NCBI GenBank assembly: GCA_035576605.1 | Contig: DATLWF010000598.1 | Location: 1-57,044 of the forward strand | DNA length: 57,044 nucleotides | Origin: Blastocatellia bacterium | GTDB lineage: Bacteria; Acidobacteriota; Blastocatellia; UBA7656 | Direction of reading: 5' to 3' | Shown: one piece after another, positions 1 to 57,044 of the stretch | How positions within the stretch are numbered: position 1 is the stretch's first letter | How the letters are laid out: each line of letters opens with the position of its first letter | Notes under the pieces: model-generated | The model's input: only the letters and a program-made list of their open reading frames with translations | Told to the model about the DNA's origin: nothing | Database searches by the model: none | Program-made: the position numbers and the translations under genes

Positions 1-2
1 AA

Positions 3-434
3 GCGCGGCCAGCCAGCGAGTTCGAACTCGTCATTCCCATCGAAGACGACGCCGAGCTGATCGCCGCGCGCACGGCCGAACAGATAGCGCGCGCCGCCGA
101 CTTCGATCAGGAAGCGATCAATCAGATCAAGACCGCCCTGATCGAGGCGTGTCTCAACGCGGCCGAGCACGGCGACAGTCCTGACAGAAAAATCCATCAG
201 CGCTTCGCAATCGACGAAGATAAGCTTATAATCACCGTCTCGAACAAAGGTAAAACGTTTGGCAGGGCGAATGGACAGGCGACCCCCGCGCTCGGCGCCC
301 AGCCAGTGAAAGGGGCGCGCGGCCGCGGATTGCAAATAATCCGCGCCCTGATGGATGAAGTGGAGTTCGAACGCACTGACGACGGCGCGCGCCTCGTAAT
401 GACCAAATACCTCAAACGCCCCGGCAGTCAATAG
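3..434 (+). CDS. anti-sigma regulatory factor / serine-protein kinase, RsbW/SpoIIAB-like GHKL ATPase (5' end cut by window edge)
   Basis: Frame 3 is open from the window edge to TAG at 432-434. It is absent from the ORF track because it has no start in the window. The translation ...IKTALIEACLNAAEHGDSPDRK...IITVSNKGKTF...KGARGRGLQIIRALMDEVEFERTDDGARLVMTKYL shows an N-box (E..NA.EH) and a G-box (GRGL). A STAS gene follows. Confidence 0.75.
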   Translation, partial: ARPASEFELVIPIEDDAELIAARTAEQIARAADFDQEAINQIKTALIEACLNAAEHGDSPDRKIHQRFAIDEDKLIITVSNKGKTFGRANGQATPALGAQPVKGARGRGLQIIRALMDEVEFERTDDGARLVMTKYLKRPGSQ

Positions 435-525
435 CAGGAACATCACGGAATGGCAGCGAGCAAGTAACCGGCCGCATATGCGCCGGCGCCCGGCTATTCG
501 TCTGCTGTCTTTTGGAGGAGACGCT

Positions 526-894
526 ATGAGTGCTTCTGAGATCAGAGCCAGGCTAATCGAAGACGCCGCAGTGATCTACCCGGGGCTTTACCTCAATCAG
601 TTTCGCGCAGAGAGCATAGAGAGCCAGTGTAAGGCGTTTCTCGCCGCTGGTGTACGGCGCATCGTGATTAATTTCGAGGAGACCGAGCTGATCAACAGCA
701 TCGGCATCTCAATACTCCTCGGAGTGATCGATTCGGTTAACGGTGCGCAAGGCACATTGGTGCTCTCGAATCTGAATGCTTCGAATCGCGAGTTGTTTGA
801 GATGCTGGGTTTAATGTCACACGTCGAGATGGTGGACACCGAAGAGATTGCGCTTCTGAAGCTGAATGGCGACCCTTTGCAAGCGACGACCTGA
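526..894 (+). CDS. STAS-domain anti-sigma-factor antagonist (RsbV/SpoIIAA-like)
   Basis: This is track ORF 478..894. ATG 526 is preceded by GGAGGAG. The product is about 120 aa with ...RRIVINFEETELINSIGISILLGV...LVLSNLNASNRELFEMLGL, a typical STAS layout with a phosphorylatable Ser in INSIG. Confidence 0.8.
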   Translation: MSASEIRARLIEDAAVIYPGLYLNQFRAESIESQCKAFLAAGVRRIVINFEETELINSIGISILLGVIDSVNGAQGTLVLSNLNASNRELFEMLGLMSHVEMVDTEEIALLKLNGDPLQATT

Positions 895-897
895 CTA

Positions 898-939
898 TTT
901 TTCATTTTCTATTTTCCATTCATCATTTCTTATTTTGCG
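898..939. repeat. degenerate T-rich heptanucleotide tandem array (6 units, TTTTCNA-like)
   Basis: The units are tttttca ttttcta ttttcca ttcatca tttctta ttttgcg, starting 4 nt after the STAS stop codon. Confidence 0.6.
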
Positions 940-991
940 GCTCTCGCGAAACGTCTTTGAGTCTCGTGAAGTGTTTGCGCAAAACTGGTGG

Positions 992-1247
992 CCTGTAACA
1001 TTGAAATCGATAGCGTCACGGGACCAGGCCAACGTCTCGTGGAGGTTGATCTGATTGGTCTTCCTCTCATTAACACCCCTCTTCGGAGGGTGATTTGCGG
1101 AGCGCGGATCTCCGAACTGTTTCAACAGTTTCACGCCCTCCACAAGGCGGCAAAACCGTTAAAACGGTTGGACCGAGCGGTGACTCGCCGACACCCAACT
1201 GAAGTTGGGTGTTAATGAAAGACCGCTATCGAATTGAATGTTACCGG
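992..1247. repeat. nested palindromic intergenic element (MITE/REP-like) with ATTAACACC-terminated hairpins
   Basis: The outer inverted repeat is CCTGTAACATTGAAATCGATAGCG (992-1015) / CGCTATCGAATTGAATGTTACCGG (1224-1247), 21 of 24 complementary. Inside it are ATTAACACCCCTCTTCGGAGGGTG (1069-1092), AACCGTTAAAACGGTT (1154-1169) and CACCCAACTGAAGTTGGGTGTTAAT (1192-1216). Confidence 0.6.
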
Positions 1248-1290
1248 TCACTAGATCTTCGCAACGCGGTCAACTGTGAAACGGTTTCAG

Positions 1291-1334
1291 AAAAAAATCA
1301 GCCGCAGGCGGAAGGAGAATTTGACCTGCGGCTG
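1291..1334 (-). terminator. rho-independent terminator of the hsp20 gene
   Basis: On the minus strand a 10-bp stem, CAGCCGCAGG (1325-1334 rc) / CCTGCGGCTG (1299-1308 rc), is followed by ATTTTTTT (plus-strand A-run 1291-1297). It lies about 50 nt after the hsp20 stop. Confidence 0.75.
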
Positions 1335-1383
1335 AAAACGGCGATCACCGTTAAGCATAATGACAGGAGGGCTCGCCTATGAA

Positions 1384-1845
1384 CTATTTGACGGTTACTT
1401 CGATCTGCTTCGGTTTGGCTTCCTCGCGCTTTGGCAAGGTGACCCTCAACAGGCCGTCCTTGAACTCCGCAAGGATCTTGGTCGCGTCGATGAAGGTCGG
1501 CAGGGTGAAGCTCCTCAGGAACTCCCCATAGGTGCGTTCCACACGATGGAAGTTCTCTCGCTTGACCTCCTCTTCAAACTTTCGCTCGCCGCGTATCGTC
1601 AGCACATTGTTCTCGATGCTGACGAAAACCTCTTCCTTCTTGAGACCCGGAAGCTCGGCTTTTACAACAATCTCCTTAGGGGTCTCATAGATGTCGCAGG
1701 CCGGGACCCACGTCGTGAGCGGGAAGGTCTCCTCTGCAAACGGCTCGAAAAGACGATTCAACCTGGTCTGGAGCAGGCTGAACGGATCCACGGTCGTAAG
1801 ATTACGGAAGCTCCTCAACGGAGCCATCGCTGTTCCGGGTTGCAT
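1384..1845 (-). CDS. Hsp20/alpha-crystallin family small heat-shock protein
   Basis: This is track ORF 1384..1851. It has an alpha-crystallin core ([44 protein letters not shown]...[10 protein letters not shown]...[14 protein letters not shown]). AAGGAGG abuts the first ATG, so the second ATG (1845) has the better spacing. Confidence 0.93.
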
Positions 1846-2198
1846 GTTCATTCCTCCTTACTTTCAATCGCTGACGTGAACAAGAACTCGCCGCCCACCC
1901 GCGCCCATAAGGTAGGCTGGAGAGCAGCGGGCGGCTAGCATCATGTGACCGCAGCGCGGGCGGGACTGTTCGTCAGTCCCCGTCACAGCCCTGTCCCGCC
2001 CGCGACAACGCTCCTCCTCGAGGGCACACAGGTTGGCCCCAAAACAACGCCATCGAGGACTTCGTGAGTGAGAGAGTGTGGGTTATCACCAAGCCGGTTC
2101 GAGAATGCCGTCTCGGCCGGCAGACCCTCTCGATCAATGCACTGGCAGGTACATATCCTGCCGTCACGCATGCTACTGGTTTCAGAGGAAGAAAATCT

Positions 2199-2234
2199 AT
2201 GACCGCTGTCACACCTCGGAGTGACTGCTGTCAC
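2199..2234. promoter_or_regulatory. pair of 14-bp palindromes GTGAC-N4-GTCAC (operator-like), about 22 bp centre to centre
   Basis: aTGACCGCTGTCAC lies at 2199-2212 and GTGACTGCTGTCAC at 2221-2234, just downstream of the Spy/CpxP-like gene. A third perfect copy lies at 2870-2883. Confidence 0.3.
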
Positions 2235-2251
2235 TCGCCGCCATAGCCCGG

Positions 2252-2683
2252 TCAGTTCGAGCCGTAAGCTCGGAGTCTACGGGCGTTTCGGCGCTCTTTC
2301 AGTTGTTCGAGCTTCTGCTGTTGTTCAGGCGTGAGCAGCGCTGCGATATCGCTTCGTAAGTTCACGTTGAGCGCTCGTAGTTGTTTGTTGAGGCCGCGCC
2401 TGGCAATCACAAGTTGGCCAACAGCGTTCGGATTTGGCTCGGGCGTCTCAAGCGCTTTTTGCAGCTCTTGATTCCGGGCGCGCATATCTTGCCTGAGCGG
2501 GAAGGCAGCCTGGCGATGCTTCTTGACCAGCGCGCTAACCCTGGTGACTTGTGTGTCGGTCAACGCCAAAGCACGCTTCAACCTCGCCAATTGTCCCCCG
2601 TGTCCCTGTGCCGCGGCGACGCTGCCGCAAACAACGAGCAAGCAACTCATCAGAACCAACGAAGAGATCCTCTTGATGAACAT
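2252..2683 (-). CDS. Spy/CpxP-family periplasmic chaperone / metal-stress protein (LTxxQ repeats)
   Basis: This is track ORF 2252..2701, with start taken at ATG 2683. It has a signal peptide (MFIKRISSLVLMSCLLVVCGSVAAAQ) and two LTxxQ motifs (LTDTQ, LTPEQQQKLEQL) in a helical basic protein. Confidence 0.75.
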   Translation of the reverse strand: MFIKRISSLVLMSCLLVVCGSVAAAQGHGGQLARLKRALALTDTQVTRVSALVKKHRQAAFPLRQDMRARNQELQKALETPEPNPNAVGQLVIARRGLNKQLRALNVNLRSDIAALLTPEQQQKLEQLKERRNARRLRAYGSN

Positions 2684-2750
2684 ATGATTTCGTCCTTTCA
2701 AATCTTAATATCAAGAAAGTTCGTACACCGGCCATCAGTACCTTAATTCG

Positions 2751-2789
2751 TCCGTAGTCCGTAGCTTGAATACAGCCACGGACTACGGA
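2751..2789. repeat. hairpin whose arms are tandem heptamers (CCGTAGT x2 / ACTACGG x2); degenerate member of the ...ACTACGAACTC palindrome family
   Basis: TCCGTAGTCCGT (2751-2762) pairs with ACGGACTACGGA (2778-2789). The flank ACTACGAACTC (2789-2799) is identical to the right ends of the palindromes at 35939-36032 and 47292-47471. Confidence 0.5.
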
Positions 2790-2869
2790 CTACGAACTCC
2801 TTGCTCGGTCATAAAGACAAGCGCGCGATGCCGTAAGTCTGAAAAGTTTACCGGCTTCACCGCGGTGAG

Positions 2870-2883
2870 GTGACCGCCGTCAC
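2870..2883. promoter_or_regulatory. third copy of the GTGAC-N4-GTCAC palindrome
   Basis: GTGACCGCCGTCAC lies in the divergent region between the Spy/CpxP-like gene (start 2683, minus) and the malic enzyme gene (3108, plus). Confidence 0.3.
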
Positions 2884-3107
2884 ATCGAGATGTGATGGCC
2901 GCGCTAGAGAACGTTTCTCAGTTAGGGGAGAATCGGTAATGGCCGCGAGCGCACCGAGAGGTCTTGATCCCTGCAATAATTCGAGCGGTGCGAATGGAGC
3001 CTTGGCGCTTGCGGCCGCTTATCGCTCGGAGTCCCTCCAAACGATCGAGCCCCGAGTTTCGCTGTTTGACGCTCCGTGTTATTGTCAGCCTGAAGGGAGG
3101 CGAGTAG

Positions 3108-4817
3108 ATGACTTCAATGAAGGCTGCGGATGCTCAAGAAGAAACAATCGAGATTTCACTCAGCGGAAAGTCTCTGCTTGAGAATCCGCTGCTCAACAAA
3201 GGGAGCGCGTTTTCGGAAGAGGAACGCCGCGAGTTCGGGTTGCTTGGGCTTGTGCCCCCACACGTTGCCACAATCGAAGAACAGCTCGCGCGTACGTACG
3301 GAAGCTACAAGCAAAAGAGCGCGGATCTTGAACGCTACATCTATCTGGTGAGCCTGCAGGACCGTAACGAGACGCTGTTCTACAGATTGCTGCACGAGCA
3401 CATCACTGAGATGATGCCGGTAATCTACACGCCGGTAGTGGGCGAGGGCTGCAAGCAGTACAGCCGGATATGGCGCCGGCCTCGTGGGCTTTACATTCCG
3501 TACACTCAACGGAACGATATTGGCGCCGTCCTCGCCAACGCTCCAACCAAAGAAGTCGACGTGATAGTAGTCACCGATGGAGAGCGCATATTGGGGCTTG
3601 GCGATCTGGGCGTCGGCGGCATGGGCATTCCCATCGGCAAGCTCTCGCTGTACACGTTGTGCGCAGGGGTGCCACCGGCGAGGACTCTTCCGATCATTCT
3701 GGACGTTGGAACTGACAACGAGGAGCTATTGGGCGACCCCCTGTACCTCGGGTGGCGGCACGAACGCGTTCGAGGTCAGGAGTACGATGACTTCATCGAA
3801 GCTTTTGTTCAGGCTGTGATCGAAGAGTTTCCCAATGTGTTATTGCAGTGGGAAGACTTTTCGAAGAACAACGCTACGCGACTGCTGGAGCGGTATCGCG
3901 ATCGGCTTTGCACGTTCAACGACGACATCCAGGGAACGGGGGCGGTGACGCTTGCCGGTTTCCTTGCGGCTATGGATGTGATCGGGTCAAAGATCAGCAG
4001 GCAGCAAATCGTGATGCTCGGGGCCGGCTCGTCGGCCACCGGAATAAGCGATCAGATCGTGTCCGCAATGATGAGCGAAGGACTCAACCAGCGAGAAGCA
4101 CGGTCGGCGATCTGGTTAGTCGACAGCCACGGACTCGTTCACACCGGTAGACGAGGTCTCGAGCCATTCAAGCAGAAGTATGCTCAGGACACGGCGCGCG
4201 TGAGCGACTGGCAATCAGCAAACGTCGATCGTATCACTCTCCTGGATGTGATCAGGAATGTGAAGCCGTCGATTCTGATCGGCACGTCGGCTCAGCCGGG
4301 CGCATTCACTGAGGAGTTGATTCGCGAGATGGCAAAGCACGTCGAGCGGCCGGTGATCTTCCCGCTGTCAAACCCGACGTCGAAGAGTGAAGCCGTGCCG
4401 GAGGATCTGATCAACTGGACGGATGGCCGAGCGCTCGTGGCAACCGGCAGTCCATTCCCATCGGTGGTGTTTCAGAATCGGACGATCGACATCGGCCAGT
4501 GCAACAATGCGTTTGTGTTTCCGGGTGTCGGGTTGGGGGTGATTGCCTCAGGCGCTCGGCGGGTGACTAACGAGATGTTCGTCGCGGCCGCGCGAGCCCT
4601 TGCTGAGTTTTCGCCGGCGTTGCACGATCCCGCGGCATCGCTTTACCCGGCGCTTGAGGGCGTTCGCACGATGTCACGTCGCGTCGCGTCGGCTGTTGCC
4701 GGCGAGGCGTTGCGCTCAGGACTCGCCAACGCAGCTTCCATTGAGGAACTTGAGCGGCAAATCGACGCGAAGGTGTGGTTACCGTGTTACGCGCGTTACG
4801 TGCGCGCGGGATTGTGA
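3108..4817 (+). CDS. maeA: NAD(P)-dependent malic enzyme (oxaloacetate-decarboxylating malate dehydrogenase)
   Basis: The 569-aa ORF has the full malic-enzyme pattern: [79 protein letters not shown]. Confidence 0.95.
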
Positions 4818-4924
4818 GCCTGGAGATGTTGTTTGAAGTAAGCCCAACTTCAATAATGGACCATGGATGAAACGGATTTGAGGGAGTTGCACGGATTTCT
4901 TGTCCATTTTATCAAGGAGGAAGT

Positions 4925-6244
4925 ATGAGTGCGGATACGCTTACAGTTACAGACAATCGAACTGGAAAGCAGTACGAGATTCCCATCGAGAATGGGGTGA
5001 TCCGGTCGATGGACCTGCGTAAGATAAAGGTCTCAGACGATGACTTCGGGCTGATGAGCTACGATCCGGCGTTTATGAATACCGCTTCGTGTAAGAGCAA
5101 CATCACGTTCATCGACGGCGACAAAGGCATCCTGCGCTATCGGGGATATCCGATCGAGCAACTCGCAGAGGGCAGCACCTACCTTGAAGTTGCCTATCTG
5201 CTTCTGCATGGAGAGCTGCCGACGCCGGGTCAGTTGAAGGAATGGTCCTGGAACATCACTCACCACACGTTCATTCACGAGCAGATCAAGAAAGCCATGG
5301 ATGCGTTCCACTACGACGCGCATCCGATGGGGATGCTGATCGGCACGGTTGGAGCGCTGTCGACGTTCTACAAGGATGCCAAGGACATCTTCAACCCTGA
5401 ATCGCGCCGCCATCAGATACACCGGCTGATAGCCAAGATGCCGACGCTGGCCGCGTTTGCCTATCGACACAGCGTGGGAATGCCCTACGACTATCCAGAC
5501 AATGATCTGAGCTATCCCGGCAACTTCCTGAACATGATGTTCAAGATGACCGAGGTGAAGTACAAACCGAATCGCGTTCTGGAGCACGCGCTCGACGTGC
5601 TGTTCATCCTGCACGCCGACCACGAGCAGAATTGCGGTACGAACGCGATGCGCAGCATCGGCAGCTCGCACGTCGATCCGTACTCGGCTGTGGCTGGCGC
5701 GGCGGCCGCGCTGTACGGGCCACTGCACGGCGGCGCGAACGAGGCCGTGCTTCGAATGTTGAACGAGATTGGCTCGAAGGACCACGTGCCGGCATACATC
5801 AAGCGCGTGAAGGACGGCGAGGGCAGGCTGATGGGTTTTGGGCACAGGGTCTACAAGAACTACGACCCGCGCGCGCGAATAATCAAACAGGTCGCGGAGG
5901 AGGTGTTCGAGGTTACCGGCAAGAACCCGATCCTCGACATAGCGCTCGAGCTGGAACGCATTGCGCTCGAAGATGAATACTTCGTGAGCAGAAAGCTGTA
6001 TCCGAACGTCGACTTCTACTCCGGTATCATCTACCAGGCGATGAGCCTGCCGGTAGAAATGTTCCCGGTGTTGTTCGCCATTCCGCGCACGTCGGGTTGG
6101 CTGGCGCAGTGGGAAGAGATGCTCCTGGACAAGGAGCAGAAGATCGCGCGGCCAAGACAGGTTTATCTGGGCTACGGCGAGCGCGACTACATTCCGATCG
6201 AGAAGCGAAAAGAGGAAGACACCAAAGTGGCAACGGCGGACTGA
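4925..6244 (+). CDS. gltA: citrate synthase (type II)
   Basis: The 439-aa ORF has an AAGGAGGAAG RBS. Signatures are ILRYRGYPIEQL, HADHEQNCGTNAMR, GPLHGGANE and GFGHRVYKNYDPRA. Confidence 0.96.
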   Translation: MSADTLTVTDNRTGKQYEIPIENGVIRSMDLRKIKVSDDDFGLMSYDPAFMNTASCKSNITFIDGDKGILRYRGYPIEQLAEGSTYLEVAYLLLHGELPTPGQLKEWSWNITHHTFIHEQIKKAMDAFHYDAHPMGMLIGTVGALSTFYKDAKDIFNPESRRHQIHRLIAKMPTLAAFAYRHSVGMPYDYPDNDLSYPGNFLNMMFKMTEVKYKPNRVLEHALDVLFILHADHEQNCGTNAMRSIGSSHVDPYSAVAGAAAALYGPLHGGANEAVLRMLNEIGSKDHVPAYIKRVKDGEGRLMGFGHRVYKNYDPRARIIKQVAEEVFEVTGKNPILDIALELERIALEDEYFVSRKLYPNVDFYSGIIYQAMSLPVEMFPVLFAIPRTSGWLAQWEEMLLDKEQKIARPRQVYLGYGERDYIPIEKRKEEDTKVATAD

Positions 6245-6358
6245 GCAGGCAGTCTGTGCGAAGCCTCATTCTGTAGTTGCGTCGCGTTTGTCTCCGGATT
6301 GCAGGGCGGGCTGGAGGTTCTGCTCCGAATAATCTGTTGTAGCTAAAGGAGGGGGCAG

Positions 6359-6781
6359 ATGAAAAGGAAGGTAATCGCAATCGGAACGCTCGTGTTTTCG
6401 CTTGTGCTGGTACTGGGCTCGGTCATTTCGGCTCAGAACAGGACGTCCGGTGCACCATCACCGTATGTTGAGAAAGGCCACAGACTATTCAAACAGTACT
6501 GCGCGACCTGCCACGGCATAACCGCAAAAGGCGAAGGTCCGGTCGCCGCCGCGCTGAAAGTGGGCCCGCCAGACCTGACCGCGCTCCAAAAGCCGGGTGA
6601 GAAGTTCCCGTTCAATCGCGTCGAGACTAAGATCGACGGCGAGAAAGACGTGACGGCTCACGGCACGAACAAGATGCCCGTCTGGGGGACCGTCTTCAAG
6701 CGCACCAGCGGCGAGCTTCAACGGCACGCCGACGTGTACGCGCTCGCGAAGTACATCGAGTCGATCCAGCGGTTGAAGTAG
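6359..6781 (+). CDS. secreted class-I c-type cytochrome
   Basis: It has an RBS AAGGAGGGGG, a signal peptide, a single haem motif CATCH (YCATCHGITAKGEGP) and a distal Met region (TNKMPVWG). Confidence 0.85.
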   Translation: MKRKVIAIGTLVFSLVLVLGSVISAQNRTSGAPSPYVEKGHRLFKQYCATCHGITAKGEGPVAAALKVGPPDLTALQKPGEKFPFNRVETKIDGEKDVTAHGTNKMPVWGTVFKRTSGELQRHADVYALAKYIESIQRLK

Positions 6782-6902
6782 GTGCCTCGATAACCGATGT
6801 GGACCAAACTCGTCCGGTTTCCTGCTTGCGAGCGCTTCTGGAGCGGCGGCGGGGCGGTGCCGGTAAGACTCAGATAAACCACCTACTCCCGTGCTGTCAA
6901 AA

Positions 6903-6929
6903 GGCCGCCGCCCCGATCGGCGGCCTTTT
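6903..6929 (+). terminator. rho-independent terminator
   Basis: GGCCGCCG (6903-6910) pairs with CGGCGGCC (6918-6925) around a 7-nt loop, followed by TTTT (6926-6929). An A-run lies upstream, so it may act in both directions. Confidence 0.7.
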
Positions 6930-7037
6930 GGTAGATTTCCCTAACCGCCATCACCGTGGCCACGCTGATCAATTAGCGTTGCCGATAGATCAAGCGATCC
7001 GCCAACCGACGTGACATTGAATAGGATACGCCCGCAC

Positions 7038-7107
7038 GGGCGAAGCCATTTGTGTCAACGGGCGAAACCATTTGTTGCCAAACCAGTTGACAAACCAGTT
7101 GTTGACA
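7038..7107 (+). promoter_or_regulatory. two sets of tandem direct repeats upstream of the Cus-like locus (possible response-regulator boxes)
   Basis: GGGCGAAGCCATTTGTGTCAAC (7038-7059) is followed directly by GGGCGAAACCATTTGTTGCCAA (7060-7081). Then come ACCAGTTGACAA (7082-7093) and ACCAGTTGTTGACA (7094-7107). The last repeat overlaps the -35 box. Confidence 0.4.
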
Positions 7108-7130
7108 CTGCGCATCACCGTTGTTAAATT
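7102..7130 (+). promoter_or_regulatory. sigma-70-type promoter (TTGACA - 17 nt - TAAATT)
   Basis: TTGACA lies at 7102-7107, the spacer is 17 nt and TAAATT lies at 7125-7130. This is about 30 nt upstream of the TTG start at 7161. Confidence 0.5.
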
Positions 7131-7160
7131 GAAGTCTCTAATACGACGGAGAGAGCACTG

Positions 7161-7532
7161 TTGATCAAGCTTGACAAGCTCAAGAGGAGTCAAAGGTCGC
7201 GAGTTACCTCGATCGCGATGCTCTGCCTCTTAGCTCACGCGTTTTTCGTCAGCGTCACCCATCATCACAACTCGCCGCAGAATCTCTCGTCGAAGTTGAC
7301 TGCGAGCCTGACGACGAGCGGCAACGACGGTTCGGGCGCCACGCCGGGATCTGCCGGCGACGCTCACTGTCTCTCGTGCCGTCTCCAACGGAATTTTGCT
7401 TCAAACGTTCATCCAGCTTCCGTAGTCGTTCAACCGCTTCAGGAACCATTGAGCCGCGAAACCACTTTGTCTGAGCCGCGCTCGCTAGGCTCGAGCTTCA
7501 TTTTCTCCAACCGTGCGCCGCCAAACGCTTGA
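7161..7532 (+). CDS. small membrane-anchored His/Cys protein (paralogue 1; DUF2946-like architecture)
   Basis: The 123-aa ORF has a basic N-terminus, one TM helix (IAMLCLLAHAFFVSV), THHH, a Ser/Gly-rich linker, HCLSCRL and a C-terminal NRAPP. It is a paralogue of ORF 13816..14187 with the same length and motif order. The start (TTG 7161 or ATG 7218) is uncertain. Confidence 0.65.
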   Translation: MIKLDKLKRSQRSRVTSIAMLCLLAHAFFVSVTHHHNSPQNLSSKLTASLTTSGNDGSGATPGSAGDAHCLSCRLQRNFASNVHPASVVVQPLQEPLSRETTLSEPRSLGSSFIFSNRAPPNA

Positions 7533-7881
7533 AGATCAGGCGTAGCGGTCAGATCGCCTCCTTCTTAGACCTCCGGCAAGACTTTTTGCGAACCTTCTAT
7601 TGAGCCATTGAGTGGACGATGGCCCACGGGCAGCACTTGGCATGCTCGGCCAACCATACAGCTGAACGTTCGCAACGCCCCGACCGGGAGGACCGGATGA
7701 CGGGGGCCGCCGGTTATTGCGGGCGAATTCGATCGATTGAGCGATCTCAATTCCAGATGGACTGTCATTTGGGTGCAGACCTAAACATTTCAGGCCCGTC
7801 CACGTTTCAAGGCGACCGGCCTAAACTCATGCGCCGATGTTCGGCTGGATACCAAGAGTTCATCGGCAAAAGGGCGATTCT

Positions 7882-9237
7882 ATGAGATTCCTTGCATGCT
7901 TTGTGCTGTTTTCACTTGCGTCACCACCGATCATGGCTCAGCAGTCGTCTCAAGAGCGGAAGTCTTGGCCCGGACTAAACAGCTATCTTTCCGACTTGGT
8001 CAAGGCGCAGCAACAAGCGCGACAACAAGCTCAACAAGCGGCCAATGCGGCCACGCCGCAGAAAAAAGACCTGACCCTGGCGGATTCGGTCGACTTATTT
8101 CTTCAACAGAACCTTGAGATTGTCGCCGCGCGTTACGATATCGACACTGCCGACGCCGAAAAGCTCACCGCGCGAATCCGGCCGAATCCGGAGTTTAACG
8201 CCAGTTTCGATGACTTGCCTCTGGATTTCAGTGGTCCGTTCTTCTCCGAGCAGGAGATTGCATACGGGATCTCGCAGACCTTTGAGCTCGGCGGAAAGCG
8301 GCGAAAGCGAATCAACGCCGCGAACGCGAATGCCGAACTTGCGCGGGCGAATTTTCAAGTGACCATGTGGAAACTGACCGACGATCTAAAGCGAAAGTTC
8401 TACACTGTGGTCCTGGCGAGCGATCTGCTGAGACTTGCGAACGAGAACCAGAAGACCTTTGAAGAGATCCTCAAGCACACCACGGAGCAGTTTCAACAAG
8501 GTGAGATTTCCGGGCTCGACCTTCGCCGGCTCGAAGTCGAAAAGCTGAAGTTCGATACCGACGTGGCCAATTCGCGCCGAGACTATGAGGTCGCGCTCCG
8601 TGACTTCAGGTTGGTGCTCGGTGGCGACTATCGATCGATGGAGGTGGCTCCTGCCGGTACCCTCGATTACAAATCCTACGAGTTCGTGCTGGCCGATCTT
8701 CGTGACAAATCGCTCGCGTCGCGGCCGGACCTGAGGGCCGCTCAGATCAGCGAGCTGGCGGCGGATTCGAGCATCAAGCTTCAAGACGCGCAGCGGATTC
8801 CAGACCTCACCGTCGGCGTTGGCCTCAAGCGAATTTTAGTCGACAACACATACAGTTTCGGATTGGGCATAACGTTGCCGGTGTTCGATCGCAATCAAGG
8901 GGAGCGGGTCAAGGCTCTGATTCAAAAGAAGAGAGCTCAGAACGACCAGAAGATCCTGGCCAACCTGGTATTGAGCGACGTGGAAAAGGCGTTGGCCTCG
9001 TTCGAAAGCCAGAAGAACAGGGTCGAGCTTTACCGCACAGGAGTGCTCACCAAGGTGGAGGAGATCCAAAACCTCACCGACTTCTCATTTAAGGCCGGCG
9101 AGGGAACGGTGCTTGACCTTTTGGACGCGATCAGAACTCGCCGTGAAACTCTGGCGAGCTACTATCAAGCTCTCTTCGATTACCAGAATGCGCTGCTGGA
9201 TCTCGAGCTTGCGACCGCAACGCCTCTTCAGAAGTAG
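7882..9237 (+). CDS. TolC-family outer-membrane efflux protein (CusC/CzcC-like)
   Basis: This is track ORF 7837..9237, with start taken at ATG 7882, which gives the signal peptide MRFLACFVLFSLASPPIMAQQ. It has two OEP repeats and is followed by the adaptor and HME-RND pump genes. Confidence 0.9.
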   Translation: MRFLACFVLFSLASPPIMAQQSSQERKSWPGLNSYLSDLVKAQQQARQQAQQAANAATPQKKDLTLADSVDLFLQQNLEIVAARYDIDTADAEKLTARIRPNPEFNASFDDLPLDFSGPFFSEQEIAYGISQTFELGGKRRKRINAANANAELARANFQVTMWKLTDDLKRKFYTVVLASDLLRLANENQKTFEEILKHTTEQFQQGEISGLDLRRLEVEKLKFDTDVANSRRDYEVALRDFRLVLGGDYRSMEVAPAGTLDYKSYEFVLADLRDKSLASRPDLRAAQISELAADSSIKLQDAQRIPDLTVGVGLKRILVDNTYSFGLGITLPVFDRNQGERVKALIQKKRAQNDQKILANLVLSDVEKALASFESQKNRVELYRTGVLTKVEEIQNLTDFSFKAGEGTVLDLLDAIRTRRETLASYYQALFDYQNALLDLELATATPLQK

Positions 9238-9248
9238 CGCGCCGACGC

Positions 9249-9320
9249 CCGACAAACTTCACAGTTTGTCGCTGGCTGATCGTTGAATTTTGGGACTCGC
9301 GACAAACTGAAGTTTGTCGG
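9249..9320. repeat. REPIN-like doublet: two inverted 21-23-nt hairpin units around a ~28-nt spacer (copy A)
   Basis: CCGACAAACTTCaCAGTTTGTCG (9249-9271) and CGACAAACTGAAGTTTGTCGG (9300-9320) are reverse complements. Each unit is itself an 8-bp stem with a TGAA/TTCA loop. A near-identical copy lies at 25747-25816. Confidence 0.7.
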
Positions 9321-9340
9321 ACATTTTCAAAGGAGACACG

Positions 9341-10537
9341 ATGTCACCTCCAGGGTTGATGAAGGTTATTTTGCTTGGGCCGCTCGTGCTGGCGTCGGCA
9401 TGCGGCAAGAGCGCGGACTCCCCCTCGGCTAAAACAAACCAGGGAAATAGCTCGCAAACGGCACAGGCCCAGCCGCTTGACACTGAGACCGCGCAGCCGG
9501 GCACGGTGGCCAGCGCGATCCTTGCTACCGGAACGATCCTGGTTCCGGAAAATCGTATCGCCATCATTGGTCCTGTTCACGAAGGCCGCCTCATGCACCT
9601 TTACGCTGGGCAGGGCACGCACGTGAAGAAGGGCGAGAAATTAGCGGATCTCGAATCAGCCGATATCGACGAGGCTAAGTCTGAATACCTGAAAGCGGTC
9701 GCCGATTTCGAAAACGCGCGAAGGACGACCGCAGCCGAGATCAAACTCGCGCAAGCGAGCTTCGACCGCACCAAGCTCCTTTACGAGAAGAGCATTGCGG
9801 CTCAGAAGACCCTTCAGGCGGCCGAGCACGATCTGGAGGTTGCCAAGGCCGCTGGTGAGAGCTCGATTGCATCAACGAAGGCGGCGCTTGCAGCGGCCCG
9901 GCGCAAATTGCTGGTACTCGGGATGACGCGGTCAGACATAGACGGGCTGAAGGGCGATCAGGATCTCGGCGCTCTCTTTTCGCTCACGGCGCCGATAGAT
10001 GGGATCGTTGTCGAGCGCAATGCAACCATCGGCGCGACCGTCGGACCGGATTCGAGTCTATTCAAGATTATCGACAACTCCAGCGTTTGGGTCGATGCCA
10101 ATGTCTTCGAGAAGGACCTCGATCGAGTGAAGCTCGGGCAGGGCTCAAGGGTTTCGGTTCCCGCGGTTCCCGGCACGGTCTTCTCCGGCAAAGTAATTTT
10201 TGTTTCAAGCGTGGTGGATCCGGAGACACGCACGGTCAAGGTCCGCACCGAAGTTGCAAATCGGGATGGCAGGCTAAAACCGGATATGTTCGCCAACGTA
10301 CAGATCATCACCGAGGCTGATCGCTCAGCTATCTCCGTCCCCCAATCCGCGGTACTCAACGACGACGGCCAATCCGTGGTCTTTGTTTTGACCGCCGGAG
10401 GATATGAGAAGCGCGTGGTCACTACTGGTATTCAGAGCGATGACCGGATCGAGATTCGCGACGGCGTCAAAGCCGGCGAGAAGGTCGTCGTAAAAGGAAA
10501 CTACCTGCTGCTCGAGCAGAGCAAGGTCGTCCGCTAG
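9341..10537 (+). CDS. efflux RND periplasmic adaptor (CusB/CzcB-like, HlyD family), probable lipoprotein
   Basis: This is track ORF 9314..10537. ATG 9341 follows AAGGAG. It has a lipobox LVLASAC, a coiled-coil hairpin and a beta-barrel (…ITAPIDGIVVERNATIGATV…). It sits between the OMF and pump genes. Confidence 0.9.
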   Translation: MSPPGLMKVILLGPLVLASACGKSADSPSAKTNQGNSSQTAQAQPLDTETAQPGTVASAILATGTILVPENRIAIIGPVHEGRLMHLYAGQGTHVKKGEKLADLESADIDEAKSEYLKAVADFENARRTTAAEIKLAQASFDRTKLLYEKSIAAQKTLQAAEHDLEVAKAAGESSIASTKAALAAARRKLLVLGMTRSDIDGLKGDQDLGALFSLTAPIDGIVVERNATIGATVGPDSSLFKIIDNSSVWVDANVFEKDLDRVKLGQGSRVSVPAVPGTVFSGKVIFVSSVVDPETRTVKVRTEVANRDGRLKPDMFANVQIITEADRSAISVPQSAVLNDDGQSVVFVLTAGGYEKRVVTTGIQSDDRIEIRDGVKAGEKVVVKGNYLLLEQSKVVR

Positions 10538-10539
10538 CT

Positions 10540-10648
10540 GGGGAGCGCAGGCATCCTGCCTGCCTGTGCGCCGGAAGAGGCAGCAGGGATGCTCCCAGGG
10601 TTTTCGACTTGAAGAGGCAGGCAGGGATGCCTGCGCTCCCAGGGTTTT
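10540..10648. repeat. palindrome plus direct repeat filling the adaptor-pump intergenic gap
   Basis: GGGGAGCGCAGGCATCCTGCCTGCCT (10540-10565) is the reverse complement (one extra G) of AGGCAGGCAGGGATGCCTGCGCTCCC (10615-10640). The units GAAGAGGCAG...TCCCAGGGTTTT at 10574-10604 and 10611-10648 are direct repeats. The second ends at the pump ATG. Confidence 0.65.
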
Positions 10649-13600
10649 ATGACCGACAATTTCATCGCCTTCTTCTATAAAGAACGACTGCTTGTAGCGG
10701 TCGTCTCCATGCTGATCGTTGGCGGCGGCATTCTCGCGATGAGCAAGCTTAATGTCGACGCTTTTCCGGACGTCACTCCGGTTCAGGTTGAAATAGACAC
10801 TGAAGCTCAGGGGCTCGCGCCGCAGGAGGTCGAGCAGCTCATAACATTTCCGATTGAGAACGTGATGAACGGGATTTCGGGGGTGGTCAGAGTGCTATCG
10901 ATTTCCAAGTTTGGTCTGTCGGTGGTGACGGTCTACTTCAGCGACGACATAGACATTTACTTCGCTCGTCAGCAGGTCCTTGAACGGCTCTCGCTCGCAA
11001 AAGACAGGATCCCGCAGGGATTCGAACCGGAGATGGGCCCGATCACCACCGGCACAGGTCAGATATACCTCTACGAAGTCGTGGGAGCCGGCAGAAGCAA
11101 CCAGGAACTGCGCACGATTCAGGACTGGATCGTCAAGCTTCAACTGCGCACCGTGCCCGGTGTCGCCGACGTGCTCAGCTTTGGCGGCGACGTGAAGCAA
11201 TACCAGGTCATCGTGAATCAGGAGGCGCTGGTCAATTACCACATTGCGCTCAAGGCGGTTTTCGACGCCGTTCAGGCAAACAATCAAAACGCCGGCGCGA
11301 ATTTCATCGAGCACGGCGACAGCCAGTACATCGTTAGGGGGATCGGGCTGGTCAAGGACGTGTCGGATATCAAGAACATTGTCCTCGACTCGCGGAAGGG
11401 CACGCCGGTTCGAGTGAGCGACGTGGCGACGGTAGAGATCGGAAACGAGATCCGCCAGGGGGCGGTCACCAAGGACGGCGCGGGCGAAGTAGTGACTGGG
11501 ATCGTTCTGAAGAGGATCAATGAGAATACCGAGCAGGTGATCAATCGTATCAAGGCGAAGGTCGTCGAGATCAACAAAGCTCTGCCAGAAGGCGTCAGGA
11601 TTGTCGACTACTACGATCAGGGAGAGTTGGTCAGCAGCAGCGTGCACACAGTGGTCGAGTCGCTGATCGAAGGCGAGGCGCTCGTTCTGGTGATCCTCAT
11701 CCTGCTACTCGGAGACATCCGCAGTTCGTTGATTACGGCGGCGGCGATCCCGTTCTGCATGCTTGTGGCGTTCATTCTGATGTGGTACGACGGGCTGTCG
11801 GCGAATCTCTCTTCGCTTGGAGGGCTCGCGATCAGCATCGGGATGATGGTTGACGCCACCGTAGTAATGGTCGAGAACATCTATCGCCATCTCGAGGAGC
11901 ATCAGGAGACATCCGTCCGCGAGGCAATACTTGTTGCCGCTCAGGAGATCGGCCGGCCGATATTCTTTGCCATTCTCGTGATCATCGCGGTCTTTCTACC
12001 TGTCTTTACTCTACAGGGGATCGAAGGCAAGCTGTTTAAGCCGCTGGCCTACGCCGTCACCTTCTCGATGATCGGTTCGATGATGATGGCGGTTTGTATC
12101 GCACCAATGATGTGCGCCCTCTGGCTGAGGCTCAGGAAGGGGGACAGGCGTCCCAATCTGATCATTCGATTTGTAAAAAGCATCTACGTCCCGGTGCTCG
12201 AGTGGGCCATCAAGCACCGATATGCGGCGATTGCCATCGCCGTCTTGCTGATCGTGTGGAGCGTCGCGGATGTATTCATTCTGGGCAGCGAATTCCTCCC
12301 GACGATAGACGAAGGAAACATGCTTGTGAGGGCAACGATGCCCGCGAGCATCTCGCTCAATCGCGCGATCGACGTGTCGACTCAGATCGAGCGCGCACTT
12401 CGAGAATTCCCCGAAGTTGAAACCGTTGTCGCCAAGATCGGGCGCGCTGAACTTGGCGGCGATCCCGAGAGCGTCAGCAATGACGAGTTGTATGTCAGAC
12501 TGAAGCCAAAGACAAAGTGGACTACCGCCGAAACAAAAGATGACCTGGTCGACGCGATGCGTCATCGGGTGGAGGGATTCCCCGGAGTCAAATTCAACTT
12601 CTCTCAGGTCATTCAAACGCGAAATGACGAATTGATCTCGGGAATCAACGCCCAGATCGCGGTGAAGGTGTTTGGCGAGAACCAGGATACTTTGAAGAGG
12701 CTCACGGACGAGATTCGAGCCGCGATGTCCGGCATTCGGGGTGCGAAGGACCTCGCGGTCGAGCAAGTGGCCGGCGAGGAACACCTCGAGATCACGCTGG
12801 ATCGGGACCGGATCGCGCGTTACGGACTCAACATCTCCGACGTGCTGGAAGCGATCAAGATCGCCATCGGCGGCGACGAAGCAACCGATGTGCTCGAAGG
12901 CCAGCGGCGATTTGCGATCTTCATTCGGATGAAAGAGAGCTTCAGGGACCAGGTCGACAAGCTGGGCTCTATTCTCATCGCCGCTCCGGTGGCGGGAAGC
13001 GTGCCGCTCGGACAGCTTGCCTCGTTCACGCTGTCAAGCGGCGACTCAGTTATCAGCCGTGAAGACTCGCTGCGCCGGGTAGTAGTCATGTGCAACGTAG
13101 CGGGCCGCGACATCGGTAGCTTTGTTCACGAAGCGCAGACCGCGGTCGCGAGCCGGGTCAATATGGAACCCGGATACTTCATCACCTGGGGTGGTCAATT
13201 CGAAAACGAACAACAGGCCGTTCGCCGGTTGCTGATCGCAATCCCGATCTCGCTGTTGCTCGTATTCGTTCTGATCTTCGCCTGTTTCAATTCTCTGCGC
13301 AACACGCTGACGATCATTTTCAACATACCTATCGCGCTGGTAGGAAGCACGACGTTTCTTTTGATTTCAGGATTTCCGCTGAGCGTTCCGGCGATCGTCG
13401 GGTTCATTGCGGTGTTCGGAGTTGCCGTCCAGAACGGCATGGTGATGGTGTCCTACATCAACAAGCTCCGCGATCAGGGAATCGAGTTGCACGAAGCGGT
13501 AGTCACCGGCGCGACCGTCCGGCTACGAGCCGAATTGTTGAGCGCGCTGATCGGGAGCATAAGCTTGATCCCATTTATCATCTCGTCGGGAACAGGAGCA

Positions 13601-13726
13601 GAGATCGAGAAACCGCTGGCGATCGTCGTGGTCGGCGGGCTTGTGACTCGGCCGATCAAGATCGTTATTCTGCCGATGGTGTACGAATGGGTCGAACGTC
13701 GGGCCGCAAGACGGGCCGCGGATTAG
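10649..13726 (+). CDS. CusA/CzcA-family heavy-metal efflux RND transporter
   Basis: The 1025-aa ORF has 12-TM RND topology. The N-terminus is typical of HME pumps (FIAFFYKERLLVAVVSMLIVGGG...VDAFPDVTPVQV). The TM4 motif is SIGMMVDATVVMVEN. Confidence 0.95.
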   Translation: MTDNFIAFFYKERLLVAVVSMLIVGGGILAMSKLNVDAFPDVTPVQVEIDTEAQGLAPQEVEQLITFPIENVMNGISGVVRVLSISKFGLSVVTVYFSDDIDIYFARQQVLERLSLAKDRIPQGFEPEMGPITTGTGQIYLYEVVGAGRSNQELRTIQDWIVKLQLRTVPGVADVLSFGGDVKQYQVIVNQEALVNYHIALKAVFDAVQANNQNAGANFIEHGDSQYIVRGIGLVKDVSDIKNIVLDSRKGTPVRVSDVATVEIGNEIRQGAVTKDGAGEVVTGIVLKRINENTEQVINRIKAKVVEINKALPEGVRIVDYYDQGELVSSSVHTVVESLIEGEALVLVILILLLGDIRSSLITAAAIPFCMLVAFILMWYDGLSANLSSLGGLAISIGMMVDATVVMVENIYRHLEEHQETSVREAILVAAQEIGRPIFFAILVIIAVFLPVFTLQGIEGKLFKPLAYAVTFSMIGSMMMAVCIAPMMCALWLRLRKGDRRPNLIIRFVKSIYVPVLEWAIKHRYAAIAIAVLLIVWSVADVFILGSEFLPTIDEGNMLVRATMPASISLNRAIDVSTQIERALREFPEVETVVAKIGRAELGGDPESVSNDELYVRLKPKTKWTTAETKDDLVDAMRHRVEGFPGVKFNFSQVIQTRNDELISGINAQIAVKVFGENQDTLKRLTDEIRAAMSGIRGAKDLAVEQVAGEEHLEITLDRDRIARYGLNISDVLEAIKIAIGGDEATDVLEGQRRFAIFIRMKESFRDQVDKLGSILIAAPVAGSVPLGQLASFTLSSGDSVISREDSLRRVVVMCNVAGRDIGSFVHEAQTAVASRVNMEPGYFITWGGQFENEQQAVRRLLIAIPISLLLVFVLIFACFNSLRNTLTIIFNIPIALVGSTTFLLISGFPLSVPAIVGFIAVFGVAVQNGMVMVSYINKLRDQGIELHEAVVTGATVRLRAELLSALIGSISLIPFIISSGTGAEIEKPLAIVVVGGLVTRPIKIVILPMVYEWVERRAARRAAD

Positions 13727-13815
13727 CGTGAGGAGTTCCAGCCCTGACGCTGGAGCGCTCGGACGACCCGGCGCGCCCGATTTGGCGCGAGTAGAAACAA
13801 TCTGGAGGCGTTGGG

Positions 13816-14187
13816 TTGAAGACGCGAACTAGACAGACAAGACCGGACAGAGTGCGATCACGCATCGCGCTGACTATGCTCGTCCTGGTTGCGTACGCGT
13901 CGCTGATCAACGCGACTCACCATCATCACGGCCAGCTACGACAGCCCGTATTCGATTCAAGTATATCTTCCAGTGAGGATAGAAATTCCAGCCGGGCGCC
14001 AGCGTCAAACGACCCTTCGCACTGCGCCACGTGTCGATTACTGCGAGGATTTGATTCTGCGTTGCGGGCGCCTTCGATATCGTTTGACCTCTGCCCACGA
14101 TCTTTGAGCTATGAAACCAGGCAGCGCGTGCCTCACTTGCTCGGCGCTGCCGTCGTTTTCTCCATCCGTGGACCTCCCTTTGTCTAA
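13816..14187 (+). CDS. small membrane-anchored His/Cys protein (paralogue 2; DUF2946-like architecture)
   Basis: The 123-aa ORF has a TTG start after GGAGG, a basic N-terminus, a TM helix (IALTMLVLVAYASLI), THHHH, a Ser-rich linker, HCATCRL and a C-terminal IRGPP. It starts 89 nt after the pump stop and ends 190 nt before a TonB-dependent receptor gene. Confidence 0.65.
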   Translation: MKTRTRQTRPDRVRSRIALTMLVLVAYASLINATHHHHGQLRQPVFDSSISSSEDRNSSRAPASNDPSHCATCRLLRGFDSALRAPSISFDLCPRSLSYETRQRVPHLLGAAVVFSIRGPPFV

Positions 14188-14377
14188 GACCTGATCGCCA
14201 ACCATCCGAGCTCACCGGATCGCTCCGCATTCTCAGGATTCGAGCGAGGAGTTGTTTTGGGAATCCTGCTTGCGCCCGACCCGCGCCGCATGGCTCCACA
14301 AGTCCTGCTGCCTGCCAATCACCGGCAGCACGACTTTGGCATCAACCTTCATTCACTCAGACAAAGGAGAGTTGACT

Positions 14378-16942
14378 ATGCAAGCCAATAGAAAAGGCGT
14401 TCGATCCCCCAACTTGCTGCGATCCATTTCTTTGGTCCTGTTCTTTACGATGACGGCATTCTCGTTAACGGGTAACTTGCCCCTCGCCCTTGCTCAGTCG
14501 CTTGGCACGGCAGGGACGATCGAGGGAGTTGTGACGGACCCGACCGGCGCTGTGGTTCCCGGCGCGAGCGTGAAGATTGAAAACCGCATCACCGGCTATC
14601 AACGAACAACCAGCACTGACTCAAACGGGGCGTTTCGCTTCGATAACATACCGCCGAACAACTATCAGGTAACTGTCTCGGCGACAGGTTTCGGCGCTGC
14701 GCAACAACAGGTTGAAGTTCGGTCCTCGGTTCCTCAAGGCTTGAACATAGCACTGACTGTGGCGGGAACCGCGGCCTCGGTTGAGGTGTCTGGTTCGGCC
14801 GACATTATCGAGACTGTTCCTACAACTCACACGGACATAGATCAAACGCTGATCGCGAGAATGTCGCTCAGCACGCCCGGCTCGGGGTTGAGCGATGTTA
14901 TCACCAAAAGCGCACCTGGCGTAGCCGCGGACTCTAACGGGTTCGTTCATCCGCTTGGCGATCACGCGCAAGTATCGATGTCTTTGGACAATCAGCCGAT
15001 CAACGACCAGCAGAGCAAAGCTTTCTCTACGCAACTTCCCGTCAACGCAATTCAATCGCTAGAGGTAATAACCGGGGGGCCGCCCGCCGAATATGGCGAC
15101 AAGACAAGCCTGGTGATCAATGCAACCACCAAATCGGGACTGGGCGCTAGCAGACCGTTTGGCAGCATTTCGGGACTGTACGGAAGCTTCGGAACGACGC
15201 AAGAACAGGGTACCTTCGGATTCGGAAACAAGAGGGCAGGCAATTTCACGGCGTTCGACTTCGAGCGGTCCGGCCGCTTTCTCGATCCTCCGGAGTTCGT
15301 TGCTCTGCACGACAAGGGCAAGTCCGCGACAATCTTTGACCATTTCGACTACAACCCGACATCCAATGACGCCTTGCACTTGAACCTGTATTGGGCGCGA
15401 AACTTCTTTCAGACGGCAAACACGGTTGACCAGGAAGCTCTAGGGCAAGACCAGCGGCAACTCGTCCACACGATCAACATTGCGCCAGGATACGTGCACA
15501 CGTTCAGTCAGTCGCTGCTGTTGACCATCAATCCGTTCTACAGGCTTGATGTGGTCAAATACCTTCCGAGCGCCAATCCATTCTCCGATGAGACCCAGAC
15601 GATCGCACAGTCGCGCCGGCTCAATAACGTCGGAATCAAGGCCGATGTGGCTTACAACCACGGGATCCACAACGTAAAGGTTGGCGTTCAGGTTACGCAC
15701 ACATTCCTGACTGAGGGGTTTCAGTTTGGGATAACCGATCCGGCATTCAACGATCCTGCGAGCGACAGCTTCATACCTGGACTTGCTCCGTTCGACCTGA
15801 CGCGCGGAGGCCGTCTGTTTACGTTTCGCGGCCACACGGATGTAAAGCAAGAGGCAGTATATGCCCAGGACCTAATCACCATTCACGACCTGTCGTTGAA
15901 TCTTGGGGTCCGCTTCGACAATTACAACGGCATCAGCCACGGCAATCTTTGGCAACCGCGAGTCGGCGCCGCGTATCACATAAAACCGGCCAACACCGTG
16001 CTGCGTTTCGCGTACACGCGGACTTTCGAGACTCCGTATAACGAGAATCTGATCTTGTCGAGCGCGACCGGAGGAGGCGGGCTGGCGGACGGAATACTCG
16101 GCAACGCGACGGCTCAACCGCTTAAGCCGGGGAGGCGAAATCAGTTCAACACTGGCATCCAGCAGGGAATCGGACGATACATAATTGTGGATGCAGACTA
16201 CTTCTGGAAGTACACGCAAAACGCGTATGACTTCAACGTCATTCTGAACACGCCGGTCGCGTTTCCAATCTCGTGGAATAAATCCAAGCTCGATGGCGTT
16301 TCGGTGCGAGTCAATCTTGCCAACTACAAAGGCCTGTCCGCCTTCTTTGTAGCCGGGCACACACGAGCGCGGTACTTCCCGCCCGAGAGTGGCGGCTTGT
16401 TCTTCAACTCGGATTTGCCGGAAGGCGTATTCCGAATTGATCACGACCAGGCATTCCAGCAGACGACTCAGGTGCAGTACCAGTTCAATCAATTCAAAAA
16501 GCTGGCGCCTTACGTCGCATTTACGTGGCGCTACGATAGCGGGCTAGTTGCAGGCTCGGTTCCAGACTTTGACACGGCACTCACTTTCACGCCGGATCAA
16601 CAGGCGCAGATCGGATTGTTCTGCGGCAGCGTCTTCGCGACGCCGACTCAGGGTTTGACCGGTTGCACGGACCCCAATCGCGGTGCGACTCGTGTGCGCA
16701 TTCCTGCCGATGGCACAGCGAATGATGACCATAATCCGCCTCGCATCGCACCGCGCCATTTGTTCGACGCCAGCGTCGGAACAGATAACCTATTCCGGAC
16801 TGAACGCGCGAAAGTGACGCTGCGGCTGACAGGAATCAACCTGGCGAACAAGGAAGCGCTGTACAACTTTCTCTCAACCTTCAGCGGCACCCACTTCGTA
16901 ACGCGCCGCGCCTTCCAGGCGCAGTTAGGCTTAACTTTCTAG
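14378..16942 (+). CDS. TonB-dependent receptor with N-terminal carboxypeptidase-regulatory-like domain
   Basis: This is track ORF 14252..16942. ATG 14378 follows AAGGAGAG. It has a signal peptide, a CarboxypepD_reg segment (GTIEGVVTDPTGAVVPGASVKIENRITGYQR...YQVTVSATGF), a plug (…IQSLEVITGGPPAEYGDKTS) and a beta-barrel ending in ...LGLTF. Confidence 0.9.
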   Translation: MQANRKGVRSPNLLRSISLVLFFTMTAFSLTGNLPLALAQSLGTAGTIEGVVTDPTGAVVPGASVKIENRITGYQRTTSTDSNGAFRFDNIPPNNYQVTVSATGFGAAQQQVEVRSSVPQGLNIALTVAGTAASVEVSGSADIIETVPTTHTDIDQTLIARMSLSTPGSGLSDVITKSAPGVAADSNGFVHPLGDHAQVSMSLDNQPINDQQSKAFSTQLPVNAIQSLEVITGGPPAEYGDKTSLVINATTKSGLGASRPFGSISGLYGSFGTTQEQGTFGFGNKRAGNFTAFDFERSGRFLDPPEFVALHDKGKSATIFDHFDYNPTSNDALHLNLYWARNFFQTANTVDQEALGQDQRQLVHTINIAPGYVHTFSQSLLLTINPFYRLDVVKYLPSANPFSDETQTIAQSRRLNNVGIKADVAYNHGIHNVKVGVQVTHTFLTEGFQFGITDPAFNDPASDSFIPGLAPFDLTRGGRLFTFRGHTDVKQEAVYAQDLITIHDLSLNLGVRFDNYNGISHGNLWQPRVGAAYHIKPANTVLRFAYTRTFETPYNENLILSSATGGGGLADGILGNATAQPLKPGRRNQFNTGIQQGIGRYIIVDADYFWKYTQNAYDFNVILNTPVAFPISWNKSKLDGVSVRVNLANYKGLSAFFVAGHTRARYFPPESGGLFFNSDLPEGVFRIDHDQAFQQTTQVQYQFNQFKKLAPYVAFTWRYDSGLVAGSVPDFDTALTFTPDQQAQIGLFCGSVFATPTQGLTGCTDPNRGATRVRIPADGTANDDHNPPRIAPRHLFDASVGTDNLFRTERAKVTLRLTGINLANKEALYNFLSTFSGTHFVTRRAFQAQLGLTF

Positions 16943-16968
16943 GGCGAAGCAGAATGGTAGAGGCCCTA

Positions 16969-17009
16969 GCCGAGCCGGAACCGGGAGCCATCCCGCGTTC
17001 CGGCTCGGC
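16969..17009 (+). terminator. strong GC hairpin after the receptor gene (terminator-like, no U-tract)
   Basis: GCCGAGCCGGAAC (16969-16981) pairs with GTTCCGGCTCGGC (16997-17009). An inner CGGGA/TCCCG extension is possible. It starts 27 nt after the stop codon. Confidence 0.45.
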
Positions 17010-17051
17010 ATTGAAACGACCTGGAAAGCCTTCCGATTCTTTCTAGAAGCG

Positions 17052-17272
17052 GTGATGTCGAAGGACCAGAATCTGGTATTCCCCACGGACACTCGCACGG
17101 CGGGCTACACCACTTTCAACGCGACTGGTTCCTATACGATCGCGCAGCAGCACCTTGCGCGGATCATTTTCAGTTACCGGGTTCAACCTCGGCGACCGCC
17201 TGTATCGCAGCAATCTCTCGTTCATCAAGGAGTTCGCTCCTGAGATTGGTCGCCTACACGGTGAGATTCTTC
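17052..17272 (+). pseudogene. C-terminal remnant of a TonB-dependent receptor (at least 2 frameshifts, N-terminal ~90% missing)
   Basis: Three frames together read ...TAGYTTFNATGSYTIAQQHLARIIFS / VTGFNLGDRLYRSNLSFIKEFAPEIGR / VAYTVRFF. This is the typical last beta-strands of a TBDR ending in aromatic residues. No matching upstream barrel or plug is present. Confidence 0.5.
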
Positions 17273-17345
17273 CAGGCGTCGTCGTCTCGACTCCGGGCCG
17301 GAGAGGGTATCAGACTGTTCCAGCCCGGAGATCTGTAAGGTGGCG

Positions 17346-18365
17346 TTACGATTTGCCGACGACGATTACCACAAACGATCCCGGCTTGAGGGTACGCTGG
17401 GGGCGCCTCCCTGGTTCGGACGCCGGGGTTTCCACATACTCGGCCGCAGGAAGAAAGATCTTCTTTGTCTTGCTGTCGAAGGCCATTGTCTTCGCGCTTG
17501 GCTGTGTCTTCACCGCTCCTGCGTCTTCGTAGGCGTCCGCCGACTTCTCTCGGTAGATGCTCAAGGTCCCATCTCCGCACGAAAAGAAGATCAGACCGGC
17601 ACCCGGATCAAAACCGGCATAATCGACATTGGCGCCGATCGGAAAGCTGCTAATTACTTTTCCAGTGGTGGCGTCCATTACAACCATCTTCGGTTCATTG
17701 CGGCACCCTATGAACAGGCGCTTCGTCTTAGCATCATACGCGAGTCCGGTCGGGACCTTCGCCACGCCGATGGGAAAGCGCTTCTTGACCTCCAGCGACT
17801 TCGGGTCGAAGACCACTACTTCGGCAGTGTCCTCGCTGTTGACATAAATAAGACCATCGGCGCCGATTATCGCCTGTTCGCCGTCGCCCCCCGCCTTCAC
17901 CGTCCCTACAACGTCACCGGTCGCCGCATCGATGGCGGTGATATCGTGCGAGCCGTGATTGTTGGTGAATACGCGCTTTGAGCCTGGATCGTAGTAAATT
18001 CCGTCTGGCCCCTTGCCGACATCGATTTTCTTGATGAGCTGCAGCGTTGAGGGATCGAACATCGACACCTTATTCTCGCGCCCATTGCTCGTGAACCCAT
18101 GCTTGAAAGCCGGCGCAAGCGCAACGCCGTGTATTCCCGGCGTGTCCGGGATTGTACCCACAACCTTGCCCGTGTCCGCGTCCAGGACGTCTACCTGGGT
18201 CGCGTGCGAGAGGTAGAGCCGCCGCGCCGAACTGTCCAGCGTCACGTAGTCAAAACCGCCGTTGCCGGGAACTGGGTAACGACCCACCACCCTGTAGTTA
18301 CTCGCGCCTTGGAACATCAGCGCGACTGAAAAGAAACCCATCAAAATGCTTGAGATGGTTGGCAT
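17346..18365 (-). CDS. secreted YncE-like / YVTN-repeat seven-bladed beta-propeller protein
   Basis: The 339-aa ORF has a signal peptide and repeated blades (…GFDYVTLDSSARRLYLSH…, GIHGVALAP, GPDGIYYDPGSKRVFTNN, PTGLAYDAKTKRLFIGC, DYAGFDPGAGLIFFSC). Confidence 0.85.
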   Translation of the reverse strand: MPTISSILMGFFSVALMFQGASNYRVVGRYPVPGNGGFDYVTLDSSARRLYLSHATQVDVLDADTGKVVGTIPDTPGIHGVALAPAFKHGFTSNGRENKVSMFDPSTLQLIKKIDVGKGPDGIYYDPGSKRVFTNNHGSHDITAIDAATGDVVGTVKAGGDGEQAIIGADGLIYVNSEDTAEVVVFDPKSLEVKKRFPIGVAKVPTGLAYDAKTKRLFIGCRNEPKMVVMDATTGKVISSFPIGANVDYAGFDPGAGLIFFSCGDGTLSIYREKSADAYEDAGAVKTQPSAKTMAFDSKTKKIFLPAAEYVETPASEPGRRPQRTLKPGSFVVIVVGKS

Positions 18366-18578
18366 CGCCTTACTCCTTTAATCACGTTTCCGATTGGTCA
18401 GTTAGTGTTTACGTCATCGGGCCGCCACAAATTGGACACCTTAATGCCCTGGCCGCTACTCGAGGTACACCGGCACGACTTCCGTATTACGGGTTTTTGA
18501 AGGTTAGATTCTATCTCCCGAAGATGAATGCAGGATTAACTCGGCGGATCATATCGAGAGCTGAGACTAGGGAACTAA

Positions 18579-19526
18579 CTATTCAGCCTCCGGGCGTAAG
18601 CTCCTTAGTTTTTCCTGAATGAATTCCTTTGATGGTATGGGAGTGATCTTCCCGCCTATTTGATAGATTCGACAGCCGTACGAATAGCCTTCGTTTCTTC
18701 CGTCCAGGTCTTTTCCGTTCACTCGAATTGAAGGCGAGCCCTGGAAACCCACTTTCGCGGCCTGCGCTTGCGAGGTGACGTTGATCAGCACAATGTCCGC
18801 TCGTACCTTGCTCTCCTGCAAGGCAGCCTTAAGATTGATTAAGGCCTGCCTATGCCCAGGACAGGATTTGAAAAATAGAAACTCAACCTTCGCTTTCCCG
18901 TTTGCCTGGCTCGTAGTCGGTGGCGTTTTCATCTCGTCTAGCATCCCTTTCAGTTTGGCTCTGAACGTCGGTTCATCGAACGTTGGCGCTTTCGTGACGC
19001 CGCCGAGTTGGTGCATCCAGAACGCGGGCTGCGGGGGTTCTTCCGTCCAGCTTGCGTCAGTCCCGTACAAGAGATACACATCCCAGGCAATCGATCGCTC
19101 GGTCTTAAGAACGCGCTCCCATTGCTTGCCGGACAAAGATTCCGGGTCCAGGAAGTAAGAGACCCGTTTGTCACGAAAGCTATGTGATAGCTTCCGCGCC
19201 TCGCCTTTGAAGTCACCCCCAAAGATCGGAAGCCAGACAATGTATGCTTTCACCCTTGGATCGGTAACACTCTTGAGCGTCTTCACAATGTTGGAGAACC
19301 CCCAACGACACATCGGTCAAGTGGGAGAGATTAGAGCAACAAGCCGAACCTTGCCCTCATCGTTCTGAAAGGCTTCTCGGAATCGGTCAACACTGCCGAG
19401 CTCCGGTGTTCGAGTCTGGCGGCTCGCGGCAGCCGAGCGGTCACGCTTCTGCGCGGCATTTCCGGTATCCGCGCTGAGGGCGAATGTCACGACTGCCAAA
19501 AGTATTAGCGCCGATTGCTTTTTCAT
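18579..19526 (-). CDS. periplasmic double thioredoxin-like protein with an in-frame TGA in place of the first Cys of CxxC (candidate selenoprotein; alternatively a disrupted gene)
   Basis: Track ORFs 19317..19526 and 18579..19313 are in one frame, separated only by TGA (19317-19319) plus CCG. The joined reading is signal peptide ...GKVRLVALISPT-TGA-PMCRWGFSNIVKTL.... The C-terminal module reads VEFLFFKSCPGH...GSPSIRVNGKDL. Its ATG overlaps the merR stop (ATGA). Confidence 0.55.
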
Positions 19527-19957
19527 TTCTTCACCTCTGACCTGGTGGCATGGGTGATCTCAGCGACGACCGGGCACTTTGCGGCGGCTCCGTGTCTCGC
19601 TAGTTCGGCTTCGCACGCTTGCAGATGACGGGTAAGCGTTCGCTTGAATGTCCGCAGCCCTTTCATTCGCTGGCTAATCTCTTCCAGTTTGGCACGGAGC
19701 AAGTCCCGCATCTGTCCGCACGCGCCGATACCGCCGCCGGTTAGCAGCATTCTGATTTCATCGAGAGAAAAGCCAATCCCTTGCGCTTGCTTAATGAACC
19801 GGACGCGCTCTATCGTCTCAACGGCGAATAGACGGAAGCCGCCTTCGGAGCGCGGCGAGGGAGGCAACAACTTTCGCTTTTCGTAGTAGCGAATAGTGTC
19901 GACGCTGACGCCTGCTCGTTGTGCTACCTCACCGATGCGCCGCAAGGATTGAGTCAC
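19523..19957 (-). CDS. MerR-family heavy-metal-responsive transcriptional regulator
   Basis: The 144-aa ORF has an HTH (IGEVAQRAGVSVDTIRYYEKRKLL), a coiled-coil dimerisation helix, and Cys80, Cys115 and Cys128 (my count) in the positions used by thiophilic-metal MerR sensors. Confidence 0.9.
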   Translation of the reverse strand: MTQSLRRIGEVAQRAGVSVDTIRYYEKRKLLPPSPRSEGGFRLFAVETIERVRFIKQAQGIGFSLDEIRMLLTGGGIGACGQMRDLLRAKLEEISQRMKGLRTFKRTLTRHLQACEAELARHGAAAKCPVVAEITHATRSEVKK

Positions 19958-19963
19958 GGTAAG

Positions 19964-19995
19964 AGTCTACACTGTGGAGCCAGGTCTAGAGTCAA
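19964..19995 (-). promoter_or_regulatory. MerR-type promoter with over-long spacer (TTGACT - 20 nt - TAGACT)
   Basis: On the minus strand, TTGACT lies at 19990-19995 rc, the spacer is 20 nt, and TAGACT lies at 19964-19969 rc. The -10 box ends 6 nt before the GTG start (19957), which implies a near-leaderless merR mRNA. Confidence 0.4.
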
Positions 19996-20145
19996 GAAGG
20001 AAGTTTTCCCGACAGAAAAAACAGTACCGGCCCCGGATTAGAACACTGCCACCTGCGTTGATATTTGCGCAGAGCGCAAGGCAGCATGATACTCGCAGTC
20101 TCCGCAAGCCGTTTAACTACTTCCATACTCGAAGGAGTCTTCGCC

Positions 20146-20994
20146 ATGAACTTCGCGAAAGGATCTATGAGTCTTCGGCGTGTTTGCTGCGCCGTTATGC
20201 TGGCGTCGCTGCTAACGCTCACGGCCCGAGCGCAGAATCTCACTGCGCAGGCTGCTCAACCCGCGCAAGCGGACAACGAATATCAGACCGGCGCGGTTCT
20301 GTGGCAACAGTCGTCCGCCGAAGCGCGGGCGCTGCAATATCAGGCATATACGCTGGCTCGTCTGATGCTCGACCGGGATCTGCGGGTCAACACCAGGTTG
20401 AAGCGCCAACGCGCGGTAGTCGTCGATGTGGACGAAACCGTGCTCGACAACTCGGCTCCTCAGTCGGCGCTGGTGATCAATCGACAAGCCTTCACGTCCG
20501 CCGGCTGGACAGACTGGTGTAATCGCGCGAAAGCGCCGGCGATCGCCGGCGCAGTAGATTTTCTGCGATACGCGGCCACCCGCCATGTTCGCGTCTTTTA
20601 CGTGACCAATCGCCGCGATGCCGAGAAGGCGGGCACGATCACCAATCTCAAACGGCTCGGCTTCCCGGATGTGAGCGATGAAACCGTCGTGGTGCGAACA
20701 GACGTGTCCAGCAAGGAGCCTCGTCGTCAAAAGATCAGCGAGCGATACCGAATCGTGCTGCTCTGCGGCGACAACCTCGCTGATTTCAGCAACGTCTTTG
20801 AAGGCAAGACGACGGAGGAACGCGCCGCGGCCGTGGACGCTGCGCGCCAGAAATTTGGCGCACAGTTTATCGTCCTGCCGAACCCAATGTATGGGGATTG
20901 GGAGAACGCCATTTACGGGTACGACTCGCGGCTGAGCGAGCAAGAGAAAGCGGCGCGGCGTAAAGCGGCGCTCAAGCCGCCGTCCGCGCAGTGA
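20146..20994 (+). CDS. class C acid phosphatase / 5'-nucleotidase, lipoprotein e(P4) family (HAD superfamily)
   Basis: This is track ORF 20065..20994. ATG 20146 follows GAAGGAG. It has a signal peptide and the DDDD motifs VVVDVDETVLDNS and LLCGDNLADF. Confidence 0.88.
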   Translation: MNFAKGSMSLRRVCCAVMLASLLTLTARAQNLTAQAAQPAQADNEYQTGAVLWQQSSAEARALQYQAYTLARLMLDRDLRVNTRLKRQRAVVVDVDETVLDNSAPQSALVINRQAFTSAGWTDWCNRAKAPAIAGAVDFLRYAATRHVRVFYVTNRRDAEKAGTITNLKRLGFPDVSDETVVVRTDVSSKEPRRQKISERYRIVLLCGDNLADFSNVFEGKTTEERAAAVDAARQKFGAQFIVLPNPMYGDWENAIYGYDSRLSEQEKAARRKAALKPPSAQ

Positions 20995-21116
20995 GGGAAG
21001 AGTAGAGGTTGGACTTTCGGGATTCCGGGCCGGGAACTCCTTTTAGGAGTTCAATGTGTCTTTGATGACGGGATGTTTGTTCGACGCATCCAGACTTGCT
21101 AACCTATCCGCAAAGT

Positions 21117-23483
21117 ATGCGATTTCTGATTGCGATAACCTTGGTAGCGACCAGTTGTGTTGCCACTGCCTGGGCGGACACCAGGGGCGTAATCGGCGGC
21201 CGGGTTACCGATCCTCAGAATGCCGCGGTCTCGCAAGCATCCGTCGCGCTCACGAACAAGATCGACGGACGAAGGCTGGAGACGACGACCGATGACGAAG
21301 GGTCGTTTGAATTCCGATTCGTAAACGTGGGCGAGTACACAATCACCGTCGCAAGCACGGGCTTCTCCGTCGTGTCAGTTCGCACAGTGGTGACATCCGG
21401 GCAGCGTGTGGAAATAAACTTTACGCTCAAGGAGATTCGCGTCGCCGGAGAGGAAGTCAACGTCACGTCGACCCAGGAAGTCCTCGACCCTCGCGGCTCA
21501 TCTATTACCACCGGGTTTTCAATGACCGATGTCTCGCACCTTGCTGGAGCAAGCGAGTCAACGGCGGGGCTTGAGGCTCACACCGGTACTGCCTGGCGTT
21601 CGCAGGAACACCTGCACATCAGAGGCGCACACCAGATCGGTTATCAAATCAACGGCATCAACATTCCGGACCTTTCTATTTTCGGGGCAATCACGCCGTT
21701 CATCGATCCCCGCAATATCAAGTTCACCGAAGTGACGACCGGCGGACTCGCCGCCGAGTACGGCAACCGCACCGCGGGTATCGTGAATACGCTGGTCAGG
21801 TCGGGCTTCGATCATGGTTACGGCCGCGGCGAAATCGAGCTGTCGGGTGGAAACCTTTCGCGAGGTTCAATCTTCGCCAACTTCGGCAGTCACCGAAGCG
21901 AGAAGTTCGCTTACTACGTTCAAGGCACCGCGCTCACGAGCGGGCGCGGGTTCAACCCTCCGCCCGACTCGATCACCCCGCTCGATCTGAACAAAAATGG
22001 AAGGGCAGACGTACTCGATGAGCCCGGCTCTCAGAGCCGGCACAACTACCGGCGCACGTTTCAGGGGTTCACGAACCTCGAGTGGCGGCCGACCTCGCAG
22101 GATGCGTTCAACTTTGTCATGGGAGCTTTTCGCTCGGACTTTCAGGTGCCGAACACTTTGGAGCAGCAGTCTTTCGGAAGGGATTACATACAACTCGAAC
22201 GCGACCAGTTTCAGAACCTTCAATGGACTCGAGTCATGTCCTCTGCGAGGCTGTTGACGATCGGCCTATATCATCACTTCACAAAGCTTGAGACGGACGG
22301 CCGCGCGGATGATCCATCCAACCCGCTGGCCTCAGATAACCGCCGGGCAAATTACTACGGGGGCAAGGCTGATTTCATCGAGCGCACATCCCGCCATCTG
22401 ATGAAGCTGGGCGTTGAAATTTATGACAGTCGCCTGAATGATGACTTTGGCCTGCTGCCCAATCCAGCAAACCCACAACGCCTCGCTGCGCCCGTGGCGA
22501 GCCGCGTACCGTCGCGCGCCATCGAAGAATCGGTCTACGCCCAGGACCAGTTCGATGCGACGGATCGGCTGACGCTCAGTTGCGGCGTTCGAGCTGACTT
22601 CTTTCAAGCGCGCTACGATCTGCGGACACGGCCTCATATCAACGAGGAATATGCATTCGTTAGTCCGCGGATAGGATTTGCGTATCGGCTCGGCAAGCGC
22701 GACGCGGTATTGTTCGGCAACTTCGCTTATCTTTTCTTGCCGCCTCCGATTGAGTTCTTCGAGCTGCCAAATAATTCAGGCGCAATCGACGGATTTTCAT
22801 TCACTCCCGTGAAGCCTGAGAAGGACGTTCAGTATGATATCGGTTTGAAGTTTGCCGTCCGTCGCTTTCGCGTGCGAGTCAATCAGTGGTTCAAACGACA
22901 GAACGGATTCCTCGATCACTTGCAGCTCGCGTCCTTGAGCGGCACGGGAGAGTTGATCAACCCGAACATCTTTTTGCCTGTGAATCTCGACCGCGCTCGG
23001 ACATATGGCTTAGAGTCGTTCGTCGAGGCTCCAGCTTATCGCGGGCTCCGGATCTACGTGAACTACTCATTGAACTACGCCCAGGCCGTCGGCGGTGTGA
23101 TCAATGGCTTCAACGATGGGAGCCCGCCGGAGAGAAGTTACTTCTTCCTTGATCACGATCAGCGACATCAAGTCTACGTGGGAGCAGATTACCAGTGGGA
23201 AAAACTCCATGCGTTCGCAAACGCGAGCTACGCTTTCGGCAGCGGTTTCCCTGACGCGTCAGATTCTCTATTCGGACAGTGTGTCACCAGGAATTGCCGG
23301 CTGCCCGCCCACTCGGTCGTAAACCTCGCCTTTGGAAAAGTATTTGCCAATCGCGTTGAGGGGAAGATCGAGATCGAGGACATCACGAACAGCGTTTATC
23401 CGATAAACCTGGGAAGCGAGTTCAACGGCTCGCACTTTTCGGCGCCTCGGTTGGCGATGTTACGTCTGGCCTATCGTTTCTAG
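21117..23483 (+). CDS. TonB-dependent receptor with carboxypeptidase-regulatory-like domain
   Basis: This is track ORF 21096..23483, with start taken at ATG 21117 (MRFLIAITLVATSCVATAWA). It has GVIGGRVTDPQNAAVSQASVALTNKIDG...YTITVASTGF, a plug and a barrel ending ...LAYRF. Confidence 0.9.
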   Translation: MRFLIAITLVATSCVATAWADTRGVIGGRVTDPQNAAVSQASVALTNKIDGRRLETTTDDEGSFEFRFVNVGEYTITVASTGFSVVSVRTVVTSGQRVEINFTLKEIRVAGEEVNVTSTQEVLDPRGSSITTGFSMTDVSHLAGASESTAGLEAHTGTAWRSQEHLHIRGAHQIGYQINGINIPDLSIFGAITPFIDPRNIKFTEVTTGGLAAEYGNRTAGIVNTLVRSGFDHGYGRGEIELSGGNLSRGSIFANFGSHRSEKFAYYVQGTALTSGRGFNPPPDSITPLDLNKNGRADVLDEPGSQSRHNYRRTFQGFTNLEWRPTSQDAFNFVMGAFRSDFQVPNTLEQQSFGRDYIQLERDQFQNLQWTRVMSSARLLTIGLYHHFTKLETDGRADDPSNPLASDNRRANYYGGKADFIERTSRHLMKLGVEIYDSRLNDDFGLLPNPANPQRLAAPVASRVPSRAIEESVYAQDQFDATDRLTLSCGVRADFFQARYDLRTRPHINEEYAFVSPRIGFAYRLGKRDAVLFGNFAYLFLPPPIEFFELPNNSGAIDGFSFTPVKPEKDVQYDIGLKFAVRRFRVRVNQWFKRQNGFLDHLQLASLSGTGELINPNIFLPVNLDRARTYGLESFVEAPAYRGLRIYVNYSLNYAQAVGGVINGFNDGSPPERSYFFLDHDQRHQVYVGADYQWEKLHAFANASYAFGSGFPDASDSLFGQCVTRNCRLPAHSVVNLAFGKVFANRVEGKIEIEDITNSVYPINLGSEFNGSHFSAPRLAMLRLAYRF

Positions 23484-23554
23484 GAATGCGAATCCGTCGC
23501 CCGCGTTAATTCCAGATTCATTTTGTGCGTGCTAGACTGGGCCGGGACTCAGTC

Positions 23555-24244
23555 ATGCGAATACTGCTTGTCGAGGACGAACCCAGAGTCGCGCGCTTCA
23601 TAGCGAAGGGTTTGCGCGAGCAGAGCTACGCGGTTGATATCGCCGGTGATGGCGACGCAGCGTTATACAAGGCCGAAATCGATGACTACGACCTGATCGT
23701 TCTGGACGTAATGATTCCCTCGCGCGATGGGTTTGACGTCTGCCGCGAGCTGCGCCGCCAGGCCGTAACCACTCCCGTCCTCATGCTCACCGCGCGGGAC
23801 GCGGTGAACGACCGTGTTGCAGGGCTGGATGCGGGCGCCGACGACTACCTGAGCAAACCCTTCGACTTCAAAGAGCTGCTCGCAAGACTGCGCGCGCTGC
23901 TCCGTCGGAGAGAAGCTCTCAGGACAGAATCCCTTCGGGTCGATGACCTGACAATCAACACAACGAACCACACTGTCGAGCGTTCCGGAAGAAATATCAG
24001 TCTGACGGCAAAGGAGTACTCGCTGCTCGAGTTCTTTGCGTTGAACGCAGGCAAGCTGGTGGGACGCGACGAGATCGGCCGACACGTGTGGGATGAGAAC
24101 TTCGATCCGTTCTCGAATGTCATCGATGTCTATGTTCGGCGGTTGCGCAAGAAGATCGACGAGGGTTCTAGTCGGCCGTTGATCCACACACGCCGCCGCG
24201 AAGGCTATGTTTTCTCCGGCGAGGCTAAAGGCGGTAATGTTTAA
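23555..24244 (+). CDS. OmpR-family response regulator (CusR/CopR-like)
   Basis: It has a receiver domain (MRILLVEDEPRVARFI...DLIVLDVMIPSRDGFDVC...PVLMLTARD) and a winged-helix output domain (…LTAKEYSLLEFF…IHTRRREGYVF). Confidence 0.93.
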   Translation: MRILLVEDEPRVARFIAKGLREQSYAVDIAGDGDAALYKAEIDDYDLIVLDVMIPSRDGFDVCRELRRQAVTTPVLMLTARDAVNDRVAGLDAGADDYLSKPFDFKELLARLRALLRRREALRTESLRVDDLTINTTNHTVERSGRNISLTAKEYSLLEFFALNAGKLVGRDEIGRHVWDENFDPFSNVIDVYVRRLRKKIDEGSSRPLIHTRRREGYVFSGEAKGGNV

Positions 24245-25643
24245 CAGCGTACACGTTCGGATGACATTGTGGTACGTGCTCGTCTTCGGGTTGCTGCTGG
24301 CCTGCTTTAGCGTTTTCGTCTACGCCGCAATCTCGCGAGCGACATATTCGCGGCTTGATCAATCTCTCACCAACAGCACTGAGACCACAGCGAATTTGCT
24401 TAGATCGGAGATGGACGAGAATGAAGGCGATGTTACTGCGGCTGCGGCCGAGACCCAAAAACTGCTGAGCCTCGGTGACGCGCATATGGCGTTGTTTCAA
24501 GGCGGGCACGCGCTGACAGCGAATGACTCGAGCGGCTGGGTGATAAACGTTCCCGAGTCGGCCTTTCGGGCCGCCGAGGCAGACAGCGGACCGTCGCTGT
24601 CCACGGTTGGTGGTTTTGACGAGGAGGGAGCGCGGCTGGCGGTTCTGCGGTTGGGCACGGGCGAGGCGGAGTACTTTCTTGCTCTGGCGCAACCGCTGCA
24701 TAACACCGTAGAAGAACTCGAAGCGCTGGGACGCATCTTCTACCTGGCGATTCCAGGCGCACTGCTGGTTGCCGGTGTGGGAGGTCTGCTCCTCGCTCGG
24801 AAGAGCCTGGCTCCGGTCGCCGCGATGACCGAGCAGGCTGCATCGATCAGCGCTCGGAATCTTCACGAGCGGCTGGAGGTGACCAACTCTCGGGATGAAC
24901 TGGGCCGGCTGGCCACGGTGCTCAACAATCTGCTCTCGAGGCTCGACCGCTCGTTCGAGAGCCTGCGCCAGTTCACTGCCGACGCTTCCCACGAGATGCG
25001 CACTCCACTTTCGATCATAAGAGGAGAGGCCGAAGTAGCACTTTCTCAGAACCGTGATGAAGCGGAATATCGGGAGTCCCTTGCGATAGTGCAGGACGAG
25101 GCGCGGCGGCTCTCCCGCATGGTTGACGATATGCTCGCCCTTGCGCGCGCGGATGACGGACAACAAAGACTGAACGTCGAAGAGTTCTACCTCAATGATC
25201 TTGTGGAAGAGTGCGCAAGGTCGTCGCAAGTCCTCGCTCTCGCCAAAGGAATATCTTTGACGGTCGACCCTGCAACTGACATCACTTTTCGAGGCGACGA
25301 ATCTCTGCTCAGGAGAATGATCGTAAACCTGCTCGACAACGCCATAAAATACACTCCCTCTGGCGGTCAGGTTTCGGTCAGGGTCTCAAGCAAAGACGCC
25401 GGCGTAGAGATTACTGTGGCGGATACCGGGATTGGCATACCCGCCGAGGCCACGACACGCATCTTTGAGAGGTTTTACAGAGCCGACCGAGCTCGCTCCC
25501 GATCAGATGGTGGAAGCGGATTGGGACTCTCGATAGCCAAATGGGTGGCGGAAACTCACAATGGTTCCATTGAGCTTGATAGCAGACCGGGCGGGGGCAG
25601 CACGTTTACTGTTTCGCTTCCTCAAAGCAAGCCCACTGCTTGA
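24237..25643 (+). CDS. sensor histidine kinase (two TM helices, HAMP, HisKA, HATPase; CusS-like)
   Basis: ATG 24237 overlaps the regulator stop by 8 nt. It has an H-box FTADASHEMRTPLSII, an N-box LLDNAIKYTP and G-boxes DTGIGIP / GGSGLGLSIAK. Confidence 0.92.
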   Translation: MFNSVHVRMTLWYVLVFGLLLACFSVFVYAAISRATYSRLDQSLTNSTETTANLLRSEMDENEGDVTAAAAETQKLLSLGDAHMALFQGGHALTANDSSGWVINVPESAFRAAEADSGPSLSTVGGFDEEGARLAVLRLGTGEAEYFLALAQPLHNTVEELEALGRIFYLAIPGALLVAGVGGLLLARKSLAPVAAMTEQAASISARNLHERLEVTNSRDELGRLATVLNNLLSRLDRSFESLRQFTADASHEMRTPLSIIRGEAEVALSQNRDEAEYRESLAIVQDEARRLSRMVDDMLALARADDGQQRLNVEEFYLNDLVEECARSSQVLALAKGISLTVDPATDITFRGDESLLRRMIVNLLDNAIKYTPSGGQVSVRVSSKDAGVEITVADTGIGIPAEATTRIFERFYRADRARSRSDGGSGLGLSIAKWVAETHNGSIELDSRPGGGSTFTVSLPQSKPTA

Positions 25644-25746
25644 TGCCGCTGCTGCGGTTGATGAGCTATGAAGGACTAGAACGCTTAATCGTGGGTTCAT
25701 CTTCAATCGATAGAATGTGCTGGTAGCGCAAGTCGGACGGCGACGT

Positions 25747-25816
25747 CCGACAAACTTCAGTTTGTCGTTTCGCCGATGGTGGATTCGAACATACGCGACA
25801 AACTGAAGTCTGTCGG
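25747..25816. repeat. REPIN-like doublet (copy B of the element at 9249-9320)
   Basis: CCGACAAACTTCAGTTTGTCG (25747-25767) and CGACAAACTGAAGTCTGTCGG (25796-25816) are inverted. Both copies share the flanks GACG(C/T)CCGAC... and ...GTCGGACATTT, and both end 20-21 nt before the next ATG. Confidence 0.7.
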
Positions 25817-25837
25817 ACATTTCTTAGGAAAACATTT

Positions 25838-26368
25838 ATGACCACCCACAACACACGAGTTCTACCTGCGGTTCTGTTAGCAACGTCCCTACTACTTTTC
25901 GGAAGTGCTCTCGCAAGCGAAAAGAAGGTGAAGATGAAGGACCTTCCTGAGGCCGTCCGGAAGACCGTCCAGGAACAAAGCAAAGGTGCGACCATCCGCG
26001 GTCTTGCTAAAGAGGTCGAAGACGGAAAGACGTTCTATGAGGCCGAGCTAACGGTCAATGGTCACAACAAGGACGTGCTCATTGACCCTACAGGGGCTGT
26101 CGTGGAAATCGAAGAACAGGTCGCCCTGTCCTCGCTTCCGGCGGAGGTCAAAGCAACCATCCAGAAGGCTGCCGGCAAGGGAAAGATCACCGCCGTTGAA
26201 TCCGTCACGAAGAACAATACTCTCGAAGCCTACGAGGCACACGTGAGCACGGCGGGTAAGAAATCTGAAATCAAGGTGGCTCCCAATGGGACATTGATTG
26301 CCGCCGAAAAGGAGCAGGGTGAGAAGGGAGAGGGCAAGAAGGCTCCAAAGAAAGCGAAGAAGCCTTAG
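25838..26368 (+). CDS. secreted PepSY-like (beta-lactamase-inhibitor-like) two-domain protein with Lys-rich tail
   Basis: It has a signal peptide and two repeats of LP.AV..T..... G..I......E.. GK..YEA (DLPEAVRKTVQEQSKGATIRGLAKEVEDGKTFYEAEL / LPAEVKATIQKAAGKGKITAVESVTKNNTLEAYEAHV). Confidence 0.75.
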   Translation: MTTHNTRVLPAVLLATSLLLFGSALASEKKVKMKDLPEAVRKTVQEQSKGATIRGLAKEVEDGKTFYEAELTVNGHNKDVLIDPTGAVVEIEEQVALSSLPAEVKATIQKAAGKGKITAVESVTKNNTLEAYEAHVSTAGKKSEIKVAPNGTLIAAEKEQGEKGEGKKAPKKAKKP

Positions 26369-26429
26369 TTCATCTGCGCTGCATTTCGCCTTTGAATCCG
26401 GGTTACAAAACCCGCTATAAAACTACCGA

Positions 26430-29030
26430 ATGCTGCTTTCTGCCAGAAAGAAATTCTTCGACCGGTGGATGTTGAGCTGTCTCGCGGTGATGTTGGTTGC
26501 GGCGAGCGAGGTCCCTGGCCAGAGTCCGGCACGTTCGTTCGAGGTTTCGGGCGTTGTGCTCGATCCCAGCGGCGCGGTGATCGCCGACGCCAAAGTAACT
26601 CTGCGGCGAGATGGTGGCCGCTCGGGTGAAACAAAGACCGCCAATCAGAGAGGCGAGTTCCGTTTCACCCGGATAGCGAGTGGCGACTATGAGATCGAGG
26701 TGCGGAAAGATGGCTTCAAGCCAGCCGTAACTCGCCTTACGGTTGGGGCAAAATCGCCCTCTCCGTTTGAAATCGTGCTGCCCATTGTCGACGTGCGCGA
26801 AGAGATTGCTGTAGCTGACCGGCCGGATCAAACAAACACCGACCCCGACGAGAACCTCAATGTCATCAAGTTGAATCATGAGACTTTGAGCAACCTCCCG
26901 GTTTTAGGCAACGATGTTATCGGCAGCGTGGCGAACTTGCTGGACGCCGGATCGATCGGATCGGATGGTCCGACTATCATCGTTGACGGATTGGAAACGT
27001 CCAGAACGAAAGTGCCGGCTTCGACGATTCAGGAAGTGCGGATCAATCAGAATCCCTACTCCGCTGAGTTCGCCCGGCTGGGCCGCGCGCGAATCGAGGT
27101 GTTTACCAAACCCGGTTCGTCGCAGTATCACGGCGAATTCAACTTTCTCTTTCGCGATCACCGGCTTGACGCCCGCAACGCCTTCGCGCTCGAACGCCCA
27201 CCGGAGCAGCGGCGCTTTTATGAAGGCAACGTGAGCGGCCCACTCGGCAACGGCAAAACGACCTCTTTTCTCTTGAGCGTTAATCGGGAAGAAGCGGATC
27301 TACAATCAGTAGTCTTCGCCAGCACCCCGGCTGGACTGGTGTCTGAAAATGTTTCCAATCCCAACCGAGATACGGAGATTTCATTTCGGATCAATCATCA
27401 GGTTGATAAGAAAACGACTTTCTCAATTCGCTATGAGTCGCAATTTGACTCGACCGGGAATGGCGGCGTCGGTGGGTTTAATCTCCCGGAGGTGGCCACC
27501 AATTCGAATGGCCACGAAGTTCACCTCTTCGTCACGCTTCGCAGGATACTGTCGCCGAGTCTGGTCAGTGAATTCACTATGCGCACCGGCAACGAAGGGT
27601 CCTTGACGAGGAGCGTGAGGCCGGGCATCCCCAGGATTGTGGTGTTGGACGCCTTTACCGGAGGCAGCAGTCAGGCGGATCGACGCACAACGGAAAACCA
27701 TGTGCAGCTTAATGAAATTCTCTCCTGGAATCACGGGAAGCATTTTGTCAGAGGCGGATTGAACATCCCCGACATCAGCCGTCGCGGATTCAGTGACCGG
27801 ACCAATTTTGGCGGAACCTTTTCCTTCTCCACTCTGACGGACTATTTGAACAACCGTCCGTTTTTGTTTTCCATAACCCAGGGCGACGGTCACCTGGCGT
27901 TTTTGCAAAAAGACTTCGGCTTGTTTGTGCAGGACAATATTCTCGTGCGGGCGAATCTCTCCATCGGCGTGGGCTTGCGCTACGACAGGCAGAGTTTTCT
28001 GGGTGACAACAACAACTTCGCTCCGCGCTTCTCGTTCGCCTATTCTCCGGATAAGAAGCGCAAAACCGTTATACGCGGTGGCGGAGGGGTTTTTTATGAC
28101 CGAACCGGCATCGGGCCAATCGCCGATCGATTGCGCTTTGATGGGCAGAGATTGCGCGAAGTGTCCATTTCCAATTCAGGTTATCCTGATCCGCTTTCGT
28201 CGGGTGGGACGCTGGCAACTCAGCCCAGCAACATTGTCCGTTTCGCACCTGATATTCGCGAACCCTACATTATTCAGTCCGGAGTGGGCATCGAGCGACA
28301 ACTCAATAAATCGCTGACCGCAACTGCCAACTACATCAATACACGCGGCATCAAGCTGTATCGCTCGCGCGATATCAATGCTCCGCTGACGCCTTTTCTT
28401 CAGCGCCCGGATCCTGGTATCGGGATACTGCGTCAAGTGGAGTCGACGGCTCATTCCCAGGCGCACGCGCTGGAGTTGATGTTACGTGGTAAGATCAGCC
28501 GCTTCTTTAACGGGACAATCCAATACACGCTGGGACGAGCCTACAACAACACCGGCGGGATTAATTCGCGCCCGGCCAACAACTATGATCTGACAGGAGA
28601 GTGGTCGCGGGCCGACTTTGACGAACGGCATCGCTTCAACTTGCTGGGCACCATCAAAGCCGGCGAATGGTTCAATTTGGGGATGACGCTGGCGCTTACT
28701 TCCGGCCGGCCCTACAGTCTAACGACCGGGCGCGATGATAATCACGACAACCTGGCCAACGATCGGCCCCCGGGTGTGCCTCGCAATAGCCTGCAGGGCC
28801 CGGGCGCGGCTACGCTCGATGTGCGGTGGGCCAAAGAGTTCCGCTTGAAAGAGACTAAGAAGAAAGACGACGAAGGCCCGTCGATTACAATCGGCGTTGC
28901 TGCTTTCAACGTGCTGAATCGGACAAATTTTGTGGGCTTTGTGGGCAATCTCAGCTCGCCGTTTTTCGGTCTGCCGGTGGCGTCACGACCGGCTCGGCGC
29001 ACGCAGCTCACATTGGGCTTCAAGTTTTAG
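26430..29030 (+). CDS. TonB-dependent-receptor-like outer-membrane beta-barrel with carboxypeptidase-regulatory-like domain
   Basis: The 866-aa ORF has a signal peptide, then [27 protein letters not shown]...[12 protein letters not shown], a plug-like region ([32 protein letters not shown]) and a barrel ending ...LTLGFKF. Confidence 0.88.
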
Positions 29031-29179
29031 GCAGCGAGACTAAACGACGAGCGGTACAGCGTGAATTGTGGTTGAAGGTAGAGATGCTTGGTGTATGCGC
29101 AGGAACTTGACGCCCCAGGTTCTGGACAGCACTTCCTCTGTAAAGTAAAGTAGAAAGAAGTTGGGCGCTAACATCCTCT

Positions 29180-30706
29180 ATGTCAAACGCGATCTCCGGT
29201 GGGAGGCTCAATCCAAGCCCAATGACAAAGCTGATGGATCTATCGATTGACCGCAGCTTTCATTCTCGTTACTTATTGCGGTTCTTTTTAGCGGCGATAG
29301 TGCTCGTAGCGGTCTGGTCCGTCGGCCGCGGCCAGGCGCCTCTCGAACCAGCGGTGAAGCACAACGAGCCGGCTCAAACACCACAACAGAACCCTTCTAC
29401 TCAAACCCAGCCACCCGCGAAACCTGAACTCAACTCTTCCGCTCAACAGCCTGCGCCTCCGATAAATCGGTTGACCCGGGATGAAGCGGTTCGCCTCGCG
29501 CTGGCGCAGGCATCCGCATTTCAAACTGCTCAATATGCCGAGTTGATAGCCGCCGAGGACGTTCGGCAGGCCCGAGCCGCGTTTCTCCCTCGCATTACGG
29601 TTCCGTCCACGTTCATATACAACTCACCTACTCTGGGTCCGGTTGCGGCCGGCACACCGCGCGCTGACAGGTTCAGCTTCATAAGCGCGAACGCGGTCAA
29701 CGAGTATCAAGTACTGGCTGGAGCATCGGGTGAGATAGACGTTGTCGGACGTCTGCGGGCAGCCTTGAGACGCAGCGTGGCGCTACTTGAAGCCGCCCGC
29801 GCAGGAACGGAGATCGCCCGCAGGACACTGATCCAGGGCATTGACGATGCTTACTACGGACTCGCCCTGGCGACGGCGAAACGCCGCGCGTCGGAGCTTA
29901 GTCTCGCAGCCACGGAAGAATTCGCGCGCATCACCGAACTGATGTATAACGCCGGCGAAGTTGCCGAGGTAGACTTGATTCGTGCCCGGCTGCAGGTGGC
30001 TTCGCGTCGTGATGAGGTCGAGCAGGCTCGCGTCGCCGAGTCGGTGGCCGCCGGCGCATTGCGAGTCCTGGTGGGCTACGATTTCGCCGCGCCAATAGAT
30101 GTGGTCGATCTTGCGACGGCATTGCCCGACGCCGCCGGAATAGACCGATTCGCCGCGGCTGCCATTTCTACGCGGCCCGAGTTTGCACAGCTTGACGCGG
30201 AGCTGCGCGCCGCCGAGCAGGAAGCGAAAGCCGCTCGCGCTGAACGTCTCCCGCAGGTCTCCTACTCCATCAACGGCGGATTCGATTCTGAATCGCTGCG
30301 GCCTGACCCGCTCCGCGATCACACCGGAGTGCTGGCAACGGTGAGCGTGACCATTCCGATCTTCGATTGGGGCGCGAGTCGTAGCCGCGAACAGCAGGCA
30401 AGGCTGCGCGCGAAGAGTTTCCAGTCTGAACGCAATCTCGCGGTTCGAAACTTCACTCAGCAATTCTACGCCGCTCGAGCGCAAGCGCTTGCGGCCGCGT
30501 CGCGGTATCAGTTCCTGAGCCAGAGCGTCGGAAACGCGGAGCGAAACTTACAAGCGTCCATCGCGCGTTACCGCTCGGGCGAGGCTCCCATAATAGAAGT
30601 GACCGATGCACAAAGCACGCTTGCCGCTCAGCGAGCCGCGCTTTATCAGGCCTTGTTTGATTATCAGCAAGCGCGTGCGCGCTTGCTTCAAGTCACCGGA
30701 CAGTAA
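29180..30706 (+). CDS. TolC-family outer-membrane efflux protein
   Basis: The 508-aa ORF has a Pro/Gln-rich linker followed by two OEP repeats (…LTRDEAVRLALAQASAF…, …ALYQALFDYQQARARLLQVTG). It is the first gene of a TolC-MFP-RND triad. The start (29180, 29222 or 29234) is uncertain. Confidence 0.88.
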   Translation: MSNAISGGRLNPSPMTKLMDLSIDRSFHSRYLLRFFLAAIVLVAVWSVGRGQAPLEPAVKHNEPAQTPQQNPSTQTQPPAKPELNSSAQQPAPPINRLTRDEAVRLALAQASAFQTAQYAELIAAEDVRQARAAFLPRITVPSTFIYNSPTLGPVAAGTPRADRFSFISANAVNEYQVLAGASGEIDVVGRLRAALRRSVALLEAARAGTEIARRTLIQGIDDAYYGLALATAKRRASELSLAATEEFARITELMYNAGEVAEVDLIRARLQVASRRDEVEQARVAESVAAGALRVLVGYDFAAPIDVVDLATALPDAAGIDRFAAAAISTRPEFAQLDAELRAAEQEAKAARAERLPQVSYSINGGFDSESLRPDPLRDHTGVLATVSVTIPIFDWGASRSREQQARLRAKSFQSERNLAVRNFTQQFYAARAQALAAASRYQFLSQSVGNAERNLQASIARYRSGEAPIIEVTDAQSTLAAQRAALYQALFDYQQARARLLQVTGQ

Positions 30707-30720
30707 CCGTTGCTAACAAA

Positions 30721-32133
30721 ATGCAAAGCAACAAAACAGAAACTGTGACCACCATTAAGGGCGAATCCCATCCGCCTCGTTCATGGAAAGAGCGAATTGT
30801 CCTCCTCAGGCAAAAACGGAACTGGCCGATCCTCGCCGTGCTGTTAGCTGTCCTGGTCGTGATCGTCGTATGGCTGTGGCCCTCGAAGAAACAGGCAGCG
30901 GAGGAGGAAGAAGCCGTCGTAGTCAGCGTTCGCGTTGCAAAAGCCGAACGCGATTCGATCGCCGCAGAAGTAACCGCTCTCGGCACAATCTTCCCTCGTC
31001 ACGAGGCGACGGTCAGCTCGAAGATCGCCGGCCAGCTGAAACAGATGGCGCTGCTCAAAAACAAAGCAGTGCGCGAAGGCGAGGTGATAGCGACCCTGGA
31101 GTCCCGCGATATCCAGGCTCAACGCGCGGAAGCGGCGGCAGCGGCGCAGGAAGCTCGGGTCAACCTCAATAACACAACTTCGGGGACTATTCCGCAGACT
31201 CGCGCGCAGGACGAAAAGGCCGTACGCGATGCACAGGCTAACGTCAACAACGCGCGGACGCTGTATGAGCGCCGGTTGAGACTCTACGAACAGGGCGGGA
31301 TTTCCAAGAAGGACGTTGAAGCTTCCCAGCTCGCACTGACCACCGCCGAAAACGATCTGCGCCTGGCTGAAGCCACCGCGCGATTGCACGCGACTACGAT
31401 CAGCCCTAATGACCGCGCTGTCGCCGAAGCTAAGCTCAAACAGGCCGAGGACCGGCTTGCCGGCCTGGAAACTCAGTTGAGCTACGCGACTATTCGCGCG
31501 CCGTTCTCCGGGGTTATCACCGACCAATTCCAGTTCCAGGGCGAGTTCGTTTCGGCGGGCGGCAAACTGTTCACAATTGGGGACGTCAGCGACGTGATTG
31601 TGAAGGCTCCCGTGGCCGATACGGTAGCCGCTCAGCTCAAGATCGGGGACTCGGCAAAGGTTCTTCCGCAGGACCTCGCCGGCGAGGAACTGGTCGGTAT
31701 CATTTCGCTGGTAAGCAGAGCGAGTGATCCTCAGAGTCGCACCGTCGAGGTGTGGATCAACCTCAAGAACGAAGGCGGTCGCCTGCGCTCCAATATGGCA
31801 GCGAAGGTTGTGGTCTCAACGCAAACTGCCAGCGATGTAATTGTCGTTCCCGTGGCGGCGGTGACACTCGATGCGACAAACGCGAATGAAGGCACCGTTA
31901 TGGTTGTCGACGATCAATCGATAGCTCACGAAACGAAGGTGACCGTTGGCATTCGAGCAAAAGACAAAACGGAAATAACGTCCGGACTCAAGGGTGGTGA
32001 GACGGTTGTCATTGAAGGCAACTACGCGTTGCCCGATGAAACCAGGGTTGAAGTTAGCGAGGACGAAGAGAACAAGAGCGATGCCAATGAAGAAAAGAAG
32101 GATACTCCCACAAAAAAGGGAGATCAGCGGTGA
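30721..32133 (+). CDS. efflux RND periplasmic adaptor subunit (HlyD/MFP family)
   Basis: The 470-aa ORF has a TM anchor, a lipoyl/hairpin/beta-barrel layout (…ATIRAPFSGVITDQFQFQGEFV…) and an acidic/Lys-rich tail. Its stop overlaps the pump start (GTGA). Confidence 0.9.
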   Translation: MQSNKTETVTTIKGESHPPRSWKERIVLLRQKRNWPILAVLLAVLVVIVVWLWPSKKQAAEEEEAVVVSVRVAKAERDSIAAEVTALGTIFPRHEATVSSKIAGQLKQMALLKNKAVREGEVIATLESRDIQAQRAEAAAAAQEARVNLNNTTSGTIPQTRAQDEKAVRDAQANVNNARTLYERRLRLYEQGGISKKDVEASQLALTTAENDLRLAEATARLHATTISPNDRAVAEAKLKQAEDRLAGLETQLSYATIRAPFSGVITDQFQFQGEFVSAGGKLFTIGDVSDVIVKAPVADTVAAQLKIGDSAKVLPQDLAGEELVGIISLVSRASDPQSRTVEVWINLKNEGGRLRSNMAAKVVVSTQTASDVIVVPVAAVTLDATNANEGTVMVVDDQSIAHETKVTVGIRAKDKTEITSGLKGGETVVIEGNYALPDETRVEVSEDEENKSDANEEKKDTPTKKGDQR

Positions 32134-35100
32134 GCCTGGCGGGGGTCGTCTCCAGTCAATCACGCGCGGTCGTGGTGCTGGTCGGGCTCCTGTGCGCCGC
32201 CGGGATCTACGCTGCCTTAGCACTCCCCGTAGCCATTTTCCCTCAAACTGATTTCCCTCGCGTCGTGATCATCATCGACGACGGCGTTGTGCCAGCCCCC
32301 CAGGTTCTCGTATCAGTCACCCGCCCGATTGAAGAAGCGATGAACGGTATTCCGGGCGTAGTGCGCATACGATCTACGACGCAACGCGGGGGCTGCGACG
32401 TAAGCCTCTTCTTCGATTGGAAGGTCGACATAATCGAATCGCTTCAGATGGTTCAGGAGCGCCTCGCGCAGATGGCTTCGAGCCTGCCGCCAGGCGCTTC
32501 GATCCGCCGCGTTGAACGACTTACTTTTGCGGTCTTTCCTGTGGCCGGCTACAGCCTGACATCAGACGTGCGTGACCCCGCGAGTCTGCGGGACCTTGCG
32601 ACTTACGTCGTCAGACCCCGACTCACGCGGCTTGCCGGCATTGCGGCAGTTGCCGTCGCCGGCGGAGAAAAACGCGAGTTCCACGTTACTGTCGACCCCG
32701 CGCGGTTGGTCGCGCGCGGCGTTTCGCTGGAGCAAGTGGTAGACGCGGTGAACAAGGCAAACATCATCGCCTCGCCCGGTCTAATCGAAGAAAACCATCA
32801 ACTCGAACTCGCCCTGGTAAGCGGCCAGGCCAAGAAGCCAGAGGAGCTTAACCCGATCGTCGTAGCTGTGGTGAACAATGCGCCGGTTACGCTCTCGGAA
32901 GTGGCAACGGTTGGAGAAGGGGTCGCGCCGAATTACACAATCGTCACCGCGGATGGTCATCCAGCCGTGCTGCTAAACATCACTCGCCAGCCGGATGCCA
33001 ATACCGTGGAAGTGGTTGACGCGGTGAAGGCGGAGTTGGCCGCGATTCGTCTACAGCTTCCGAAAGATGTCAAAGTCGCGCCATATTACGATCAGTCGTT
33101 GCTGGTGCGCGCTTCGATCAACTCGGTCCGCGATTCGATTCTGATCGGCCTCGTGCTCTCGGTCGCGATTCTCTATGGCTTTCTGAGAAACGCTGGAACG
33201 ACCTTCGTCGCAATACTTGTGATTCCGGTGACGGTGCTCGCGACGTTTCTCGCGATGTGGCTCGCGGGGTTGAGTTTCGACTTGATGACTCTGGGCGGCG
33301 TCGCGGCGGCCATCGGTTTGGTAATAGATGACGCGATCGTAGTGGTCGAAAACATCTACACCCACCGGGCCCGCGGCGAGTCTCGTCACGACGCGGTTCA
33401 GCGCGCGGTGTCGGAGATAACCATTCCGATTATCGGCTCGACCGTAACGCCGGTGGTCGTCTTTCTGCCGCTCACGCTGCTGACAGGGGTCACTGGCGTC
33501 TTCTTTCGCTCGCTTGCGCTGACGATGGCAGTGGCACTGTTGACATCGCTGGTGCTCGCGCTTTCATTCACCCCCGTACTGGCCGAACGATTCATCAAGC
33601 CGAGGCGTCGCCCCGCAGGTGAGGAGGACAGCCTTGCGGGCGCTGAACTGGAAGGCGAGCTTGCCGCAGAAGAGCGCGAGGAAGCTAGAGAGCAGGGAAG
33701 ACTGTTACGCGCGATTGTGGTGCGCTACGAGTGGCTGCTTGGAAAGGCGCTCGACAACCGAGCGATTGTGCTCCTCGTGTGTGCCGGCGTGCTTGCGGGG
33801 TCGTATCTCGTCTATCGAAACCTGGGCTCCGAGTTTTTGCCGGAATTCGACGAAGGAGCGTTTGTGCTGGATTACTTCACGCCGCCGGGAACGTCGCTCG
33901 CGGAAACGGACCGCATACTGAAACACGTCGAGGACATGTTGAAGGACACGCCGGAGGTTGAGAGCTACTCCCGGCGCACTGGATTACAGCTCGGTCTGTT
34001 TATCACCGAGCCTAATACCGGGGATTTTCTCGTGAAACTGAAACCCGGTCGCAAGCGCAGCACCGAGGAAGTGAAGGACGATCTTCGAAAGGAGATCGCG
34101 TCAAAAGAACCGGGTCTGTCTCGTGTCGAGTTGCCAGGCATCCTCGGAGACCTGATAGGTGATTTGACCAGCGAGCCGCAGCCGGTCGAGATAAAACTAT
34201 TCAGCGAGGACGCGAAAGCGCTTCATCTCAAGGCCGCCGAGATCGAAGATGTCATCAAGAAGATTCCGGGCATCGTGGACACATTTAACGGTGTGACGAT
34301 CAGCGGTCCGGGGATCACCTTCAAGATCGATCCTCAGCGCGCAGCCCAGCTAGGCGTCACTGCGACCGATGTTGCGAACACCGTTACAACCGCGATGACC
34401 GGTGACGCGACTTCTGCCGTCCTGCAGCAGGATCGTTTGATCAGCGTGCGGGTAGTGCTGCCCAGGGAGTCGCGACAGTCGCTCGATGCATTGCGGGCGC
34501 TGCCAATCCGCTCTCCGGTGAAGAACACGTTGTTTCGTCTCGATCAGGTCGCCGACATTGAGTACGACAAGGGGCAAACCGAAATCGCGCGGGACGGCCT
34601 GCGACAGACGGTCGGAGTCACCGCGCGTCTTGAAGGAATCGACCTTGGCTCGGCGATAGGAACGATCCAGGCGAAGCTGGGAAAGGACGTGAAGCTGCCG
34701 CCGGGAATGACGCTCGAATACGGGGGGCTTTACCGCGAACAGCAAGCGAGCTTTCGCGAGATGACGCTTGCATTAGGGCTGGCGATTACGCTGGTGTTCA
34801 TAACACTGCTCATCGAGTTTCGCTCTTTCGCACACCCGGCTGCGATCGTCACCGGGGCAGTCCTCGCGTTGAGCGGTGTCCTCGTCGCGCTCCTGGTCAC
34901 GCACACGACGCTTAATGTTGTTTCCTATATGGGAATGATCATGGTCGTGGGCATCGTTGCCAAGAACGGAATACTGATGCTGGACGCGGTCGAGGATCAT
35001 CTGACGGCGGGCGATACGTTGAGGGACGCACTGCTACGATCGGGAAGGCGAAGGTTCAGACCGGTGCTAATGACCTCGCTTGCAGCGATGCTCGGAATGA

Positions 35101-35243
35101 TGCCGCTGGCGCTCGCGCTGGGTCAGGGAGCGGAAATGCTGCAGGCTCTGGCGATCGCGGTGATCGGAGGATTGATGGTGGCGTTGCTGCTGTCGCTTGT
35201 TGTTACGCCTTCGGTGTACGCGATGCTTCATCGGCAGCGCTAA
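32130..35243 (+). CDS. efflux RND transporter permease, AcrB/HAE1-like
   Basis: The 1037-aa ORF starts at a GTG overlapping the adaptor stop. Its TM4 motif AIGLVIDDAIVVVEN is of the AcrB type (AIGLLVDDAIVVVEN as I recall it for E. coli AcrB). Confidence 0.95.
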   Translation: MSLAGVVSSQSRAVVVLVGLLCAAGIYAALALPVAIFPQTDFPRVVIIIDDGVVPAPQVLVSVTRPIEEAMNGIPGVVRIRSTTQRGGCDVSLFFDWKVDIIESLQMVQERLAQMASSLPPGASIRRVERLTFAVFPVAGYSLTSDVRDPASLRDLATYVVRPRLTRLAGIAAVAVAGGEKREFHVTVDPARLVARGVSLEQVVDAVNKANIIASPGLIEENHQLELALVSGQAKKPEELNPIVVAVVNNAPVTLSEVATVGEGVAPNYTIVTADGHPAVLLNITRQPDANTVEVVDAVKAELAAIRLQLPKDVKVAPYYDQSLLVRASINSVRDSILIGLVLSVAILYGFLRNAGTTFVAILVIPVTVLATFLAMWLAGLSFDLMTLGGVAAAIGLVIDDAIVVVENIYTHRARGESRHDAVQRAVSEITIPIIGSTVTPVVVFLPLTLLTGVTGVFFRSLALTMAVALLTSLVLALSFTPVLAERFIKPRRRPAGEEDSLAGAELEGELAAEEREEAREQGRLLRAIVVRYEWLLGKALDNRAIVLLVCAGVLAGSYLVYRNLGSEFLPEFDEGAFVLDYFTPPGTSLAETDRILKHVEDMLKDTPEVESYSRRTGLQLGLFITEPNTGDFLVKLKPGRKRSTEEVKDDLRKEIASKEPGLSRVELPGILGDLIGDLTSEPQPVEIKLFSEDAKALHLKAAEIEDVIKKIPGIVDTFNGVTISGPGITFKIDPQRAAQLGVTATDVANTVTTAMTGDATSAVLQQDRLISVRVVLPRESRQSLDALRALPIRSPVKNTLFRLDQVADIEYDKGQTEIARDGLRQTVGVTARLEGIDLGSAIGTIQAKLGKDVKLPPGMTLEYGGLYREQQASFREMTLALGLAITLVFITLLIEFRSFAHPAAIVTGAVLALSGVLVALLVTHTTLNVVSYMGMIMVVGIVAKNGILMLDAVEDHLTAGDTLRDALLRSGRRRFRPVLMTSLAAMLGMMPLALALGQGAEMLQALAIAVIGGLMVALLLSLVVTPSVYAMLHRQR

Positions 35244-35288
35244 TCGATGGAACGAGGTAGTTAACTTCTGCTACCATTTGAGGCACTG

Positions 35289-35912
35289 ATGCTTTCAGCG
35301 CTTCTTTCATACTTCGCTCAATACGGCTACTGGGTAGTTTTCTTCGGGGTGATGCTCGAGAACGCAGGCGTGCCGGTGCCGGGCGAGACCATTCTCCTGG
35401 CGGCCGGGTTCTTCGCTGCGCAAGGTCAATTCAACCTGTGGGAAGTCATGGCAATCGCAGCGTTTGGCGCGGTGCTCGGTGACAACACCGGCTATCTGAT
35501 CGGCCGCGAAGTAGGGCGAGCGACGCTCGAGCGTTATGGCCGATATGTCGGCTTGACCCAAGGGCGAATAGCGCACATGGACAGGTTTTTCGAAGCGCAC
35601 GGCAACAAGACGATCCTGGTCGCTCGGTTCATCACCGGCTTGCGAGTGTTTGCGGCGCTGCTGGCCGGTTCCTCGCGCATGCCCTGGCGAACGTTTGCGC
35701 TTTACAACATGCTGGGCGCGGTGCTGTGGTCGGTCGCCATCACGCTTGCGGGCTTTTTCTTCGGCCGAAGCTGGGATGTGCTCGAGCACTGGATCAAAGG
35801 CGCCGGTCTGATCTTGCTCGGGTTAGTGGTGATTGTCGTAGTCACAATGATTGTTATGAGGCGCCGCAAGCGTAGAGCAGAGGAAGAGCTGGAAGCAAAA
35901 GCCGAAGTGTGA
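35289..35912 (+). CDS. DedA-family (SNARE-associated/VTT) membrane protein
   Basis: It reads YGYWVVFFGVMLENAGVPVPGETILLAAGFFA...VARFITGLRVFAALLAG, which is a typical DedA core. Confidence 0.9.
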   Translation: MLSALLSYFAQYGYWVVFFGVMLENAGVPVPGETILLAAGFFAAQGQFNLWEVMAIAAFGAVLGDNTGYLIGREVGRATLERYGRYVGLTQGRIAHMDRFFEAHGNKTILVARFITGLRVFAALLAGSSRMPWRTFALYNMLGAVLWSVAITLAGFFFGRSWDVLEHWIKGAGLILLGLVVIVVVTMIVMRRRKRRAEEELEAKAEV

Positions 35913-35938
35913 TGACCGGCAATGGTCCAAACGGATGC

Positions 35939-36032
35939 GAGTTCGTAGTTCGGCCTTTAGGCGGAAGTTCGTAAGACTGGCTACCAGCGCACGGGGCTAC
36001 GAACTTCCGCCTAAAGGCCGAACTACGAACTC
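35939..36032. repeat. perfect 35-bp-arm palindrome (family ...GAGTTCGTAGTTCGGCCTTTA.GCGGAAGTT...)
   Basis: GAGTTCGTAGTTCGGCCTTTAGGCGGAAGTTCGTA (35939-35973) is the exact reverse complement of 35998-36032. The loop is 24 nt. It lies 27 nt after the DedA stop. The arm is shared (30 of 31 nt) with 47292-47471. Confidence 0.8.
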
Positions 36033-36077
36033 GAAGCGTCCATCTGCGTTCTATTCTCCGCAGGTTTGTTTCGGTAG

Positions 36078-36899
36078 ATGCCTCAACCCACATTCGAACA
36101 GATCGAAAACTACCGCGACCACACGTGGCGGCGCATGCCTGAGCTGCGCATCGAAAACGCCGCTGAAGCCGAGCGGTTTATCGAGAGCGTTGGATTCTGC
36201 TCGACGCTGACCGATGCGCGACGCCCCGGACCATCGCTGTACATTGCGGTCTGCGGGAGGCGCGATGCTTACATGCCCCGCAATGTTCAAAAGGACGCCG
36301 AATCGAGCCTGGCCTGGTACATCAAAGACGAAGTGATGCGGCGCGGCCGAGTCTATTACGCGAAGCTGGTCCGGGGACGCTCGACTTTCATCGCCCCGCG
36401 CTTGATCCCGCAGTTCAACGCGTTGTGGGGTGTCCCTAAAAGAAAAGAGTCTGAGCTGCTTTCACCCAGCGCGCGGGCTATTCTCAAAGTCCTGCGGCGC
36501 GAGTGGGAGATGGGGACTCGGGACCTGCGTGTTGAGTCGGGTGTCGCGGAGCGCGCCCGGTTCACCCGGTCGATCGATGAGCTTCAACGCGCGATGAAGG
36601 TGATCCCGTCGGAGGTGTTGTACGAGCCGACGTTCACTTACATCTGGTCGCTGGCGGAAGGTCGCTTCCCGCAGGAGTTGTCGACTAAGATCACGCGAGG
36701 CGAGGCATTGCGTGAGGTGGCGCGTACTTACTTGCAGGGCGCGGGTCTGACTGCCGTTGGGGAATTGTCGAGAGTTACCGGGCTCTCTCGTCCGGAGGCC
36801 GGGCTTGGAAATCATTCGCTTGTGCACGAAGGATTTGTTGAAAGGTTATCGACCGGTGTTTATCGTTTGGCGAGTTTGCCGGGCACGACGCTGACTTGA
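36078..36899 (+). CDS. conserved hypothetical protein (possible winged-helix domains)
   Basis: The 273-aa ORF has coding-like composition and no confident family match by eye. It has no clear Shine-Dalgarno. Confidence 0.6.
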
Positions 36900-36956
36900 T
36901 GCTCCGATTGCGCGGATTATGTTGAACTACTGCCCCGAACAAAAGCGCGGTTCTCA

Positions 36957-37742
36957 TCAAAAACTATTACCTGCTTCGCGGCCTGGGCGCCTTCGATGTT
37001 CGAAGTTAGTAGGCGCGGGGGTCGACTCCGCTTCAGTCTCGTCAAGCGCCGAAAAGATTTTCGCTTTCGTTCTCTCAATCAGCTCAACGACGTTTTGCTT
37101 CGAGTACCCGGCGGTGCTGATTGGCTCGTGAATCGTAATGCGCACGGTCGAGGGAAACACCTTGATCTGAGCCTTCGGCATGATCTTCGTCGCGCCCGAC
37201 ACGGTCACCGGAACGACCGGCACACCCGCGTCTATCGCCATCATAAACGCGCCCTTCTTGAAAGGCAGCAGGCGGCCGTCGCGTGATCGTGTGCCCTCAG
37301 GATAGACGACGTACGACTTGCCATGCCGCAGATTCTCCGTAGCACGCTTGGCACTCTCGACCGCCGCTGGGCTGTTGCTTCGATCAACCGGCACCACTCC
37401 CATCAACCGTATGCCGTACCCGAACACCGGGTACTTGAAGACCTCCTTCTTGCCGAGGTAGGCGGGGTTGCGGCCAAGGTAAGTCACAAACAACGGCACC
37501 TCGATCAGGCTTTGATGATTGGGTGTGAAGATGTAAGTCTGATTCGGATCCAGCCGCTCTATCCCGCTCACTTCCACGCGCACCCCGACCATCGCAAGCC
37601 CGGCGCGAATGAATATGCGAATGGGCGAGTAGATAAAGTTTTCGTTCTTGGTGATGAGAACGAGTGCGATCAACAGCGGCGCCACCAGCGCAATGGATGT
37701 GAACCAGAACGCAAGCAGAAAGATTCCGCGCAGTCGTGGCAT
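36957..37742 (-). CDS. plsC: 1-acyl-sn-glycerol-3-phosphate (lysophospholipid) acyltransferase
   Basis: This is track ORF 36957..37745. ATG 37742 overlaps the upstream stop (TGATG). It has an N-terminal TM helix and the acyltransferase blocks FTPNHQSLIEVP and VVYPEGTRSRDGRLLPFKKGA. Confidence 0.88.
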   Translation of the reverse strand: MPRLRGIFLLAFWFTSIALVAPLLIALVLITKNENFIYSPIRIFIRAGLAMVGVRVEVSGIERLDPNQTYIFTPNHQSLIEVPLFVTYLGRNPAYLGKKEVFKYPVFGYGIRLMGVVPVDRSNSPAAVESAKRATENLRHGKSYVVYPEGTRSRDGRLLPFKKGAFMMAIDAGVPVVPVTVSGATKIMPKAQIKVFPSTVRITIHEPISTAGYSKQNVVELIERTKAKIFSALDETEAESTPAPTNFEHRRRPGREAGNSF

Positions 37743-39115
37743 CACTGGTATTGTCCGCCCGGCTTCAGATTCTCGTTCAGTGTATTCAGAAAAGCAACGA
37801 GCGAAGGAATATCCGCGTCTGTGATTCTGATCCTCGCCAGATCCTCATCGCCCTCTCTCACTCGACCGGCGCGCGCCAGTTCGCTCAAGCGCATCAGCTC
37901 GGTCAGCGCGCTCTCGATCGTACTGAACCCGCCCGTGTGCATATAGGGCTGCGTGAAAGCGAGATTGCGCAGCGTCGGTGTCTTGAACGACGCGATCATT
38001 CGCTGCAGGAACCGGTCGTCGCTTTCCCCGGCTCGTCGCAGCGGGGAACTTTCTAGATCGACAAAGTTCCAGTAGCCTAGGTCTGCACATCCGGGCTTCC
38101 GCTTCGAAGGAATCTCGCGAAACTGCGTCGAGGGCCGATGGGCATCCGCGGCGGCGGGGATCTGCAGCTCGGCGAAGCTGCCGTCTCCATTCACCTGGTC
38201 GTATTCGCTCTGGCTGATTCCCATGTTATGAAACGAAAAGTCCGTAAACAGCGGCGGTGTGTGGCAGGCGGCGCAATTCCCCGCCGATGTGCCGCCGTGC
38301 GTGCGGAAGAACACCTTCAGCCCCTTCAGCGCGGCAGCGCCAAACCCGCTCGACAGCTTCAGCGCTCGTTTCTTTTCGAGCGCGACAACGTTGCCGAGCA
38401 AGCGTGCCGCGAAAACCTTTGGGTCTTCGCCCTTTGCCGGTCCCATACTGAGTCCGTTCGCCTGAACGAAGCGATCGAATGGAGTTGTGCGCCCGGTCTT
38501 CAGCGTTCGCATATAATCCGCGATTGCTTTTGTGATCCGATCGATTACTTCGGCTTTGCCGAGATCTCCAGGGTCGATGCCGTACGCAGCCTTGAAGTCT
38601 GCGCGATAGTTACCGGCATAATCGGAGCCCTCACCGGTATCCTTCAGAATAATCCCGTAGACGCGATCGAAAGCCTGGTCCTCTTCGCCCGGCAACCAGC
38701 CCATCGGCCGGCCCGCAAGTGTTCCCTTCACAAGATCCTCGAGCGAGCCGAACTCGCCATCGAAGTGAAGCCTCGGCATTAGCGCCGCGTCCAGGATCGT
38801 AGGCGAGTTGCGCAACTCTTCTCTGCGAGGGTCTGCCCCGCGCCAGGGTACCCAGCTCCGAGAAAAGAAATCCGTCTGCGCCCGCATGCCCTGCGGGTCT
38901 TCGTCCAGGAGGTGGCACGAAGCACAACTGTTTTGAAGATCACCCTGGGGTGACGAAAAGCGAGCCTCCCGAAAGAGCCTCAGGCCAAGGCGGATTTGAG
39001 CAGAAGGTTGTTTGCGCGCGGGGCTCTGGCCGAACGCGGCAAAAGCCAGGGCCATCGCTATGCCGATTGCCGAGAGTTTGGACCACGCGATTCGAGAGTA
39101 ACGGGAAGAGCCCAA
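37742..39115 (-). CDS. di-haem cytochrome c peroxidase family protein (CCP/MauG-like)
   Basis: The 457-aa ORF has a signal peptide, two CxxCH motifs (CASCH, CAACH), and TPTLRNLAFTQPYMHTG, which is characteristic of the CCP/MauG family. Confidence 0.88.
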   Translation of the reverse strand: MGSSRYSRIAWSKLSAIGIAMALAFAAFGQSPARKQPSAQIRLGLRLFREARFSSPQGDLQNSCASCHLLDEDPQGMRAQTDFFSRSWVPWRGADPRREELRNSPTILDAALMPRLHFDGEFGSLEDLVKGTLAGRPMGWLPGEEDQAFDRVYGIILKDTGEGSDYAGNYRADFKAAYGIDPGDLGKAEVIDRITKAIADYMRTLKTGRTTPFDRFVQANGLSMGPAKGEDPKVFAARLLGNVVALEKKRALKLSSGFGAAALKGLKVFFRTHGGTSAGNCAACHTPPLFTDFSFHNMGISQSEYDQVNGDGSFAELQIPAAADAHRPSTQFREIPSKRKPGCADLGYWNFVDLESSPLRRAGESDDRFLQRMIASFKTPTLRNLAFTQPYMHTGGFSTIESALTELMRLSELARAGRVREGDEDLARIRITDADIPSLVAFLNTLNENLKPGGQYQ

Positions 39116-39159
39116 CGTAAAGTGCCTTTTTTCAATAGTTTGCTTAGGAGCCCGTGCAA

Positions 39160-40044
39160 CTAACTAGCTGCGCGCGAACGCTGCTTCATTCGTGTTACGC
39201 ATTGCTGGAGCTGCTCGCGCATAAGCGACGAGCTTAGATGAACGCGGCGGCCGTGTCCAGGTAACACCCAATCAAACGGGTAGTCGAGCAGACGCTGCAT
39301 CGAGCGAGTCTGCTCGGGCCACGAATACCAGCACACACTCTGTGATGCATGAAGCGACTTGTAGGCCTCGGACCACCAGAGATGGTCACCGGAGAAAAGA
39401 TATTGATTGCGATACAGCAACACCGTGTGCCCACGAGTGTGCCCGGGAGTTGGGATAGCCAGCAAATCGTCTTCGAGCCTGACTGACTCGGGTCCGGTCA
39501 ACACGCGCTCGATCCCGGTGAGTGAGCGCCCAATGTCATCACGATGCATAACACGCTCGGCGTTGAAGTGACTGGCCCATTTCTCGTGATCGGCAACGTC
39601 GTCGCGATGCGTGAGGAAGATCAGGCGTACGCCGCCAAGCGTCTCGATGCGCTTGACCAGCGGGCTCGCGAAGCGCGGCGAGTCAATCAGCACATTGCCT
39701 TCGGGACGCACGATCAAATAGCTCGACGCTCCGTAAGACGACTCTGATGCGAAGCCGCAGAAATAGACATTCTCGTCTATCAGCTCTGGATAGGCCGCGA
39801 CAGCCGCTTTTGCGGATAGATGGCTGAGCGTGCCGATTGAAGCGGTCGGGCAAGTGACCAGAGCTTTGAGTGCCGCGAATTCTTGTTGTGAACTATCCGG
39901 CTGGTGATGCACCGCCGATTGATCCCCGACATCAGCGAAAGTCTCAGGCGCGATCTGCCGGCAGAGATCGCAGTCGATGCAGGTAGTATCGACGAAGAAA
40001 TCTCCTCTGACGTTCTGGGGATGGCTCAGCTCGACTAGTGCCAT
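39160..40044 (-). CDS. ferredoxin-domain / metallo-beta-lactamase-fold fusion protein
   Basis: This is track ORF 39160..40071. The N-terminus has an Fe-S ferredoxin motif (FFVDTTCIDCDLCRQIAPE...VTCPTASI). It is followed by an MBL fold (LIFLTHRDDVADH..., PTPGHTRGH, VLPGHG). The start (ATG 40044 or GTG 40071) is uncertain. Confidence 0.8.
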   Translation of the reverse strand: MALVELSHPQNVRGDFFVDTTCIDCDLCRQIAPETFADVGDQSAVHHQPDSSQQEFAALKALVTCPTASIGTLSHLSAKAAVAAYPELIDENVYFCGFASESSYGASSYLIVRPEGNVLIDSPRFASPLVKRIETLGGVRLIFLTHRDDVADHEKWASHFNAERVMHRDDIGRSLTGIERVLTGPESVRLEDDLLAIPTPGHTRGHTVLLYRNQYLFSGDHLWWSEAYKSLHASQSVCWYSWPEQTRSMQRLLDYPFDWVLPGHGRRVHLSSSLMREQLQQCVTRMKQRSRAAS

Positions 40045-40173
40045 ACATCTCAAGTATAGGAGGTCATGCACAAAGTGACAAAGCTACGCTACGAGTGGTT
40101 GGTGCCAGAGTGTGTTGATCTTTCGCCTAAGAATGACTAAAACCGAGTAGAGTTTACACGGAAATGCCCGAGA

Positions 40174-40704
40174 TTACTTGTCCACCCCAAAGCAGAAGAC
40201 TTCTTGCAAGCTCTCGGTTATAAACGCATATTCGCCAGGCGTAAGCGGGTTTACAGGCGCGAACTTGTAAGAGTGCTCTCCGAACCTGGTGACATTGACC
40301 TGGAAAAACCCGCTCTTCGCTGTCATGAGTGTTGCGGAACCAAACACCAGCAGTCGTTTACCATCCTTAGCTTCGAGTCTGTAGAGCCTCATTTTGAGCG
40401 GGTCTATGCCCCAGGGAAGCTGTAAAACAAACTCCAACGTCTGGCCAGCCTTCAAGCTTAGAGAGGAGTGCTCGCCCTCAACTTCCGCCACAACTCTGTA
40501 GCCACCGAACCCGAGAGCTCGTAGCTTTGCTCGTCCTTTTACGATTTGCCTCTCAGTGCCGACCAGAGCGTTGGAGGCTGAATCCAGGTAATAAATGACG
40601 CCGATGTTTTCGGGCTCCGGAACTTTCTTATCTTGTCCAATGGCGTCATAGAAAAGCAGCAGCGAGAGGACGGAGCAGGTGAGAACACGACTGTAGTTGG
40701 TCAT
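40174..40704 (-). CDS. hypothetical secreted protein
   Basis: This is track ORF 40174..40767. ATG 40704 follows AAGAGG and gives the signal peptide MTNYSRVLTCSVLSLLLFYDAIG. I recognised no family. Confidence 0.6.
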   Translation of the reverse strand: MTNYSRVLTCSVLSLLLFYDAIGQDKKVPEPENIGVIYYLDSASNALVGTERQIVKGRAKLRALGFGGYRVVAEVEGEHSSLSLKAGQTLEFVLQLPWGIDPLKMRLYRLEAKDGKRLLVFGSATLMTAKSGFFQVNVTRFGEHSYKFAPVNPLTPGEYAFITESLQEVFCFGVDK

Positions 40705-40955
40705 CGGTCGACGCCTCTTGGTCTTTGAGTTTGATGCGAACCCCGGGAGGATTCGGCTATGCCCCAACGCTTCTAGGCATATTTAATCCACTGATCACTG
40801 GACCTGTCAATGCCAACCAACGCGTGTTCAGCATGATTCTTAGCCGCCTTTTACTACGTGAGGTCATCAGGCACACTACCAGCCCACCTTCCAAGCCGCG
40901 ACTAACGTTTTTGCGAGTCCTGGCCCTGTGACTCGTGCCATTGTGGCCAGGATTC

Positions 40956-41975
40956 TCAGTTGAGGAATCGGGACTCCAGACGGACGTACGCACGAAGCTC
41001 AGCCATTATCTCCGCGAACATCGGAGGCGTTAGCGATTGCGGGCCGTCCGACCAAGCCTCCTGCGGGCGAGGGTGAACTTCGATGATCAAGCCATCGGCG
41101 CCGATCGCTACAGCCGCCTTTGCGGCAGGACGAACCAGGCTCCTGCGGCCGGTGGCATGGGAGGGATCGACAATCACCGGCAGATGACTCAACTCGTTCA
41201 ACAACGGGACGGCTGCAAGGTCCAACGTGTTGCGGGTGGCAGTCTCGAAGGTTCGAATGCCTCGCTCACAAAGGATTATTTGATCGTTTCCGTGTGATGC
41301 GATGTATTCGGCTGACAGGAGCAGCTCCTTTATCGTCGAGCTCATCCCCCGCTTGAGCAGCACCGGACGTTTGACGCTGCCAAGCCGCTTCAGGAGCGCG
41401 AAGTTCTGCATGTTGCGTGCGCCAACCTGAAGTATGTCTGCGTACTCGGCGACTACCTCGGTGTCTTCGGTTGTCACGACTTCGGTTACGATTTTGAGCC
41501 CGGTCTGAGCGCGCGCTTCGGCCAGCAGCTTGAGTCCTTCCACTTCGAGACCCTGAAAGTCATAAGGCGAGGTGCGCGGTTTGTAAGCGCCGCCTCGCAG
41601 TACCTGCGCGCCGGCAAGCTTGACTGCTTCAGCCGTCTCCATCAACTGCTCGCGCGTCTCGACCGAGCAGGGCCCGGCCATCACGATGAACTCCTTGCCG
41701 CCGATTTCGAGATCCCCAACGCGCACGATTGTGCGTTGAGGCTGCAACTCACGGCCAACGATTTTGTAAGGCTGCAAGATTGGCACGACGTCTTCGACGC
41801 CCGGCACCGAGCGCAGGTTTTGCAAATGGTCTTTGTTGTCTCCGTGCCCGACTGCGCCAATTACCACGCGCTCTTCGCCTCGTATCACGTGCGGTTTGTA
41901 GCCGTACCGGCGTATGCTCTCACAGACTTCTTCGATTTGTTCTTCGGTTGCGCTTGATTTCATTGCGATGATCAT
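40956..41975 (-). CDS. aroF: 3-deoxy-7-phosphoheptulonate (DAHP) synthase, type I-beta with N-terminal ferredoxin-like regulatory domain
   Basis: The 339-aa ORF has a GGAGAG RBS. Signatures are [45 protein letters not shown] and [12 protein letters not shown]. Confidence 0.94.
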
Positions 41976-41988
41976 TGTTTTCTCTCCA

Positions 41989-42093
41989 TCTGAAATCTTG
42001 AATCTGAAATCTTGAATCTGAAATCTGCGATCTGCAATCTGAGATCTGAAATCTGAAATCTGAGATCTGAGATCTGCAATCTGAGATCTGAAA
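41989..42093. repeat. 15 x 7-bp perfect-register tandem array (TCTGAAA consensus) in the pheA-aroF intergenic region
   Basis: The units are tctgaaa tcttgaa tctgaaa tcttgaa tctgaaa tctgcga tctgcaa tctgaga tctgaaa tctgaaa tctgaga tctgaga tctgcaa tctgaga tctgaaa, with no indels. It ends 13 nt from the aroF start codon. Confidence 0.9.
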
Positions 42094-42112
42094 TGCCCTG
42101 CTGGGCCCTCTC

Positions 42113-42154
42113 ACGTTTTACGTTTCACGCATCACTCGTCACGCATCACTTCTC
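42113..42154. repeat. second heptamer array (ACGYNTC-like, 6 units) overlapping the 3' end of pheA
   Basis: The units are acgtttt acgtttc acgcatc actcgtc acgcatc acttctc. The pheA stop codon (42139-42141) lies inside unit 4/5. Confidence 0.5.
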
Positions 42155-43005
42155 CAGTAGCTCCCCAGCACTCGGACGCTCTCAGCGAGCTCCGAAAGGT
42201 TCGCGAGCGCTCGCTCGACGTGGGGCTCGTGCTGATCGCCGATCAGGTCGAGATAGAACGAGTACTCCCACGGGCGGCCCTCGATGGGACGCGATTCGAT
42301 CTTGGTCAGATCAATGTCGCGCAGCGCGAACGCAGCAAGCGAGCGGAACAGGCCGCCGGGCTTGTTCGCTACCCGAAAGACAATGGATGTCTTCCGCTGG
42401 GCCTCGTTCGAAGTCGTTCTGATGGAAGCCGCGCGGTCCGGCCGGGCGAGCAGAAGGAATCTGGTGAAATTCTGGACGTTGTCTTCGATGCTTTCCGCGA
42501 TGATTTCTGCGCCGTAGACCGCGGCGGCGGTCGCGCCGGCGATTGCCGCGTCCTCCCCGGAGTTGCTCTCGACTATCATCTTGACGCTGCCGGCAGTGTC
42601 GTAAGCGGGCGCGACCTCGATTTGCCGATTGGCACGCAGAAACCGTTCGCACTGTGCGAGCGCGACCGGATGGGAGTGGACGCGACGGACATCGGTGAGG
42701 GCTACGCCGCGGGGCGCGATTAGATGATGCACGATTCTTACGTTCGTTTCGCCGATGATCGTAAGCTCGTGCTCCATCAGCAGATCGTAGTTCTTATGCA
42801 CCGAACCGGCGAGGCTGTTCTCGATCGGAGCTGCCGCGGCATCCGCCGCGCCGGTTGACACCGCCTCAAACATCTCCTCGAAGGTCCGACAGGGAATTGT
42901 TTCGACACTGGAACCGAGGAGTTGTCGCGCAGCGTCTTCGCTGAAAGCTCCGCGTTCGCCTTGGAAGGCGACCGTAGCTGTATTCTCCGGCTTTGTGTGT
43001 TCCAT
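42139..43005 (-). CDS. pheA: prephenate dehydratase (PDT + ACT domains)
   Basis: This is track ORF 42139..43017. ATG 43005 follows GGAGAAG. Signatures are VAFQGERGAFSE, ENSLAGSV, NFTRFLLL (TRF motif) and TKIESRP (ESRP motif). Confidence 0.93.
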   Translation of the reverse strand: MEHTKPENTATVAFQGERGAFSEDAARQLLGSSVETIPCRTFEEMFEAVSTGAADAAAAPIENSLAGSVHKNYDLLMEHELTIIGETNVRIVHHLIAPRGVALTDVRRVHSHPVALAQCERFLRANRQIEVAPAYDTAGSVKMIVESNSGEDAAIAGATAAAVYGAEIIAESIEDNVQNFTRFLLLARPDRAASIRTTSNEAQRKTSIVFRVANKPGGLFRSLAAFALRDIDLTKIESRPIEGRPWEYSFYLDLIGDQHEPHVERALANLSELAESVRVLGSYWRSDA

Positions 43006-43015
43006 CAACTTCTCC

Positions 43016-43056
43016 AAAAACTTTAAAGCCCGCTGCCTTCGTCGGAAGGAGCGGGC
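43016..43056 (-). terminator. attenuator terminator immediately upstream of pheA
   Basis: The minus strand reads GCCCGCTCCTTCCGACGAAGGCAGCGGGC (43028-43056 rc). This gives a 12-bp stem with one bulged C and a CGAC loop. It is followed by TTTAAAGTTTTT, which runs into the pheA RBS. Confidence 0.6.
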
Positions 43057-43083
43057 CTCAAAATCCTAGTATCCGTTCTCGGA

Positions 43084-43206
43084 CTAGACCCCGGCATCCT
43101 CCGCAGTTGCTGCGGTGCTAAAGCTAAAAAAGCTAAACCGGAAGCAGCCTAAACGCCTGTCGCCTCTCGCCGCGTTATTGTTATCTTGTAAAATCCCTAA
43201 GGCCAT
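43084..43206 (-). CDS. Phe-rich leader peptide (40 codons) of the pheA-aroF operon
   Basis: ATG (43204-43206 rc) follows AGGGAG plus 6 nt. The translation is MALGILQDNNNAARGDRRLGCFRFSFFSFSTAATAEDAGV*, with five Phe codons in eight positions. The stop lies 27 nt before the terminator stem. It is below the ORF-track size cut-off. Confidence 0.55.
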   Translation of the reverse strand: MALGILQDNNNAARGDRRLGCFRFSFFSFSTAATAEDAGV

Positions 43207-43239
43207 TGTTCACTCCCTGTCGTTTCCAGCTTGGGCGGC

Positions 43240-43269
43240 ATTATCAATGAGAGCCTCGAAGCCTGTCAA
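43240..43269 (-). promoter_or_regulatory. sigma-70-type promoter of the pheA leader (TTGACA - 18 nt - GATAAT)
   Basis: On the minus strand, TTGACA lies at 43264-43269 rc and GATAAT at 43240-43245 rc. This is about 35 nt upstream of the leader ATG. Confidence 0.5.
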
Positions 43270-43377
43270 GGTGTTTGTCGGCCCGATGACCTTCCTGGAT
43301 TGCAGCCTCCGAGGACATAGCACGCCACCGATAGCACGACACAGCATGGATTATTTCTGGTTCTTAGCAGTTCATGC

Positions 43378-43860
43378 CTACTGACTCATATTCCCTATAT
43401 CTTCGGTGAGCTTCTGAAGTTTTAGCCGGTCGAGTTTCTCAAACGGCAACGAGCAGAACAGGTCGATTCGTCTTTGCAGTTGTATTGCGGCATACCTGAA
43501 CTGGCGGAATTTTGCGTCGTCCGTTCCGGTAGCTAACGCGGGGTCTGGAATACCCCAATGAGCTACGATAGGTTGACCGGGCCAAATCGGGCATGATTCG
43601 CGCGCGTTGTCACAGACCGTTATTACGAAATCAAATTCGACCGCTTCGTATTCATCCCAGGACTTGCTGCGAGCTTCGTTAGCGTCGATGTGATAAAGCT
43701 CCTTTAACACTCGCAAGGCATAAGGATTCACAGTGCCCGTCGGGTAGCTGCCCGCGCTGTAAGTCTCGAAGCGGCCCTCCGCGCATCTCCTGAGTAGATA
43801 CTCAGCAATGATGCTGCGGGCTGAATTGCCAGTGCACAGGAACAGGATGCGTCTTGTCAT
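43378..43860 (-). CDS. arsC: arsenate reductase, LMW-PTPase / thioredoxin-coupled type
   Basis: It reads ILFLCTGNSARSIIAE (CX5R P-loop) and ...VITVCDNARESCPIW. ATG 43860 overlaps the upstream stop (TGATG) and follows AAGGGAG. Confidence 0.92.
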   Translation of the reverse strand: MTRRILFLCTGNSARSIIAEYLLRRCAEGRFETYSAGSYPTGTVNPYALRVLKELYHIDANEARSKSWDEYEAVEFDFVITVCDNARESCPIWPGQPIVAHWGIPDPALATGTDDAKFRQFRYAAIQLQRRIDLFCSLPFEKLDRLKLQKLTEDIGNMSQ

Positions 43861-44183
43861 CACTCGTTTTCTCCCTTTGTGATTGGCGCGCTACTTCGCC
43901 CCCTGTAAAGAATTCTGCTGAGCACTGTCGCGGCGCTCGCAGCGACCGCGATAACAAGCGTAGCGGGACGAAGCCCAGTAGTGACCAATAAGATGACGGT
44001 AATACCGGCCAGCCACAACTGCGCAAAACCGAGAAAGAGTCTCAGCCATCCCCAGATCAATTTGCCGTGACTCTGCGTCCATACCAGACCACTTACATAT
44101 GCCCAAGCGAATATAAGCGCAGTATAAGAATCACATAACACATAATGCAAGCCGTATATGTTTACTGGTAGACTTAAGGGCAA
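43860..44183 (-). CDS. small hydrophobic membrane protein (about 3 TM) translationally coupled to arsC
   Basis: The 107-aa track ORF is very hydrophobic (…LIFAWAYVSGLVW…LIWGWLRLFLGFAQLWLAGITVILLVTTGL…LVIAVAASAATVL). It has only non-ATG starts (TTG 44183, TTG or GTG further in), so its 5' end is uncertain. Confidence 0.5.
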   Translation of the reverse strand: MPLSLPVNIYGLHYVLCDSYTALIFAWAYVSGLVWTQSHGKLIWGWLRLFLGFAQLWLAGITVILLVTTGLRPATLVIAVAASAATVLSRILYRGRSSAPITKGENE

Positions 44184-44605
44184 TGAAAGGCCGAAACAAA
44201 CAGTTTGATATGGATCAATTACTTCGCGCGCTGGCTGATCGGACGCGACTGCGATTGCTCAACCTGATGGGGAACGATGAAGTGTGCGTCTGTTTCTTTG
44301 TCGAGATTCTGAGAGAAAGCCAGCCAAAAATATCGCGCCATCTGGCGTACTTGCGCAGAGCGGGGATAGTCGTATCCCGCCGCGAAGGCAAGTGGATGCA
44401 TTATCGGATTACCGAGCCGCCTGATCTTCATGCTGCGAGGGTGCTTAGTGAGGTGCGAGCTTGCTTAAACGAGGACAAGAAGATGCAGCGTGAGCGTTCG
44501 CGTTTGGTGAGCGCGTTTTGTGCGGCCGATCTGCCCATACAACTTCGGGGAGCACCGCGACCGACGAATTACTCGGGGGTTGTTGATTCGACCACTGCCG
44601 TGTGA
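44183..44605 (+). CDS. arsR: ArsR/SmtB-family metalloregulator
   Basis: It reads LLRALADRTRLRLLNLMGNDEVCVCFFVEILRESQPKISRHLAYLRRAGIV, a wHTH with a CVC metalloid-binding motif. It is divergent from the membrane-protein/arsC pair. An alternative start lies at ATG 44210. Confidence 0.88.
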   Translation: MKGRNKQFDMDQLLRALADRTRLRLLNLMGNDEVCVCFFVEILRESQPKISRHLAYLRRAGIVVSRREGKWMHYRITEPPDLHAARVLSEVRACLNEDKKMQRERSRLVSAFCAADLPIQLRGAPRPTNYSGVVDSTTAV

Positions 44606-44612
44606 TGCTTCA

Positions 44613-46148
44613 TCAAACGCGCTCGAGCCCGAACATCTTCTTGTAGTGCCGATACCAGTCGCTCTGAAACACTTCGTCCGGGTCGTGCTTGACCTTCAGC
44701 TCTAGAAACTCCCTGAACTGCGGATAACAAGCTTCCACCTGCTCCTTCGTCGCGAAACGGTGATAAGTCAGGTAGTAGCTTCCGCCATACTTGACACCCA
44801 GATCGATTAAACTGCGAAACGCGGCGGCGGCATTCTCCAATCCCGTCGTGTCGTGGTTAACGTGTAGATTGAAGATCACGCACGCAAACGATTTGCGGGC
44901 CCAGCGGAGAAAGCTCTCTTCGTCCTTCTCGATCAACCGAACCGTTCCATAGATCACGTTCCCGTTTTGGTTTCTCAAAGCAACGCGGGCATCTTCCATG
45001 AAGCTCGCCAAGGATTCCCTTGGAACATATATCTCGGTGATCATCTCGGTGGCTTTCACCTTCGCGCCCAGCTTGCGATCGAGCTCTTCGTGATAGTTGT
45101 CCACGTAGGCAGCCGACAGTTGAGAATCGGCCCAGTAGACCTGCCCCGATGTTGCGAGATACCGCTTCGTATAGACCTCGAACGCGCGGCGCTTGTATTT
45201 ATGCGAATAGTACGTCAGCCGCGCCCAATCCTCCGGGTGAAACCGGGTAGGGTTTACGGTGAGCGGCGTCGCCGGATCAACCGGGCGATAACACGAGAAG
45301 ACTCCGCGGCGGAGAAAGCTTTCACGGCTGCTGTCGGTCGCGAACTGGAAGTCTCCGTACAAGTACCCATCCGCGATTCGCCGATCGAAGGACTGTATGA
45401 TGTCTTTCATGTCTCGAATCTCGACTATGCGCTGTACTTTCCTGCGTTCCCACAACCGCAGCCGCACTGATGTCACGATGCCAAACAGACCGTAGCCGCC
45501 AATGACTAACCGAAACAGCGCAGAGTTCTTGTCGCGGCTGCATGGCACGACCGCGCCGGTGTGATCCATCAGAGTGAAGGAATCAACCTGGTCGATGATC
45601 GGCTTGAATTTCAAGCCCCGGCCGTGAACATTCGAGGCGAGCGCGCCGCCGATCGAGAGCCGATCCGCGCCCGTCTGTTTCTGCACTATGCCCCACTGTT
45701 TCTCACGGCCGGCTTGAACTCTCATCAAGTAGTCGAGCAACTGAGGCCATTCAATCCCTGCCTCGACCTCGACGATGCCTCGTTCCGCATCCAGGTTCAG
45801 CACGCGATTCATTCCCGTCATATCGACGAGGATTGTCCCGGTACCGAACTGCTGCGCGCCCATCGAATGGCGTCCGCCGGAAATGCTGATGGCTTTGCCT
45901 TGGGCTCTGGCGGTGAGGATCGTGGCGCGCATATCGTTCGAAGAGAGCGGCTTGATGACGCGGCTGACACGAGTCGCGTTGAGCTGAGAGTGAATGTCAT
46001 TGACGATGGCTTCTGAGTTGTCGGACGTTTTTGGCGCGACAGCTATGAGCGACTGTGGGGACGCCGAGCCGGTCAATACGCCGGGCATCGCAGCAACGGC
46101 GCAAGTCGCTTTCAAGAAATCGAAAAACTCTCGTCGTGATAACGTCAT
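44613..46148 (-). CDS. Tat-exported FAD-binding (PCMH/FAD_binding_4) oxidoreductase
   Basis: This is track ORF 44613..46169. ATG 46148 follows GAGGA. It has a twin-arginine signal MTLSRREFFDFLKATCAVAAMPG and an FAD-binding region (…ISISGGRHSMGAQQFGTGTILVDM…GIVEVEAGIEW…GGALASNVHGRG). Confidence 0.85.
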   Translation of the reverse strand: MTLSRREFFDFLKATCAVAAMPGVLTGSASPQSLIAVAPKTSDNSEAIVNDIHSQLNATRVSRVIKPLSSNDMRATILTARAQGKAISISGGRHSMGAQQFGTGTILVDMTGMNRVLNLDAERGIVEVEAGIEWPQLLDYLMRVQAGREKQWGIVQKQTGADRLSIGGALASNVHGRGLKFKPIIDQVDSFTLMDHTGAVVPCSRDKNSALFRLVIGGYGLFGIVTSVRLRLWERRKVQRIVEIRDMKDIIQSFDRRIADGYLYGDFQFATDSSRESFLRRGVFSCYRPVDPATPLTVNPTRFHPEDWARLTYYSHKYKRRAFEVYTKRYLATSGQVYWADSQLSAAYVDNYHEELDRKLGAKVKATEMITEIYVPRESLASFMEDARVALRNQNGNVIYGTVRLIEKDEESFLRWARKSFACVIFNLHVNHDTTGLENAAAAFRSLIDLGVKYGGSYYLTYHRFATKEQVEACYPQFREFLELKVKHDPDEVFQSDWYRHYKKMFGLERV

Positions 46149-46233
46149 GGTCGTCCTCGCGATGGTCACCTCAACCGCGTGTTCACGTTACGTAGGCACT
46201 ATCTATGCTCGCCGACAGCATCGCTGCGGCAAA

Positions 46234-46749
46234 TCATTTCTTCGACTTGGCGCCCGCTGGCGTTCGCGCCTTTTGCACCTGTTTCATAAAACCGCTGGCG
46301 ATCTTTCCCGCGGCGGTGCCGAAGAGCGAGTTCACCTTTCCGCTGGCGACAACGAGCCGAGTCCTTGTGTCGACGACGACATAGGGATATTCGGTCGTAA
46401 AATTTGATCGTCGAACCTCCATAACGAGGTCAGCAGCTTTCGAGTCTTTTGTTACGAGCAAGCCCGCTTGTTGGAACTCCGCGCGCTTTAGCAGCTCGCT
46501 CTCAATCACCTCTGATTTCACGAATGCAGTTCGCGAGCAGACGTAAATGATGCGAGCGGACGCCAGAATAGCCACAGGATCTACGGCCGATTCTGTTCCA
46601 GCTTGAGGAATGGTCGCCAATCTCAATCGACTTTCGTTCTGACCCGTCGTATGCATCGCTCGGGCTGAGCGGTTCAAGCCGACATTCAACACTAGGATCA
46701 GTAACAGTCCCACGGTTAAGTTTGCTAAGCTTGATTTCAGTCTAGCCAT
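46234..46749 (-). CDS. hypothetical secreted protein
   Basis: The 171-aa ORF has a GAGGAG RBS and an N-terminal hydrophobic signal. I recognised no family. Confidence 0.65.
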   Translation of the reverse strand: MARLKSSLANLTVGLLLILVLNVGLNRSARAMHTTGQNESRLRLATIPQAGTESAVDPVAILASARIIYVCSRTAFVKSEVIESELLKRAEFQQAGLLVTKDSKAADLVMEVRRSNFTTEYPYVVVDTRTRLVVASGKVNSLFGTAAGKIASGFMKQVQKARTPAGAKSKK

Positions 46750-46867
46750 TTGATTCTCCTCGTGTATGACGAAGGCCCTGAGTATCCATGAATACTCATT
46801 TGACCTCGTCCTGTTCCTATCGCCAGAAGCCAGGCTGCCGGCGTTATCGATCGGTTCGTGATGGGGG

Positions 46868-47275
46868 TCATATTCGATTTCCTATGATCTTGGCCGAGGT
46901 GTAAGCGTCCAGCGGCGAGAGCAAAATGATCATCAGCCAGATCGGAATTGCCATCAGCGCCAATAGCATTCTCTTGGAGACGCTGCCCCTTCTAGCGCCC
47001 GATGCGCTTGCTGGCACGCCGGCCGAGACCGCATTGACCAGTGGGCCCGATACGGGATGATAGAGCTTCTGCTGCGAAACGTACGCAGTCGCGTACTGCT
47101 GTAGCGGTTCGGACCAGGAGTAGCCGACTGAGACCATCGTCGGGGAAGAAGAGGGCAGCGCGTGGCTTTGGCACGCTCCGCACGAGCGACAGAACCTGCT
47201 CTCCTCGATTAATCCGGCGCCGCAACTTCTGCACGGCTTGATTGCTACGGTAGTTGTCTGGTCCGATTCGTACAT
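46868..47275 (-). CDS. zinc-ribbon protein with C-terminal TM helix
   Basis: This is track ORF 46868..47410. The first 45 codons are a translated palindromic repeat. ATG 47275 follows AAGGAG. It has CRSCGAGLIEESRFCRSCGAC (two CxxC pairs) and a C-terminal helix LLALMAIPIWLMIILLSPL. Confidence 0.6.
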   Translation of the reverse strand: MYESDQTTTVAIKPCRSCGAGLIEESRFCRSCGACQSHALPSSSPTMVSVGYSWSEPLQQYATAYVSQQKLYHPVSGPLVNAVSAGVPASASGARRGSVSKRMLLALMAIPIWLMIILLSPLDAYTSAKIIGNRI

Positions 47276-47291
47276 AAGCCGCTCCTTTCCA

Positions 47292-47471
47292 GAGTTCGTA
47301 GTTCGGCCTTTAAGCGGAAGTTTTCCGTTCAGAGTATCGACTTTAGTCGGAAGTTTGTCGTTCAGAGTACCGACTTTAGTCGGCTCGTTGAAATTGGTCA
47401 TCAAAAACATCGCCGACTAAAGTCGGTACTCTGAACGGAAAACTTCCGCTTAAAGGCCGAACTACGAACTC
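47292..47471. repeat. 180-bp composite palindrome (59-bp arms, 1 mismatch) filling an entire intergenic gap
   Basis: 47292-47336 is the exact reverse complement of 47427-47471 (45 bp). The arms extend through (T/C)CGACTTTAGTCGG. There is an internal ~33-nt tandem duplication. It shares its outer 31 nt with 35939-36032. It begins 1 nt after the upstream stop and ends 17 nt before the next ATG. Confidence 0.85.
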
Positions 47472-48200
47472 TCATCTACGGACTGTTCCGGGTTGCTGCT
47501 CAGGTTGCTGAATGACGGGCAGCGTCGCGGGCTTGAGGAATTTGATTCGGAGAATGGTTCCGGGGCCGATGCGAATGTCGCTTCCTTTAGTGAGCAGTAG
47601 ACCTCCGATCATTCCCGCTGCCACGCCGATGCCGCCGATACCCAGTGCTTGTCTGCCGGAAGCACCGGCCGCGCCGCCAAGCGCCACGCCCACAATCGCC
47701 CCGGAAAACCCGAGTGACGAGGCTTTTCTCATGTTCTCGACGGTCTTTTCGCCCCGATGTCCGCCCTTCAACTTACCCCGCTCATCAGCTTTGATCGTTT
47801 CCTCTTTATCCCAGTCGTCAATCGCGGTAACCTGCGCCGAGATCGGCATCCGGCCAGAAGCCGTGACAACGCTCTCGAAGTTGATCGACAGGTGCGAGCT
47901 TCTTTGCCCGCGTTTCGCCGGCGCGATTTTCATAATTCGACCTTGGAACTCAGCTCCGCGAGGCAGCACGATTTCGCCCTCTCCATAAATCGGCTCGGCT
48001 AGCGTCGCGGTGATGATGTCGTCAGGCTCGCTGAGCTTCGAGTTGATGCGTGATTGAAGGGTGAGACGTGCCTTGGTTTCGGACTGAATGGTTGCCTCTC
48101 GGAGCGGCTGCGGATCGCGGTCGCGCGCCGGTATCGCGGTGGAGAAGCCGACCATCAGCAGCGTTACGGCAGTGGCTCGGCGAGTGATTGAATGTGACAT
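47472..48200 (-). CDS. hypothetical secreted protein with C-terminal glycine-zipper segment
   Basis: The 242-aa ORF has a strong AGGAGG RBS, a signal peptide and a Gly-zipper-like stretch GFSGAIVGVALGGAAGASGRQALGIGGIGVAAGMIGGLLL. Confidence 0.7.
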   Translation of the reverse strand: MSHSITRRATAVTLLMVGFSTAIPARDRDPQPLREATIQSETKARLTLQSRINSKLSEPDDIITATLAEPIYGEGEIVLPRGAEFQGRIMKIAPAKRGQRSSHLSINFESVVTASGRMPISAQVTAIDDWDKEETIKADERGKLKGGHRGEKTVENMRKASSLGFSGAIVGVALGGAAGASGRQALGIGGIGVAAGMIGGLLLTKGSDIRIGPGTILRIKFLKPATLPVIQQPEQQPGTVRR

Positions 48201-48288
48201 ATTCGTGCCTCCTGATCTGACGAGATTGTATGGTCAAAGTCAGGCAGGCACTTGTAGATGTGTGACACTTATTGAAGCGTCACAAGTA

Positions 48289-49206
48289 TCAGACGAGCGG
48301 TGTTGTGAGGAATTCTTTGAAGTTGCGCAGCTCGTCGAGCGATGAGTCGGCTATGATTCGGAACACTCGAGTCCGGCAACCCGCGGGAAGCTGTGTTGCA
48401 GTGAGCGCATCGGTTATCACCATCGCGCTCGACTTCAAGCCCTTCTGCCAGCCCGGTTCGCGTGCATCGCGAAAGCTCATCGCGTCAGGGTCGAGCGCGG
48501 CAGCGACCAGGATCGTGCGCGCCCATTTCAGGAAATCAGGCCAGCGCGAGACGACCGTCACAAGCGAGTCAGCCGAGGGGCGCTCCTGACCCGCAATTGA
48601 TCCGGGCACCGAGCGCAATCGCAACAGCAAGCACGACGCATCGGGTGGCAGGGCGGCTCTCACCCCCTCTGCCTGACCGTACATTGCAACTGCTGCGGCG
48701 CCGGCGAGCACCTCAGGACGAGAGCATTCCTCGATCCCCACCCCCGCGACTCGAAAGCTGGTTGCTTGTTTGATTTCAGCGATCAGTATGCTGCGCATCT
48801 CTTCGTCCGGTTCGATGACCAGGAAGTGATCGGGCGGTTGAGTCTCAAGCCAGCGCTTGACCCGCGCTTGAATCTCGCCGAGCGAGTGGCCTCTTTCACG
48901 AGCCACCTGAAGCAGCGTCGATATCAACTGATCGAGTTCAAGCTTCGGATCGGTTGCAACATCTGTACTGAGCTCGCGAACGTAGACCCCGCTTCCTTTG
49001 CGGAACTCGACCCAGCCTCTCTTCTCCAGGTCCTGAAAGGCCGCGCTCACTGTGTTCGAGTGAATGTCGTAGCGGCGCGCGAGCTCGCGGGTGCTTGGGA
49101 GCTTCTGGCCGGGCTTCAGATCATTGCTTACTATGCCGAGGAGGATCTGTGTCGCGAGCTGCTCGCGCAGAGGGACTTCGCTGCTTTTTGAAAGCCAGAT
49201 TCGCAT
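48289..49206 (-). CDS. GntR-family transcriptional regulator with an unassigned C-terminal domain
   Basis: This is track ORF 48289..49308, with start taken at ATG 49206. The upstream 34 codons are a translated palindrome. The wHTH reads LREQLATQILLGIVSNDLKPGQKLPSTRELARRYDIHSNTVSAAFQDLEKRGWV. Confidence 0.8.
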   Translation of the reverse strand: MRIWLSKSSEVPLREQLATQILLGIVSNDLKPGQKLPSTRELARRYDIHSNTVSAAFQDLEKRGWVEFRKGSGVYVRELSTDVATDPKLELDQLISTLLQVARERGHSLGEIQARVKRWLETQPPDHFLVIEPDEEMRSILIAEIKQATSFRVAGVGIEECSRPEVLAGAAAVAMYGQAEGVRAALPPDASCLLLRLRSVPGSIAGQERPSADSLVTVVSRWPDFLKWARTILVAAALDPDAMSFRDAREPGWQKGLKSSAMVITDALTATQLPAGCRTRVFRIIADSSLDELRNFKEFLTTPLV

Positions 49207-49220
49207 GGCCTGCAAGGCTG

Positions 49221-49318
49221 CTTTGCGTCTTTGCGAGACTTTGCGTCTTTGCGCGAAACTTGCTTTCTCGAAAGAGCCCGTTTCGCGCAAAGACGCAAAG
49301 TTCCGCAAAGACGCAAAG
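49221..49318. repeat. 39-bp-arm palindrome built from CTTTGCG repeats, filling the peptidase-gntR gap
   Basis: CTTTGCGTCTTTGCGAGACTTTGCGTCTTTGCGCGAAAC (49221-49259) pairs with GTTTCGCGCAAAGACGCAAAGTTCCGCAAAGACGCAAAG (49280-49318). There are 2 mismatches and a 20-nt loop. Confidence 0.8.
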
Positions 49319-49323
49319 ACACT

Positions 49324-51351
49324 TCACTGCGCTGCCGGAAAGTGCTTCACATACCAATTGATGCAGCGGTCTATTGAGTCAACTACATGTTTCGATTCCC
49401 GAATACCGTGACCTTCGCGCGGGTACCGAACCATGATCGCTTCCACGCCAACATCTCTAAGCCCGATGTAATACTGCTCCGCCTCGGCGATCGGCACGTC
49501 GTTATCATTCTCTCCGTGCATCAGCATCGTTGGTGTCCTGGCCTTGGCCACGTGTTTCAACGCCGAGCGCTCCCACAGCACGTCCATCATATTACCTTGA
49601 TGCGGAAAGATTCCGAATTCCATCTGCTCATACTGATTGTAGTAAGTCATGTAGTTGTAGCTGATCAGATTTGATATTCCGGCGATGGGTATCGCCGCTT
49701 TGAAGACGCTCGTCTGGGTGATCAGCCAGTCGCTCAGTTGCCCGCCGTAGCTCACGCCCTCAACGCCCAATCGGTCGCGATCGATCCACAAGTAGCGTCG
49801 CATCGCCGCGCTCAAACCATATAGCACGTCTTGCGCTTCGTTGCCGTTCTGATCTCCAAAGACAGCATCGGTGAACGCCTGGCCGTAGCCGGTCGAGCCT
49901 CGATAGTTCACCAGCAAGGTCGCCCACCCGCGCGCGGCATAGACTTGATGCTTGAAGTTGAAGGCTGGTCCCTGCTGGCCGTGCGGACCGCCGTGAATGT
50001 TGACGATCAGCGGGTGCCGCGAGGTTGCAGTCATCCCGAGAGGCCTGGTGAGAAACGCTTCGACCGTATACTTGTTGTCGTTGCTGATGAAGGTGAATGA
50101 TTCGACCTCCGCGATCTGCTTGCCCGCGAGAACATCCGCGTTGAGGTTAGTGATCTTCTTTGTGGCCGTGTTGCCGCTCTTTACAAAAAGCTGGGCTAAA
50201 TCCGCCGGACCTGCGAACGAATAGGCGATCGAGTTGTCGTTCGCAACGGACCACGCTCCGACGGAGCCGCGATCATTAATAATGACTTCGGGTGTTCCGC
50301 CTGCGACAGGCAAACGAAATAAGCGGACATTGCCTCGATCCTGCACGGTGAACAGGACAGCCTTGCCGTCGGCGGACCACGCAGGCGCGCCCTGCCGGTT
50401 ATCGATCATCGAGCTGATCTCGCGACGGTCGCTACCATCCGCGTTGATCAACCAGACGTGAGTGTCTTCCATCGTAGTCTCGAGATCCGTCAGGCCGCGC
50501 TTTGTTGCCTGATAGACAATGGTCTTTCCGTCGGGCGACCATCGCGGGCGATACTCGGCGCTCTCGGTTGAGGTCAACCGCCGCATTGATCCGTCTGAGA
50601 CTTTCAACGTGAAGATGTCATAGTTGAAGAACTGGTCTTCGTTAGGCTCGCGGTTTGAAATGAAAGCGATCTCTTCGCCGTTTGGCGACCAGTCAATCGA
50701 GTGCTCGTAGTGATCGCCGTGGGTCAACTGCCTGACCTGGCCGCTTGCGATATCGACCACAAAGATGTGCAGCCGGCGATTGTCGTTGAAGCGGGTGAAG
50801 CCTTCGCTGTCGTCCGGCTTATAAAGGTAGCGGGTGATCACGACTGGATCGCCGGTCGCGTCTTGAGTCTCGGGGCCAGGCACTGCGTTGACGAACGCGA
50901 TGCGCTTGCCATCGGGGGACCAGGCGATGCTCTTGCCGGTTGAAGGCAGCGGGTTGTTGGTCCCCTGTATTGGTGAAAGGAACTTTGCGTGTGAACCGTC
51001 AGCGTTCGCTGCGATGAGTCCAGACTTATCGCCAACTGTTCCCTCATAGGCTATCGATCGCCCGTCGGGTGACCACTCGGGATTCGAGGACGGCTCTTTT
51101 TCGCCGCCGAGCCTGATCGACTTGTTGTCGGCGACGGTCATGCTCCAGAGCTGCGAGTAAGGCCGGCCGGGTCCGTCATTGTTGATCACCGTGTAGGCGA
51201 GTCGCGATCCATCCGACGAGAATTTCACTTCGCCAACCGAGCGGAGCCGCAGAAGGTCACTGCTTTGAAGCCCGCGGGTCTGAGCGGCAGCCGCGCCAAT
51301 CATTATCAACACCAGCGCAGCGGGCAGAATAAATATTCGAAGTGTTCGCAT
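49324..51351 (-). CDS. S9-family serine peptidase (acylaminoacyl/dipeptidyl peptidase) with TolB-like beta-propeller
   Basis: This is track ORF 49324..51363. ATG 51351 follows GAGGGAA. It has a signal peptide, repeated PD40 blades (…WSPDGRSIAY…, WSPDGKRIAF, WSPNGEEIAF, WSPDGKTIVY, WSADGKAVLF) and the catalytic GVSYGG. Confidence 0.93.
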   Translation of the reverse strand: MRTLRIFILPAALVLIMIGAAAAQTRGLQSSDLLRLRSVGEVKFSSDGSRLAYTVINNDGPGRPYSQLWSMTVADNKSIRLGGEKEPSSNPEWSPDGRSIAYEGTVGDKSGLIAANADGSHAKFLSPIQGTNNPLPSTGKSIAWSPDGKRIAFVNAVPGPETQDATGDPVVITRYLYKPDDSEGFTRFNDNRRLHIFVVDIASGQVRQLTHGDHYEHSIDWSPNGEEIAFISNREPNEDQFFNYDIFTLKVSDGSMRRLTSTESAEYRPRWSPDGKTIVYQATKRGLTDLETTMEDTHVWLINADGSDRREISSMIDNRQGAPAWSADGKAVLFTVQDRGNVRLFRLPVAGGTPEVIINDRGSVGAWSVANDNSIAYSFAGPADLAQLFVKSGNTATKKITNLNADVLAGKQIAEVESFTFISNDNKYTVEAFLTRPLGMTATSRHPLIVNIHGGPHGQQGPAFNFKHQVYAARGWATLLVNYRGSTGYGQAFTDAVFGDQNGNEAQDVLYGLSAAMRRYLWIDRDRLGVEGVSYGGQLSDWLITQTSVFKAAIPIAGISNLISYNYMTYYNQYEQMEFGIFPHQGNMMDVLWERSALKHVAKARTPTMLMHGENDNDVPIAEAEQYYIGLRDVGVEAIMVRYPREGHGIRESKHVVDSIDRCINWYVKHFPAAQ

Positions 51352-51520
51352 TCGTTCCCTCACTTTCCGAAAAGGTCGAAGCAGCGATCGACATACATAA
51401 TTGCAAAGAGCAAGATATACGGAAAGGGAGTTGGGCGGAAGGGGTGTAATTCAAACTGAAACTTTTCCAAGGGGATGCGGTTGACATAAACAGCTCACTC
51501 GTCCACCGGGCAGCGTTCTC

Positions 51521-51809
51521 ATTAACACCCAACTTCAGGTGGTTGTAACATCACACTTCAGTGAGGTGTAACCGCGTAGCGGTGTCCTATCGATAGTTTG
51601 CGTGGTTCGGGCTCTCCTGGGCCGCGTAGCGGTTACCTATGTAAATCGATTCTGCAGAAACATAGGTAACCGCTACGCGGCCCACGTGCCTCGCCAATCC
51701 CGCAAGCTATCGATAGGACAGCGCTACGCGGTTATCCTCTGTTGCGTTGTTGAAGGTTGCCAAATGGAATGTCCAAACTCCAGTCACCTCACTGAAGTGA
51801 GGTGTTAAT
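51521..51809. repeat. three-layer nested palindromic element with ATTAACACC / GGTGTTAAT termini (MITE-like)
   Basis: Layer 1 is 51554-51568 CACTTCAGTGAGGTG with its exact reverse complement at 51785-51799. Layer 2 is 51569-51602 with 51701-51734 (3 mismatches). Layer 3 is 51619-51641 GGGCCGCGTAGCGGTTACCTATG with its exact reverse complement at 51661-51683. The termini are related to those of the 992-1247 element. Confidence 0.8.
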
Positions 51810-51916
51810 CAGAACAAATCAGAACCACATCTTATCCTTGGATAAGTCTCACTTTTGATCGCACCCGGGCGGAAGCTCTTTCTCAGGTGATCTGATTTGT
51901 TGAACGCCGCGGGTTC

Positions 51917-52237
51917 TTAGCCTTTTCGCTTGCGCTTCTCGATCAGCATGTTGAAGGTGTACGTCTTCTCGGTGATTTCCTTCTTGAGCCTGCTTTTCTG
52001 CGCTTCGTCGGAGCTGGCTTCGAGCCGCTTCTTCAGGGCGTCGATATCTTTGAGCATCTCCACTTCTTCCGGCACAAAGTTGTTGCTCTTCAAGATCGAA
52101 TAGGCCATCCTCAGGTCTTCGGGTGTTTCGAAGTAAGCTCTGAGGTCGATGGGCTTGCCTTTGCCGGACAAGTCGTCAAACTCTCCGGCTTCAATGGCCT
52201 TTCTTATTTGCTCGTCCACGAATTTTTCCATAGACAT
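51917..52237 (-). CDS. DUF1992 (DnaJ-homologue subfamily C28-like) domain protein
   Basis: It reads VDEQIRKAIEAGEFDDLSGKGKPIDL......ILKSNNFVPEEVEMLKDI, the pattern I recall for DUF1992. It starts 5 nt downstream of glgC. Confidence 0.8.
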   Translation of the reverse strand: MSMEKFVDEQIRKAIEAGEFDDLSGKGKPIDLRAYFETPEDLRMAYSILKSNNFVPEEVEMLKDIDALKKRLEASSDEAQKSRLKKEITEKTYTFNMLIEKRKRKG

Positions 52238-52242
52238 TCCTG

Positions 52243-53532
52243 CTAGATGACAGTGCCATCCGGTATCACGCCGGTCTTTGGGACGATCACTATCCCGTCG
52301 CGGATGAAGTAACCGTCGCCGTCTAGCTCCGTTTGGTGCGCTTCGTTGAGTATCTGAACTCCCGCTCCAATGCGTGCGTTCTTGTCGATGATGGCGCGGC
52401 GGATGAAACAGTTTGGTCCTATGCCGATTCGTGGATAACCTCGATTTATGTCCGCTTGCAGCTCGTCGAGATTCTGGTAGAAATCAGCTCCCATCATCAG
52501 CACTCCGTCAAGCCGTGAGCCATGCTCGATGCGGCTGCGAATTCCGATGATCGAGTCCGTTATCGTTGCGCCGTTGATGATGCAGCCTTCGGTGATGATC
52601 GAGCTCTGTATGTGACAATCAAGCAGCTTGGACCCGGGAAGGTAGCGCGGCCGCGTGTACATCGGCGCGTCCGAGTCAAAGACGTTAAACGGCGGGAGCG
52701 GCAAAGTCATCTCGATGTTCGCACGATAAAATGCCCCGATTGTCCCGATGTCCTCCCAATAACCGTCGAACAGATGTGCCTGTACGTTGTAGCGCAACAG
52801 CGCTTCGGGAATAATCTCCTTTCCGAAGTCCGCCCCTTGCGGCATTTCTTCGAGCAGCAATCGCCTCAACACGTCTTTGTGAAAGACATAAATACCCATC
52901 GACGCGAGGAAGGGCCGCCGCTCGGCTTGTTCTGGCGTAAGCCCGAGGTGAGTGGTGTCGACCCGCATATGCTCGAGCGCTTCGCCTTTGGGCTTTTCGC
53001 TGAACTCAATAACGCGGCCGGTGTCGTCGATCTTCACCAGCCCGAATTCTGAAGCTTCTTCCGCGCGCGCGGCTGTGACCGAAATAGTCACGTCGGCCTG
53101 AGTTTCCCAGTGCCGCGCGATGAAATCGCGATAGTCCATACGGTAAAGATGGTCGCCTGACAGCACCAGGATCGTCTCGCCCTTGTAATCGTCCAGGTGA
53201 TGCAGGCTCTGGCGCACCGCGTCGGCGGTCCCCTGAAACCAGTCGGGCCGTTCCGGGGTTATCTCAGCGGCGAGAATCTCAACAAAGCCGTTGGTGAAAC
53301 GACTGAAGCGATACGTTCGTGCGATGTGCCGGTTGAGCGACGCCGAGTTGTATTGCGTCAGTATCAAGATGCGCAGTATGTCGGAGTTGATGCAGTTTGA
53401 AACGGGGATGTCGATCAAGCGGTACTTACCGCCCAAGGGAACAGCCGGCTTGGCTCTCTGCCTGGTGAGGGGATGCAGCCTCTTGCCCGCGCCTCCCCCC
53501 AGTATCAGTGCCAGCACCTTTTCCGCCGCCAT
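52243..53532 (-). CDS. glgC: glucose-1-phosphate adenylyltransferase
   Basis: This is track ORF 52243..53574. ATG 53532 follows GGGAGGAA. Signatures are [51 protein letters not shown] and a left-handed beta-helix C-terminus. Confidence 0.95.
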
Positions 53533-53620
53533 CCGCGTTCCTCCCGAAGAGATGCCTCGTGCTGCGTGGAGCAAGAGTATAACCGTGGCGCACTTTGTGT
53601 GGAAGCGCGATAGTGACGGA

Positions 53621-53724
53621 TTTTCTATTTTCTATTTTCTATTTGTCATTATTTGTCATTTGTCATGGATTAGGAGCTTCCCTATACAATGACAAATAGA
53701 AAATAGAAAATAGAAAATAGAAAA
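53621..53724. repeat. inverted repeat whose arms are heptamer tandem arrays (TTTTCTA x3 + TTTGTCA ... TGACAAA + TAGAAAA x4)
   Basis: 53621-53665 reads ttttcta ttttcta ttttcta tttgtca tta tttgtca tttgtca. 53690-53724 reads tgacaaa tagaaaa tagaaaa tagaaaa tagaaaa. It lies in the divergent glgC/psuG promoter region. Confidence 0.85.
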
Positions 53725-53787
53725 CAGGTAGGTCGCTTGTTGCTGGCATTGGCGTTGTATAGGATGGTCGCCGCACCATTGAGTCAT

Positions 53788-54729
53788 ATGAATCACACCT
53801 CACGAACTGATATTCGAATAGCAGAGCAAGTTAGTCGAGCAATCGAAGAAAAGACGCCTGTCGTTGCGCTCGAATCAACAGTCATAGCCCACGGTCTTCC
53901 TCACCCGCTCAACCTCGAGACGGCTTTGGCATGCGAAGAAGACATACGACAGCACGGCGCGACCCCCGCAACTATCGGCCTCATCGACGGAGTTCCAACT
54001 ATAGGATTGAGCGAAGACGAAATCAGCCGCTTCGCAACTGGCCAGACGGCGGACGGACGGCGAATTGAGAAGGTGGGACTGAACAATCTCGCAGGTGTAA
54101 TGATGAAGCGCCGCTGGGGTGCGACAACCGTCGCGGCAACGATGCGCCTTGCGCAAGCAGCGGGCGTCCGCGTCTTCTCGACCGGAGGAATCGGTGGCGT
54201 GCATAGAGGAGGCGCTGAATCCCTGGACATCTCCGCTGATCTGACAGCTCTCGGGAACACACCGCTCATCTGCGTGTGCGCGGGAGCAAAAGCCATACTC
54301 GATCTGCCGAAGACGCTCGAGTACCTGGAAACGCTTGGCGTTCCGGTAGTCGGATACAAGACAGAAGAGTTTCCGGCGTTTTATTCGCGCAGCAGCGGAT
54401 TCGCGGTGGACGTAAGAGTCGAAACCCATGACGAAGCGGCAGAAGTTGCTCAGCGTCATTGGCGGATGGGCAGCCACACTGCCGTGCTCGTTTGCGTTCC
54501 GGTCCCCGTTGAGTTTGAAATACCGTCTGCCGAAATCACTGTTGCGACTGATGAAGCCATGGCGCGATCTGCGTCTCATCACGTTCGCGGAAAGGCGGTC
54601 ACTCCATTCTTGCTTTCAGAAATGGAGAAGTTGACTCGCGGGAAGACGCTGACCGCGAACCGCGCTCTACTTGTGAACAATGCCGGAATCGCGGCGCTCA
54701 TTGCTCTAAGTCTGGACCGAGAAGACTAA
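53788..54729 (+). CDS. psuG: pseudouridine-5'-phosphate glycosidase
   Basis: This is track ORF 53737..54729. It reads VSRAIEEKTPVVALESTVIAHGLPHPLNLE, ...STGGIGGVHRG... and KAILDLPKTLEYLETLGVPVVGY. The start (53737, 53764 or 53788) is uncertain. Confidence 0.9.
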   Translation: MNHTSRTDIRIAEQVSRAIEEKTPVVALESTVIAHGLPHPLNLETALACEEDIRQHGATPATIGLIDGVPTIGLSEDEISRFATGQTADGRRIEKVGLNNLAGVMMKRRWGATTVAATMRLAQAAGVRVFSTGGIGGVHRGGAESLDISADLTALGNTPLICVCAGAKAILDLPKTLEYLETLGVPVVGYKTEEFPAFYSRSSGFAVDVRVETHDEAAEVAQRHWRMGSHTAVLVCVPVPVEFEIPSAEITVATDEAMARSASHHVRGKAVTPFLLSEMEKLTRGKTLTANRALLVNNAGIAALIALSLDRED

Positions 54730-54845
54730 ACATACACCAAGGCGGGAATCACTTTGTGCCTTTGTGTTTAGCCTGTTTATCAATATAATCCCTTCGCCCA
54801 CAACACAGTTTCACAAGCAACTTATCGATAACGGAGGCAAGTAAC

Positions 54846-57044
54846 ATGGCTGCAGCATCGGCAAAGCAGATCGAACTGGACCAATCTCATTCAGAGCCTC
54901 GCGCGCGATCACGGCGGCCCTGGCTGCGCATCCTCATTGTGTTGCTGGCCCTGCCAATCGCCGCGTTTGTGGCCCTGGGGCTATGGCCTGTTCAAGCGGA
55001 CTTCGTAGGCGACGGTAACACAGCCGGAGTGGGCAAGGGCGGAGGCGGGCTCGTCCGCCAGTTCCCGAAGATGGTACTGCGCGCCGACAATCCGCTGGCA
55101 ACCGCGGCCGACGACGAGCGCGTCCAGCTTGGGAAGTTGCTTTTCTTTGATCCGATTCTTTCGGGCGCGAACGACATCTCGTGCGCGACGTGTCATCATC
55201 CGGACCTCGGCTTCACCGACGGGCGACCGCTGTCAATGGGCAAGGGAGGTCACGGCATCGGCCCCGATCGCGTCGGTGGATCGGTGGTTCGGAGAGGCTC
55301 GCCGACTCTGTGGAATGCTGCGTACAATCACAAACAATTCTGGGATGGCCGCGCCGAAGATCTCGAAGATCAAGCCAGGGGACCCATAACCACCGACATC
55401 GAGATGAACCAGAACCCCGACACGCTTGTGAAAGAGCTCAAAGATATTCCCGAATACGCGCGGAGATTCGATGACGCGTTCGCAGGCCGTGAGGGCTCGG
55501 CGGTGACGATCGAGAACGTTGTAAAATCGGTCGCCGCATTCGAGAGGACACTCACGGCTAACAACTCGCCATTCGACCGCTTTGTAAGAGGCGAGCTGGG
55601 CGCGCTTACACCCGAGCAGCGGCGGGGGTTCAACTTGTTCCGGTCGGGGCGCACCCGGTGCTTTGAATGCCACGGCCTTCCGACTTTTGCCAACCGCGAC
55701 TTCAAGATCATTGGCGTGCCCGATGCGGATCCTCAGCAACCAGACTACGGCCGCTTCGAGGTGACTAAGGGCGAAGGCAACAAGTACGCCTTCAAAGTCC
55801 CGACCCTGCGCAACGTCGTCTTGAACGCGCCTTACATGCACAACGGACGGTTCAAGACGCTTGAGGAGGTGCTCGACTTCTACGCGGCAGGTGGGGGACC
55901 CGGCGTCGGGTTCAAAGAGCCGAAAGTGGATGACAAGATTCACACCTACACGATCACACCAGCGGAGAAGCAGGATCTGATTGCGTTCTTGTATGCGCTG
56001 GTCGACGAATCGAATCTGCCCGAATTCCCCGCAAAGGTGCCTTCCGGATTGCCCGTCGTGCCGAGGCTCAAGAATCCGGCGCGCGAGCTTGTTGCGAAGT
56101 ACAACGTTGGTTCCTCGGAGGAGGTGATCGCCGATCGTGCGCCTCAAACGATCACCGTTAAAGCGGGTGAGTCGATTCAGGCGGCGGTGGATCGCGCCCG
56201 GCCCGGCGACGTTATTGAGGTTATGCCTGGGATTTATAAGGAGGAAGTGAAGGTTGATCTGGATAACATCACGCTTCGCGGTGTCGGCGGGTCAACTGGG
56301 GCGGTGCCGGGCGTCGTCGCGCGTCCTGTTCTGGACGGCGAGAAGAAGCTCTCGGACGGCGTGCTCGCAACCGGGAGCAACTTCGTCATCGAGAACTTCG
56401 ACCTCCAGCACTACGTCGCCAACGGCGTAGTGGCTCAGCACGCACGCAACGTTACTTTCCGCAACCTGAAGATTGACGACACCGGACTATACGGCGTCTA
56501 TCCGGTGAGCTGCACCGGCGTAAGAATCGACGGCTGCGTTGCAACCGGCATCGCGGACGCCGCGTTGTACGTTGGCCAGTCGCGGGACATCGTCGTTCGA
56601 GACTCTGAAGCCCACGACAACGTAACCGGTATCGAGATCGAGAACTCAGTCAACGCGGTCGTCGAGAACAACTATGTTCACGACAACACCGGTGGGATCC
56701 TGGTATTCATCCTTCCCAACAATCCATCGAAAGTCGGGCACAACTGCATCGTCCGCAACAACCGGGTGATCAACAACAATCATGCGAATTTCGGCAACCC
56801 GAATTCAATCGTGTCGAACGTTCCGCCCGGCACCGGCGTGATGGTGATGGCCGCTGACAACAACGAAGTCACCGGGAACGAGATTCGAGGGAACGACTGC
56901 TACGGCGTTGCGGTGTTCAGTCTCGAAGTTGCTTTTGAGAAGGGCACTGCCTTCGACGTCGGGCCGGTCCCCGAGAACAACTGGATCCACGACAACACCT
57001 ATTCCGACAACGGCCACAATCCGGCGGGAGCGCTGAAGCGCGCG
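54846..57044 (+). CDS. di-haem cytochrome c peroxidase domain fused to a right-handed parallel beta-helix (NosD/pectate-lyase-like) domain; 3' end beyond window
   Basis: It is absent from the ORF track because it has no stop in the window. ATG 54846 follows GGAGG, and the frame is open for 733 codons to the window edge. It has a TM anchor, CATCH and CFECH haem motifs, VPTLRNVVLNAPYMHNG, and then repeated beta-helix turns (…NVTFRNLKIDDTG…, VRIDGCVATG…, IVVRDSEAHDNVTGIEIENS…, VVENNYVHDNTGGI…, IVRNNRVINNN…, EVTGNEIRGND…). Confidence 0.85.
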   Translation, partial: MAAASAKQIELDQSHSEPRARSRRPWLRILIVLLALPIAAFVALGLWPVQADFVGDGNTAGVGKGGGGLVRQFPKMVLRADNPLATAADDERVQLGKLLFFDPILSGANDISCATCHHPDLGFTDGRPLSMGKGGHGIGPDRVGGSVVRRGSPTLWNAAYNHKQFWDGRAEDLEDQARGPITTDIEMNQNPDTLVKELKDIPEYARRFDDAFAGREGSAVTIENVVKSVAAFERTLTANNSPFDRFVRGELGALTPEQRRGFNLFRSGRTRCFECHGLPTFANRDFKIIGVPDADPQQPDYGRFEVTKGEGNKYAFKVPTLRNVVLNAPYMHNGRFKTLEEVLDFYAAGGGPGVGFKEPKVDDKIHTYTITPAEKQDLIAFLYALVDESNLPEFPAKVPSGLPVVPRLKNPARELVAKYNVGSSEEVIADRAPQTITVKAGESIQAAVDRARPGDVIEVMPGIYKEEVKVDLDNITLRGVGGSTGAVPGVVARPVLDGEKKLSDGVLATGSNFVIENFDLQHYVANGVVAQHARNVTFRNLKIDDTGLYGVYPVSCTGVRIDGCVATGIADAALYVGQSRDIVVRDSEAHDNVTGIEIENSVNAVVENNYVHDNTGGILVFILPNNPSKVGHNCIVRNNRVINNNHANFGNPNSIVSNVPPGTGVMVMAADNNEVTGNEIRGNDCYGVAVFSLEVAFEKGTAFDVGPVPENNWIHDNTYSDNGHNPAGALKRA

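Follow-up and report, generated by a model that had tools for sequence, protein, structure and literature searches.

The two small open reading frames reported here have as their closest described relatives CruR and CutF, leader ORFs that sense copper and act in cis. The DUF2946 copper-responsive upstream regulator CruR from Bordetella pertussis (Bp2923) has a signature consisting of a CxxC-RAPP spacing of 45 with a tolerance of 1–2 residues and a RAPP located three residues from the end (Roy et al. 2022, mBio, PMC9426467). For cruR a 'long intergenic distance' and a mapped rut region are described, and the peptide itself is poorly structured and undetectable. RAPP and RGPP were found to arrest ribosomes in vitro and in vivo, the arrest of CruR being mapped to both proline codons and RGPP being an arrest core as strong as RAPP or stronger; small ORFs carrying arrest cores are furthermore overrepresented ahead of genes related to TonB and Cu (PMC12992588). 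In their 2023 study, Ozturk et al. (PMC9973294) named OEP, ACR_tran and HlyD_D23 as the most frequent neighbors downstream of CutF-like/DUF2946 proteins and placed CzcI in the CutF-like superfamily. DUF2946-like genes upstream of RND efflux operons are thus already catalogued since 2023, and the statement of the original prediction that DUF2946 proteins have no described role with HME-RND pumps is outdated by this list.

The window, meaning the whole stretch of 57,044 nucleotides analyzed here, holds two ORFs that are most likely soil-acidobacterial members of this known DUF2946/CruR/CutF leader-peptide family, with the ORF1 leader most likely preceding a metal efflux pump and the ORF2 leader an outer-membrane importer. 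The features of the locus are as follows.

6907..6924, + strand: terminator-like GC hairpin and T tract 3' of a cytochrome c gene, parting this upstream gene from the ORF1 unit
7102..7131, + strand: sigma-70-like promoter cassette TTGACAC-N17-GTTAAATTG, kept 5' of every ORF1-clade leader
7148..7155, + strand: Shine-Dalgarno-like GGAGAGAG of ORF1, 9 nt ahead of the TTG start
7161..7532, + strand: ORF1, 123 aa, DUF2946/CruR-like leader ORF at the head of the OEP-MFP-RND operon
7209..7268, + strand: hydrophobic, putative export segment of ORF1 (residues 17–33, with A-H-A), then invariant H34-H35-H36 (H-x-H across the broader subfamily)
7368..7379, + strand: C70-L-S-C73 of ORF1, presumed metal-sensing CxxC inside the invariant box HCLSCRLQRNF
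7512..7523, + strand: R118-A-P-P121 of ORF1, putative arrest core 44 residues past CxxC and two codons before the stop
7533..7881, + strand: untranslated gap of 349 nt between ORF1 and the outer-membrane factor gene
7882..9237, + strand: outer-membrane efflux protein (OEP/TolC-like), start revised to a conserved ATG with signal peptide
9314..10537, + strand: periplasmic adaptor, CzcB/CusB-type
10649..13726, + strand: HME-RND pump, CusA/CzcA family, with TM4 motif SIG..DAT..VEN and without the CusA Met triad
13804..13808, + strand: Shine-Dalgarno GGAGG of ORF2, 7 nt ahead of the TTG start
13816..14187, + strand: ORF2, 123 aa, DUF2946/CruR-like leader ORF at the head of the TonB-dependent receptor gene
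13918–13929, 14023–14034 and 14167–14178, + strand: HHHH, CxxC and RGPP of ORF2
14188..14377, + strand: 190-nt gap separating ORF2 from the receptor gene, beginning with a C-rich, G-poor stretch (78-nt C/G up to 2.38)
14378..16942, + strand: TonB-dependent receptor led by ORF2, with N-terminal CarboxypepD_reg domain and plug

Two paralogous putative leader frames

As predicted, ORF1 and ORF2 are 123-codon paralogs whose similarity is far beyond chance by BLASTP (35% identity over 110 residues, E 6e-19). The described motif order of basic N-terminus, hydrophobic helix, T-HHH(H), Ser/Gly-rich linker, CxxC box and R-(A/G)-P-P also holds in both. The basic N-terminus is followed by a hydrophobic stretch of ~17 residues, T-HHH(H) occupies residues 33–36 in ORF1 and 34–38 in ORF2, and the common box reads H-C70-x-x-C73-R-L-x-R-x-F. 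Both C-termini consist of R118-(A/G)-P-P121, two residues and the stop, giving RAPP in ORF1 and RGPP in ORF2 at an identical distance of 44 residues from CxxC. A RAPP-type arrest-peptide trait, R-A/G-P-P near the C-terminus of a small, putatively exported protein upstream of a regulated gene, is recognizable in this arrangement. AlphaFold is confident for the N-terminal helix alone (residues 11–37, pLDDT up to 93); the remainder lies mostly below pLDDT 50, and the models show no folded extracytoplasmic domain beyond the helix. The HxH after the hydrophobic segment and the CxxC would face the periplasm. Since a conserved A-x-A (AHA or AYA) lies within the hydrophobic segment, the latter might be removed as a signal peptide instead of serving as a lasting anchor.

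The proposed resemblance to DUF2946 was right, with both ORFs belonging to or bordering PF11162. In the Pfam scan ORF1 reaches 23.8 bits, just above the gathering score of 23.7 (E 7.9e-5), while ORF2 with 18.5 bits (E 3.6e-3) alone stays below the gathering threshold; both align end to end (profile 3–117 of 117). DUF2946 was the sole family returned for the ORFs at E up to 10, with the CusF family unmatched. Of the 83 subfamily members, 35 match PF11162 (best E 7e-7) and no further family, and the subfamily profile retrieves entries labelled PF11162 or named 'DUF2946 family protein'. Judged by these scores, the ORFs form a marginal, peripheral DUF2946 subfamily. Its homologs conserve the His and Cys positions: H34, H36, C70, C73, R118, P120 and P121 are invariant over the 83 aligned sequences. 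Of 147 representatives, 146 carry CxxC and 141 carry R[AGS]PP (RAPP 123, RGPP 15, RSPP 3), and among the latter the spacing between both motifs is 44 or 45 in 135 and the tail has two residues in 110. All 22 close homologs show a CxxC-R(A/G)PP spacing of 43–45. An R(A/G)PP at a fixed 44–45 residues from CxxC with a two-residue tail is the published signature of the CruR arrest peptide and not that of a metal chaperone.

Both ORFs start with TTG, preceded at 7–9 nt by GGAG(A/G). Nearly all homologs keep TTG or GTG at this position, the Shine-Dalgarno sequences are likewise conserved, and codons 2–19 are under purifying selection (pN/pS 0.38), which together makes the TTG starts credible. The leader ORFs show a dN/dS of 0.17–0.34, with regional pN/pS values of 0.08 for the hydrophobic segment and HHH, 0.10 for the CxxC box and 0.77 for the linker; on this pattern of constraint their translation is real. 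Purifying selection over most of the peptide and the strongly conserved hydrophobic segment also fit a stable membrane protein. Gene callers often pick an internal ATG for these ORFs or miss them, as for the ORF2 homolog in locus L002. Such frequent misstarts and misses are what one might expect of chance open frames or a non-coding leader RNA, a reading that retains practically no probability against the E value of the ORF1-ORF2 match, the 218 homologous clusters found, the motif-specific constraint and the conserved Shine-Dalgarno sequences and start codons. It is effectively refuted by the comparative data.

Gene order, promoter and untranslated gaps

The description of the pump operon as CusCBA-like stands insofar as the pump is a CusA/CzcA-family HME-RND protein (1085 bits against TIGR00914, cut-off 701), but it is no clear CusA ortholog: it is nearer to ZneA (692 bits) than to CusA (636 bits), and the methionine triad M573/M623/M672 of E. 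coli CusA is absent, the aligned residues being R, N and E. Two further details of the original prediction were confirmed, as ORF2 starts 89 nt past the pump stop at 13726 and operon gaps of 76, 111 and 89 nt leave no room for a cusF-like gene. The start of the outer-membrane factor gene is most likely ATG 7882 and not 7837, which sets the gap between ORF1 and the pump operon at 349 nt. The receptor led by ORF2 does not belong to the OprC type. At 23525–25643 the window also contains an OmpR-type two-component pair.

A promoter-like TTGACA-17-TAAATT is present ahead of ORF1, at 7102–7130, as proposed. The corresponding cassette is unique in the window, with 0 expected by chance, and is found upstream of every ORF1-clade leader regardless of whether a pump or a receptor lies downstream. 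Flanked by the terminator and this conserved promoter upstream and by the 349-nt gap downstream, ORF1 is a first cistron. For ORF2 no recognizable promoter of its own was detected, the only cassette within the window being that before ORF1; it is not first in any obvious operon, and ORF2-type leaders always follow another unit. The CruR-like trait of a first gene followed by a long intergenic distance thus fits ORF1, whereas ORF2 with its 190-nt gap conforms only partly.

The gaps between leader and next gene measure 210–349 nt in pump-type loci and about 88–275 nt in receptor-type loci. In the ORF1 gap, a hairpin spans ~7531–7563 with its 5' arm beginning within the stop codon, and a conserved element around AGCCATTGAGTGGA (7603–7616) is confined to pump-type loci. 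C>G tracts reach 2.14 within ORF1 and 2.38 across the ORF2 stop and gap, compared to a 99th percentile of 1.78 for coding windows. Folding of the 349- and 190-nt gaps was no better than that of shuffled controls (z −1.15 and −1.38). The AAGGAG of the receptor gene can form a small hairpin with CAACCUU ~15 nt upstream, both sequences being kept in two homologous loci (L011 and L014).

Survey of the gene neighborhoods revealed that homologs co-occur with receptors as well as pumps, in line with the expected association, but the proposed tie of ORF2 to the pump was lost. ORF2-type leaders sit directly 5' of a TonB-dependent receptor in 4/4 loci, one of which (L003) has no adjacent HME-RND operon. 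Because ORF2-type leaders always precede such a receptor, the bracketing of the pump by both ORFs leaves ORF2 untied to it. For ORF1-type leaders, the pump follows in six loci and a receptor in about ten, and two loci (L001 and L005) combine an ORF1-type homolog and a pump without ORF2. All sampled distant relatives head receptors, as does the majority of the subfamily.

Comparison with described leader peptides

The resemblance to CruR comprises the motif spacing (45 residues in CruR, 44 in ORF1 and ORF2), the long untranslated gap before a TonB-dependent receptor gene (162 nt for CruR), a C>G tract in the ORF resembling the rut region mapped in cruR, and the predicted lack of structure. CruR differs in its proteobacterial origin, the present host being an acidobacterium (Blastocatellia), in a semi-conserved Cys at the place of the invariant HxH after the hydrophobic segment, and in a tail of three residues instead of two. 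RGPP in ORF2 is a further difference; no PepSY_TM gene follows, the receptor carries a CarboxypepD_reg domain, ORF1 heads an HME-RND efflux operon, and ORF2 occupies an internal position in its unit instead of the first.

CutF from Rhodobacter capsulatus (PMC9973294, preprint 10.1101/2025.02.05.636593) likewise belongs to the DUF2946 class and senses metal through its nascent chain; for CutF-like proteins Cys/His metal sites have been described, and RND efflux and TonB-like genes are the commonest downstream neighbors in the superfamily census, as at this locus. However, CutF features CxxxC, a PPP motif and a cleavable Sec signal instead of CxxC and RAPP/RGPP, and its short gap, in which a stem-loop covers the following ribosome-binding site, and its EF-P dependence contrast with gaps of 190–349 nt without significant structure. 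With ApdA, ApdP, ApcA and SecM (Morici et al. 2024, PMC10951233; EMBO J 2025, PMC12992588) the ORFs share a putative N-terminal export signal, a C-terminal R-A/G-P-P near the stop and, putatively, regulation of the downstream gene. These peptides monitor Sec/YidC activity without metal ligands, whereas ORF1 and ORF2 have HxH and CxxC at fixed distances and are followed by metal transporter genes. CzcI of Cupriavidus metallidurans resembles the putatively exported ORF1 product as a small exported protein encoded directly upstream of an HME-RND operon, czcCBA in its case, but lacks a C-terminal proline motif such as the invariant RAPP of ORF1. CusF, the periplasmic Cu/Ag chaperone of the E. coli Cus system, has only the genomic association with HME-RND and presumed metal binding in common with ORF1, which shows no CusF-family Pfam match and no predicted folded domain, and precedes its operon at 349 nt. 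Locally new are the Blastocatellia subfamily itself, the invariant HxH after the hydrophobic segment, the conserved TTG starts, the conserved promoter cassette and ORF2 as a promoterless internal leader.

Arrest-peptide model and competing explanations

We consider it probable that both ORFs act in cis as leader ORFs of the DUF2946 (CruR/CutF) class that sense metal, rather than being structural partners of the pump. Homology, invariant motifs and their spacing, purifying selection, gene order and the promoter cassette come from the present analysis, while RAPP/RGPP arrest, metal sensing by CxxC and the involvement of Rho are taken from the literature on relatives; we infer arrest by these particular peptides, the metal sensed and the sign of the regulation. 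Each leader would be translated from its weak TTG start, and the basic N-terminus and hydrophobic segment would target the growing peptide to the membrane in N-in, C-out orientation. The ribosome would then arrest at R118-(A/G)-P-P121 with Pro120 in the P site and Pro121 in the A site, placing CxxC 47–50 residues from the peptidyl-transferase center, just past the exit tunnel, and the invariant HxH ~35 residues farther out. Metal bound to the Cys pair, and probably also the His pair, may alter the duration of the arrest. Covering the last codons and the stop, the arrested ribosome could set whether transcription crosses the untranslated gap and reaches the genes beyond, probably by keeping Rho off the C-rich, G-poor RNA of the ORF 3' half and the gap start, as in CruR. 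ORF1 would thereby gate the OEP-MFP-RND operon and ORF2 the TonB-dependent receptor, which is likely repressed by metal. By analogy, the sensed metal would most likely be copper, although with a receptor that is not OprC-type and a pump without the copper/silver methionine triad of CusA it is only a candidate signal. As CruR logic would turn an efflux pump off in metal excess, ORF1 should either work with opposite sign or the pump be no detoxifier.

The original prediction of a metal-binding sensor, chaperone or gate survives as far as metal sensing is concerned, whereas a chaperone, accessory or gate function found no support. That each ORF is a stable membrane-tethered, periplasm-facing metal binder working with the HME-RND pump in place of CusF seems unlikely to us. 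Such an accessory would agree with the hydrophobic N-terminal segment, with an HxH and CxxC predicted to face the periplasm, with the purifying selection on the peptide and with an operon devoid of a cusF-like gene. But ORF2-type proteins accompany receptors and not pumps, ORF1-type pumps exist without ORF2, and receptors follow in about ten loci of the ORF1 clade and behind every distant member sampled. It leaves the invariant R(A/G)PP, 44–45 residues from CxxC and two codons before the stop, unexplained, no folded domain is predicted, and weak TTG starts with a 349-nt gap are ill-suited to stoichiometric co-production; of the characterized relatives CruR and CutF no mature protein is detectable, and both work exclusively in cis. 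Very improbable is a role as small exported, trans-acting metal-sensing regulators acting e.g. on a two-component system or anti-sigma factor without ribosome arrest. CzcI and CzcI2 upstream of czcCBA, grouped with CutF-like proteins and proposed to be metal-sensing regulators, would speak for it, but CzcI lacks the C-terminal proline motif invariant here. The OmpR-type pair within the window might be taken for the matching partner, but these genes are ~10 kb off beside another receptor and not syntenic with the leaders elsewhere.

A translational switch of the CutF type, with a stem-loop masking the next ribosome-binding site, would come from the same protein superfamily and would give a detoxification gene its natural 'metal switches on' logic, and the receptor hairpin described above would suit it. 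We nevertheless regard it as decidedly unlikely, since 349 and 190 nt separate the stalled ribosome from the next starts, far past its helicase reach, whereas Ozturk et al. expect this mode for short gaps only; the motifs are CxxC and RAPP as in CruR, and the gap folds are not significant.

Returning to the nascent-chain sensors, the sole promoter cassette before ORF1 and the position of ORF2-type leaders behind another unit raise the possibility that promoter, ORF1, pump, ORF2 and importer form one transcript with two serial arrest-peptide checkpoints, a speculative arrangement to which we give a modest chance. If so, near-identical nascent-chain sensors may yield opposite outputs through differing downstream RNA, for which the pump-specific element at 7603–7616 and the hairpin over the stop codon would be candidates. 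Alternatively, pump and importer would be co-induced under metal scarcity, and the HME-RND system would then serve metal acquisition, e.g. metallophore export, rather than detoxification.

Two small putative leader ORFs of the DUF2946 class

By analogy with characterised relatives, ORF1 and ORF2 are most likely arrest-peptide leader ORFs, one for each of two transporter units, and would thus probably act as regulators of these units. The original prediction had regarded them as accessories of the efflux pump lying between them; family hallmarks and gene order move the functional reading to leader ORFs. The genes concerned are located as follows on the forward strand:

7161..7532, + strand, ORF1, 123 codons
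7882..9237, outer-membrane efflux protein (OEP)
9314..10537, CzcB/CusB-type adaptor (MFP)
10649..13726, CusA/CzcA-family RND pump (TIGR00914, 1085 bits)
13816..14187, + strand, ORF2, 123 codons
14378..16942, TonB-dependent receptor with CarboxypepD_reg domain and plug, start ATG 14378

The two ORFs had been recognized as paralogues of 123 codons sharing one motif order, and this description holds: both are open on the + strand, begin with TTG and align with 35 % identity over 110 residues (E 6e-19). Each encodes a basic N-terminus, a hydrophobic helix, T-HHH(H), a Ser/Gly-rich linker, H-C-x-x-C-R-L-x-R-x-F and R-(A/G)-P-P, followed by two residues and the stop codon. A set of 5.8 billion proteins contained 16 homologues of ORF1 and 6 of ORF2, and a profile built from these retrieved 218 clusters at 50 % identity. 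Searching the window for further copies, by ORFs with a C-terminal PP and by the promoter cassette, returned only ORF1 and ORF2 and a single cassette.

The ORFs evolve as constrained coding sequences, with dN/dS values of 0.17–0.30 for ORF1 against 13 homologues of its clade and of 0.17–0.45 over all pairs tested, plus 0.68 in one barely diverged ORF2 pair. Resolved by region, pN/pS is 0.08 for the hydrophobic segment with HHH, 0.10 for the CxxC box and a nearly neutral 0.77 for the linker. Gene callers starting at an internal Met arrive at 104-aa products. These calls are probably wrong, because the 18 codons upstream of this Met are constrained (pN/pS 0.38), the Met is replaced by Leu in several homologues, and the homologues mostly keep a TTG start (GTG in two, ATG in one) with GGAG(A/G) 7–10 nt ahead of it. 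Midway through the hydrophobic segment lies a conserved A-x-A (AHA or AYA; ORF1 residues 25–27, 7233–7241; ORF2 residues 26–28). It could be a signal-peptidase I site, which would make the segment a cleavable signal peptide and not an anchor. Some ORF2-type homologues (P0018, P0019 and P0022; L004 7927–8331, L003 3462–3866) have lost the stop two codons past RGPP and extend by 12–14 residues, with a conserved tail HQPSL(K/N)(K/Q)SGV.

The suspected resemblance to DUF2946 was borne out by Pfam, in which DUF2946 (PF11162) is the single family found for both ORFs, aligned end to end, with ORF1 just over the gathering score and ORF2 under it; an NCBIfam search gave no match for either. PF11162 is likewise the sole family matched by 35 of 83 subfamily members, and the subfamily profile retrieves Pyrinomonadaceae proteins that already carried a PF11162 label or the NCBI name "DUF2946 family protein". 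All genome matches are Acidobacteriota MAGs, mainly Blastocatellia, except two labelled "uncultured Clostridia". The window itself was found again in soil metagenomes; a search for RNA-seq runs with the locus gave none, its carriers being soil DNA metagenomes only.

A characterised member of the class is Bp2923/CruR, an upstream ORF whose CxxC perceives copper and whose C-terminal RAPP is the arrest motif (Roy et al. 2022, PMC9426467). Its arrest shields the transcript from Rho-dependent termination ahead of a TonB-dependent receptor gene, and the hallmarks of DUF2946 proteins comprise CxxC, RAPP three residues from the end and 45 residues in between with a tolerance of 1–2, together with an export signal in >95 % of members, the first position in an operon and a long intergenic distance (PMC9426467). 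RAPP and RGPP each form a strong arrest core that tolerates differing contexts; arrest of CruR was demonstrated in vitro, its two Pro codons occupying the P and A sites, and in Gram-negative phyla RAPP/RGPP small ORFs show enrichment ahead of genes related to TonB or Cu (EMBO J 2025, PMC12992588).

ORF1 and ORF2 both carry C70xxC73 and R118(A/G)PP121, separated by 44 residues, and a two-residue tail. The CxxC-to-RxPP spacing is 43–45 in all 22 close homologues. Of 147 representatives, 146 contain CxxC and 141 contain R[AGS]PP; a spacing of 44 was counted 85 times and one of 45 was counted 50 times, and 110 have the two-residue tail. The sole invariant columns of 83 aligned sequences are H34, H36, C70, C73, R118, P120 and P121. 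Thus an HxH directly past the hydrophobic segment, 30–34 residues ahead of CxxC, equals CxxC and RxPP in its invariance, whereas the CruR paper gives just a semi-conserved Cys at that end. AlphaFold, run on a shallow alignment, predicts helix 11–37 as the sole confident part and a weak helix 71–82, with pLDDT mostly <50 elsewhere; this predicted disorder resembles the poor structure described for CruR.

Transporter units headed by the putative leaders

Bracketing of the pump genes had been taken to link both ORFs to the pump. Comparison of neighbourhoods in the homologous loci (L001–L019) speaks against this, as ORF2-type leaders head receptors and pump loci occur without ORF2. In the window, L002, L003 and L004, an ORF2-type leader lies upstream of a receptor with CarboxypepD_reg domain, and the leader of L003 has a receptor on either side. 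OEP-MFP-RND follows an ORF1-type leader in the window, L001, L002, L005, L007 and L009, and in L001 and L005 the pump has no ORF2 behind it. Other leaders of the ORF1 clade lie upstream of receptors (L003, L010–L012, L014–L019), those of L011 and L014 being 83–86 % identical to the receptor of the window. More distant subfamily members were sampled as well, and five of five head CarboxypepD_reg receptors at gaps of 106–186 nt. Since most ORF1-clade leaders, all ORF2-type leaders and the distant members sampled head receptors, the importer is the ancestral and dominant partner of the subfamily, from which the ORF1 leaders of pumps branched off as a derived group. An association of DUF2946-like genes with RND efflux operons is itself already published: OEP is the commonest downstream neighbour of DUF2946-like genes, followed by TonB-like proteins, and CzcI was placed in the CutF-like superfamily (Ozturk et al. 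2023).

On the soil contig L004 (1458–1881) a receptor 93 % identical to that of the window lies directly upstream of OEP-MFP-RND; the ORF1 leader is missing, and a degenerate remnant of the gap is all that remains of the leader region. Presence of the pump unit is therefore not tied to its leader. In L001 (13420–16513) a frameshift or an assembly error divides the pump orthologue into two ORFs that overlap (743 and 299 aa), and just a 135-aa receptor fragment follows this gene. Further transport genes lie downstream in the window, at none of which (21096–35243) a DUF2946-like leader was found:

21096–23483, second CarboxypepD_reg receptor
23525–25643, OmpR-type response regulator and HAMP histidine kinase
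26430–29030, another outer-membrane barrel protein
29180–35243, second, distantly related OEP-MFP-RND operon

Promoters and intergenic regions

Upstream of ORF1, a terminator-like hairpin (6907–6924) is followed by TTGACA-17-TAAATT at 7102–7130, in agreement with the good promoter originally proposed there. A cassette of TTGACAC-N15-17-GTTAAATTG, a short 5' UTR, GGAGA and TTG is kept 5' of every ORF1-clade leader, those of pumps and those of receptors alike. Around this cassette we saw no operator-like conservation, and a constitutive promoter with control after initiation would fit the arrangement. ORF2-type leaders have no such cassette and always lie 24–100 nt behind another gene, so that ORF2 may serve as a checkpoint inside the pump transcript. 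Just 5' of the ORF1 promoter (7038–7101) we observed direct repeats, GGGCGAARCCATTTGT at 7038–7053 and 7060–7075 and AAACCAGTTG at 7080–7089 and 7092–7101, that are not kept in orthologous loci; L002 instead has CAATTGCGT tandem repeats at this place.

Alignment of six pump-type loci places the OEP start at ATG 7882, leaving a gap of 349 nt behind ORF1 (210–348 nt in relatives), while the gap from ORF2 to the receptor is 190 nt. Tracts rich in C and poor in G, resembling the rut region of cruR, reach 78-nt C/G ratios of up to 2.14 inside ORF1 and 2.38 across the ORF2 stop and gap, both above the 99th percentile of coding windows (1.78). An element of ~30 nt at 7596–7630, with the core AGCCAYTGAGTGGA / AGCCATTGAGTGGA at 7603–7616, is kept at all six loci of the pump type, and gaps of the receptor type lack it. 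It contains a possible stem GCCAY...RTGGC, in which L001 shows one compensatory change and L005 and L007 show one mismatch. A hairpin at 7531–7563 (GAAG..AGGCG / CGCCU..CUUC) begins with its 5' arm at the second base of the ORF1 stop codon, and other pump-type loci have hairpins of differing sequence at the same position, to which L001 adds a U7 tract. This hairpin may be a pause or attenuator element, the comparison covering just five distinct, closely related loci and having no statistical power.

A small ORF in the gap between ORF1 and the pump (7619–7885, 88 codons) was considered as a second conserved gene and rejected, as its length and frame vary over the six loci (7, 16, 32, 49, 54 and 88 codons). 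It starts at a conserved ATG just past the 7596–7630 element, and its end overlaps the OEP start (7882) through ATGA; in L007 the small gap ORF likewise ends overlapping the OEP ATG, and OEP there has no visible Shine-Dalgarno sequence. A metagenome scan with the 15-mer GAGCCATTGAGTGGA gave 120 loci that are chance matches, 0 of 120 having a CruR-like ORF. Ahead of the receptor, its AAGGAG can pair with CAACCUU ~15 nt upstream in a local hairpin (14340–14380), and both sequences are retained in the orthologous receptor leaders of L011 and L014.

Putative mode of action and signal metal

Following the relatives, the nascent chain of ORF1 or ORF2 would most likely be directed to the membrane and the ribosome would arrest once Pro120 occupies the P site and Pro121 the A site. 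The ribosome exit tunnel holds 30–40 residues, and at arrest CxxC would be 47–50 residues from the peptidyl-transferase centre, just past the tunnel. Binding of metal by the Cys and probably also the His residues would then alter the force on the chain and with it the lifetime of the arrest. Given the two-residue tail, the ribosome would stall above the stop codon and the opening bases of the gap, where it could prevent Rho from loading or a hairpin from nucleating. For the receptor, the logic of CruR gives the natural expectation that metal relieves arrest, transcription terminates and the importer is turned off. For the pump, an inversion of sign would have to reside in the gap RNA, because pump-type and receptor-type ORF1 leaders have nearly the same peptides and promoters; otherwise, pump and importer would have to be co-induced.

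CutF, a member of the same superfamily as CruR, provides another precedent as a nascent-chain sensor of periplasmic copper that turns on cutO via stalling (Ozturk et al.). Such a mechanism is unlikely for the acidobacterial leaders, as the start codons are 190–349 nt away and neither gap folds significantly. Both gaps folded no better than shuffled controls, so that we claim no riboswitch-like or CutF-like stem-loop, and a search of Rfam over 6500–14600 with E up to 1 found no known RNA family. Arrest-peptide leaders acting on the transcript behind them are our preferred reading.

Nothing in this is conceptually new. Earlier publications cover the family, the rules for its motifs and its association with RND and TonB genes. 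What we describe appears to be a set of acidobacterial leaders with some subfamily-specific features, whose mechanism is carried over from relatives. The HxH, the promoter cassette, the cassette-less ORF2 and the element and hairpin of the pump gap are details beyond the CruR/CutF accounts cited here. By homology, the CruR/CutF arrest-peptide mechanism would extend to Acidobacteriota, a dominant, poorly cultured soil phylum, through a subfamily that numbers at least 218 clusters and is made coherent by an additional, invariant HxH ligand pair, a strict geometry, TTG as start codon and promoter conservation. A likely misannotation is corrected at the same time, such genes being missed, cut to an internal ATG or liable to be labelled pump accessories. 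With the same type of sensor before an exporter and an importer, the locus offers a compact natural test bed for the question of how one peptide family gives "metal on" and "metal off" outputs.

Regarding the signal metal, the receptor behind ORF2 is not OprC-like. The pump (10649–13726) is overall nearer to ZneA and has R, N and E at the positions of the CusA Met triad. In TM4 its motif, SIG..DAT..VEN, is CusA-like, without the Asp residues of the DFG..DGA motif of ZneA, whose carboxylates, going by the ZneA structure, are presumably retained in part. By sequence the pump is a hybrid, and the signals on its metal are mixed.

Follow-up and report, generated by a model that had tools for sequence, protein, structure and literature searches.

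The gene, its in-frame TGA and its surroundings

On the minus strand of the window (the whole stretch of DNA analysed here, 57,044 nt in length) lies a single gene of 315 codons whose sole interruption, in both sequence and translation, is an in-frame TGA (Table 1). The gene begins with an ATG at 19526-19524, with GAGGTG 6 nt upstream of it; the TGA is followed directly by CCG ATG TGT, and the frame then stays open down to a TAG at 18581-18579. Gene calling divides this frame into two ORFs, 19317..19526 (69 aa) and 18579..19313 (244 aa), and the joined product around the TGA reads ...VRLVALISPT-[TGA]-PMCRWGFSNIV.... A preliminary description of the locus had reported one frame split by the TGA and a single CCG codon, with the gene ATGA-coupled to a heavy-metal-type merR; we reproduce both observations, and the regulator can now be described more specifically as ZntR-like. 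A YncE-like beta-propeller is encoded downstream, at 17346-18365. Its adjacency is not conserved in other loci, and this gene was therefore left out of the system.

Table 1. Positions of the gene, its parts and its control elements in the window
Feature	Position	Strand	Detail or basis
Promoter/operator of MerR type	19964..19995	-	TTGACT (19995-19990), 20-nt spacer, TAGACT (19969-19964); imperfect dyad ACTCTAGAC...GTGTAGACT
MerR-family, ZntR-like metal-responsive regulator	19523..19957	-	ATGA-coupled to the selenoprotein gene; Cys80, Cys115, Cys128
Complete gene, almost certainly of a selenoprotein	18579..19526	-	315 codons + TAG stop; single in-frame UGA (Sec70)
Predicted Sec-type signal peptide, residues 1-19	19470..19526	-	MKKQSALILLAVVTFALSA/D; from reading of the sequence
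U/C domain, predicted TlpA/ResA-like thioredoxin fold, ~residues 45-199	18930..19394	-	AlphaFold model of Cys-form homologue + Foldseek
UGA codon, residue 70 when read as selenocysteine	19317..19319	-	TGA/Cys column across 77 loci
U-P-M-C motif (UxxC), predicted start of helix 1 of the thioredoxin fold	19308..19319	-	Sequence + Cys-form model
SECIS-type hairpin	19290..19306	-	Stem GUUGGGG (19306-19300), loop GUU (19299-19297), stem CUCCAAC (19296-19290)
DF-family domain, Cys form, residues 214-305	18612..18887	-	NF049942, 'DF family (seleno)protein'

Coding constraint is equal on either side of the TGA. Differences at third codon positions dominate upstream of it (1237 vs 510 and 347 at the other two) and downstream of it as well (1018 vs 484 and 349), and the TGA-interrupted layout as a whole lies far beyond chance.

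Selenocysteine or cysteine at one column

Across 77 related loci, which span more than 10 phyla, the column that corresponds to the TGA holds TGA in 56 cases and TGC or TGT in 21. The reading frame is kept on both sides of this column, and upstream of it the frame carries the motif (V/I)R(L/V)(V/I)xLLSP(T/V/G). The loci belong to Acidobacteriota, Poribacteria, Eremiobacterota, KSB1, Calditrichota, Zixibacteria, Ignavibacteria, Chloroflexota, Gemmatimonadota, Binatia and Thermodesulfobacteriota, and the Sec and Cys forms are intermixed on the family tree. The alignment suggested in the preliminary description returns Cys or TGA at this column and nothing else. The family is large, with 2,096 clusters at 50% identity (1,182 of these at E<=1e-10), and SPx-CxxC is present in 88 of its 150 top representatives. 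Sec-form paralogues adjoin Cys-form copies in nine loci, carrying the same type of hairpin (described below), and we take these pairs as an independent sign of Sec use.

These comparisons bear directly on two simpler accounts of the interruption. The first is that a Cys codon, TGC or TGT, was mutated or miscalled as TGA, one base away, leaving either a dead gene or an ordinary CxxC gene obscured by a sequencing or assembly error. However, the same TGA stands in 56 independently assembled loci of many phyla, and scores of truncated database entries share it; coding constraint acts on both halves, and a hairpin specific to TGA loci co-varies with the state of the codon. For the family, this account is effectively refuted, and we give it next to no credence overall. 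The second is that there are two genes, one for a 69-aa secreted peptide that ends at the TGA and one for a 244-aa protein that starts by termination-reinitiation at an ATG two codons on. Gene callers return exactly this split, and the window does have an ATG at that place, yet the Met is not conserved (other TGA loci have PGC, PAC, PKC, PHC or GHC), and no Shine-Dalgarno sequence precedes the ATG. Moreover, the Cys-form homologues are single contiguous proteins of 195-201 aa, which bears out the earlier claim that the halves are not separate genes, and a break at this point would separate strand 1 of the thioredoxin fold from helix 1 and discard half of the UxxC motif. A pair of genes is thus highly improbable. 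The split has a counterpart in the databases, where the gene starts at the post-TGA Met or later in all of the best 120 homologues; TGA forms are miscalled database-wide as 'hypothetical proteins' of 120-244 aa, from which strand 1 and the active-site selenocysteine are missing.

Downstream of the UGA, the window gene carries a SECIS-type hairpin that is 17 nt long and starts 10 nt past the codon. It has 7 bp, a GUU apical loop that starts 17 nt past the UGA and has its G in first position, and an energy of -8.2 kcal/mol. Published criteria for bacterial SECIS elements (bSECIS) are an apical loop of 3-9 nt, an upper stem of 4-16 bp, a G within the first two loop positions, a UGA-to-loop distance of 16-37 nt and an MFE <= -7.5 kcal/mol (PMC13188914), and the window hairpin lies within all of these limits. 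Under the strict published criteria, such a hairpin is found in 35 of 53 TGA loci and in 1 of 21 Cys loci (Fisher p=1e-6); under relaxed criteria the counts are 44 of 53 and 0 of 21, at a fixed offset. Across the aligned hairpins, 86.6% of cells are paired and four of the eight pairs show changes on both sides, a score that none of 500 shuffles reached and that slid controls fell well short of. From this comparison of sequences, compensatory changes preserve the hairpin in TGA loci, while Cys loci generally go without it, an outcome in line with the SECIS element that the preliminary description had led us to look for. Taken by itself, the hairpin region of the window (76 nt) has an ordinary fold energy (z = -0.36); the fold of one sequence carries no evidential weight in this case, and the support for the hairpin is therefore comparative.

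The association between hairpin and codon also weighs against the idea that the UGA is decoded as one of the standard amino acids (Trp, Cys or Gly) through a reassigned code or a suppressor. Reassignment of this kind is known in some bacterial lineages. In the window, however, TGA is the commonest ordinary stop, ending 18 of 36 large ORFs, and is therefore not globally reassigned; the column alternates with Cys only, inside a CxxC motif; a hairpin of SECIS geometry goes with TGA specifically; and the loci come from many phyla with the standard code. We consider the chance of such a reading negligible.

Overall, the in-frame TGA is almost certainly a genuine selenocysteine codon, in the gene of an exported thioredoxin-fold protein that is controlled by a metal sensor of the Zn/Cd/Hg type. 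The 57-kb window contains no selA, selB, selD or tRNA-Sec, and Sec decoding in the source genome, including the insertion of Sec at this codon, is thus something we infer rather than see; Sec use has been documented elsewhere in Acidobacteriota, in Occallatibacter riparius (PMC12013277). Within the window, Rfam at gathering thresholds and ARAGORN returned nothing, neither a curated bacterial SECIS family nor a tRNA-Sec, and a scan for further TGA-split genes with SECIS-like hairpins yielded, besides the target, off-frame or antisense artefacts only.

Domains, regulator and metal-gene context

The N-terminus of the window protein reads as a signal peptide, and a hydrophobic segment precedes the U/C column in 64 of 77 family members. 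The periplasmic location proposed at the outset is thus probable for the window protein and for most of its relatives; for some relatives it does not hold. We modelled the full-length Cys-form homologue P0121 and the post-TGA part of the window protein. The AlphaFold model of P0121 has a pLDDT of 86, with 89-98 per 10-residue block in the core, and places a strand at residues 56-62, followed by C66 and C69, with a helix (67-82) starting at the motif. A Foldseek search of the PDB with this model returned 3or5, 1lu4, ResA, DsbE, DsbF, GPx and Sco, with modest E-values of 1e-5 to 1e-3, target-normalised TM scores of 0.5-0.67 and 11-19% identity to the solved TlpA/ResA structures. On the strength of the model, we confidently assign the U/C domain to the TlpA/ResA-type thioredoxin fold with its CxxC motif at the N-terminus of helix 1, which is the layout that had been read from the sequence beforehand.

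Sequence searches place the domain less easily. No Pfam or NCBIfam model matches the U/C domain at its cutoff, including the family models of TlpA/ResA-like oxidoreductases. Below the cutoffs, 39 members gave one Pfam match to AhpC-TSA (E=0.057) and six to Thioredoxin_4 (best E=0.014), and at their cutoffs the AhpC-TSA, Redoxin, Thioredoxin_2/8, DSBA, NF041057, NF045500, NF047660 and NF040730 models gave no match. Nothing significant came from a sequence-profile search of the PDB, which returned only marginal thioredoxin matches and spurious ones of zinc fingers to CxxCRxGF. The conserved motifs of the domain include AWDVY and FWMHQL, and its conserved residues include Asp149 and His172; as placed from secondary-structure output only, a near-invariant A-W-D precedes strand 3, vs x-Pro (the cis-Pro) in thioredoxins. 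As far as model identifiers permit testing, the family is not in the 2026 inventory of 119 prokaryotic selenoprotein families.

The C-terminal half of the window protein had been described as a second thioredoxin-like module, and it can now be given a name: residues 214-305 match NF049942 with 79.8 bits, above the cutoff of 70. There are also weak matches to Thioredoxin_3 and DUF2703, and the model of this domain suggests a minimal thioredoxin/SelW-like fold behind a disordered linker. Its invariant Cys residues are those of Cys222-Pro223 (FFKSCPGH in the window) and Cys285-Arg286. The study that reported DF, as a hypothetical protein of Desulfosediminicola flagellatus, found no TGA-containing homologues in other organisms (PMC12013277, deep-Sep).

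The regulator scores above the Pfam cutoffs for PF13411 (MerR_1, 67.8 bits), PF00376 (MerR, 61.5) and PF09278 (MerR-DNA-bind, 58.1). Its top NCBIfam matches are the MerR, ZntR and CadR equivalogs, each of them below its cutoff (MerR 110.9/150.85, ZntR 101.3/143, CadR 86.1/151.45), as is CueR (82.9/147.4). Its identity with E. coli ZntR is 39%, and the metal-ligand cysteines C79 and C114 of ZntR align with Cys80 and Cys115. Cysteines at the start of the dimerisation helix and in the C-terminal loop mark the heavy-metal subgroup of the MerR family, as does a target promoter with a spacer of 19-20 nt and an operator dyad between -35 and -10. The candidate promoter upstream closely matches E. coli PzntA, cTTGACTCTGGAGTCGACTCCAGAGTGTATCCT; a standard sigma-70 scan (spacers of 16-18 nt) found no promoter in the merR upstream region, as would be expected from the 20-nt spacer of the candidate. 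We had also considered a mercury-type MerR and dropped it once the operator dyad, compared with the E. coli sequence, turned out to be of the ZntR type. A CCGTAC...GTACGG site, which we take to be a Tn501-type MerR operator, occurs in locus L068 only. In 20 loci the gene is preceded, on its own strand, by a merR homologue, which directly abuts it in 12 of them (the window included), and a promoter with a 20-nt spacer precedes merR in 17 further loci, with a 19-nt version in one more.

Metal genes recur around the family. MerT-family genes lie near the selenoprotein gene in 14 loci, mostly immediately adjacent; CopZ-N-terminal-like genes in 13, no more than ~130 nt upstream in eight; and CDF efflux genes in nine. 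The U/C domain is also fused to metal-handling domains, with HMA in L050, L051, L060, L062 and L063, with MerT-like and HMA domains in P0307 and with HMA and a Thioredoxin_3-like domain in P0241 and P0367, while L068 combines HMA, the U domain and a MerA core. The L068 fusion stops early at a TAA, with no continuation in any frame, and is therefore counted as evidence of association and not as an intact enzyme. The window locus has no adjoining MerT, HMA or MerA gene, and the conserved unit there is merR and the selenoprotein gene only; HMA models in Pfam and NCBIfam find no match in the window protein, and the HMA of its relatives is always a separate fused domain. A Poribacteria subgroup has no metal context and instead shows a SnoaL-like fusion and a spermine-synthase-like neighbour.

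Proposed function and relation to known systems

We believe that the locus as a whole is best explained by a two-domain exported selenoprotein, made from one UGA-containing gene and with a role in metal handling, a reading to which we assign a probability of roughly 85%. The general pathway can be sketched as follows. The merR and selenoprotein genes would be co-transcribed from the promoter with the 20-nt spacer and operator dyad, which would be switched on once the ZntR-like regulator binds a divalent thiophilic metal of the Zn, Cd, Pb or Hg type. At codon 70, UGA would be translated as selenocysteine, with the hairpin serving as the bacterial SECIS to which SelB is recruited together with Sec-tRNA(Sec). 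Export by way of the predicted signal peptide would then give a mature protein in two parts, a TlpA/ResA-like thioredoxin fold with the U-P-M-C selenolate/thiolate pair and, linked to it, a DF-family thioredoxin-like domain with two invariant cysteines. Its likeliest job would be the capture and hand-over of thiophilic metal ions in the envelope, much as MerP does, or the HMA domain at the N-terminus of MerA, but with a selenium ligand that should be much stronger than theirs. Alternatively, the protein might keep the metal-binding cysteines of partner proteins reduced. Of this sketch, the sequences and models show the single gene, the column shared by Sec and Cys, the SECIS-type hairpin, the fold, the type of regulator and promoter, and the metal genes as neighbours and fusion partners. 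Export, the inducing metal and the choice between a metal-binding and a redox role for Sec are parts of the pathway that we infer, and the likeliest function is that the selenolate/thiolate pair handles thiophilic metals in the envelope.

A narrower version of the metal-handling reading can be put forward tentatively, and we hold it to be somewhat less probable than an even chance. Here the U/C domain would be a previously unrecognised module for selenolate-based metal trafficking or sequestration, in which Sec70 is not a redox catalyst and instead ligands ions of the Hg/Cd/Zn type, perhaps together with Cys73, Asp149 and His172, with HMA, MerT-like and DF domains as partners and under control of the ZntR type. 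A genuine selenoprotein could also be a general thiol-disulfide (selenylsulfide) oxidoreductase of the envelope, of the TlpA/ResA/DsbE kind, that reduces or isomerises disulfides in exported proteins and binds no metal directly, the metal regulator merely coupling envelope redox repair to metal stress. The closest solved structures (ResA, DsbE, DsbF, TlpA-like reductases, GPx) fit such an enzyme, thioredoxin-fold selenoproteins classically use UxxC as their redox motif (PMC13188914), and the Poribacteria members have no metal genes close by. However, the repeated fusions of the U/C domain to HMA, MerT-like and MerA-core partners and the tight adjacency to MerT-like and CopZ-N-terminal-like genes argue for a link to metals, and copper-binding Sco proteins are among the structural neighbours too. 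We regard a general oxidoreductase as unlikely, at perhaps one chance in a handful; since a redox role in the service of metal proteins is the second option of our preferred metal-handling explanation, the two overlap.

A new domain model would fix scores, and probably hundreds, of miscalled genes. The family would be a thioredoxin-fold addition to the small group of selenoproteins linked to heavy metals, and it would extend selenium use in Acidobacteriota (Blastocatellia, Pyrinomonadaceae), Eremiobacterota and Poribacteria, environmental lineages that are abundant and little studied. The PzntA-like promoter, the ZntR-like regulator and the HMA, MerT-like, MerA and DF partners provide a concrete system in which to ask whether Sec serves as a metal ligand. 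If Sec70 does ligand metal, the family would represent a widespread selenium-dependent device for metal resistance in soil and sponge-associated bacteria of the Acidobacteriota, Eremiobacterota, Poribacteria and other groups.

Known thioredoxin-fold UxxC families comprise the thiol-disulfide isomerase-like/TlpA-like (cd02966), Redoxin, DsbA-like and DsbG-like proteins (PMC13188914). The present family resembles them in that the UGA stands at the first Cys of CxxC at the predicted start of helix 1, Cys orthologues exist, a bSECIS-type hairpin lies downstream and many members appear to be exported or membrane-anchored; it differs in that no member reaches their Pfam or NCBIfam models, and in its metal-operon context and fusions. 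The operon neighbourhood, with a MerR-type regulator upstream and MerT adjacent, recalls that of MerP and NmerA, the periplasmic and cytoplasmic HMA-domain proteins that bind Hg(II) in mer operons. Like MerP, the family offers two soft-ligand residues in a short motif (GMTCxxC for MerP and SPT-U/C-xx-C for the present family), and the U domain of L068 sits between an HMA domain and a MerA core. Unlike MerP and NmerA, its predicted fold is that of thioredoxin and not the ferredoxin-like fold of HMA, to which it is often fused without replacing it, and its metal binding is proposed from context.

Selenoproteins already connected with metals include the MerT-like putative mercuric transport protein (C/SxxU), the UxxU metal-binding protein NF041115, the MerT/CopZ fusion NF045683, NF045877 (CopZ N-terminal) and SaoT. 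They share with the present family the substitution of Sec for Cys in what is, here, a probable metal-handling protein, and the neighbours and fusion partners described above belong to them; in contrast, the U/C domain is of another family and fold, and none of their models matches it. The match to NF049942 ties the window protein to DF, although its DF domain is of the Cys form and follows, in a fusion, a separate Sec-containing domain. Finally, the control region is like that of E. coli ZntR/PzntA in its -35 element (TTGACT), 20-nt spacer, dyad ACTCTGGAG...CTCCAGAGT and TAnnnT-type -10, but in the window the regulator gene comes first in the operon under its control and drives a selenoprotein rather than a P-type ATPase.

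A UGA codon in the place of a redox cysteine

The preliminary description read the gene from sequence as a candidate periplasmic UxxC selenoprotein, one frame split by TGA and coupled by ATGA to a merR gene, and we recovered every feature of that layout (table below). GAGGTG stands 6 nt 5' of the ATG (19526, minus strand), CCG ATG TGT directly follows the TGA (19319-19317), from which the frame is open to the TAG (18581-18579), and the joined product of 315 residues reads MKKQSALILLAVVTFALSA, a predicted signal peptide, followed by DTGN...VRLVALISPT-U-PMCRWGFSNIV.... Among the window's ORFs of at least 150 aa, TGA ends 18 of 36, more than any other stop codon, and therefore has not been reassigned globally.

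Coordinates of the gene, its regulator, the hairpin and the related Sec-form genes
Feature	Position	Strand	Description
Target gene	ATG 19526 to TAG 18581-18579	minus	ORF continuous except for in-frame TGA 19319-19317
merR-family ORF	19523-19957	minus	overlaps target gene start by ATGA
SECIS-type hairpin	19306-19290	minus	7 bp: GUUGGGG, loop GUU, CUCCAAC
Sec-form paralogues (a)	L014:9930, L017:1259, L018:6461 and 8976, L020:1651, L021:701	plus	...LSPT-TGA-PxC-LRGAS
Sec-form paralogues (b)	L023:6759, L050:9027, L060:10350, L076:6855	plus	...LSPT-TGA-PxC-LRGAS
L numbers denote genomic loci of relatives.

We searched 5.8 billion proteins and obtained 213 homologues; among the matches listed, all 120 (down to 57% identity) are ~240 aa long and start at the Met two codons past the TGA or further 3', the pattern that gene callers give at a conserved recoded stop. 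We took 80 genomic loci from named MAGs and read the frame 5' of each match. At the 77 with a recognisable site the upstream frame is always open, encoding the strand (V/I)R(L/V)(V/I)xLLSP(T/V/G), and the question left to homologues, whether the TGA column holds Cys or Sec, is answered by both: the same alignment column is TGA in 56 loci and TGC or TGT in 21. Codon-position differences in the window's subgroup number 510, 347 and 1237 at positions 1, 2 and 3 on the 5' side of the TGA, and 484, 349 and 1018 on the 3' side, a third-position excess that looks alike on both sides. Sec and Cys forms are intermixed on a neighbour-joining tree of the U/C domain, the thioredoxin-fold domain with Sec (U) or Cys (C) at this column, and therefore point to repeated Sec/Cys exchange.

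By MAG labels, the TGA form occurs in Acidobacteriota (Blastocatellia, Pyrinomonadaceae, Chloracidobacterium), Poribacteria, Eremiobacterota, KSB1, Calditrichota, Zixibacteria, Ignavibacteria, Chloroflexota, Gemmatimonadota, Binatia and Thermodesulfobacteriota. The labels of the co-assembly bins behind L001, L005, L015, L019 and L050 (Clostridia, Heliomicrobium or Heliobacteriaceae) look doubtful; these loci share their merR promoter with Acidobacteriota/Blastocatellia loci, to which L001 and L005 are 76-88% identical and the other three close relatives. Both Cys positions are gone in two further loci, L040 and L048 (Calditrichia), where D-P-L-S and W-L-I-S replace U/CxxC and the remaining domain is retained; such variants would be unable to carry out redox chemistry or bind metal. 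At L004:5600-5700 an apparent frameshift, probably an assembly error, falls near the homologue's 3' end, and the conserved C-terminal TPTPTKEFI... resumes in another frame. Full-length Cys forms have 195-201 aa and are nearly all named 'hypothetical protein'. An exhaustive profile search, clustered at 50% identity, gave 2,096 clusters at E<=1e-3 and 1,182 at E<=1e-10; SPx-CxxC is present in 88 of the top 150 family clusters, and ~40 start just past the U column.

A hairpin that accompanies the UGA

The published bSECIS model asks for a loop of 3-9 nt with G in its first two positions, a stem of 4-16 bp, a spacing of 16-37 nt and an MFE of at most -7.5 kcal/mol (PMC13188914). A SECIS 3' of the TGA had been raised as a check, and the window hairpin, with an apical loop beginning 17 nt past the UGA and an energy of -8.2 kcal/mol, satisfies all of these constraints. 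The single-sequence fold energy of the region is not unusual (z = -0.36), and the case for the hairpin thus rests on comparison. Among distinct sequences, relaxed criteria find a hairpin of the window's geometry in 44 of the 53 TGA loci but in none of the 21 Cys loci, with energies that differ accordingly (Mann-Whitney p = 6e-7), and strict bSECIS criteria are passed by 35/53 and 1/21, respectively (Fisher p = 1e-6); in the 18 TGA loci that fail them the hairpin is still present at an unchanged position, but has 6 bp or fewer. Aligned in register, 42 TGA sequences show pairing in 86.6% of cells and compensatory change in 27, with both-sided changes in 4 of 8 pairs (GC/UA, UA/CG/GC, CG/UA/GC and GC/AU); the covariation score was reached by 0 of 500 shuffles, and all slid registers scored far lower. 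A second class, CGGRCAA-GGUG-UUGUCCG with its loop 20-21 nt past the UGA, characterises a cytoplasmic subgroup (L053, L057, L068, L070 and probably L039).

Sec-form paralogues lie within 4 kb of Cys-form copies at the loci in the table, an independent sign of Sec use in those genomes; second and third copies share the family hairpin, e.g. CUUCGGGG-GGC-CUCCGAAG, and neighbour cluster 9, a set of 120-aa ORFs with no Pfam domain, appears to consist of truncated Sec-form paralogues. L070:6873 (+), on the same Chloroflexota contig as the family member, carries an in-frame TGA in VLVLYFSFPG-TGA-PTCALEAP, followed 17 nt 3' by a strong hairpin, GCGCUGGA-GGC-UCCAGCGC, and is probably a Prx-like/AhpC-TSA-type UxxC selenoprotein (FPG-U-PTC). 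The 57 kb window holds no further convincing TGA-split gene, and no sel genes or tRNA-Sec, which is uninformative for a chromosome piece of that size. Overall, the TGA/Cys column, the conserved upstream frame and the TGA-linked hairpin uphold the UxxC selenoprotein reading, and we put the probability that the gene truly encodes Sec at about 95%.

Fold and domain architectures

Pfam places Thioredoxin_4 on residues 57-130 below threshold only, its cutoff for the U/C domain is reached by none of 39 family members scanned singly, and NCBIfam has no match for this domain. The proposed TlpA/thioredoxin-like fold is nonetheless supported by a confident AlphaFold model of a Cys-form homologue, P0121 (mean pLDDT 86, core 89-98 per 10-residue block). 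Among solved structures it comes closest to the thiol:disulfide interchange protein of Chlorobium (3or5), M. tuberculosis DsbE and DsbF, B. subtilis ResA, DipZ-C, GPx and Sco (E 1e-5 to 1e-3, target-normalised TM 0.5-0.67, identity 11-19%). The model of the window protein's post-TGA part (pLDDT 84) shows two domains with a disordered linker between them. A second thioredoxin-like module had been suspected in the C-terminal half, and is borne out by residues 214-305, assigned to NF049942 'DF family (seleno)protein' (79.8 bits, cutoff 70), and by a model likened to minimal thioredoxins and SelW-like proteins; Pfam gives weak Thioredoxin_3/DUF2703 at 220-275.

HMA and U/C domains are fused at L050, L051, L060, L062 and L063, and at L068:7671-9500 one ORF joins HMA, U domain and MerA core (TIGR02053, 365 bits), stopping prematurely at a TAA beyond which no frame carries on. 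In place of the ZntR-type dyad, two MerR genes near this fusion have CCGTAC...GTACGG operators, putatively of the Tn501 type. Among database proteins of the family, P0307 is MerT-like + HMA + U/C, while P0241 and P0367 are U/C + HMA + a Thioredoxin_3-like domain; some of the multi-domain relatives (these three, P0248, P0255 and P0285) carry U/C domains in tandem, two or three per protein, interspersed among HMA and Thioredoxin_3-like domains. In P0285, which has no Pfam match, a DF-like domain appears to precede the U/C domain, judging by its N-terminal motif only. The Poribacteria variant (L033, L036-L038, L041-L044, L046, L047, L049, L052, L069) is a ~376-aa protein with an N-terminal SnoaL/ketosteroid-isomerase-like domain and a C-terminal U domain, always followed by a ~835-aa protein with a weak spermine-synthase match and then a PCMT methyltransferase. 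No metal genes lie near these loci. A different functional context seems likely for this subgroup, and the U/C domain is thus not confined to metal contexts.

Operon context and relation to known selenoproteins

The conserved unit in the window is merR plus the target gene. A MerR homologue is nearby in 24 loci, upstream on the same strand in 20 and abutting in 12, mostly of the window's subgroup. Fourteen loci have a MerT-family gene close by, in most of them right next to the family member; 13 have a CopZ-N-terminal-like 2Fe-2S metallochaperone homologue in the vicinity (at most ~130 nt upstream in 8), and 9 have CDF efflux genes. A YncE-like beta-propeller 214 nt downstream is not conserved at other loci and is not counted as part of the system. 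Genes for metal and metalloid resistance are plentiful in the window, which holds two complete OEP/CusB-type MFP/RND efflux operons (7837-13726 and 29180-35243, +) with a two-component system between them (23525-25643, +), and an ArsR + LMW-phosphatase (ArsC-like) pair (43378-44605), among housekeeping genes for citrate synthase, malic enzyme, DAHP synthase and GlgC.

The promoter 5' of merR, TTGACT-N20-TAGACT with a dyad, is a near match to the E. coli zntA promoter as read from the K-12 genome, and a promoter with this 20-nt spacer precedes merR at 17 other loci as well. With 39% identity to ZntR, the regulator aligns Cys80 and Cys115 with ZntR Cys79 and Cys114, and falls under all NCBIfam equivalog cutoffs. 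The transcript of merR and the target gene may be leaderless or nearly so, since just 6 nt separate the end of the -10 hexamer (19969-19964) from the GTG that starts merR (19957, minus); the spacing is alike in most related loci.

Because of the MerR, MerT, CopZ and CDF neighbours, the HMA, MerT and MerA fusions, the zntA-like promoter and the ZntR-like regulator, we read merR and the target gene as a putative operon induced by metals of the divalent thiophilic kind. The selenolate/thiolate pair might bind such metals in the envelope and pass them on; alternatively, it could keep the metal-binding cysteines of partners reduced. We consider a role tied to thiophilic-metal handling reasonably probable, and Sec itself as a metal ligand a tentative idea, somewhat against the odds.

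A 2026 inventory lists 119 prokaryotic selenoprotein families, including many thioredoxin-fold UxxC families and, among metal-related ones, MerT-like, UxxU metal-binding, CopZ family, SaoT and SO_0444 (PMC13188914). Compared with the Pfam and NCBIfam models that define inventory families, and with those models only, the U/C domain has no match, and the literature searched yielded no account of a thioredoxin-fold selenoprotein linked to MerR/ZntR. 'Hypothetical protein DF' from deep-Sep (PMC12013277) is the counterpart of the target's C-terminal domain, here in a Cys form. Set apart by these models and the literature search, the U/C family appears to be undescribed, as do its architecture and operon context; its mechanism, a UGA with a bSECIS, UxxC in a thioredoxin fold and Cys homologues, is one that it shares wholly with known bacterial selenoproteins.

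Follow-up and report, generated by a model that had tools for sequence, protein, structure and literature searches.

A run of 105 bases with unbroken seven-base periodicity lies between the prephenate dehydratase (pheA) and DAHP synthase (aroF) genes of a Blastocatellia bacterium, at positions 41989-42093 of the window (i.e., the whole analyzed stretch of 57,044 nucleotides, contig C598 of its assembly). It is best explained, with a probability that we place at about 0.6, as a hypervariable, slippage-driven heptamer satellite, which would form an unstructured A/U-rich stretch of the pheA-aroF mRNA, lengthening the spacer and leaving the ribosome-binding site intact. The array is one of about 1000 in its genome and its unit number changes between near-identical strains, which argues for fast-evolving repeat DNA rather than for a dedicated aroF switch. 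More specifically, it appears to be a solo member of a genome- and clade-wide STRR-like satellite that fills the intergenic spacers of this lineage.

The array and its setting between pheA and aroF

The source genome (G000) comprises 7.24 Mb in 820 contigs with 56.8% G+C, and the best protein relatives of its DAHP synthase come from Acidobacteriota/Terriglobia MAGs. Tandem Repeats Finder (TRF) calls the array at 41988-42094 with a period of 7, 15.3 copies and a score of 130, and a reading of the + strand resolves it into 15 units, namely six TCTGAAA, four TCTGAGA, two TCTGCAA, two TCTTGAA and one TCTGCGA. All units share TCT at positions 1-3 and A at position 7, and all but the two TCTTGAA units have G at position 4, in full agreement with the first-pass annotation, which had described 15 in-register heptamers over 105 bp with these constant and variable positions. 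A two-unit pattern allowing at most two mismatches matches the window 14 times, 13 of them within the array, against an expectation of 0.36 in shuffled sequence, and the array is far richer in A/T than the genome around it. On the transcribed (-) strand it reads as TTTCAGA-type units, the last of which ends 13 nt before the aroF ATG. This 13-nt stretch, TGGAGAGAAAACA (41976..41988, - strand), contains the Shine-Dalgarno sequence GGAGAG, as had been correctly noted at the outset, and is kept in every allele seen.

The entire spacer measures 163 nt, the remainder being taken up by a short non-repeat linker (42094..42110, - strand) and a second heptamer array of the CGTGANN/TCACGNN family (42111..42149, - strand; TRF rows 42111-42129 and 42125-42149), which overruns the pheA stop codon into the last codons of that gene. 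At this second site congeners carry the CGTGANN family either as direct arrays or as full hairpins, and one close relative (L213) has three additional units. The identities that the first-pass annotation gave to the flanking genes are right. The upstream gene (42139..43017, - strand) codes for a pheA-type prephenate dehydratase with PDT and ACT domains (NCBIfam NF008865, 244.5 bits, above the cut-off), for which the Pfam PDT and ACT models were matched on the identical neighbor gene of the related contig L216. The downstream gene (40956..41975, - strand) codes for an aroF-type DAHP (3-deoxy-7-phosphoheptulonate) synthase with an FXD N-terminal domain (NCBIfam NF006421, 510 bits; Pfam DAHP_snth_FXD and DAHP_synth_1). 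The array had also been taken to be non-coding, on the ground that no open reading frame uses it. The ground is mistaken, as mechanically called ORFs do cross it (e.g., 41920-42114 on the - strand, 64 aa), but the conclusion survives: alleles at the site differ by 7, 14, 28 and 43 nt, and hence no reading frame is conserved. A coding repeat was rejected because these differences are not multiples of 3, the crossing ORFs notwithstanding.

The spacer is also devoid of the signals for which it was searched. An Rfam search of it returned no family at E <= 1, neither a sigma-70-like promoter nor an intrinsic terminator is predicted in 41800-42300, and the RNA fold of the spacer is no better than that of shuffled sequences (z = +0.51). 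A structured RNA, riboswitch, attenuator, promoter or terminator was rejected on these results. The earlier placement of the array within an apparent pheA-aroF transcription unit is borne out by a spacer without predicted promoter or terminator, and the suggestion that it might be an unstructured spacer fits the fold. Phase-variable contingency loci carry their repeat within an ORF or between promoter elements; the array here is intercistronic. Likewise, its immediate neighbors are the PDT and DAHP synthase genes, and no PF05635 match, the mark of the gene cassettes discussed below, occurs on the contig.

A REP/REPIN-RAYT system was rejected as well: the Y1 transposase (PF01797) genes of the genome are not array-flanked (seven of the eight have no heptamer array nearby), their hairpins belong to a different family, and the array folds no better than shuffles. 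The only PF01797 match with arrays in its vicinity is weak and marks a Y1 transposase-like remnant interrupted by an internal stop codon (C47:3588-4493), flanked by TTCAGAG and TGAACTC arrays.

Strain-level variation and turnover among relatives

Other assemblies with the site were recovered by way of the identical AroF protein (four contigs; JGI, ENA and Logan), and two more relatives (L213 and L214) by an exact-word search of metagenome contigs. The closest of these, L217, with 99.9% identical DNA and an identical AroF protein, has the 15-unit arrangement. Three further contigs with the identical AroF protein (L215 and L216, 98.8% identical outside gaps, and L218, 99.4%) have a 9-unit allele, which, compared with G000, lacks one four-unit block and one two-unit block and contains one 6-nt unit (a 1-nt difference). 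Farther away, the 14 units of L213 (94% identical) are arranged differently, with (TCTGCGA TCTGAAA) x3 among them, and L214 (91-95% identical) has about 10 units, split by an insert into ~6 and 3-4. Not one of the six near-conspecific assemblies covering the site lacks the array, and the four that span it have 9-15 units. As for the sequences around it, the linker between the two arrays is kept in L213-L216 apart from point changes, the 13-nt stretch is present in L213-L218, and the Shine-Dalgarno sequence and ATG are unchanged in all alleles seen. As the changes mostly involve whole units or blocks, they bear the signature of slipped-strand mispairing, the mechanism that we infer. The strain comparison covered this array and one further locus, 53620-53724, where a hairpin of 3-4 units has the same unit number, with one substitution, in a ~99% identical strain; three further look-ups yielded no identical protein. 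The first-pass annotation had proposed a comparison of unit number among strains and had considered that the array might prove unique to the locus and invariant in copy number; it is neither, with 15, 14, ~10, 9 and 2 units in the strains and relatives compared.

The insert that splits the array in L214 (1022-1248; Ga0137359_10000382) is 225 bp long, with terminal inverted repeats and the core CCCCCAACTTCAGTTGGGGG. Its ends match G000 sequences that flank two adjacent Y1 transposase genes on another contig (C301, 12123-12168 and 13108-13150), and this resemblance suggests a putative REPIN/RAYT-like system distinct from the heptamer arrays.

The wider relatives present a picture of rapid turnover. 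The pairing of pheA with aroF holds across the whole family, and orthologous spacers were extracted from its genomes (28 in all, and 14 from congeners). Several are minimal, at 5, 11, 11, 13 and 16 nt, with four more minimal ones within the genus, and the remainder are occupied by quite different repeats, among them ATTGAAA arrays, (AAAACTG)5 and hairpins of the GTGATGC/TCACGCA, AGTTCGT, CCCCAGT-type and period-8 CTTTGCG kinds. The TTTCAGA array is absent from 12 of the 14 congeners. The nearest species-level genome (G004), 84% identical over the region, retains just the final two units (TTCAAGA TTTCAGA) beside this ribosome-binding site (one substitution in the 13-nt stretch), and an unrelated ATTTTCY/ATTTGTC hairpin at the position of the array. 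The series at the site thus runs 15, 14, ~10, 9, 2 and 0 units. This turnover indicates that the TTTCAGA array is confined to this species lineage and that the family does not need it to express aroF.

Taken together, these observations are consistent with a simple scenario. Within this species lineage, a short TTCAAGA-TTTCAGA tract beside the aroF ribosome-binding site would have expanded to 9-15 units, with whole units and blocks still being gained and lost, most likely by slipped-strand mispairing during replication or repair. The seed could have been a chance proto-repeat, or else a relic arm of a hairpin or of a PF05635 cassette with the TCTGAAA unit. The array is probably co-transcribed in the pheA-aroF mRNA, and its growth would have left the Shine-Dalgarno sequence and start codon untouched. 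Its main effect would be to extend the intercistronic spacer from ~10-20 nt to ~160 nt, and we propose that this uncouples the two cistrons. On the whole, the array appears to be tolerated, probably as neutral DNA, rather than required, and it would not be a dedicated regulator of aroF. The natural series of 0, 2, 9, ~10, 14 and 15 units in a housekeeping operon makes both the dynamics of slippage and the effects on translation directly testable.

The same data bear on the proposal that the array is a cis element tuning aroF. In such a role, the unstructured A/U-rich leader would serve as a ribosome standby or S1 site or offer RNase E-type sites, with the unit number setting translation or cistron stability as a putative "tuning knob". 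Its position directly against the Shine-Dalgarno sequence, its lack of structure and its A/T-richness in a 56.8% G+C genome would all suit this role, as would its length polymorphism among strains and its persistence in every near-conspecific assembly; further, a translational role has been proposed for the TAACTGA heptamers of Beggiatoaceae (PMC4679880). Nevertheless, we consider it unlikely: most congeners lack the array and several relatives make do with spacers of 5-16 nt, changes in unit number do not alter the geometry of the Shine-Dalgarno sequence and ATG, and aroF, as a housekeeping gene, is an atypical target of phase variation. Nor do the arrays show a genome-wide preference for strand or context, and those of the TCTGAAA family take either orientation where they occupy other operon spacers. 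A locus-specific aroF regulator or contingency switch, as had been entertained in the first-pass annotation, is improbable in light of these short or unrelated spacers in relatives, the use of both orientations and the distribution of arrays in proportion to spacer types. Against our preferred account of a slippage-driven satellite, we count that the retention of the array in six near-conspecific assemblies could mean that it is maintained.

Heptamer arrays across the genome and their possible link to PF05635 genes

A genome-wide survey, of the kind that the first-pass annotation had proposed, was positive. Across the genome TRF lists 809 period-7 rows, with 457 more at period 14 and 244 at period 21; periods 6 and 8, by comparison, have just 18 and 65. 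Merging of the period-7 family gives 992 arrays, which span ~50 kb and fall into 95 canonical units, TCTGAAA being the eighth in abundance. Intergenic DNA holds 633 period-7 arrays, as opposed to none after a dinucleotide-type shuffle, and the array between pheA and aroF, with its 15.3 copies, is near the 95th percentile of array length. With gene boundaries from a crude custom codon-usage gene caller (5737 genes, 86% coding), 627 of the 809 arrays have a coding share below 20%. Co-directional, convergent and divergent spacers hold arrays in proportion to the numbers of such spacers, and the orientation relative to transcription is evenly split (203 sense and 206 antisense), i.e., there is no strand bias. 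Solo arrays of the TCTGAAA family also occupy other short operon spacers in both orientations. The density, ~112 arrays per Mb, far exceeds the 13-20 per Mb at comparable loci of other Acidobacteriota and of other phyla. Arrays lie less than 200 bp from a contig end 71 times, where 37 are expected genome-wide, which suggests that they tend to break assemblies. Separately, three independent contigs (L217, L218 and L222) were seen to begin inside an array, which for L217 and L218 is the one between pheA and aroF.

Beyond this genome, a pattern of three TCTGAAA units with up to two mismatches is present in 19 of the 24 other genomes from its own family and in all three genomes from one further family of the class, but in none of five from the sister family within the order; a reversed-pattern control gave essentially zero matches. 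The flanks of 56 arrays of the TCTGAAA family share nothing, which indicates that they are not copies of a conventional MITE, and a MITE or other mobile element with conserved ends was rejected for want of any common flanking sequence.

Roughly a third of the arrays (197 of 627) are paired with an inverted array of the same unit family no more than 400 bp away, with a median loop of 34 nt. The polarity of these pairs is almost fixed for each family (e.g., 26 to 1 in AAAATAG, 16 to 0 in ACGGACT), and arms are somewhat more complementary to their own partners than to arms from other loci (0.835 versus 0.764, p = 0.006). No reverse-strand match to the array under study occurs in the whole 57-kb window, and an inverted partner enclosing aroF was thereby rejected. 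The fixed polarity of the inverted pairs, together with the recurrence of TCTGAAA in most genomes of the family (19 of 24) and in another family of the class, is not predicted by random slippage alone, and we count it against the interpretation of the array as a slippage-driven satellite.

The inverted architecture takes several forms in the genome. In the window itself, a period-8 family of inverted arrays (CTTTGCGT/CGCAAAGA) at 49221-49320 has a hairpin architecture like that of the heptamers, and the same family fills the pheA-aroF spacer in several other genera (L110-L114 and L132). A composite hairpin with outer TTTTCTA and inner TTTGTCA units is found at 53620-53724 (L221 and L222), in the divergent glgC/psuG region, and its design recurs at many loci (e.g., C128, C151, C240 and C249) as well as in the pheA-aroF spacer of G004. 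On another contig (C163:23708-24140; L219), the gene for ribosomal protein S21 (PF01165, E = 1.7e-20) sits between inverted arrays of the ACGGACT family, so that a housekeeping gene is here enclosed like a cassette.

These pairs raise the prospect that the array acts, or once acted, at the level of DNA, either as a putative nucleoid-protein site, a bent or flexible tract or a pause site of replication or transcription, or as the inactive relic arm of an excised hairpin or cassette. The absence of strand bias would suit a feature of double-stranded DNA. The frequency of pairing and the greater complementarity of own partners mean that solo arrays could be decayed pairs, and an unrelated hairpin is indeed inserted at the same spot in G004. 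Still, judging from sequence, such a role or origin seems very improbable to us: the window contains no inverted partner, the interior of the putative element would fall on the aroF ribosome-binding site, and a 7-bp period, being out of phase with the helix, would not be expected to produce a planar bend.

A different kind of partner is suggested by a gene on another contig. At C440:6100-7120 (L220 and L006), a gene with a PF05635 domain lies between inverted arrays of the very unit found between pheA and aroF (TCAGATT x17 and GAAATCT x29). We take PF05635 to be the 23S rRNA intervening sequence (IVS; S23p) protein, an Avd-like four-helix bundle. In this copy a 13-bp tandem duplication near the 5' end splits the reading frame. 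Heptamer arrays also adjoin four of the five other PF05635 genes of the genome. For 65 distinct PF05635 genes, drawn from 41 genomes across the class, arrays within 350 bp were scored: a short-period array lies beside 62 of them, at a median gap of 13-15 nt, and 37 have arrays on both sides, with units that are reverse complements in 29 of these. The arms have periods of 7, 8 or 9; examples with 8- and 9-nt arms are seen at L166, L169, L171, L172 and L154. Orthologues of the C440 protein keep TYTSARA-type arms down to 52% identity across two families of the class, whereas its paralogues at 31-46% identity have other arm units. More generally, arm units at most one base apart occur in 2% of gene pairs with less than 35% protein identity, a figure that rises to 71% at 70-90% identity. 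Finally, genomes with a C440-type orthologue contain 226, 87, 82, 52, 29, 27, 12, 10 and 1 TCTGAAA arrays, as opposed to a median of 0-1 in those without one.

These associations suggest a broader conjecture, which we regard as improbable though by no means negligible: the 7-, 8- and 9-mer arrays might be the cognate nucleic-acid partners of PF05635 proteins, each subfamily having its own unit, and the gene-less hairpins and solo arrays might be dispersed copies or trans targets. Applied to the spacer between pheA and aroF, the array would be a binding platform or dispersed "offspring" of the cognate protein, with the C440-type protein propagating or maintaining TYTSARA arrays or using them in trans. 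The enclosure of the C440 gene by 17 and 29 copies of this unit, the flanking of nearly all sampled genes, the retention of TYTSARA arms among orthologues of at least 52% identity, the fall of arm similarity along with protein identity and the surplus of TCTGAAA arrays in genomes with the orthologue all speak in its favor, as does the polarity of gene-less inverted pairs, which is that of the cassettes. On the other side, simple co-inheritance already predicts that arms and genes co-vary, the genomes compared are related and are not independent data points, and the C440 gene itself is interrupted. Moreover, the dependence of an array family on a cognate orthologue is supported for TCTGAAA but not cleanly for AAGGCAG, the unit of the C770 protein, as three congeners without a close orthologue (G011, G012 and G008) have 680, 221 and 180 matches, respectively. 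The two commonest units of the source genome, AAAATAG and ACGGACT, match no cassette arm among the 65 sampled genes. Thus, we see this application to the array as a tentative possibility at most, and the link between repeats and PF05635 as a lead rather than an explanation of the array. That the array shares its unit with the cassette arms hints at a sequence-specific partner and is counted against its reading as a satellite spread by slippage. The shared arm unit and the tracking of protein divergence by arm sequence nonetheless make this a concrete and testable lead on the relationship of such repeats with PF05635 proteins.

Parallels with known repeat systems

Cyanobacteria have been known to carry heptanucleotide arrays since 1990, and such arrays were later found in Xanthomonas, Geobacter, Beggiatoaceae and Chloroflexus, the last of which has (GATAGRA)n. 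No paper linking Acidobacteria with heptanucleotide repeats was found in the literature searched, and the ~1000 arrays reported here, making up roughly 5% of intergenic DNA, extend these arrays to soil Acidobacteriota. As relayed by later papers, heptanucleotides are the most abundant long simple repeats in many bacteria, and polymerase slippage in a 7-nt register has been proposed as their source (Mrazek et al., 2007, via PMC4679880 and PMC4692102). The period-8 and period-9 families described above share the architecture of the heptamers, and a fixed 7-nt footprint of the polymerase therefore does not explain them.

Among the closest counterparts are the cyanobacterial STRR and the heptanucleotide LSSR. 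To the extent that these later papers describe them, they too comprise head-to-tail 7-mers in many dispersed and mainly intergenic arrays of several families, with lengths that vary between close relatives, and STRR, like the arrays of this genome, have no known function. The array between pheA and aroF displays the repetition beyond chance, dispersed families and length variation that characterize the LSSR/STRR type in the broad sense, and the STRR analogy drawn in the first-pass annotation holds in these respects. It falls outside STRR in the strict cyanobacterial sense, which implies the canonical units and a heterocystous host: here the host is an acidobacterium, the units are not CCCCAGT, TTGGTCA or CAACAGT, and there are ~112 arrays per Mb, about one-third of them in inverted pairs of fixed polarity, some of which enclose PF05635 genes.

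The TAACTGA repeats of Beggiatoaceae, Cyanobacteria and Bacteroidetes, which in Beggiatoaceae were proposed to be translational elements directly upstream of start codons, are likewise intergenic, often end a few nucleotides before a start codon, contain a CTGA core and have a patchy spread (PMC4679880). They differ in having a strong forward bias and 2-6 copies (PMC4679880), in contrast to the even split (203 versus 206), many families and long arrays seen here; genome-wide, our arrays do not show the forward bias upstream of start codons that defines the TAACTGA type (MacGregor, 2015). The GGGAATC arrays of Xanthomonas and Nostoc also vary in length between close relatives, but they are G-rich and quadruplex-forming (PMC4692102), whereas the TTTCAGA unit has no G-run. 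The "global regulator sites" of Geobacter metallireducens are multicopy intergenic tandem heptamers, often in opposite-strand pairs at variable distance, and their class 3 consensus, MTYCTGA, has a CTGA core in common with TCTGAAA (PMC2700814). Those sites have 3-5 units, while arrays here reach 30 and the one between pheA and aroF has no partner; the regulator role of the Geobacter sites was itself a proposal without a test (PMC2700814).

The contingency loci of Haemophilus, Neisseria and Moraxella resemble this array in being slippage-prone tracts of the 5' UTR or intergenic DNA that vary in length between strains (PMC12721329); they are unlike it in that here neither promoter spacing nor a reading frame is affected, a housekeeping enzyme lies downstream, and hundreds of similar arrays have no functional theme. 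The closest published counterpart of the PF05635 cassettes is the 23S rRNA IVS of Coxiella burnetii, in which an S23p ORF is accompanied by a 28-bp stem and by GACAGAT heptamers that vary in number between strains (PMC4990558). The C440 locus echoes it, with a PF05635 gene inside a stem of terminal inverted repeats built of TCTGAAA arms, whereas the array between pheA and aroF has neither gene nor partner and lies in an mRNA spacer rather than in rRNA; processing by RNase III is not expected of such a single-stranded array. Should the association of heptamer arms with PF05635 proteins prove to be functional, STRR-type repeats, rRNA intervening sequences and Avd-like proteins would be joined in one system.

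Follow-up and report, generated by a model that had tools for sequence, protein, structure and literature searches.

The pheA-DAHP synthase operon and its leader region

We analyzed a 57,044-nt stretch of DNA from a Blastocatellia bacterium, here called the window. Its minus strand encodes a monofunctional prephenate dehydratase (pheA), followed by a type I-beta 3-deoxy-7-phosphoheptulonate (DAHP) synthase that carries an N-terminal regulatory domain. Both NCBIfam matches exceed their cut-offs, in agreement with the gene assignments of the original prediction, which read the region upstream of pheA as a classical ribosome-mediated attenuator. The upstream neighbors, an arsenate reductase-like gene and a divergent ArsR-family gene, are both unrelated. 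We read the minus strand from 42850 to 43450 together with the ORFs listed for it and found all of the predicted elements, as follows.

43240..43269, minus strand: sigma-70-type promoter TTGACA-18-GATAAT (-35 at 43269-43264, -10 at 43245-43240)
43207..43239, minus strand: 5' UTR with Shine-Dalgarno (SD) sequence AGGGAG (43218-43213), read from the sequence
43084..43206, minus strand: leader ORF from the ORF listing, 40 codons plus UAG (43086-43084), MALGILQDNNNAARGDRRLGCFRFSFFSFSTAATAEDAGV
43120..43143, minus strand: regulatory run, Phe codons 22, 24, 26, 27, and 29 (one UUC and four UUU), interleaved with CGG and AGC
43101..43115, minus strand: hairpin CCGCAG-CAA-CUGCGG, seen in the window; candidate segment 1:2 or pause hairpin
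43086..43103, minus strand: segment 2, the G-rich 3' end of the ORF (codons 35-40 and the first two stop bases); putative 5' strand of the antiterminator
43072..43083, minus strand: spacer hairpin UCCG-AGAA-CGGA, from folding; putative antiterminator apex
43028..43064, minus strand: predicted terminator hairpin, with core 5' arm GCCCGCUCCUUC (43056-43045), loop CGAC, and 3' arm at 43040-43028
43016..43027, minus strand: U-rich tail UUUAAAGUUUUU, abutting the pheA ribosome-binding site (RBS) GGAG (43015-43012); pheA ATG at 43005
42139..43005, minus strand: pheA, monofunctional prephenate dehydratase with C-terminal ACT region (NCBIfam NF008865, 244.6 bits, cut-off 219)
40956..41975, minus strand: DAHP synthase, type I-beta, second gene of the operon (NCBIfam NF006421, 510 bits, cut-off 335)

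The promoter matches the consensus at 11 of 12 positions and is the only promoter-like match in a 4.5-kb scan (40500-45000). Downstream of it, AGGGAG is separated by a 6-nt spacer from the ATG at 43206, as had been proposed. The leader ORF that opens there has the predicted 40 codons, five Phe codons in a stretch of eight, and stop. Short leader ORFs rich in codons for the end product characterize attenuators, and this one precedes pheA and a DAHP synthase gene.

The 12-bp GC-rich hairpin claimed 27 nt after the leader stop, with a tail running into the pheA RBS, is likewise present. Its 3' arm, GAAGG-C-AGCGGGC (43040-43028), has one bulged C, and the core begins 27 nt past the stop. The base of the stem reaches 43064 and 43020, and this extended hairpin folds with -29 kcal/mol. 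The tail is interrupted by A residues (UUUAAAGUUUUU in the window and CUCAAAGUUUUU in close relatives). The 43064-43020 hairpin was absent from a simple terminator scan of 40500-45000, which the bulge and the A residues in the U tract presumably explain. By sequence and folding, an intrinsic terminator is predicted between the leader and the first structural gene; transcription would stop at this hairpin.

Five Phe codons in eight have a chance probability of 6.7e-6 per position, and about 0.8 such runs are expected over the approximately 114,000 positions of the window, so the Phe run alone is not significant. The leader is the sole short ORF in the 57-kb window that pairs an amino acid run with a strong downstream terminator, and a whole-window scan for other leader-like ORFs gave no credible second candidate. 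What counts is the combination of elements rather than the run by itself, because the whole layout is kept in 29 other loci, described below.

A 7-nt tandem array (41988-42094; about 15 copies of TTCAGAT, read on the gene strand, with 80% matches) fills the 163-nt spacer separating pheA from the DAHP synthase gene. Two further 7-nt arrays, both shorter, overlap the stop of pheA (42111-42149), and the only other 7-nt array in the window lies at 53694-53724. The spacer array might influence how the two genes are coupled or how stable the mRNA is between them.

Conservation of the leader among relatives

Scanning for PheA with one genome per species gave 80 loci, the more distant half of them Chloroflexota. 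The closest PheA relatives belong to Blastocatellia metagenome-assembled genomes (MAGs) and are up to 93% identical. An ORF with an aromatic run lies 5' of pheA in 27 Acidobacteriota-type loci; in two further loci (L009 and L019), the complete attenuator layout precedes a DJ-1/PfpI gene inserted 5' of pheA. The full layout of promoter, ATG, aromatic run, stop, and terminator is thus found in 29 other loci, the window contributing the 30th leader. Lack of conservation of the Phe run in relatives had been named beforehand as evidence against the original prediction; instead, run, frame, promoter, terminator, and operon are kept together in these 29 loci.

The leader also keeps company with one gene pair. 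Where the sequence of a leader locus extends far enough, pheA is directly followed by the DAHP synthase gene (25 of 25 loci, to which L009 and L019 can be added); two leader loci (L008 and L031) end before the pair could appear. Put the other way, a leader is present in 28 of 28 sequences in which the pheA-DAHP synthase pair is observable (the window and 27 loci). No clear leader was found in any locus without the pair, including approximately 41 Chloroflexota-type loci.

Promoters of the form TTGAC(A/T)-16/17/18-nA(T/G)AAT, scoring 10 to 11 of 12, lie 5' of the leader in all 26 loci examined (L004 and L013, both cut by a contig end, were omitted), and an in-frame ATG follows 10 to 71 nt downstream. 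Many of the homologous leaders have no detectable SD sequence. In 26 of 26 loci analyzed, the leader stop is followed after 17 to 29 nt by a hairpin that folds at -21 to -33 kcal/mol and then by a U-rich tail.

Within the leaders, the run follows the pattern F-x-F-x-F-F-x-F-S, and Phe makes up 34 to 38% of run codons versus 4.2% in the genes of the window. Runs of clades 1 and 2 are almost pure Phe (35 to 38% of run codons), and clade 3 runs contain 34% Phe, 14% Tyr, and 4% Trp, compared to 4.2%, 2.6%, and 0.8% in the window's genes. Substitutions inside the run are mostly to other aromatics (Tyr or Trp). Phe codon choice is inverted toward the less-used codon, with UUU at 71% in leaders versus 36% in the window's long ORFs.

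The distance from the last Phe codon to the stop is exactly 12 codons in 29 of 30 leaders. The identity of the stop varies (UAG, UAA, and UGA), and its position relative to the last Phe is fixed. The N-terminal part is variable in both sequence and length, giving leaders of 22 to 71 codons, and the C-terminal leader peptide is kept within clades. Translation of the leader is favored because the N terminus varies, the stop codon changes identity at a fixed 12 codons, and the replacements are aromatic. These patterns are signs that the ORF is read as codons and is not merely an RNA motif.

The codon-level pattern bears on two other explanations of the conserved region. One is that the U-rich UUUAGC repeats form an RNA motif bound by a protein (TRAP-like, recognizing UAG triplets) or by tRNA, with the ORF incidental. 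The final UUUAGC of the run is indeed nearly invariant in the window (43120-43143) and homologs, and Ser codons inside the runs are AGC in 66 of 91 cases compared to 29% in genes, an over-use that points to a nucleotide-level constraint. Set against this are the conserved frame, start, and stop, with Phe, Tyr, and Trp interchanging; there is no candidate gene for an RNA-binding protein linked to the locus, and the leader strand of the window has no match to T-box or any other Rfam family at E <= 10. We regard this explanation as scarcely credible.

Every UUUAGC in the leader runs also creates an out-of-frame UAG. Pairing of AAGCUKG at the transcript 5' end with UUUAGCUUU of the Phe run was tried as a cause of the AGC bias and rejected (mean z 0.03). 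The AAGCUKG motif itself follows a GC-rich discriminator at the opening of the window's 5' UTR; the sequence after the -10 element (43226-43239 in the window) is kept in clades 1 and 2 as gccSgcc and then AAGCTKG, which in these clades probably sits at the transcript start.

In the second explanation, the ORF would stand alone as a small gene, encoding a Phe-rich peptide and equipped with its own terminator, and pheA would be expressed by constitutive read-through or from an unrecognized promoter. Conservation of the C-terminal peptide within clades would fit such a gene, as would the calling of the ORF as a gene in a few assemblies, and some leader peptides act in trans (e.g., peTrpL of Sinorhizobium). 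The N-terminal two-thirds, on the other hand, are unconserved in length and sequence, substitutions in the run remain aromatic, and the ORF is strictly linked to pheA-DAHP synthase. Nor could a separate promoter for pheA fit before the RBS, which the U-rich tail of the terminator directly adjoins. Three leader peptides, scanned against Pfam and NCBIfam, gave no match at E <= 10. An independent peptide gene therefore seems to us highly improbable, and reading the ORF as the leader of the operon is preferred.

The original prediction held that annotation would miss the leader. The family is unnamed, as expected, but it has not been missed entirely, since the leader peptides account for six unnamed entries among 5.8 billion proteins. 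In Rfam, the leader strand of the window matched nothing at E <= 10, Phe_leader (RF01859) included, and the leaders of eight homolog loci matched nothing at the gathering score.

One leader, in L007 (2622-2990), has a run expanded by tandem duplication, with FFRFS repeated, at least 12 Phe codons, and a total of 71 codons. In the same locus, a unit of about 15 nt (GCAGTTTTTGGAGAG) occurs in five tandem copies between the terminator and pheA. These duplications suggest that leaders of this family evolve by slippage. In clade 1 loci (L001, L002, L007, and others), the motif CAAAGTTTT flanks the terminator hairpin as a direct repeat.

Alternative folds of the leader RNA

The 231-nt leader region folds better than its shuffles (z -2.96). 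The original prediction had leader codons 35-39 pairing with the 5' arm of the terminator. We found this pairing, but the helix is longer than proposed: GCGGAGGAUGCCGGGGUCUA pairs with GAGGCCCGCUCCUUCCGA over 14 bp, at -21.6 kcal/mol by RNAduplex, and includes two bases of the stop codon. Between the two strands, UCCGAGAACGGA of the spacer hairpin is kept in clade 1, and clades 2 and 3 have other hairpins that enclose the stop codon.

To place the ribosome in these folds, only the RNA ahead of it was folded, with the A site on a given codon and a mask reaching to +13 nt; this assumes no pairing between the RNA behind and the RNA ahead of the ribosome. A mask that left the upstream RNA free to pair gave long-range pairs across the ribosome, which we judged unrealistic, and the downstream-only folds were substituted. 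Placing the stalled ribosome on any one of the window's five Phe codons yielded antiterminator folds between -25 and -29 kcal/mol, with 11 of 13 nt of the terminator 5' arm paired. With the ribosome at the stop codon, segment 2 is covered, just -4.8 kcal/mol of competing structure is left, and the terminator forms. Across 26 loci, the means for stall and stop are -27.2 versus -3.8 kcal/mol, with 67% versus 23% of the 5' arm paired. The energies of the alternative structures, whose comparison had been proposed as a check, follow the logic of classical attenuation.

Shuffling sets a limit on how precisely the helix can be placed. When the upstream strand was shuffled with dinucleotides preserved, the mean z across loci was -1.84, and the window gave z -1.4, with 18 of 200 shuffles folding as well. 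The paired fraction of the 5' arm was 0.67 against 0.62 for shuffled sequences, barely above them because any G-rich segment pairs with a C-rich arm. The exact register of the antiterminator is therefore weakly supported in these models, being statistically indistinguishable from that of any G-rich segment.

Comparison between clades adds a second line of evidence. Segment 2 matches the clade's own terminator arm in each case: CGGAGG...GGGUCU with AGGCCC...CCUUCCG in clade 1, GGAGCGGGG with CCCGCUCC in clade 2, and GAGAGGGG with CCCCUC in clade 3. The antiterminator is the consensus fold in each of the three clades. Cognate segment 2:3 duplexes beat permuted ones, with 109 of 20,000 permutations reaching the observed sum, a weak signal that is confounded by relatedness. 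One compensatory change occurs in the segment 2:3 helix, from G-C to A-U in L030; within clades, the antiterminator pairs are nearly invariant and hence uninformative.

The terminator stem itself covaries between clades (GC in 20 and CG in 6 at one pair), and its arms pair at -28 kcal/mol when cognate versus about -15 kcal/mol when combined across clades. We obtained these results by per-sequence and per-clade folding. A whole-family MAFFT alignment with RNAalifold gave just six terminator pairs because the bulge and the clade-specific registers misalign the stems.

The terminator conformer is approximately 20 kcal/mol more stable than the antiterminated conformer, so any switch must be kinetic. 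Kinetic control likewise operates in classical attenuators.

The hairpin CCGCAG/CUGCGG overlapping the codons just after the Phe run was the remaining structural claim. It is present in the window, but it is neither conserved nor statistically supported. The core common to clades 1 and 2 is only the 4-bp CCGC/GCGG, and a conserved segment 1:2 hairpin was rejected for 26 loci, where shuffles of the region were on average at least as structured (mean z +0.39). In folds of the window, the 6-bp stem hardly competes with the antiterminator. A segment 1:2 hairpin overlapping the regulatory codons is typical of attenuators and not strictly required; here we found no such conserved element. Without a conserved anti-antiterminator, segment 2 could re-form the antiterminator after ribosome release unless the polymerase had already terminated. 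This may be a leader family that lacks the textbook anti-antiterminator.

These results also bear on whether leader translation controls the operon by some route other than segment 2:3 pairing, such as another RNA partner, ribosome-polymerase coupling, or Rho acting on the untranslated leader. The indistinct antiterminator register and the missing anti-antiterminator would both be compatible with this, and in the ribosome-free fold the terminator 5' arm pairs with the leader SD and start region. Yet in all three clades the ORF ends in a G-rich segment able to pair with that clade's own terminator arm, the arms differing between clades; the constant distance of 12 codons suits a switch based on the ribosome footprint, and a strong intrinsic terminator is predicted in every locus. 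On balance, we think such a route unlikely and favor the segment 2:3 switch.

We conclude that the region is quite probably a ribosome-mediated, Phe-sensing transcription attenuator of the pheA-DAHP synthase operon with an unannotated leader. The conserved layout in 29 loci and the stall-versus-stop logic of the masked folds support the classical reading of the original prediction. We infer both translation of the ORF and a Phe-dependent change in read-through. Transcription would start at TTGACA-18-GATAAT, and a ribosome would translate the 40-codon leader. When charged tRNA-Phe is plentiful, the ribosome would run to the UAG and cover segment 2; the terminator hairpin would then fold, and RNA polymerase would stop in the U-rich tail before the pheA RBS. 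With charged tRNA-Phe in short supply, the ribosome would stall on codons 22-29 and leave segment 2 free to pair with the terminator 5' arm before the 3' arm is transcribed. The terminator would be blocked, and pheA and the DAHP synthase gene would be transcribed.

A broader proposal is that the leaders make up a distinct family spanning much of Acidobacteriota, with a two-state switch lacking an anti-antiterminator, a 12-codon ruler, and a clade 3 re-tuned to Phe, Tyr, and Trp. We advance this only tentatively. Under this proposal, the ruler would determine at which position the ribosome leaves the antiterminator strand free and at which it covers that strand.

Known leader systems and outlying loci

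The E. coli pheL-pheA attenuator was reportedly described by Zurawski in 1978. Like the window leader, this system (Rfam RF01859) has a short ORF with a Phe run, then an intrinsic terminator, then pheA, and the supply of charged tRNA-Phe sets expression through alternative RNA folds, as is proposed here. The two differ in most other respects. The window leader has no sequence or structure match to RF01859, even at E <= 10; it has 40 codons, compared to 15 in pheL; its Phe codons have Ser, Arg, or Ala codons among them, where those of pheL are contiguous; and twelve codons follow the last Phe instead of one. The pheA gene here is monofunctional and co-transcribed with that for DAHP synthase, unlike E. 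coli pheA.

Longer leaders occur in enterobacterial leuL, ilvL, and thrL, whose Gly-rich C-terminal tails are encoded by a G-rich antiterminator segment several codons after the regulatory run. The placement of such a segment at the ORF end, beyond the run, is shared with the leader described here. The enterobacterial leaders respond to other amino acids and show no sequence relationship to this one; their segment 1:2 hairpins are well defined, a feature unsupported here.

The Corynebacterium glutamicum aroR-aroF leader, reportedly the subject of Neshat et al. in 2014, offers a precedent for control of a DAHP synthase operon by a leader peptide. In the summary given by one source, the Phe-Tyr-Phe leader peptide AroR attenuates the aroF (DAHP synthase) operon, and read-through rises under Phe limitation (PMC11802643). 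The systems are alike in placing an aromatic-codon leader before a DAHP synthase operon, and clade 3 leaders likewise mix Phe and Tyr; aroR differs in phylum, in having only three regulatory codons, and in operon content, pheA coming first here. Homology between the acidobacterial leader and aroR is not expected.

In one survey of attenuators, almost none of the predicted acidobacterial attenuators had an assigned function (PMC2965389), and in another, pheL was distributed among gamma-proteobacteria, Bacteroides, and Desulfobacterium only (PMC3082878). No account of a Phe leader in Acidobacteria came up in our literature searches, in line with the original prediction, which was aware of none, although the searches covered the broad attenuator surveys incompletely, and an earlier prediction is possible. 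The leaders most likely form a previously undescribed, conserved sequence family across several acidobacterial lineages. Attenuation itself is understood as before: the mechanism is textbook, and what is new is the acidobacterial sequence family, marked by a long leader, a 12-codon ruler, runs of mixed aromatics in one of its clades, and the lack of a clear anti-antiterminator.

Acidobacteriota rank with the most abundant bacteria in soil, and to our knowledge almost nothing is known of their gene regulation. The predicted attenuator would be a conserved, testable example of RNA-level amino acid sensing in this phylum and would account for the unannotated 250-nt gap upstream of pheA. If clade 3 runs have been re-tuned to Phe, Tyr, and Trp, as tentatively proposed above, a single leader would integrate the supply of all three aromatic amino acids in controlling entry to the shikimate pathway. 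The approximately 30 natural variants, alike in their 12-codon spacing and diverse in their aromatic mixes, offer material for studying how the design of a leader sets attenuator sensitivity.

Several loci depart from the common arrangement. The DJ-1/PfpI-family insertions lie at L009:2378-2983 and L019:1469-2287, between the attenuator and pheA; from this position, the inserted gene would come under Phe-dependent attenuation. In a Thermoanaerobaculia locus (L022:2870-3000), a strong terminator-like hairpin sits just 5' of pheA with a short ORF containing two Phe codons (…RFFS…), and no DAHP synthase gene follows pheA. This could be the attenuator in decayed form, or an element distantly related to it. 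Four MAGs (L002, L019, L020, and L024) are labeled Clostridia, Myxococcaceae, or Heliomicrobium, and their PheA sequences are 56 to 91% identical to the Blastocatellia sequence; three of the four carry the acidobacterial leader. The labels are probably binning or labeling errors. Finally, a Blastocatellia locus (L011) has two inverted copies of the Rfam Acido-Lenti-1 RNA, at 2321-2365 (minus strand) and 2462-2506 (plus strand), which score 42 and 43.5 bits (gathering score, 37) and lie approximately 270 to 450 nt upstream of the leader.
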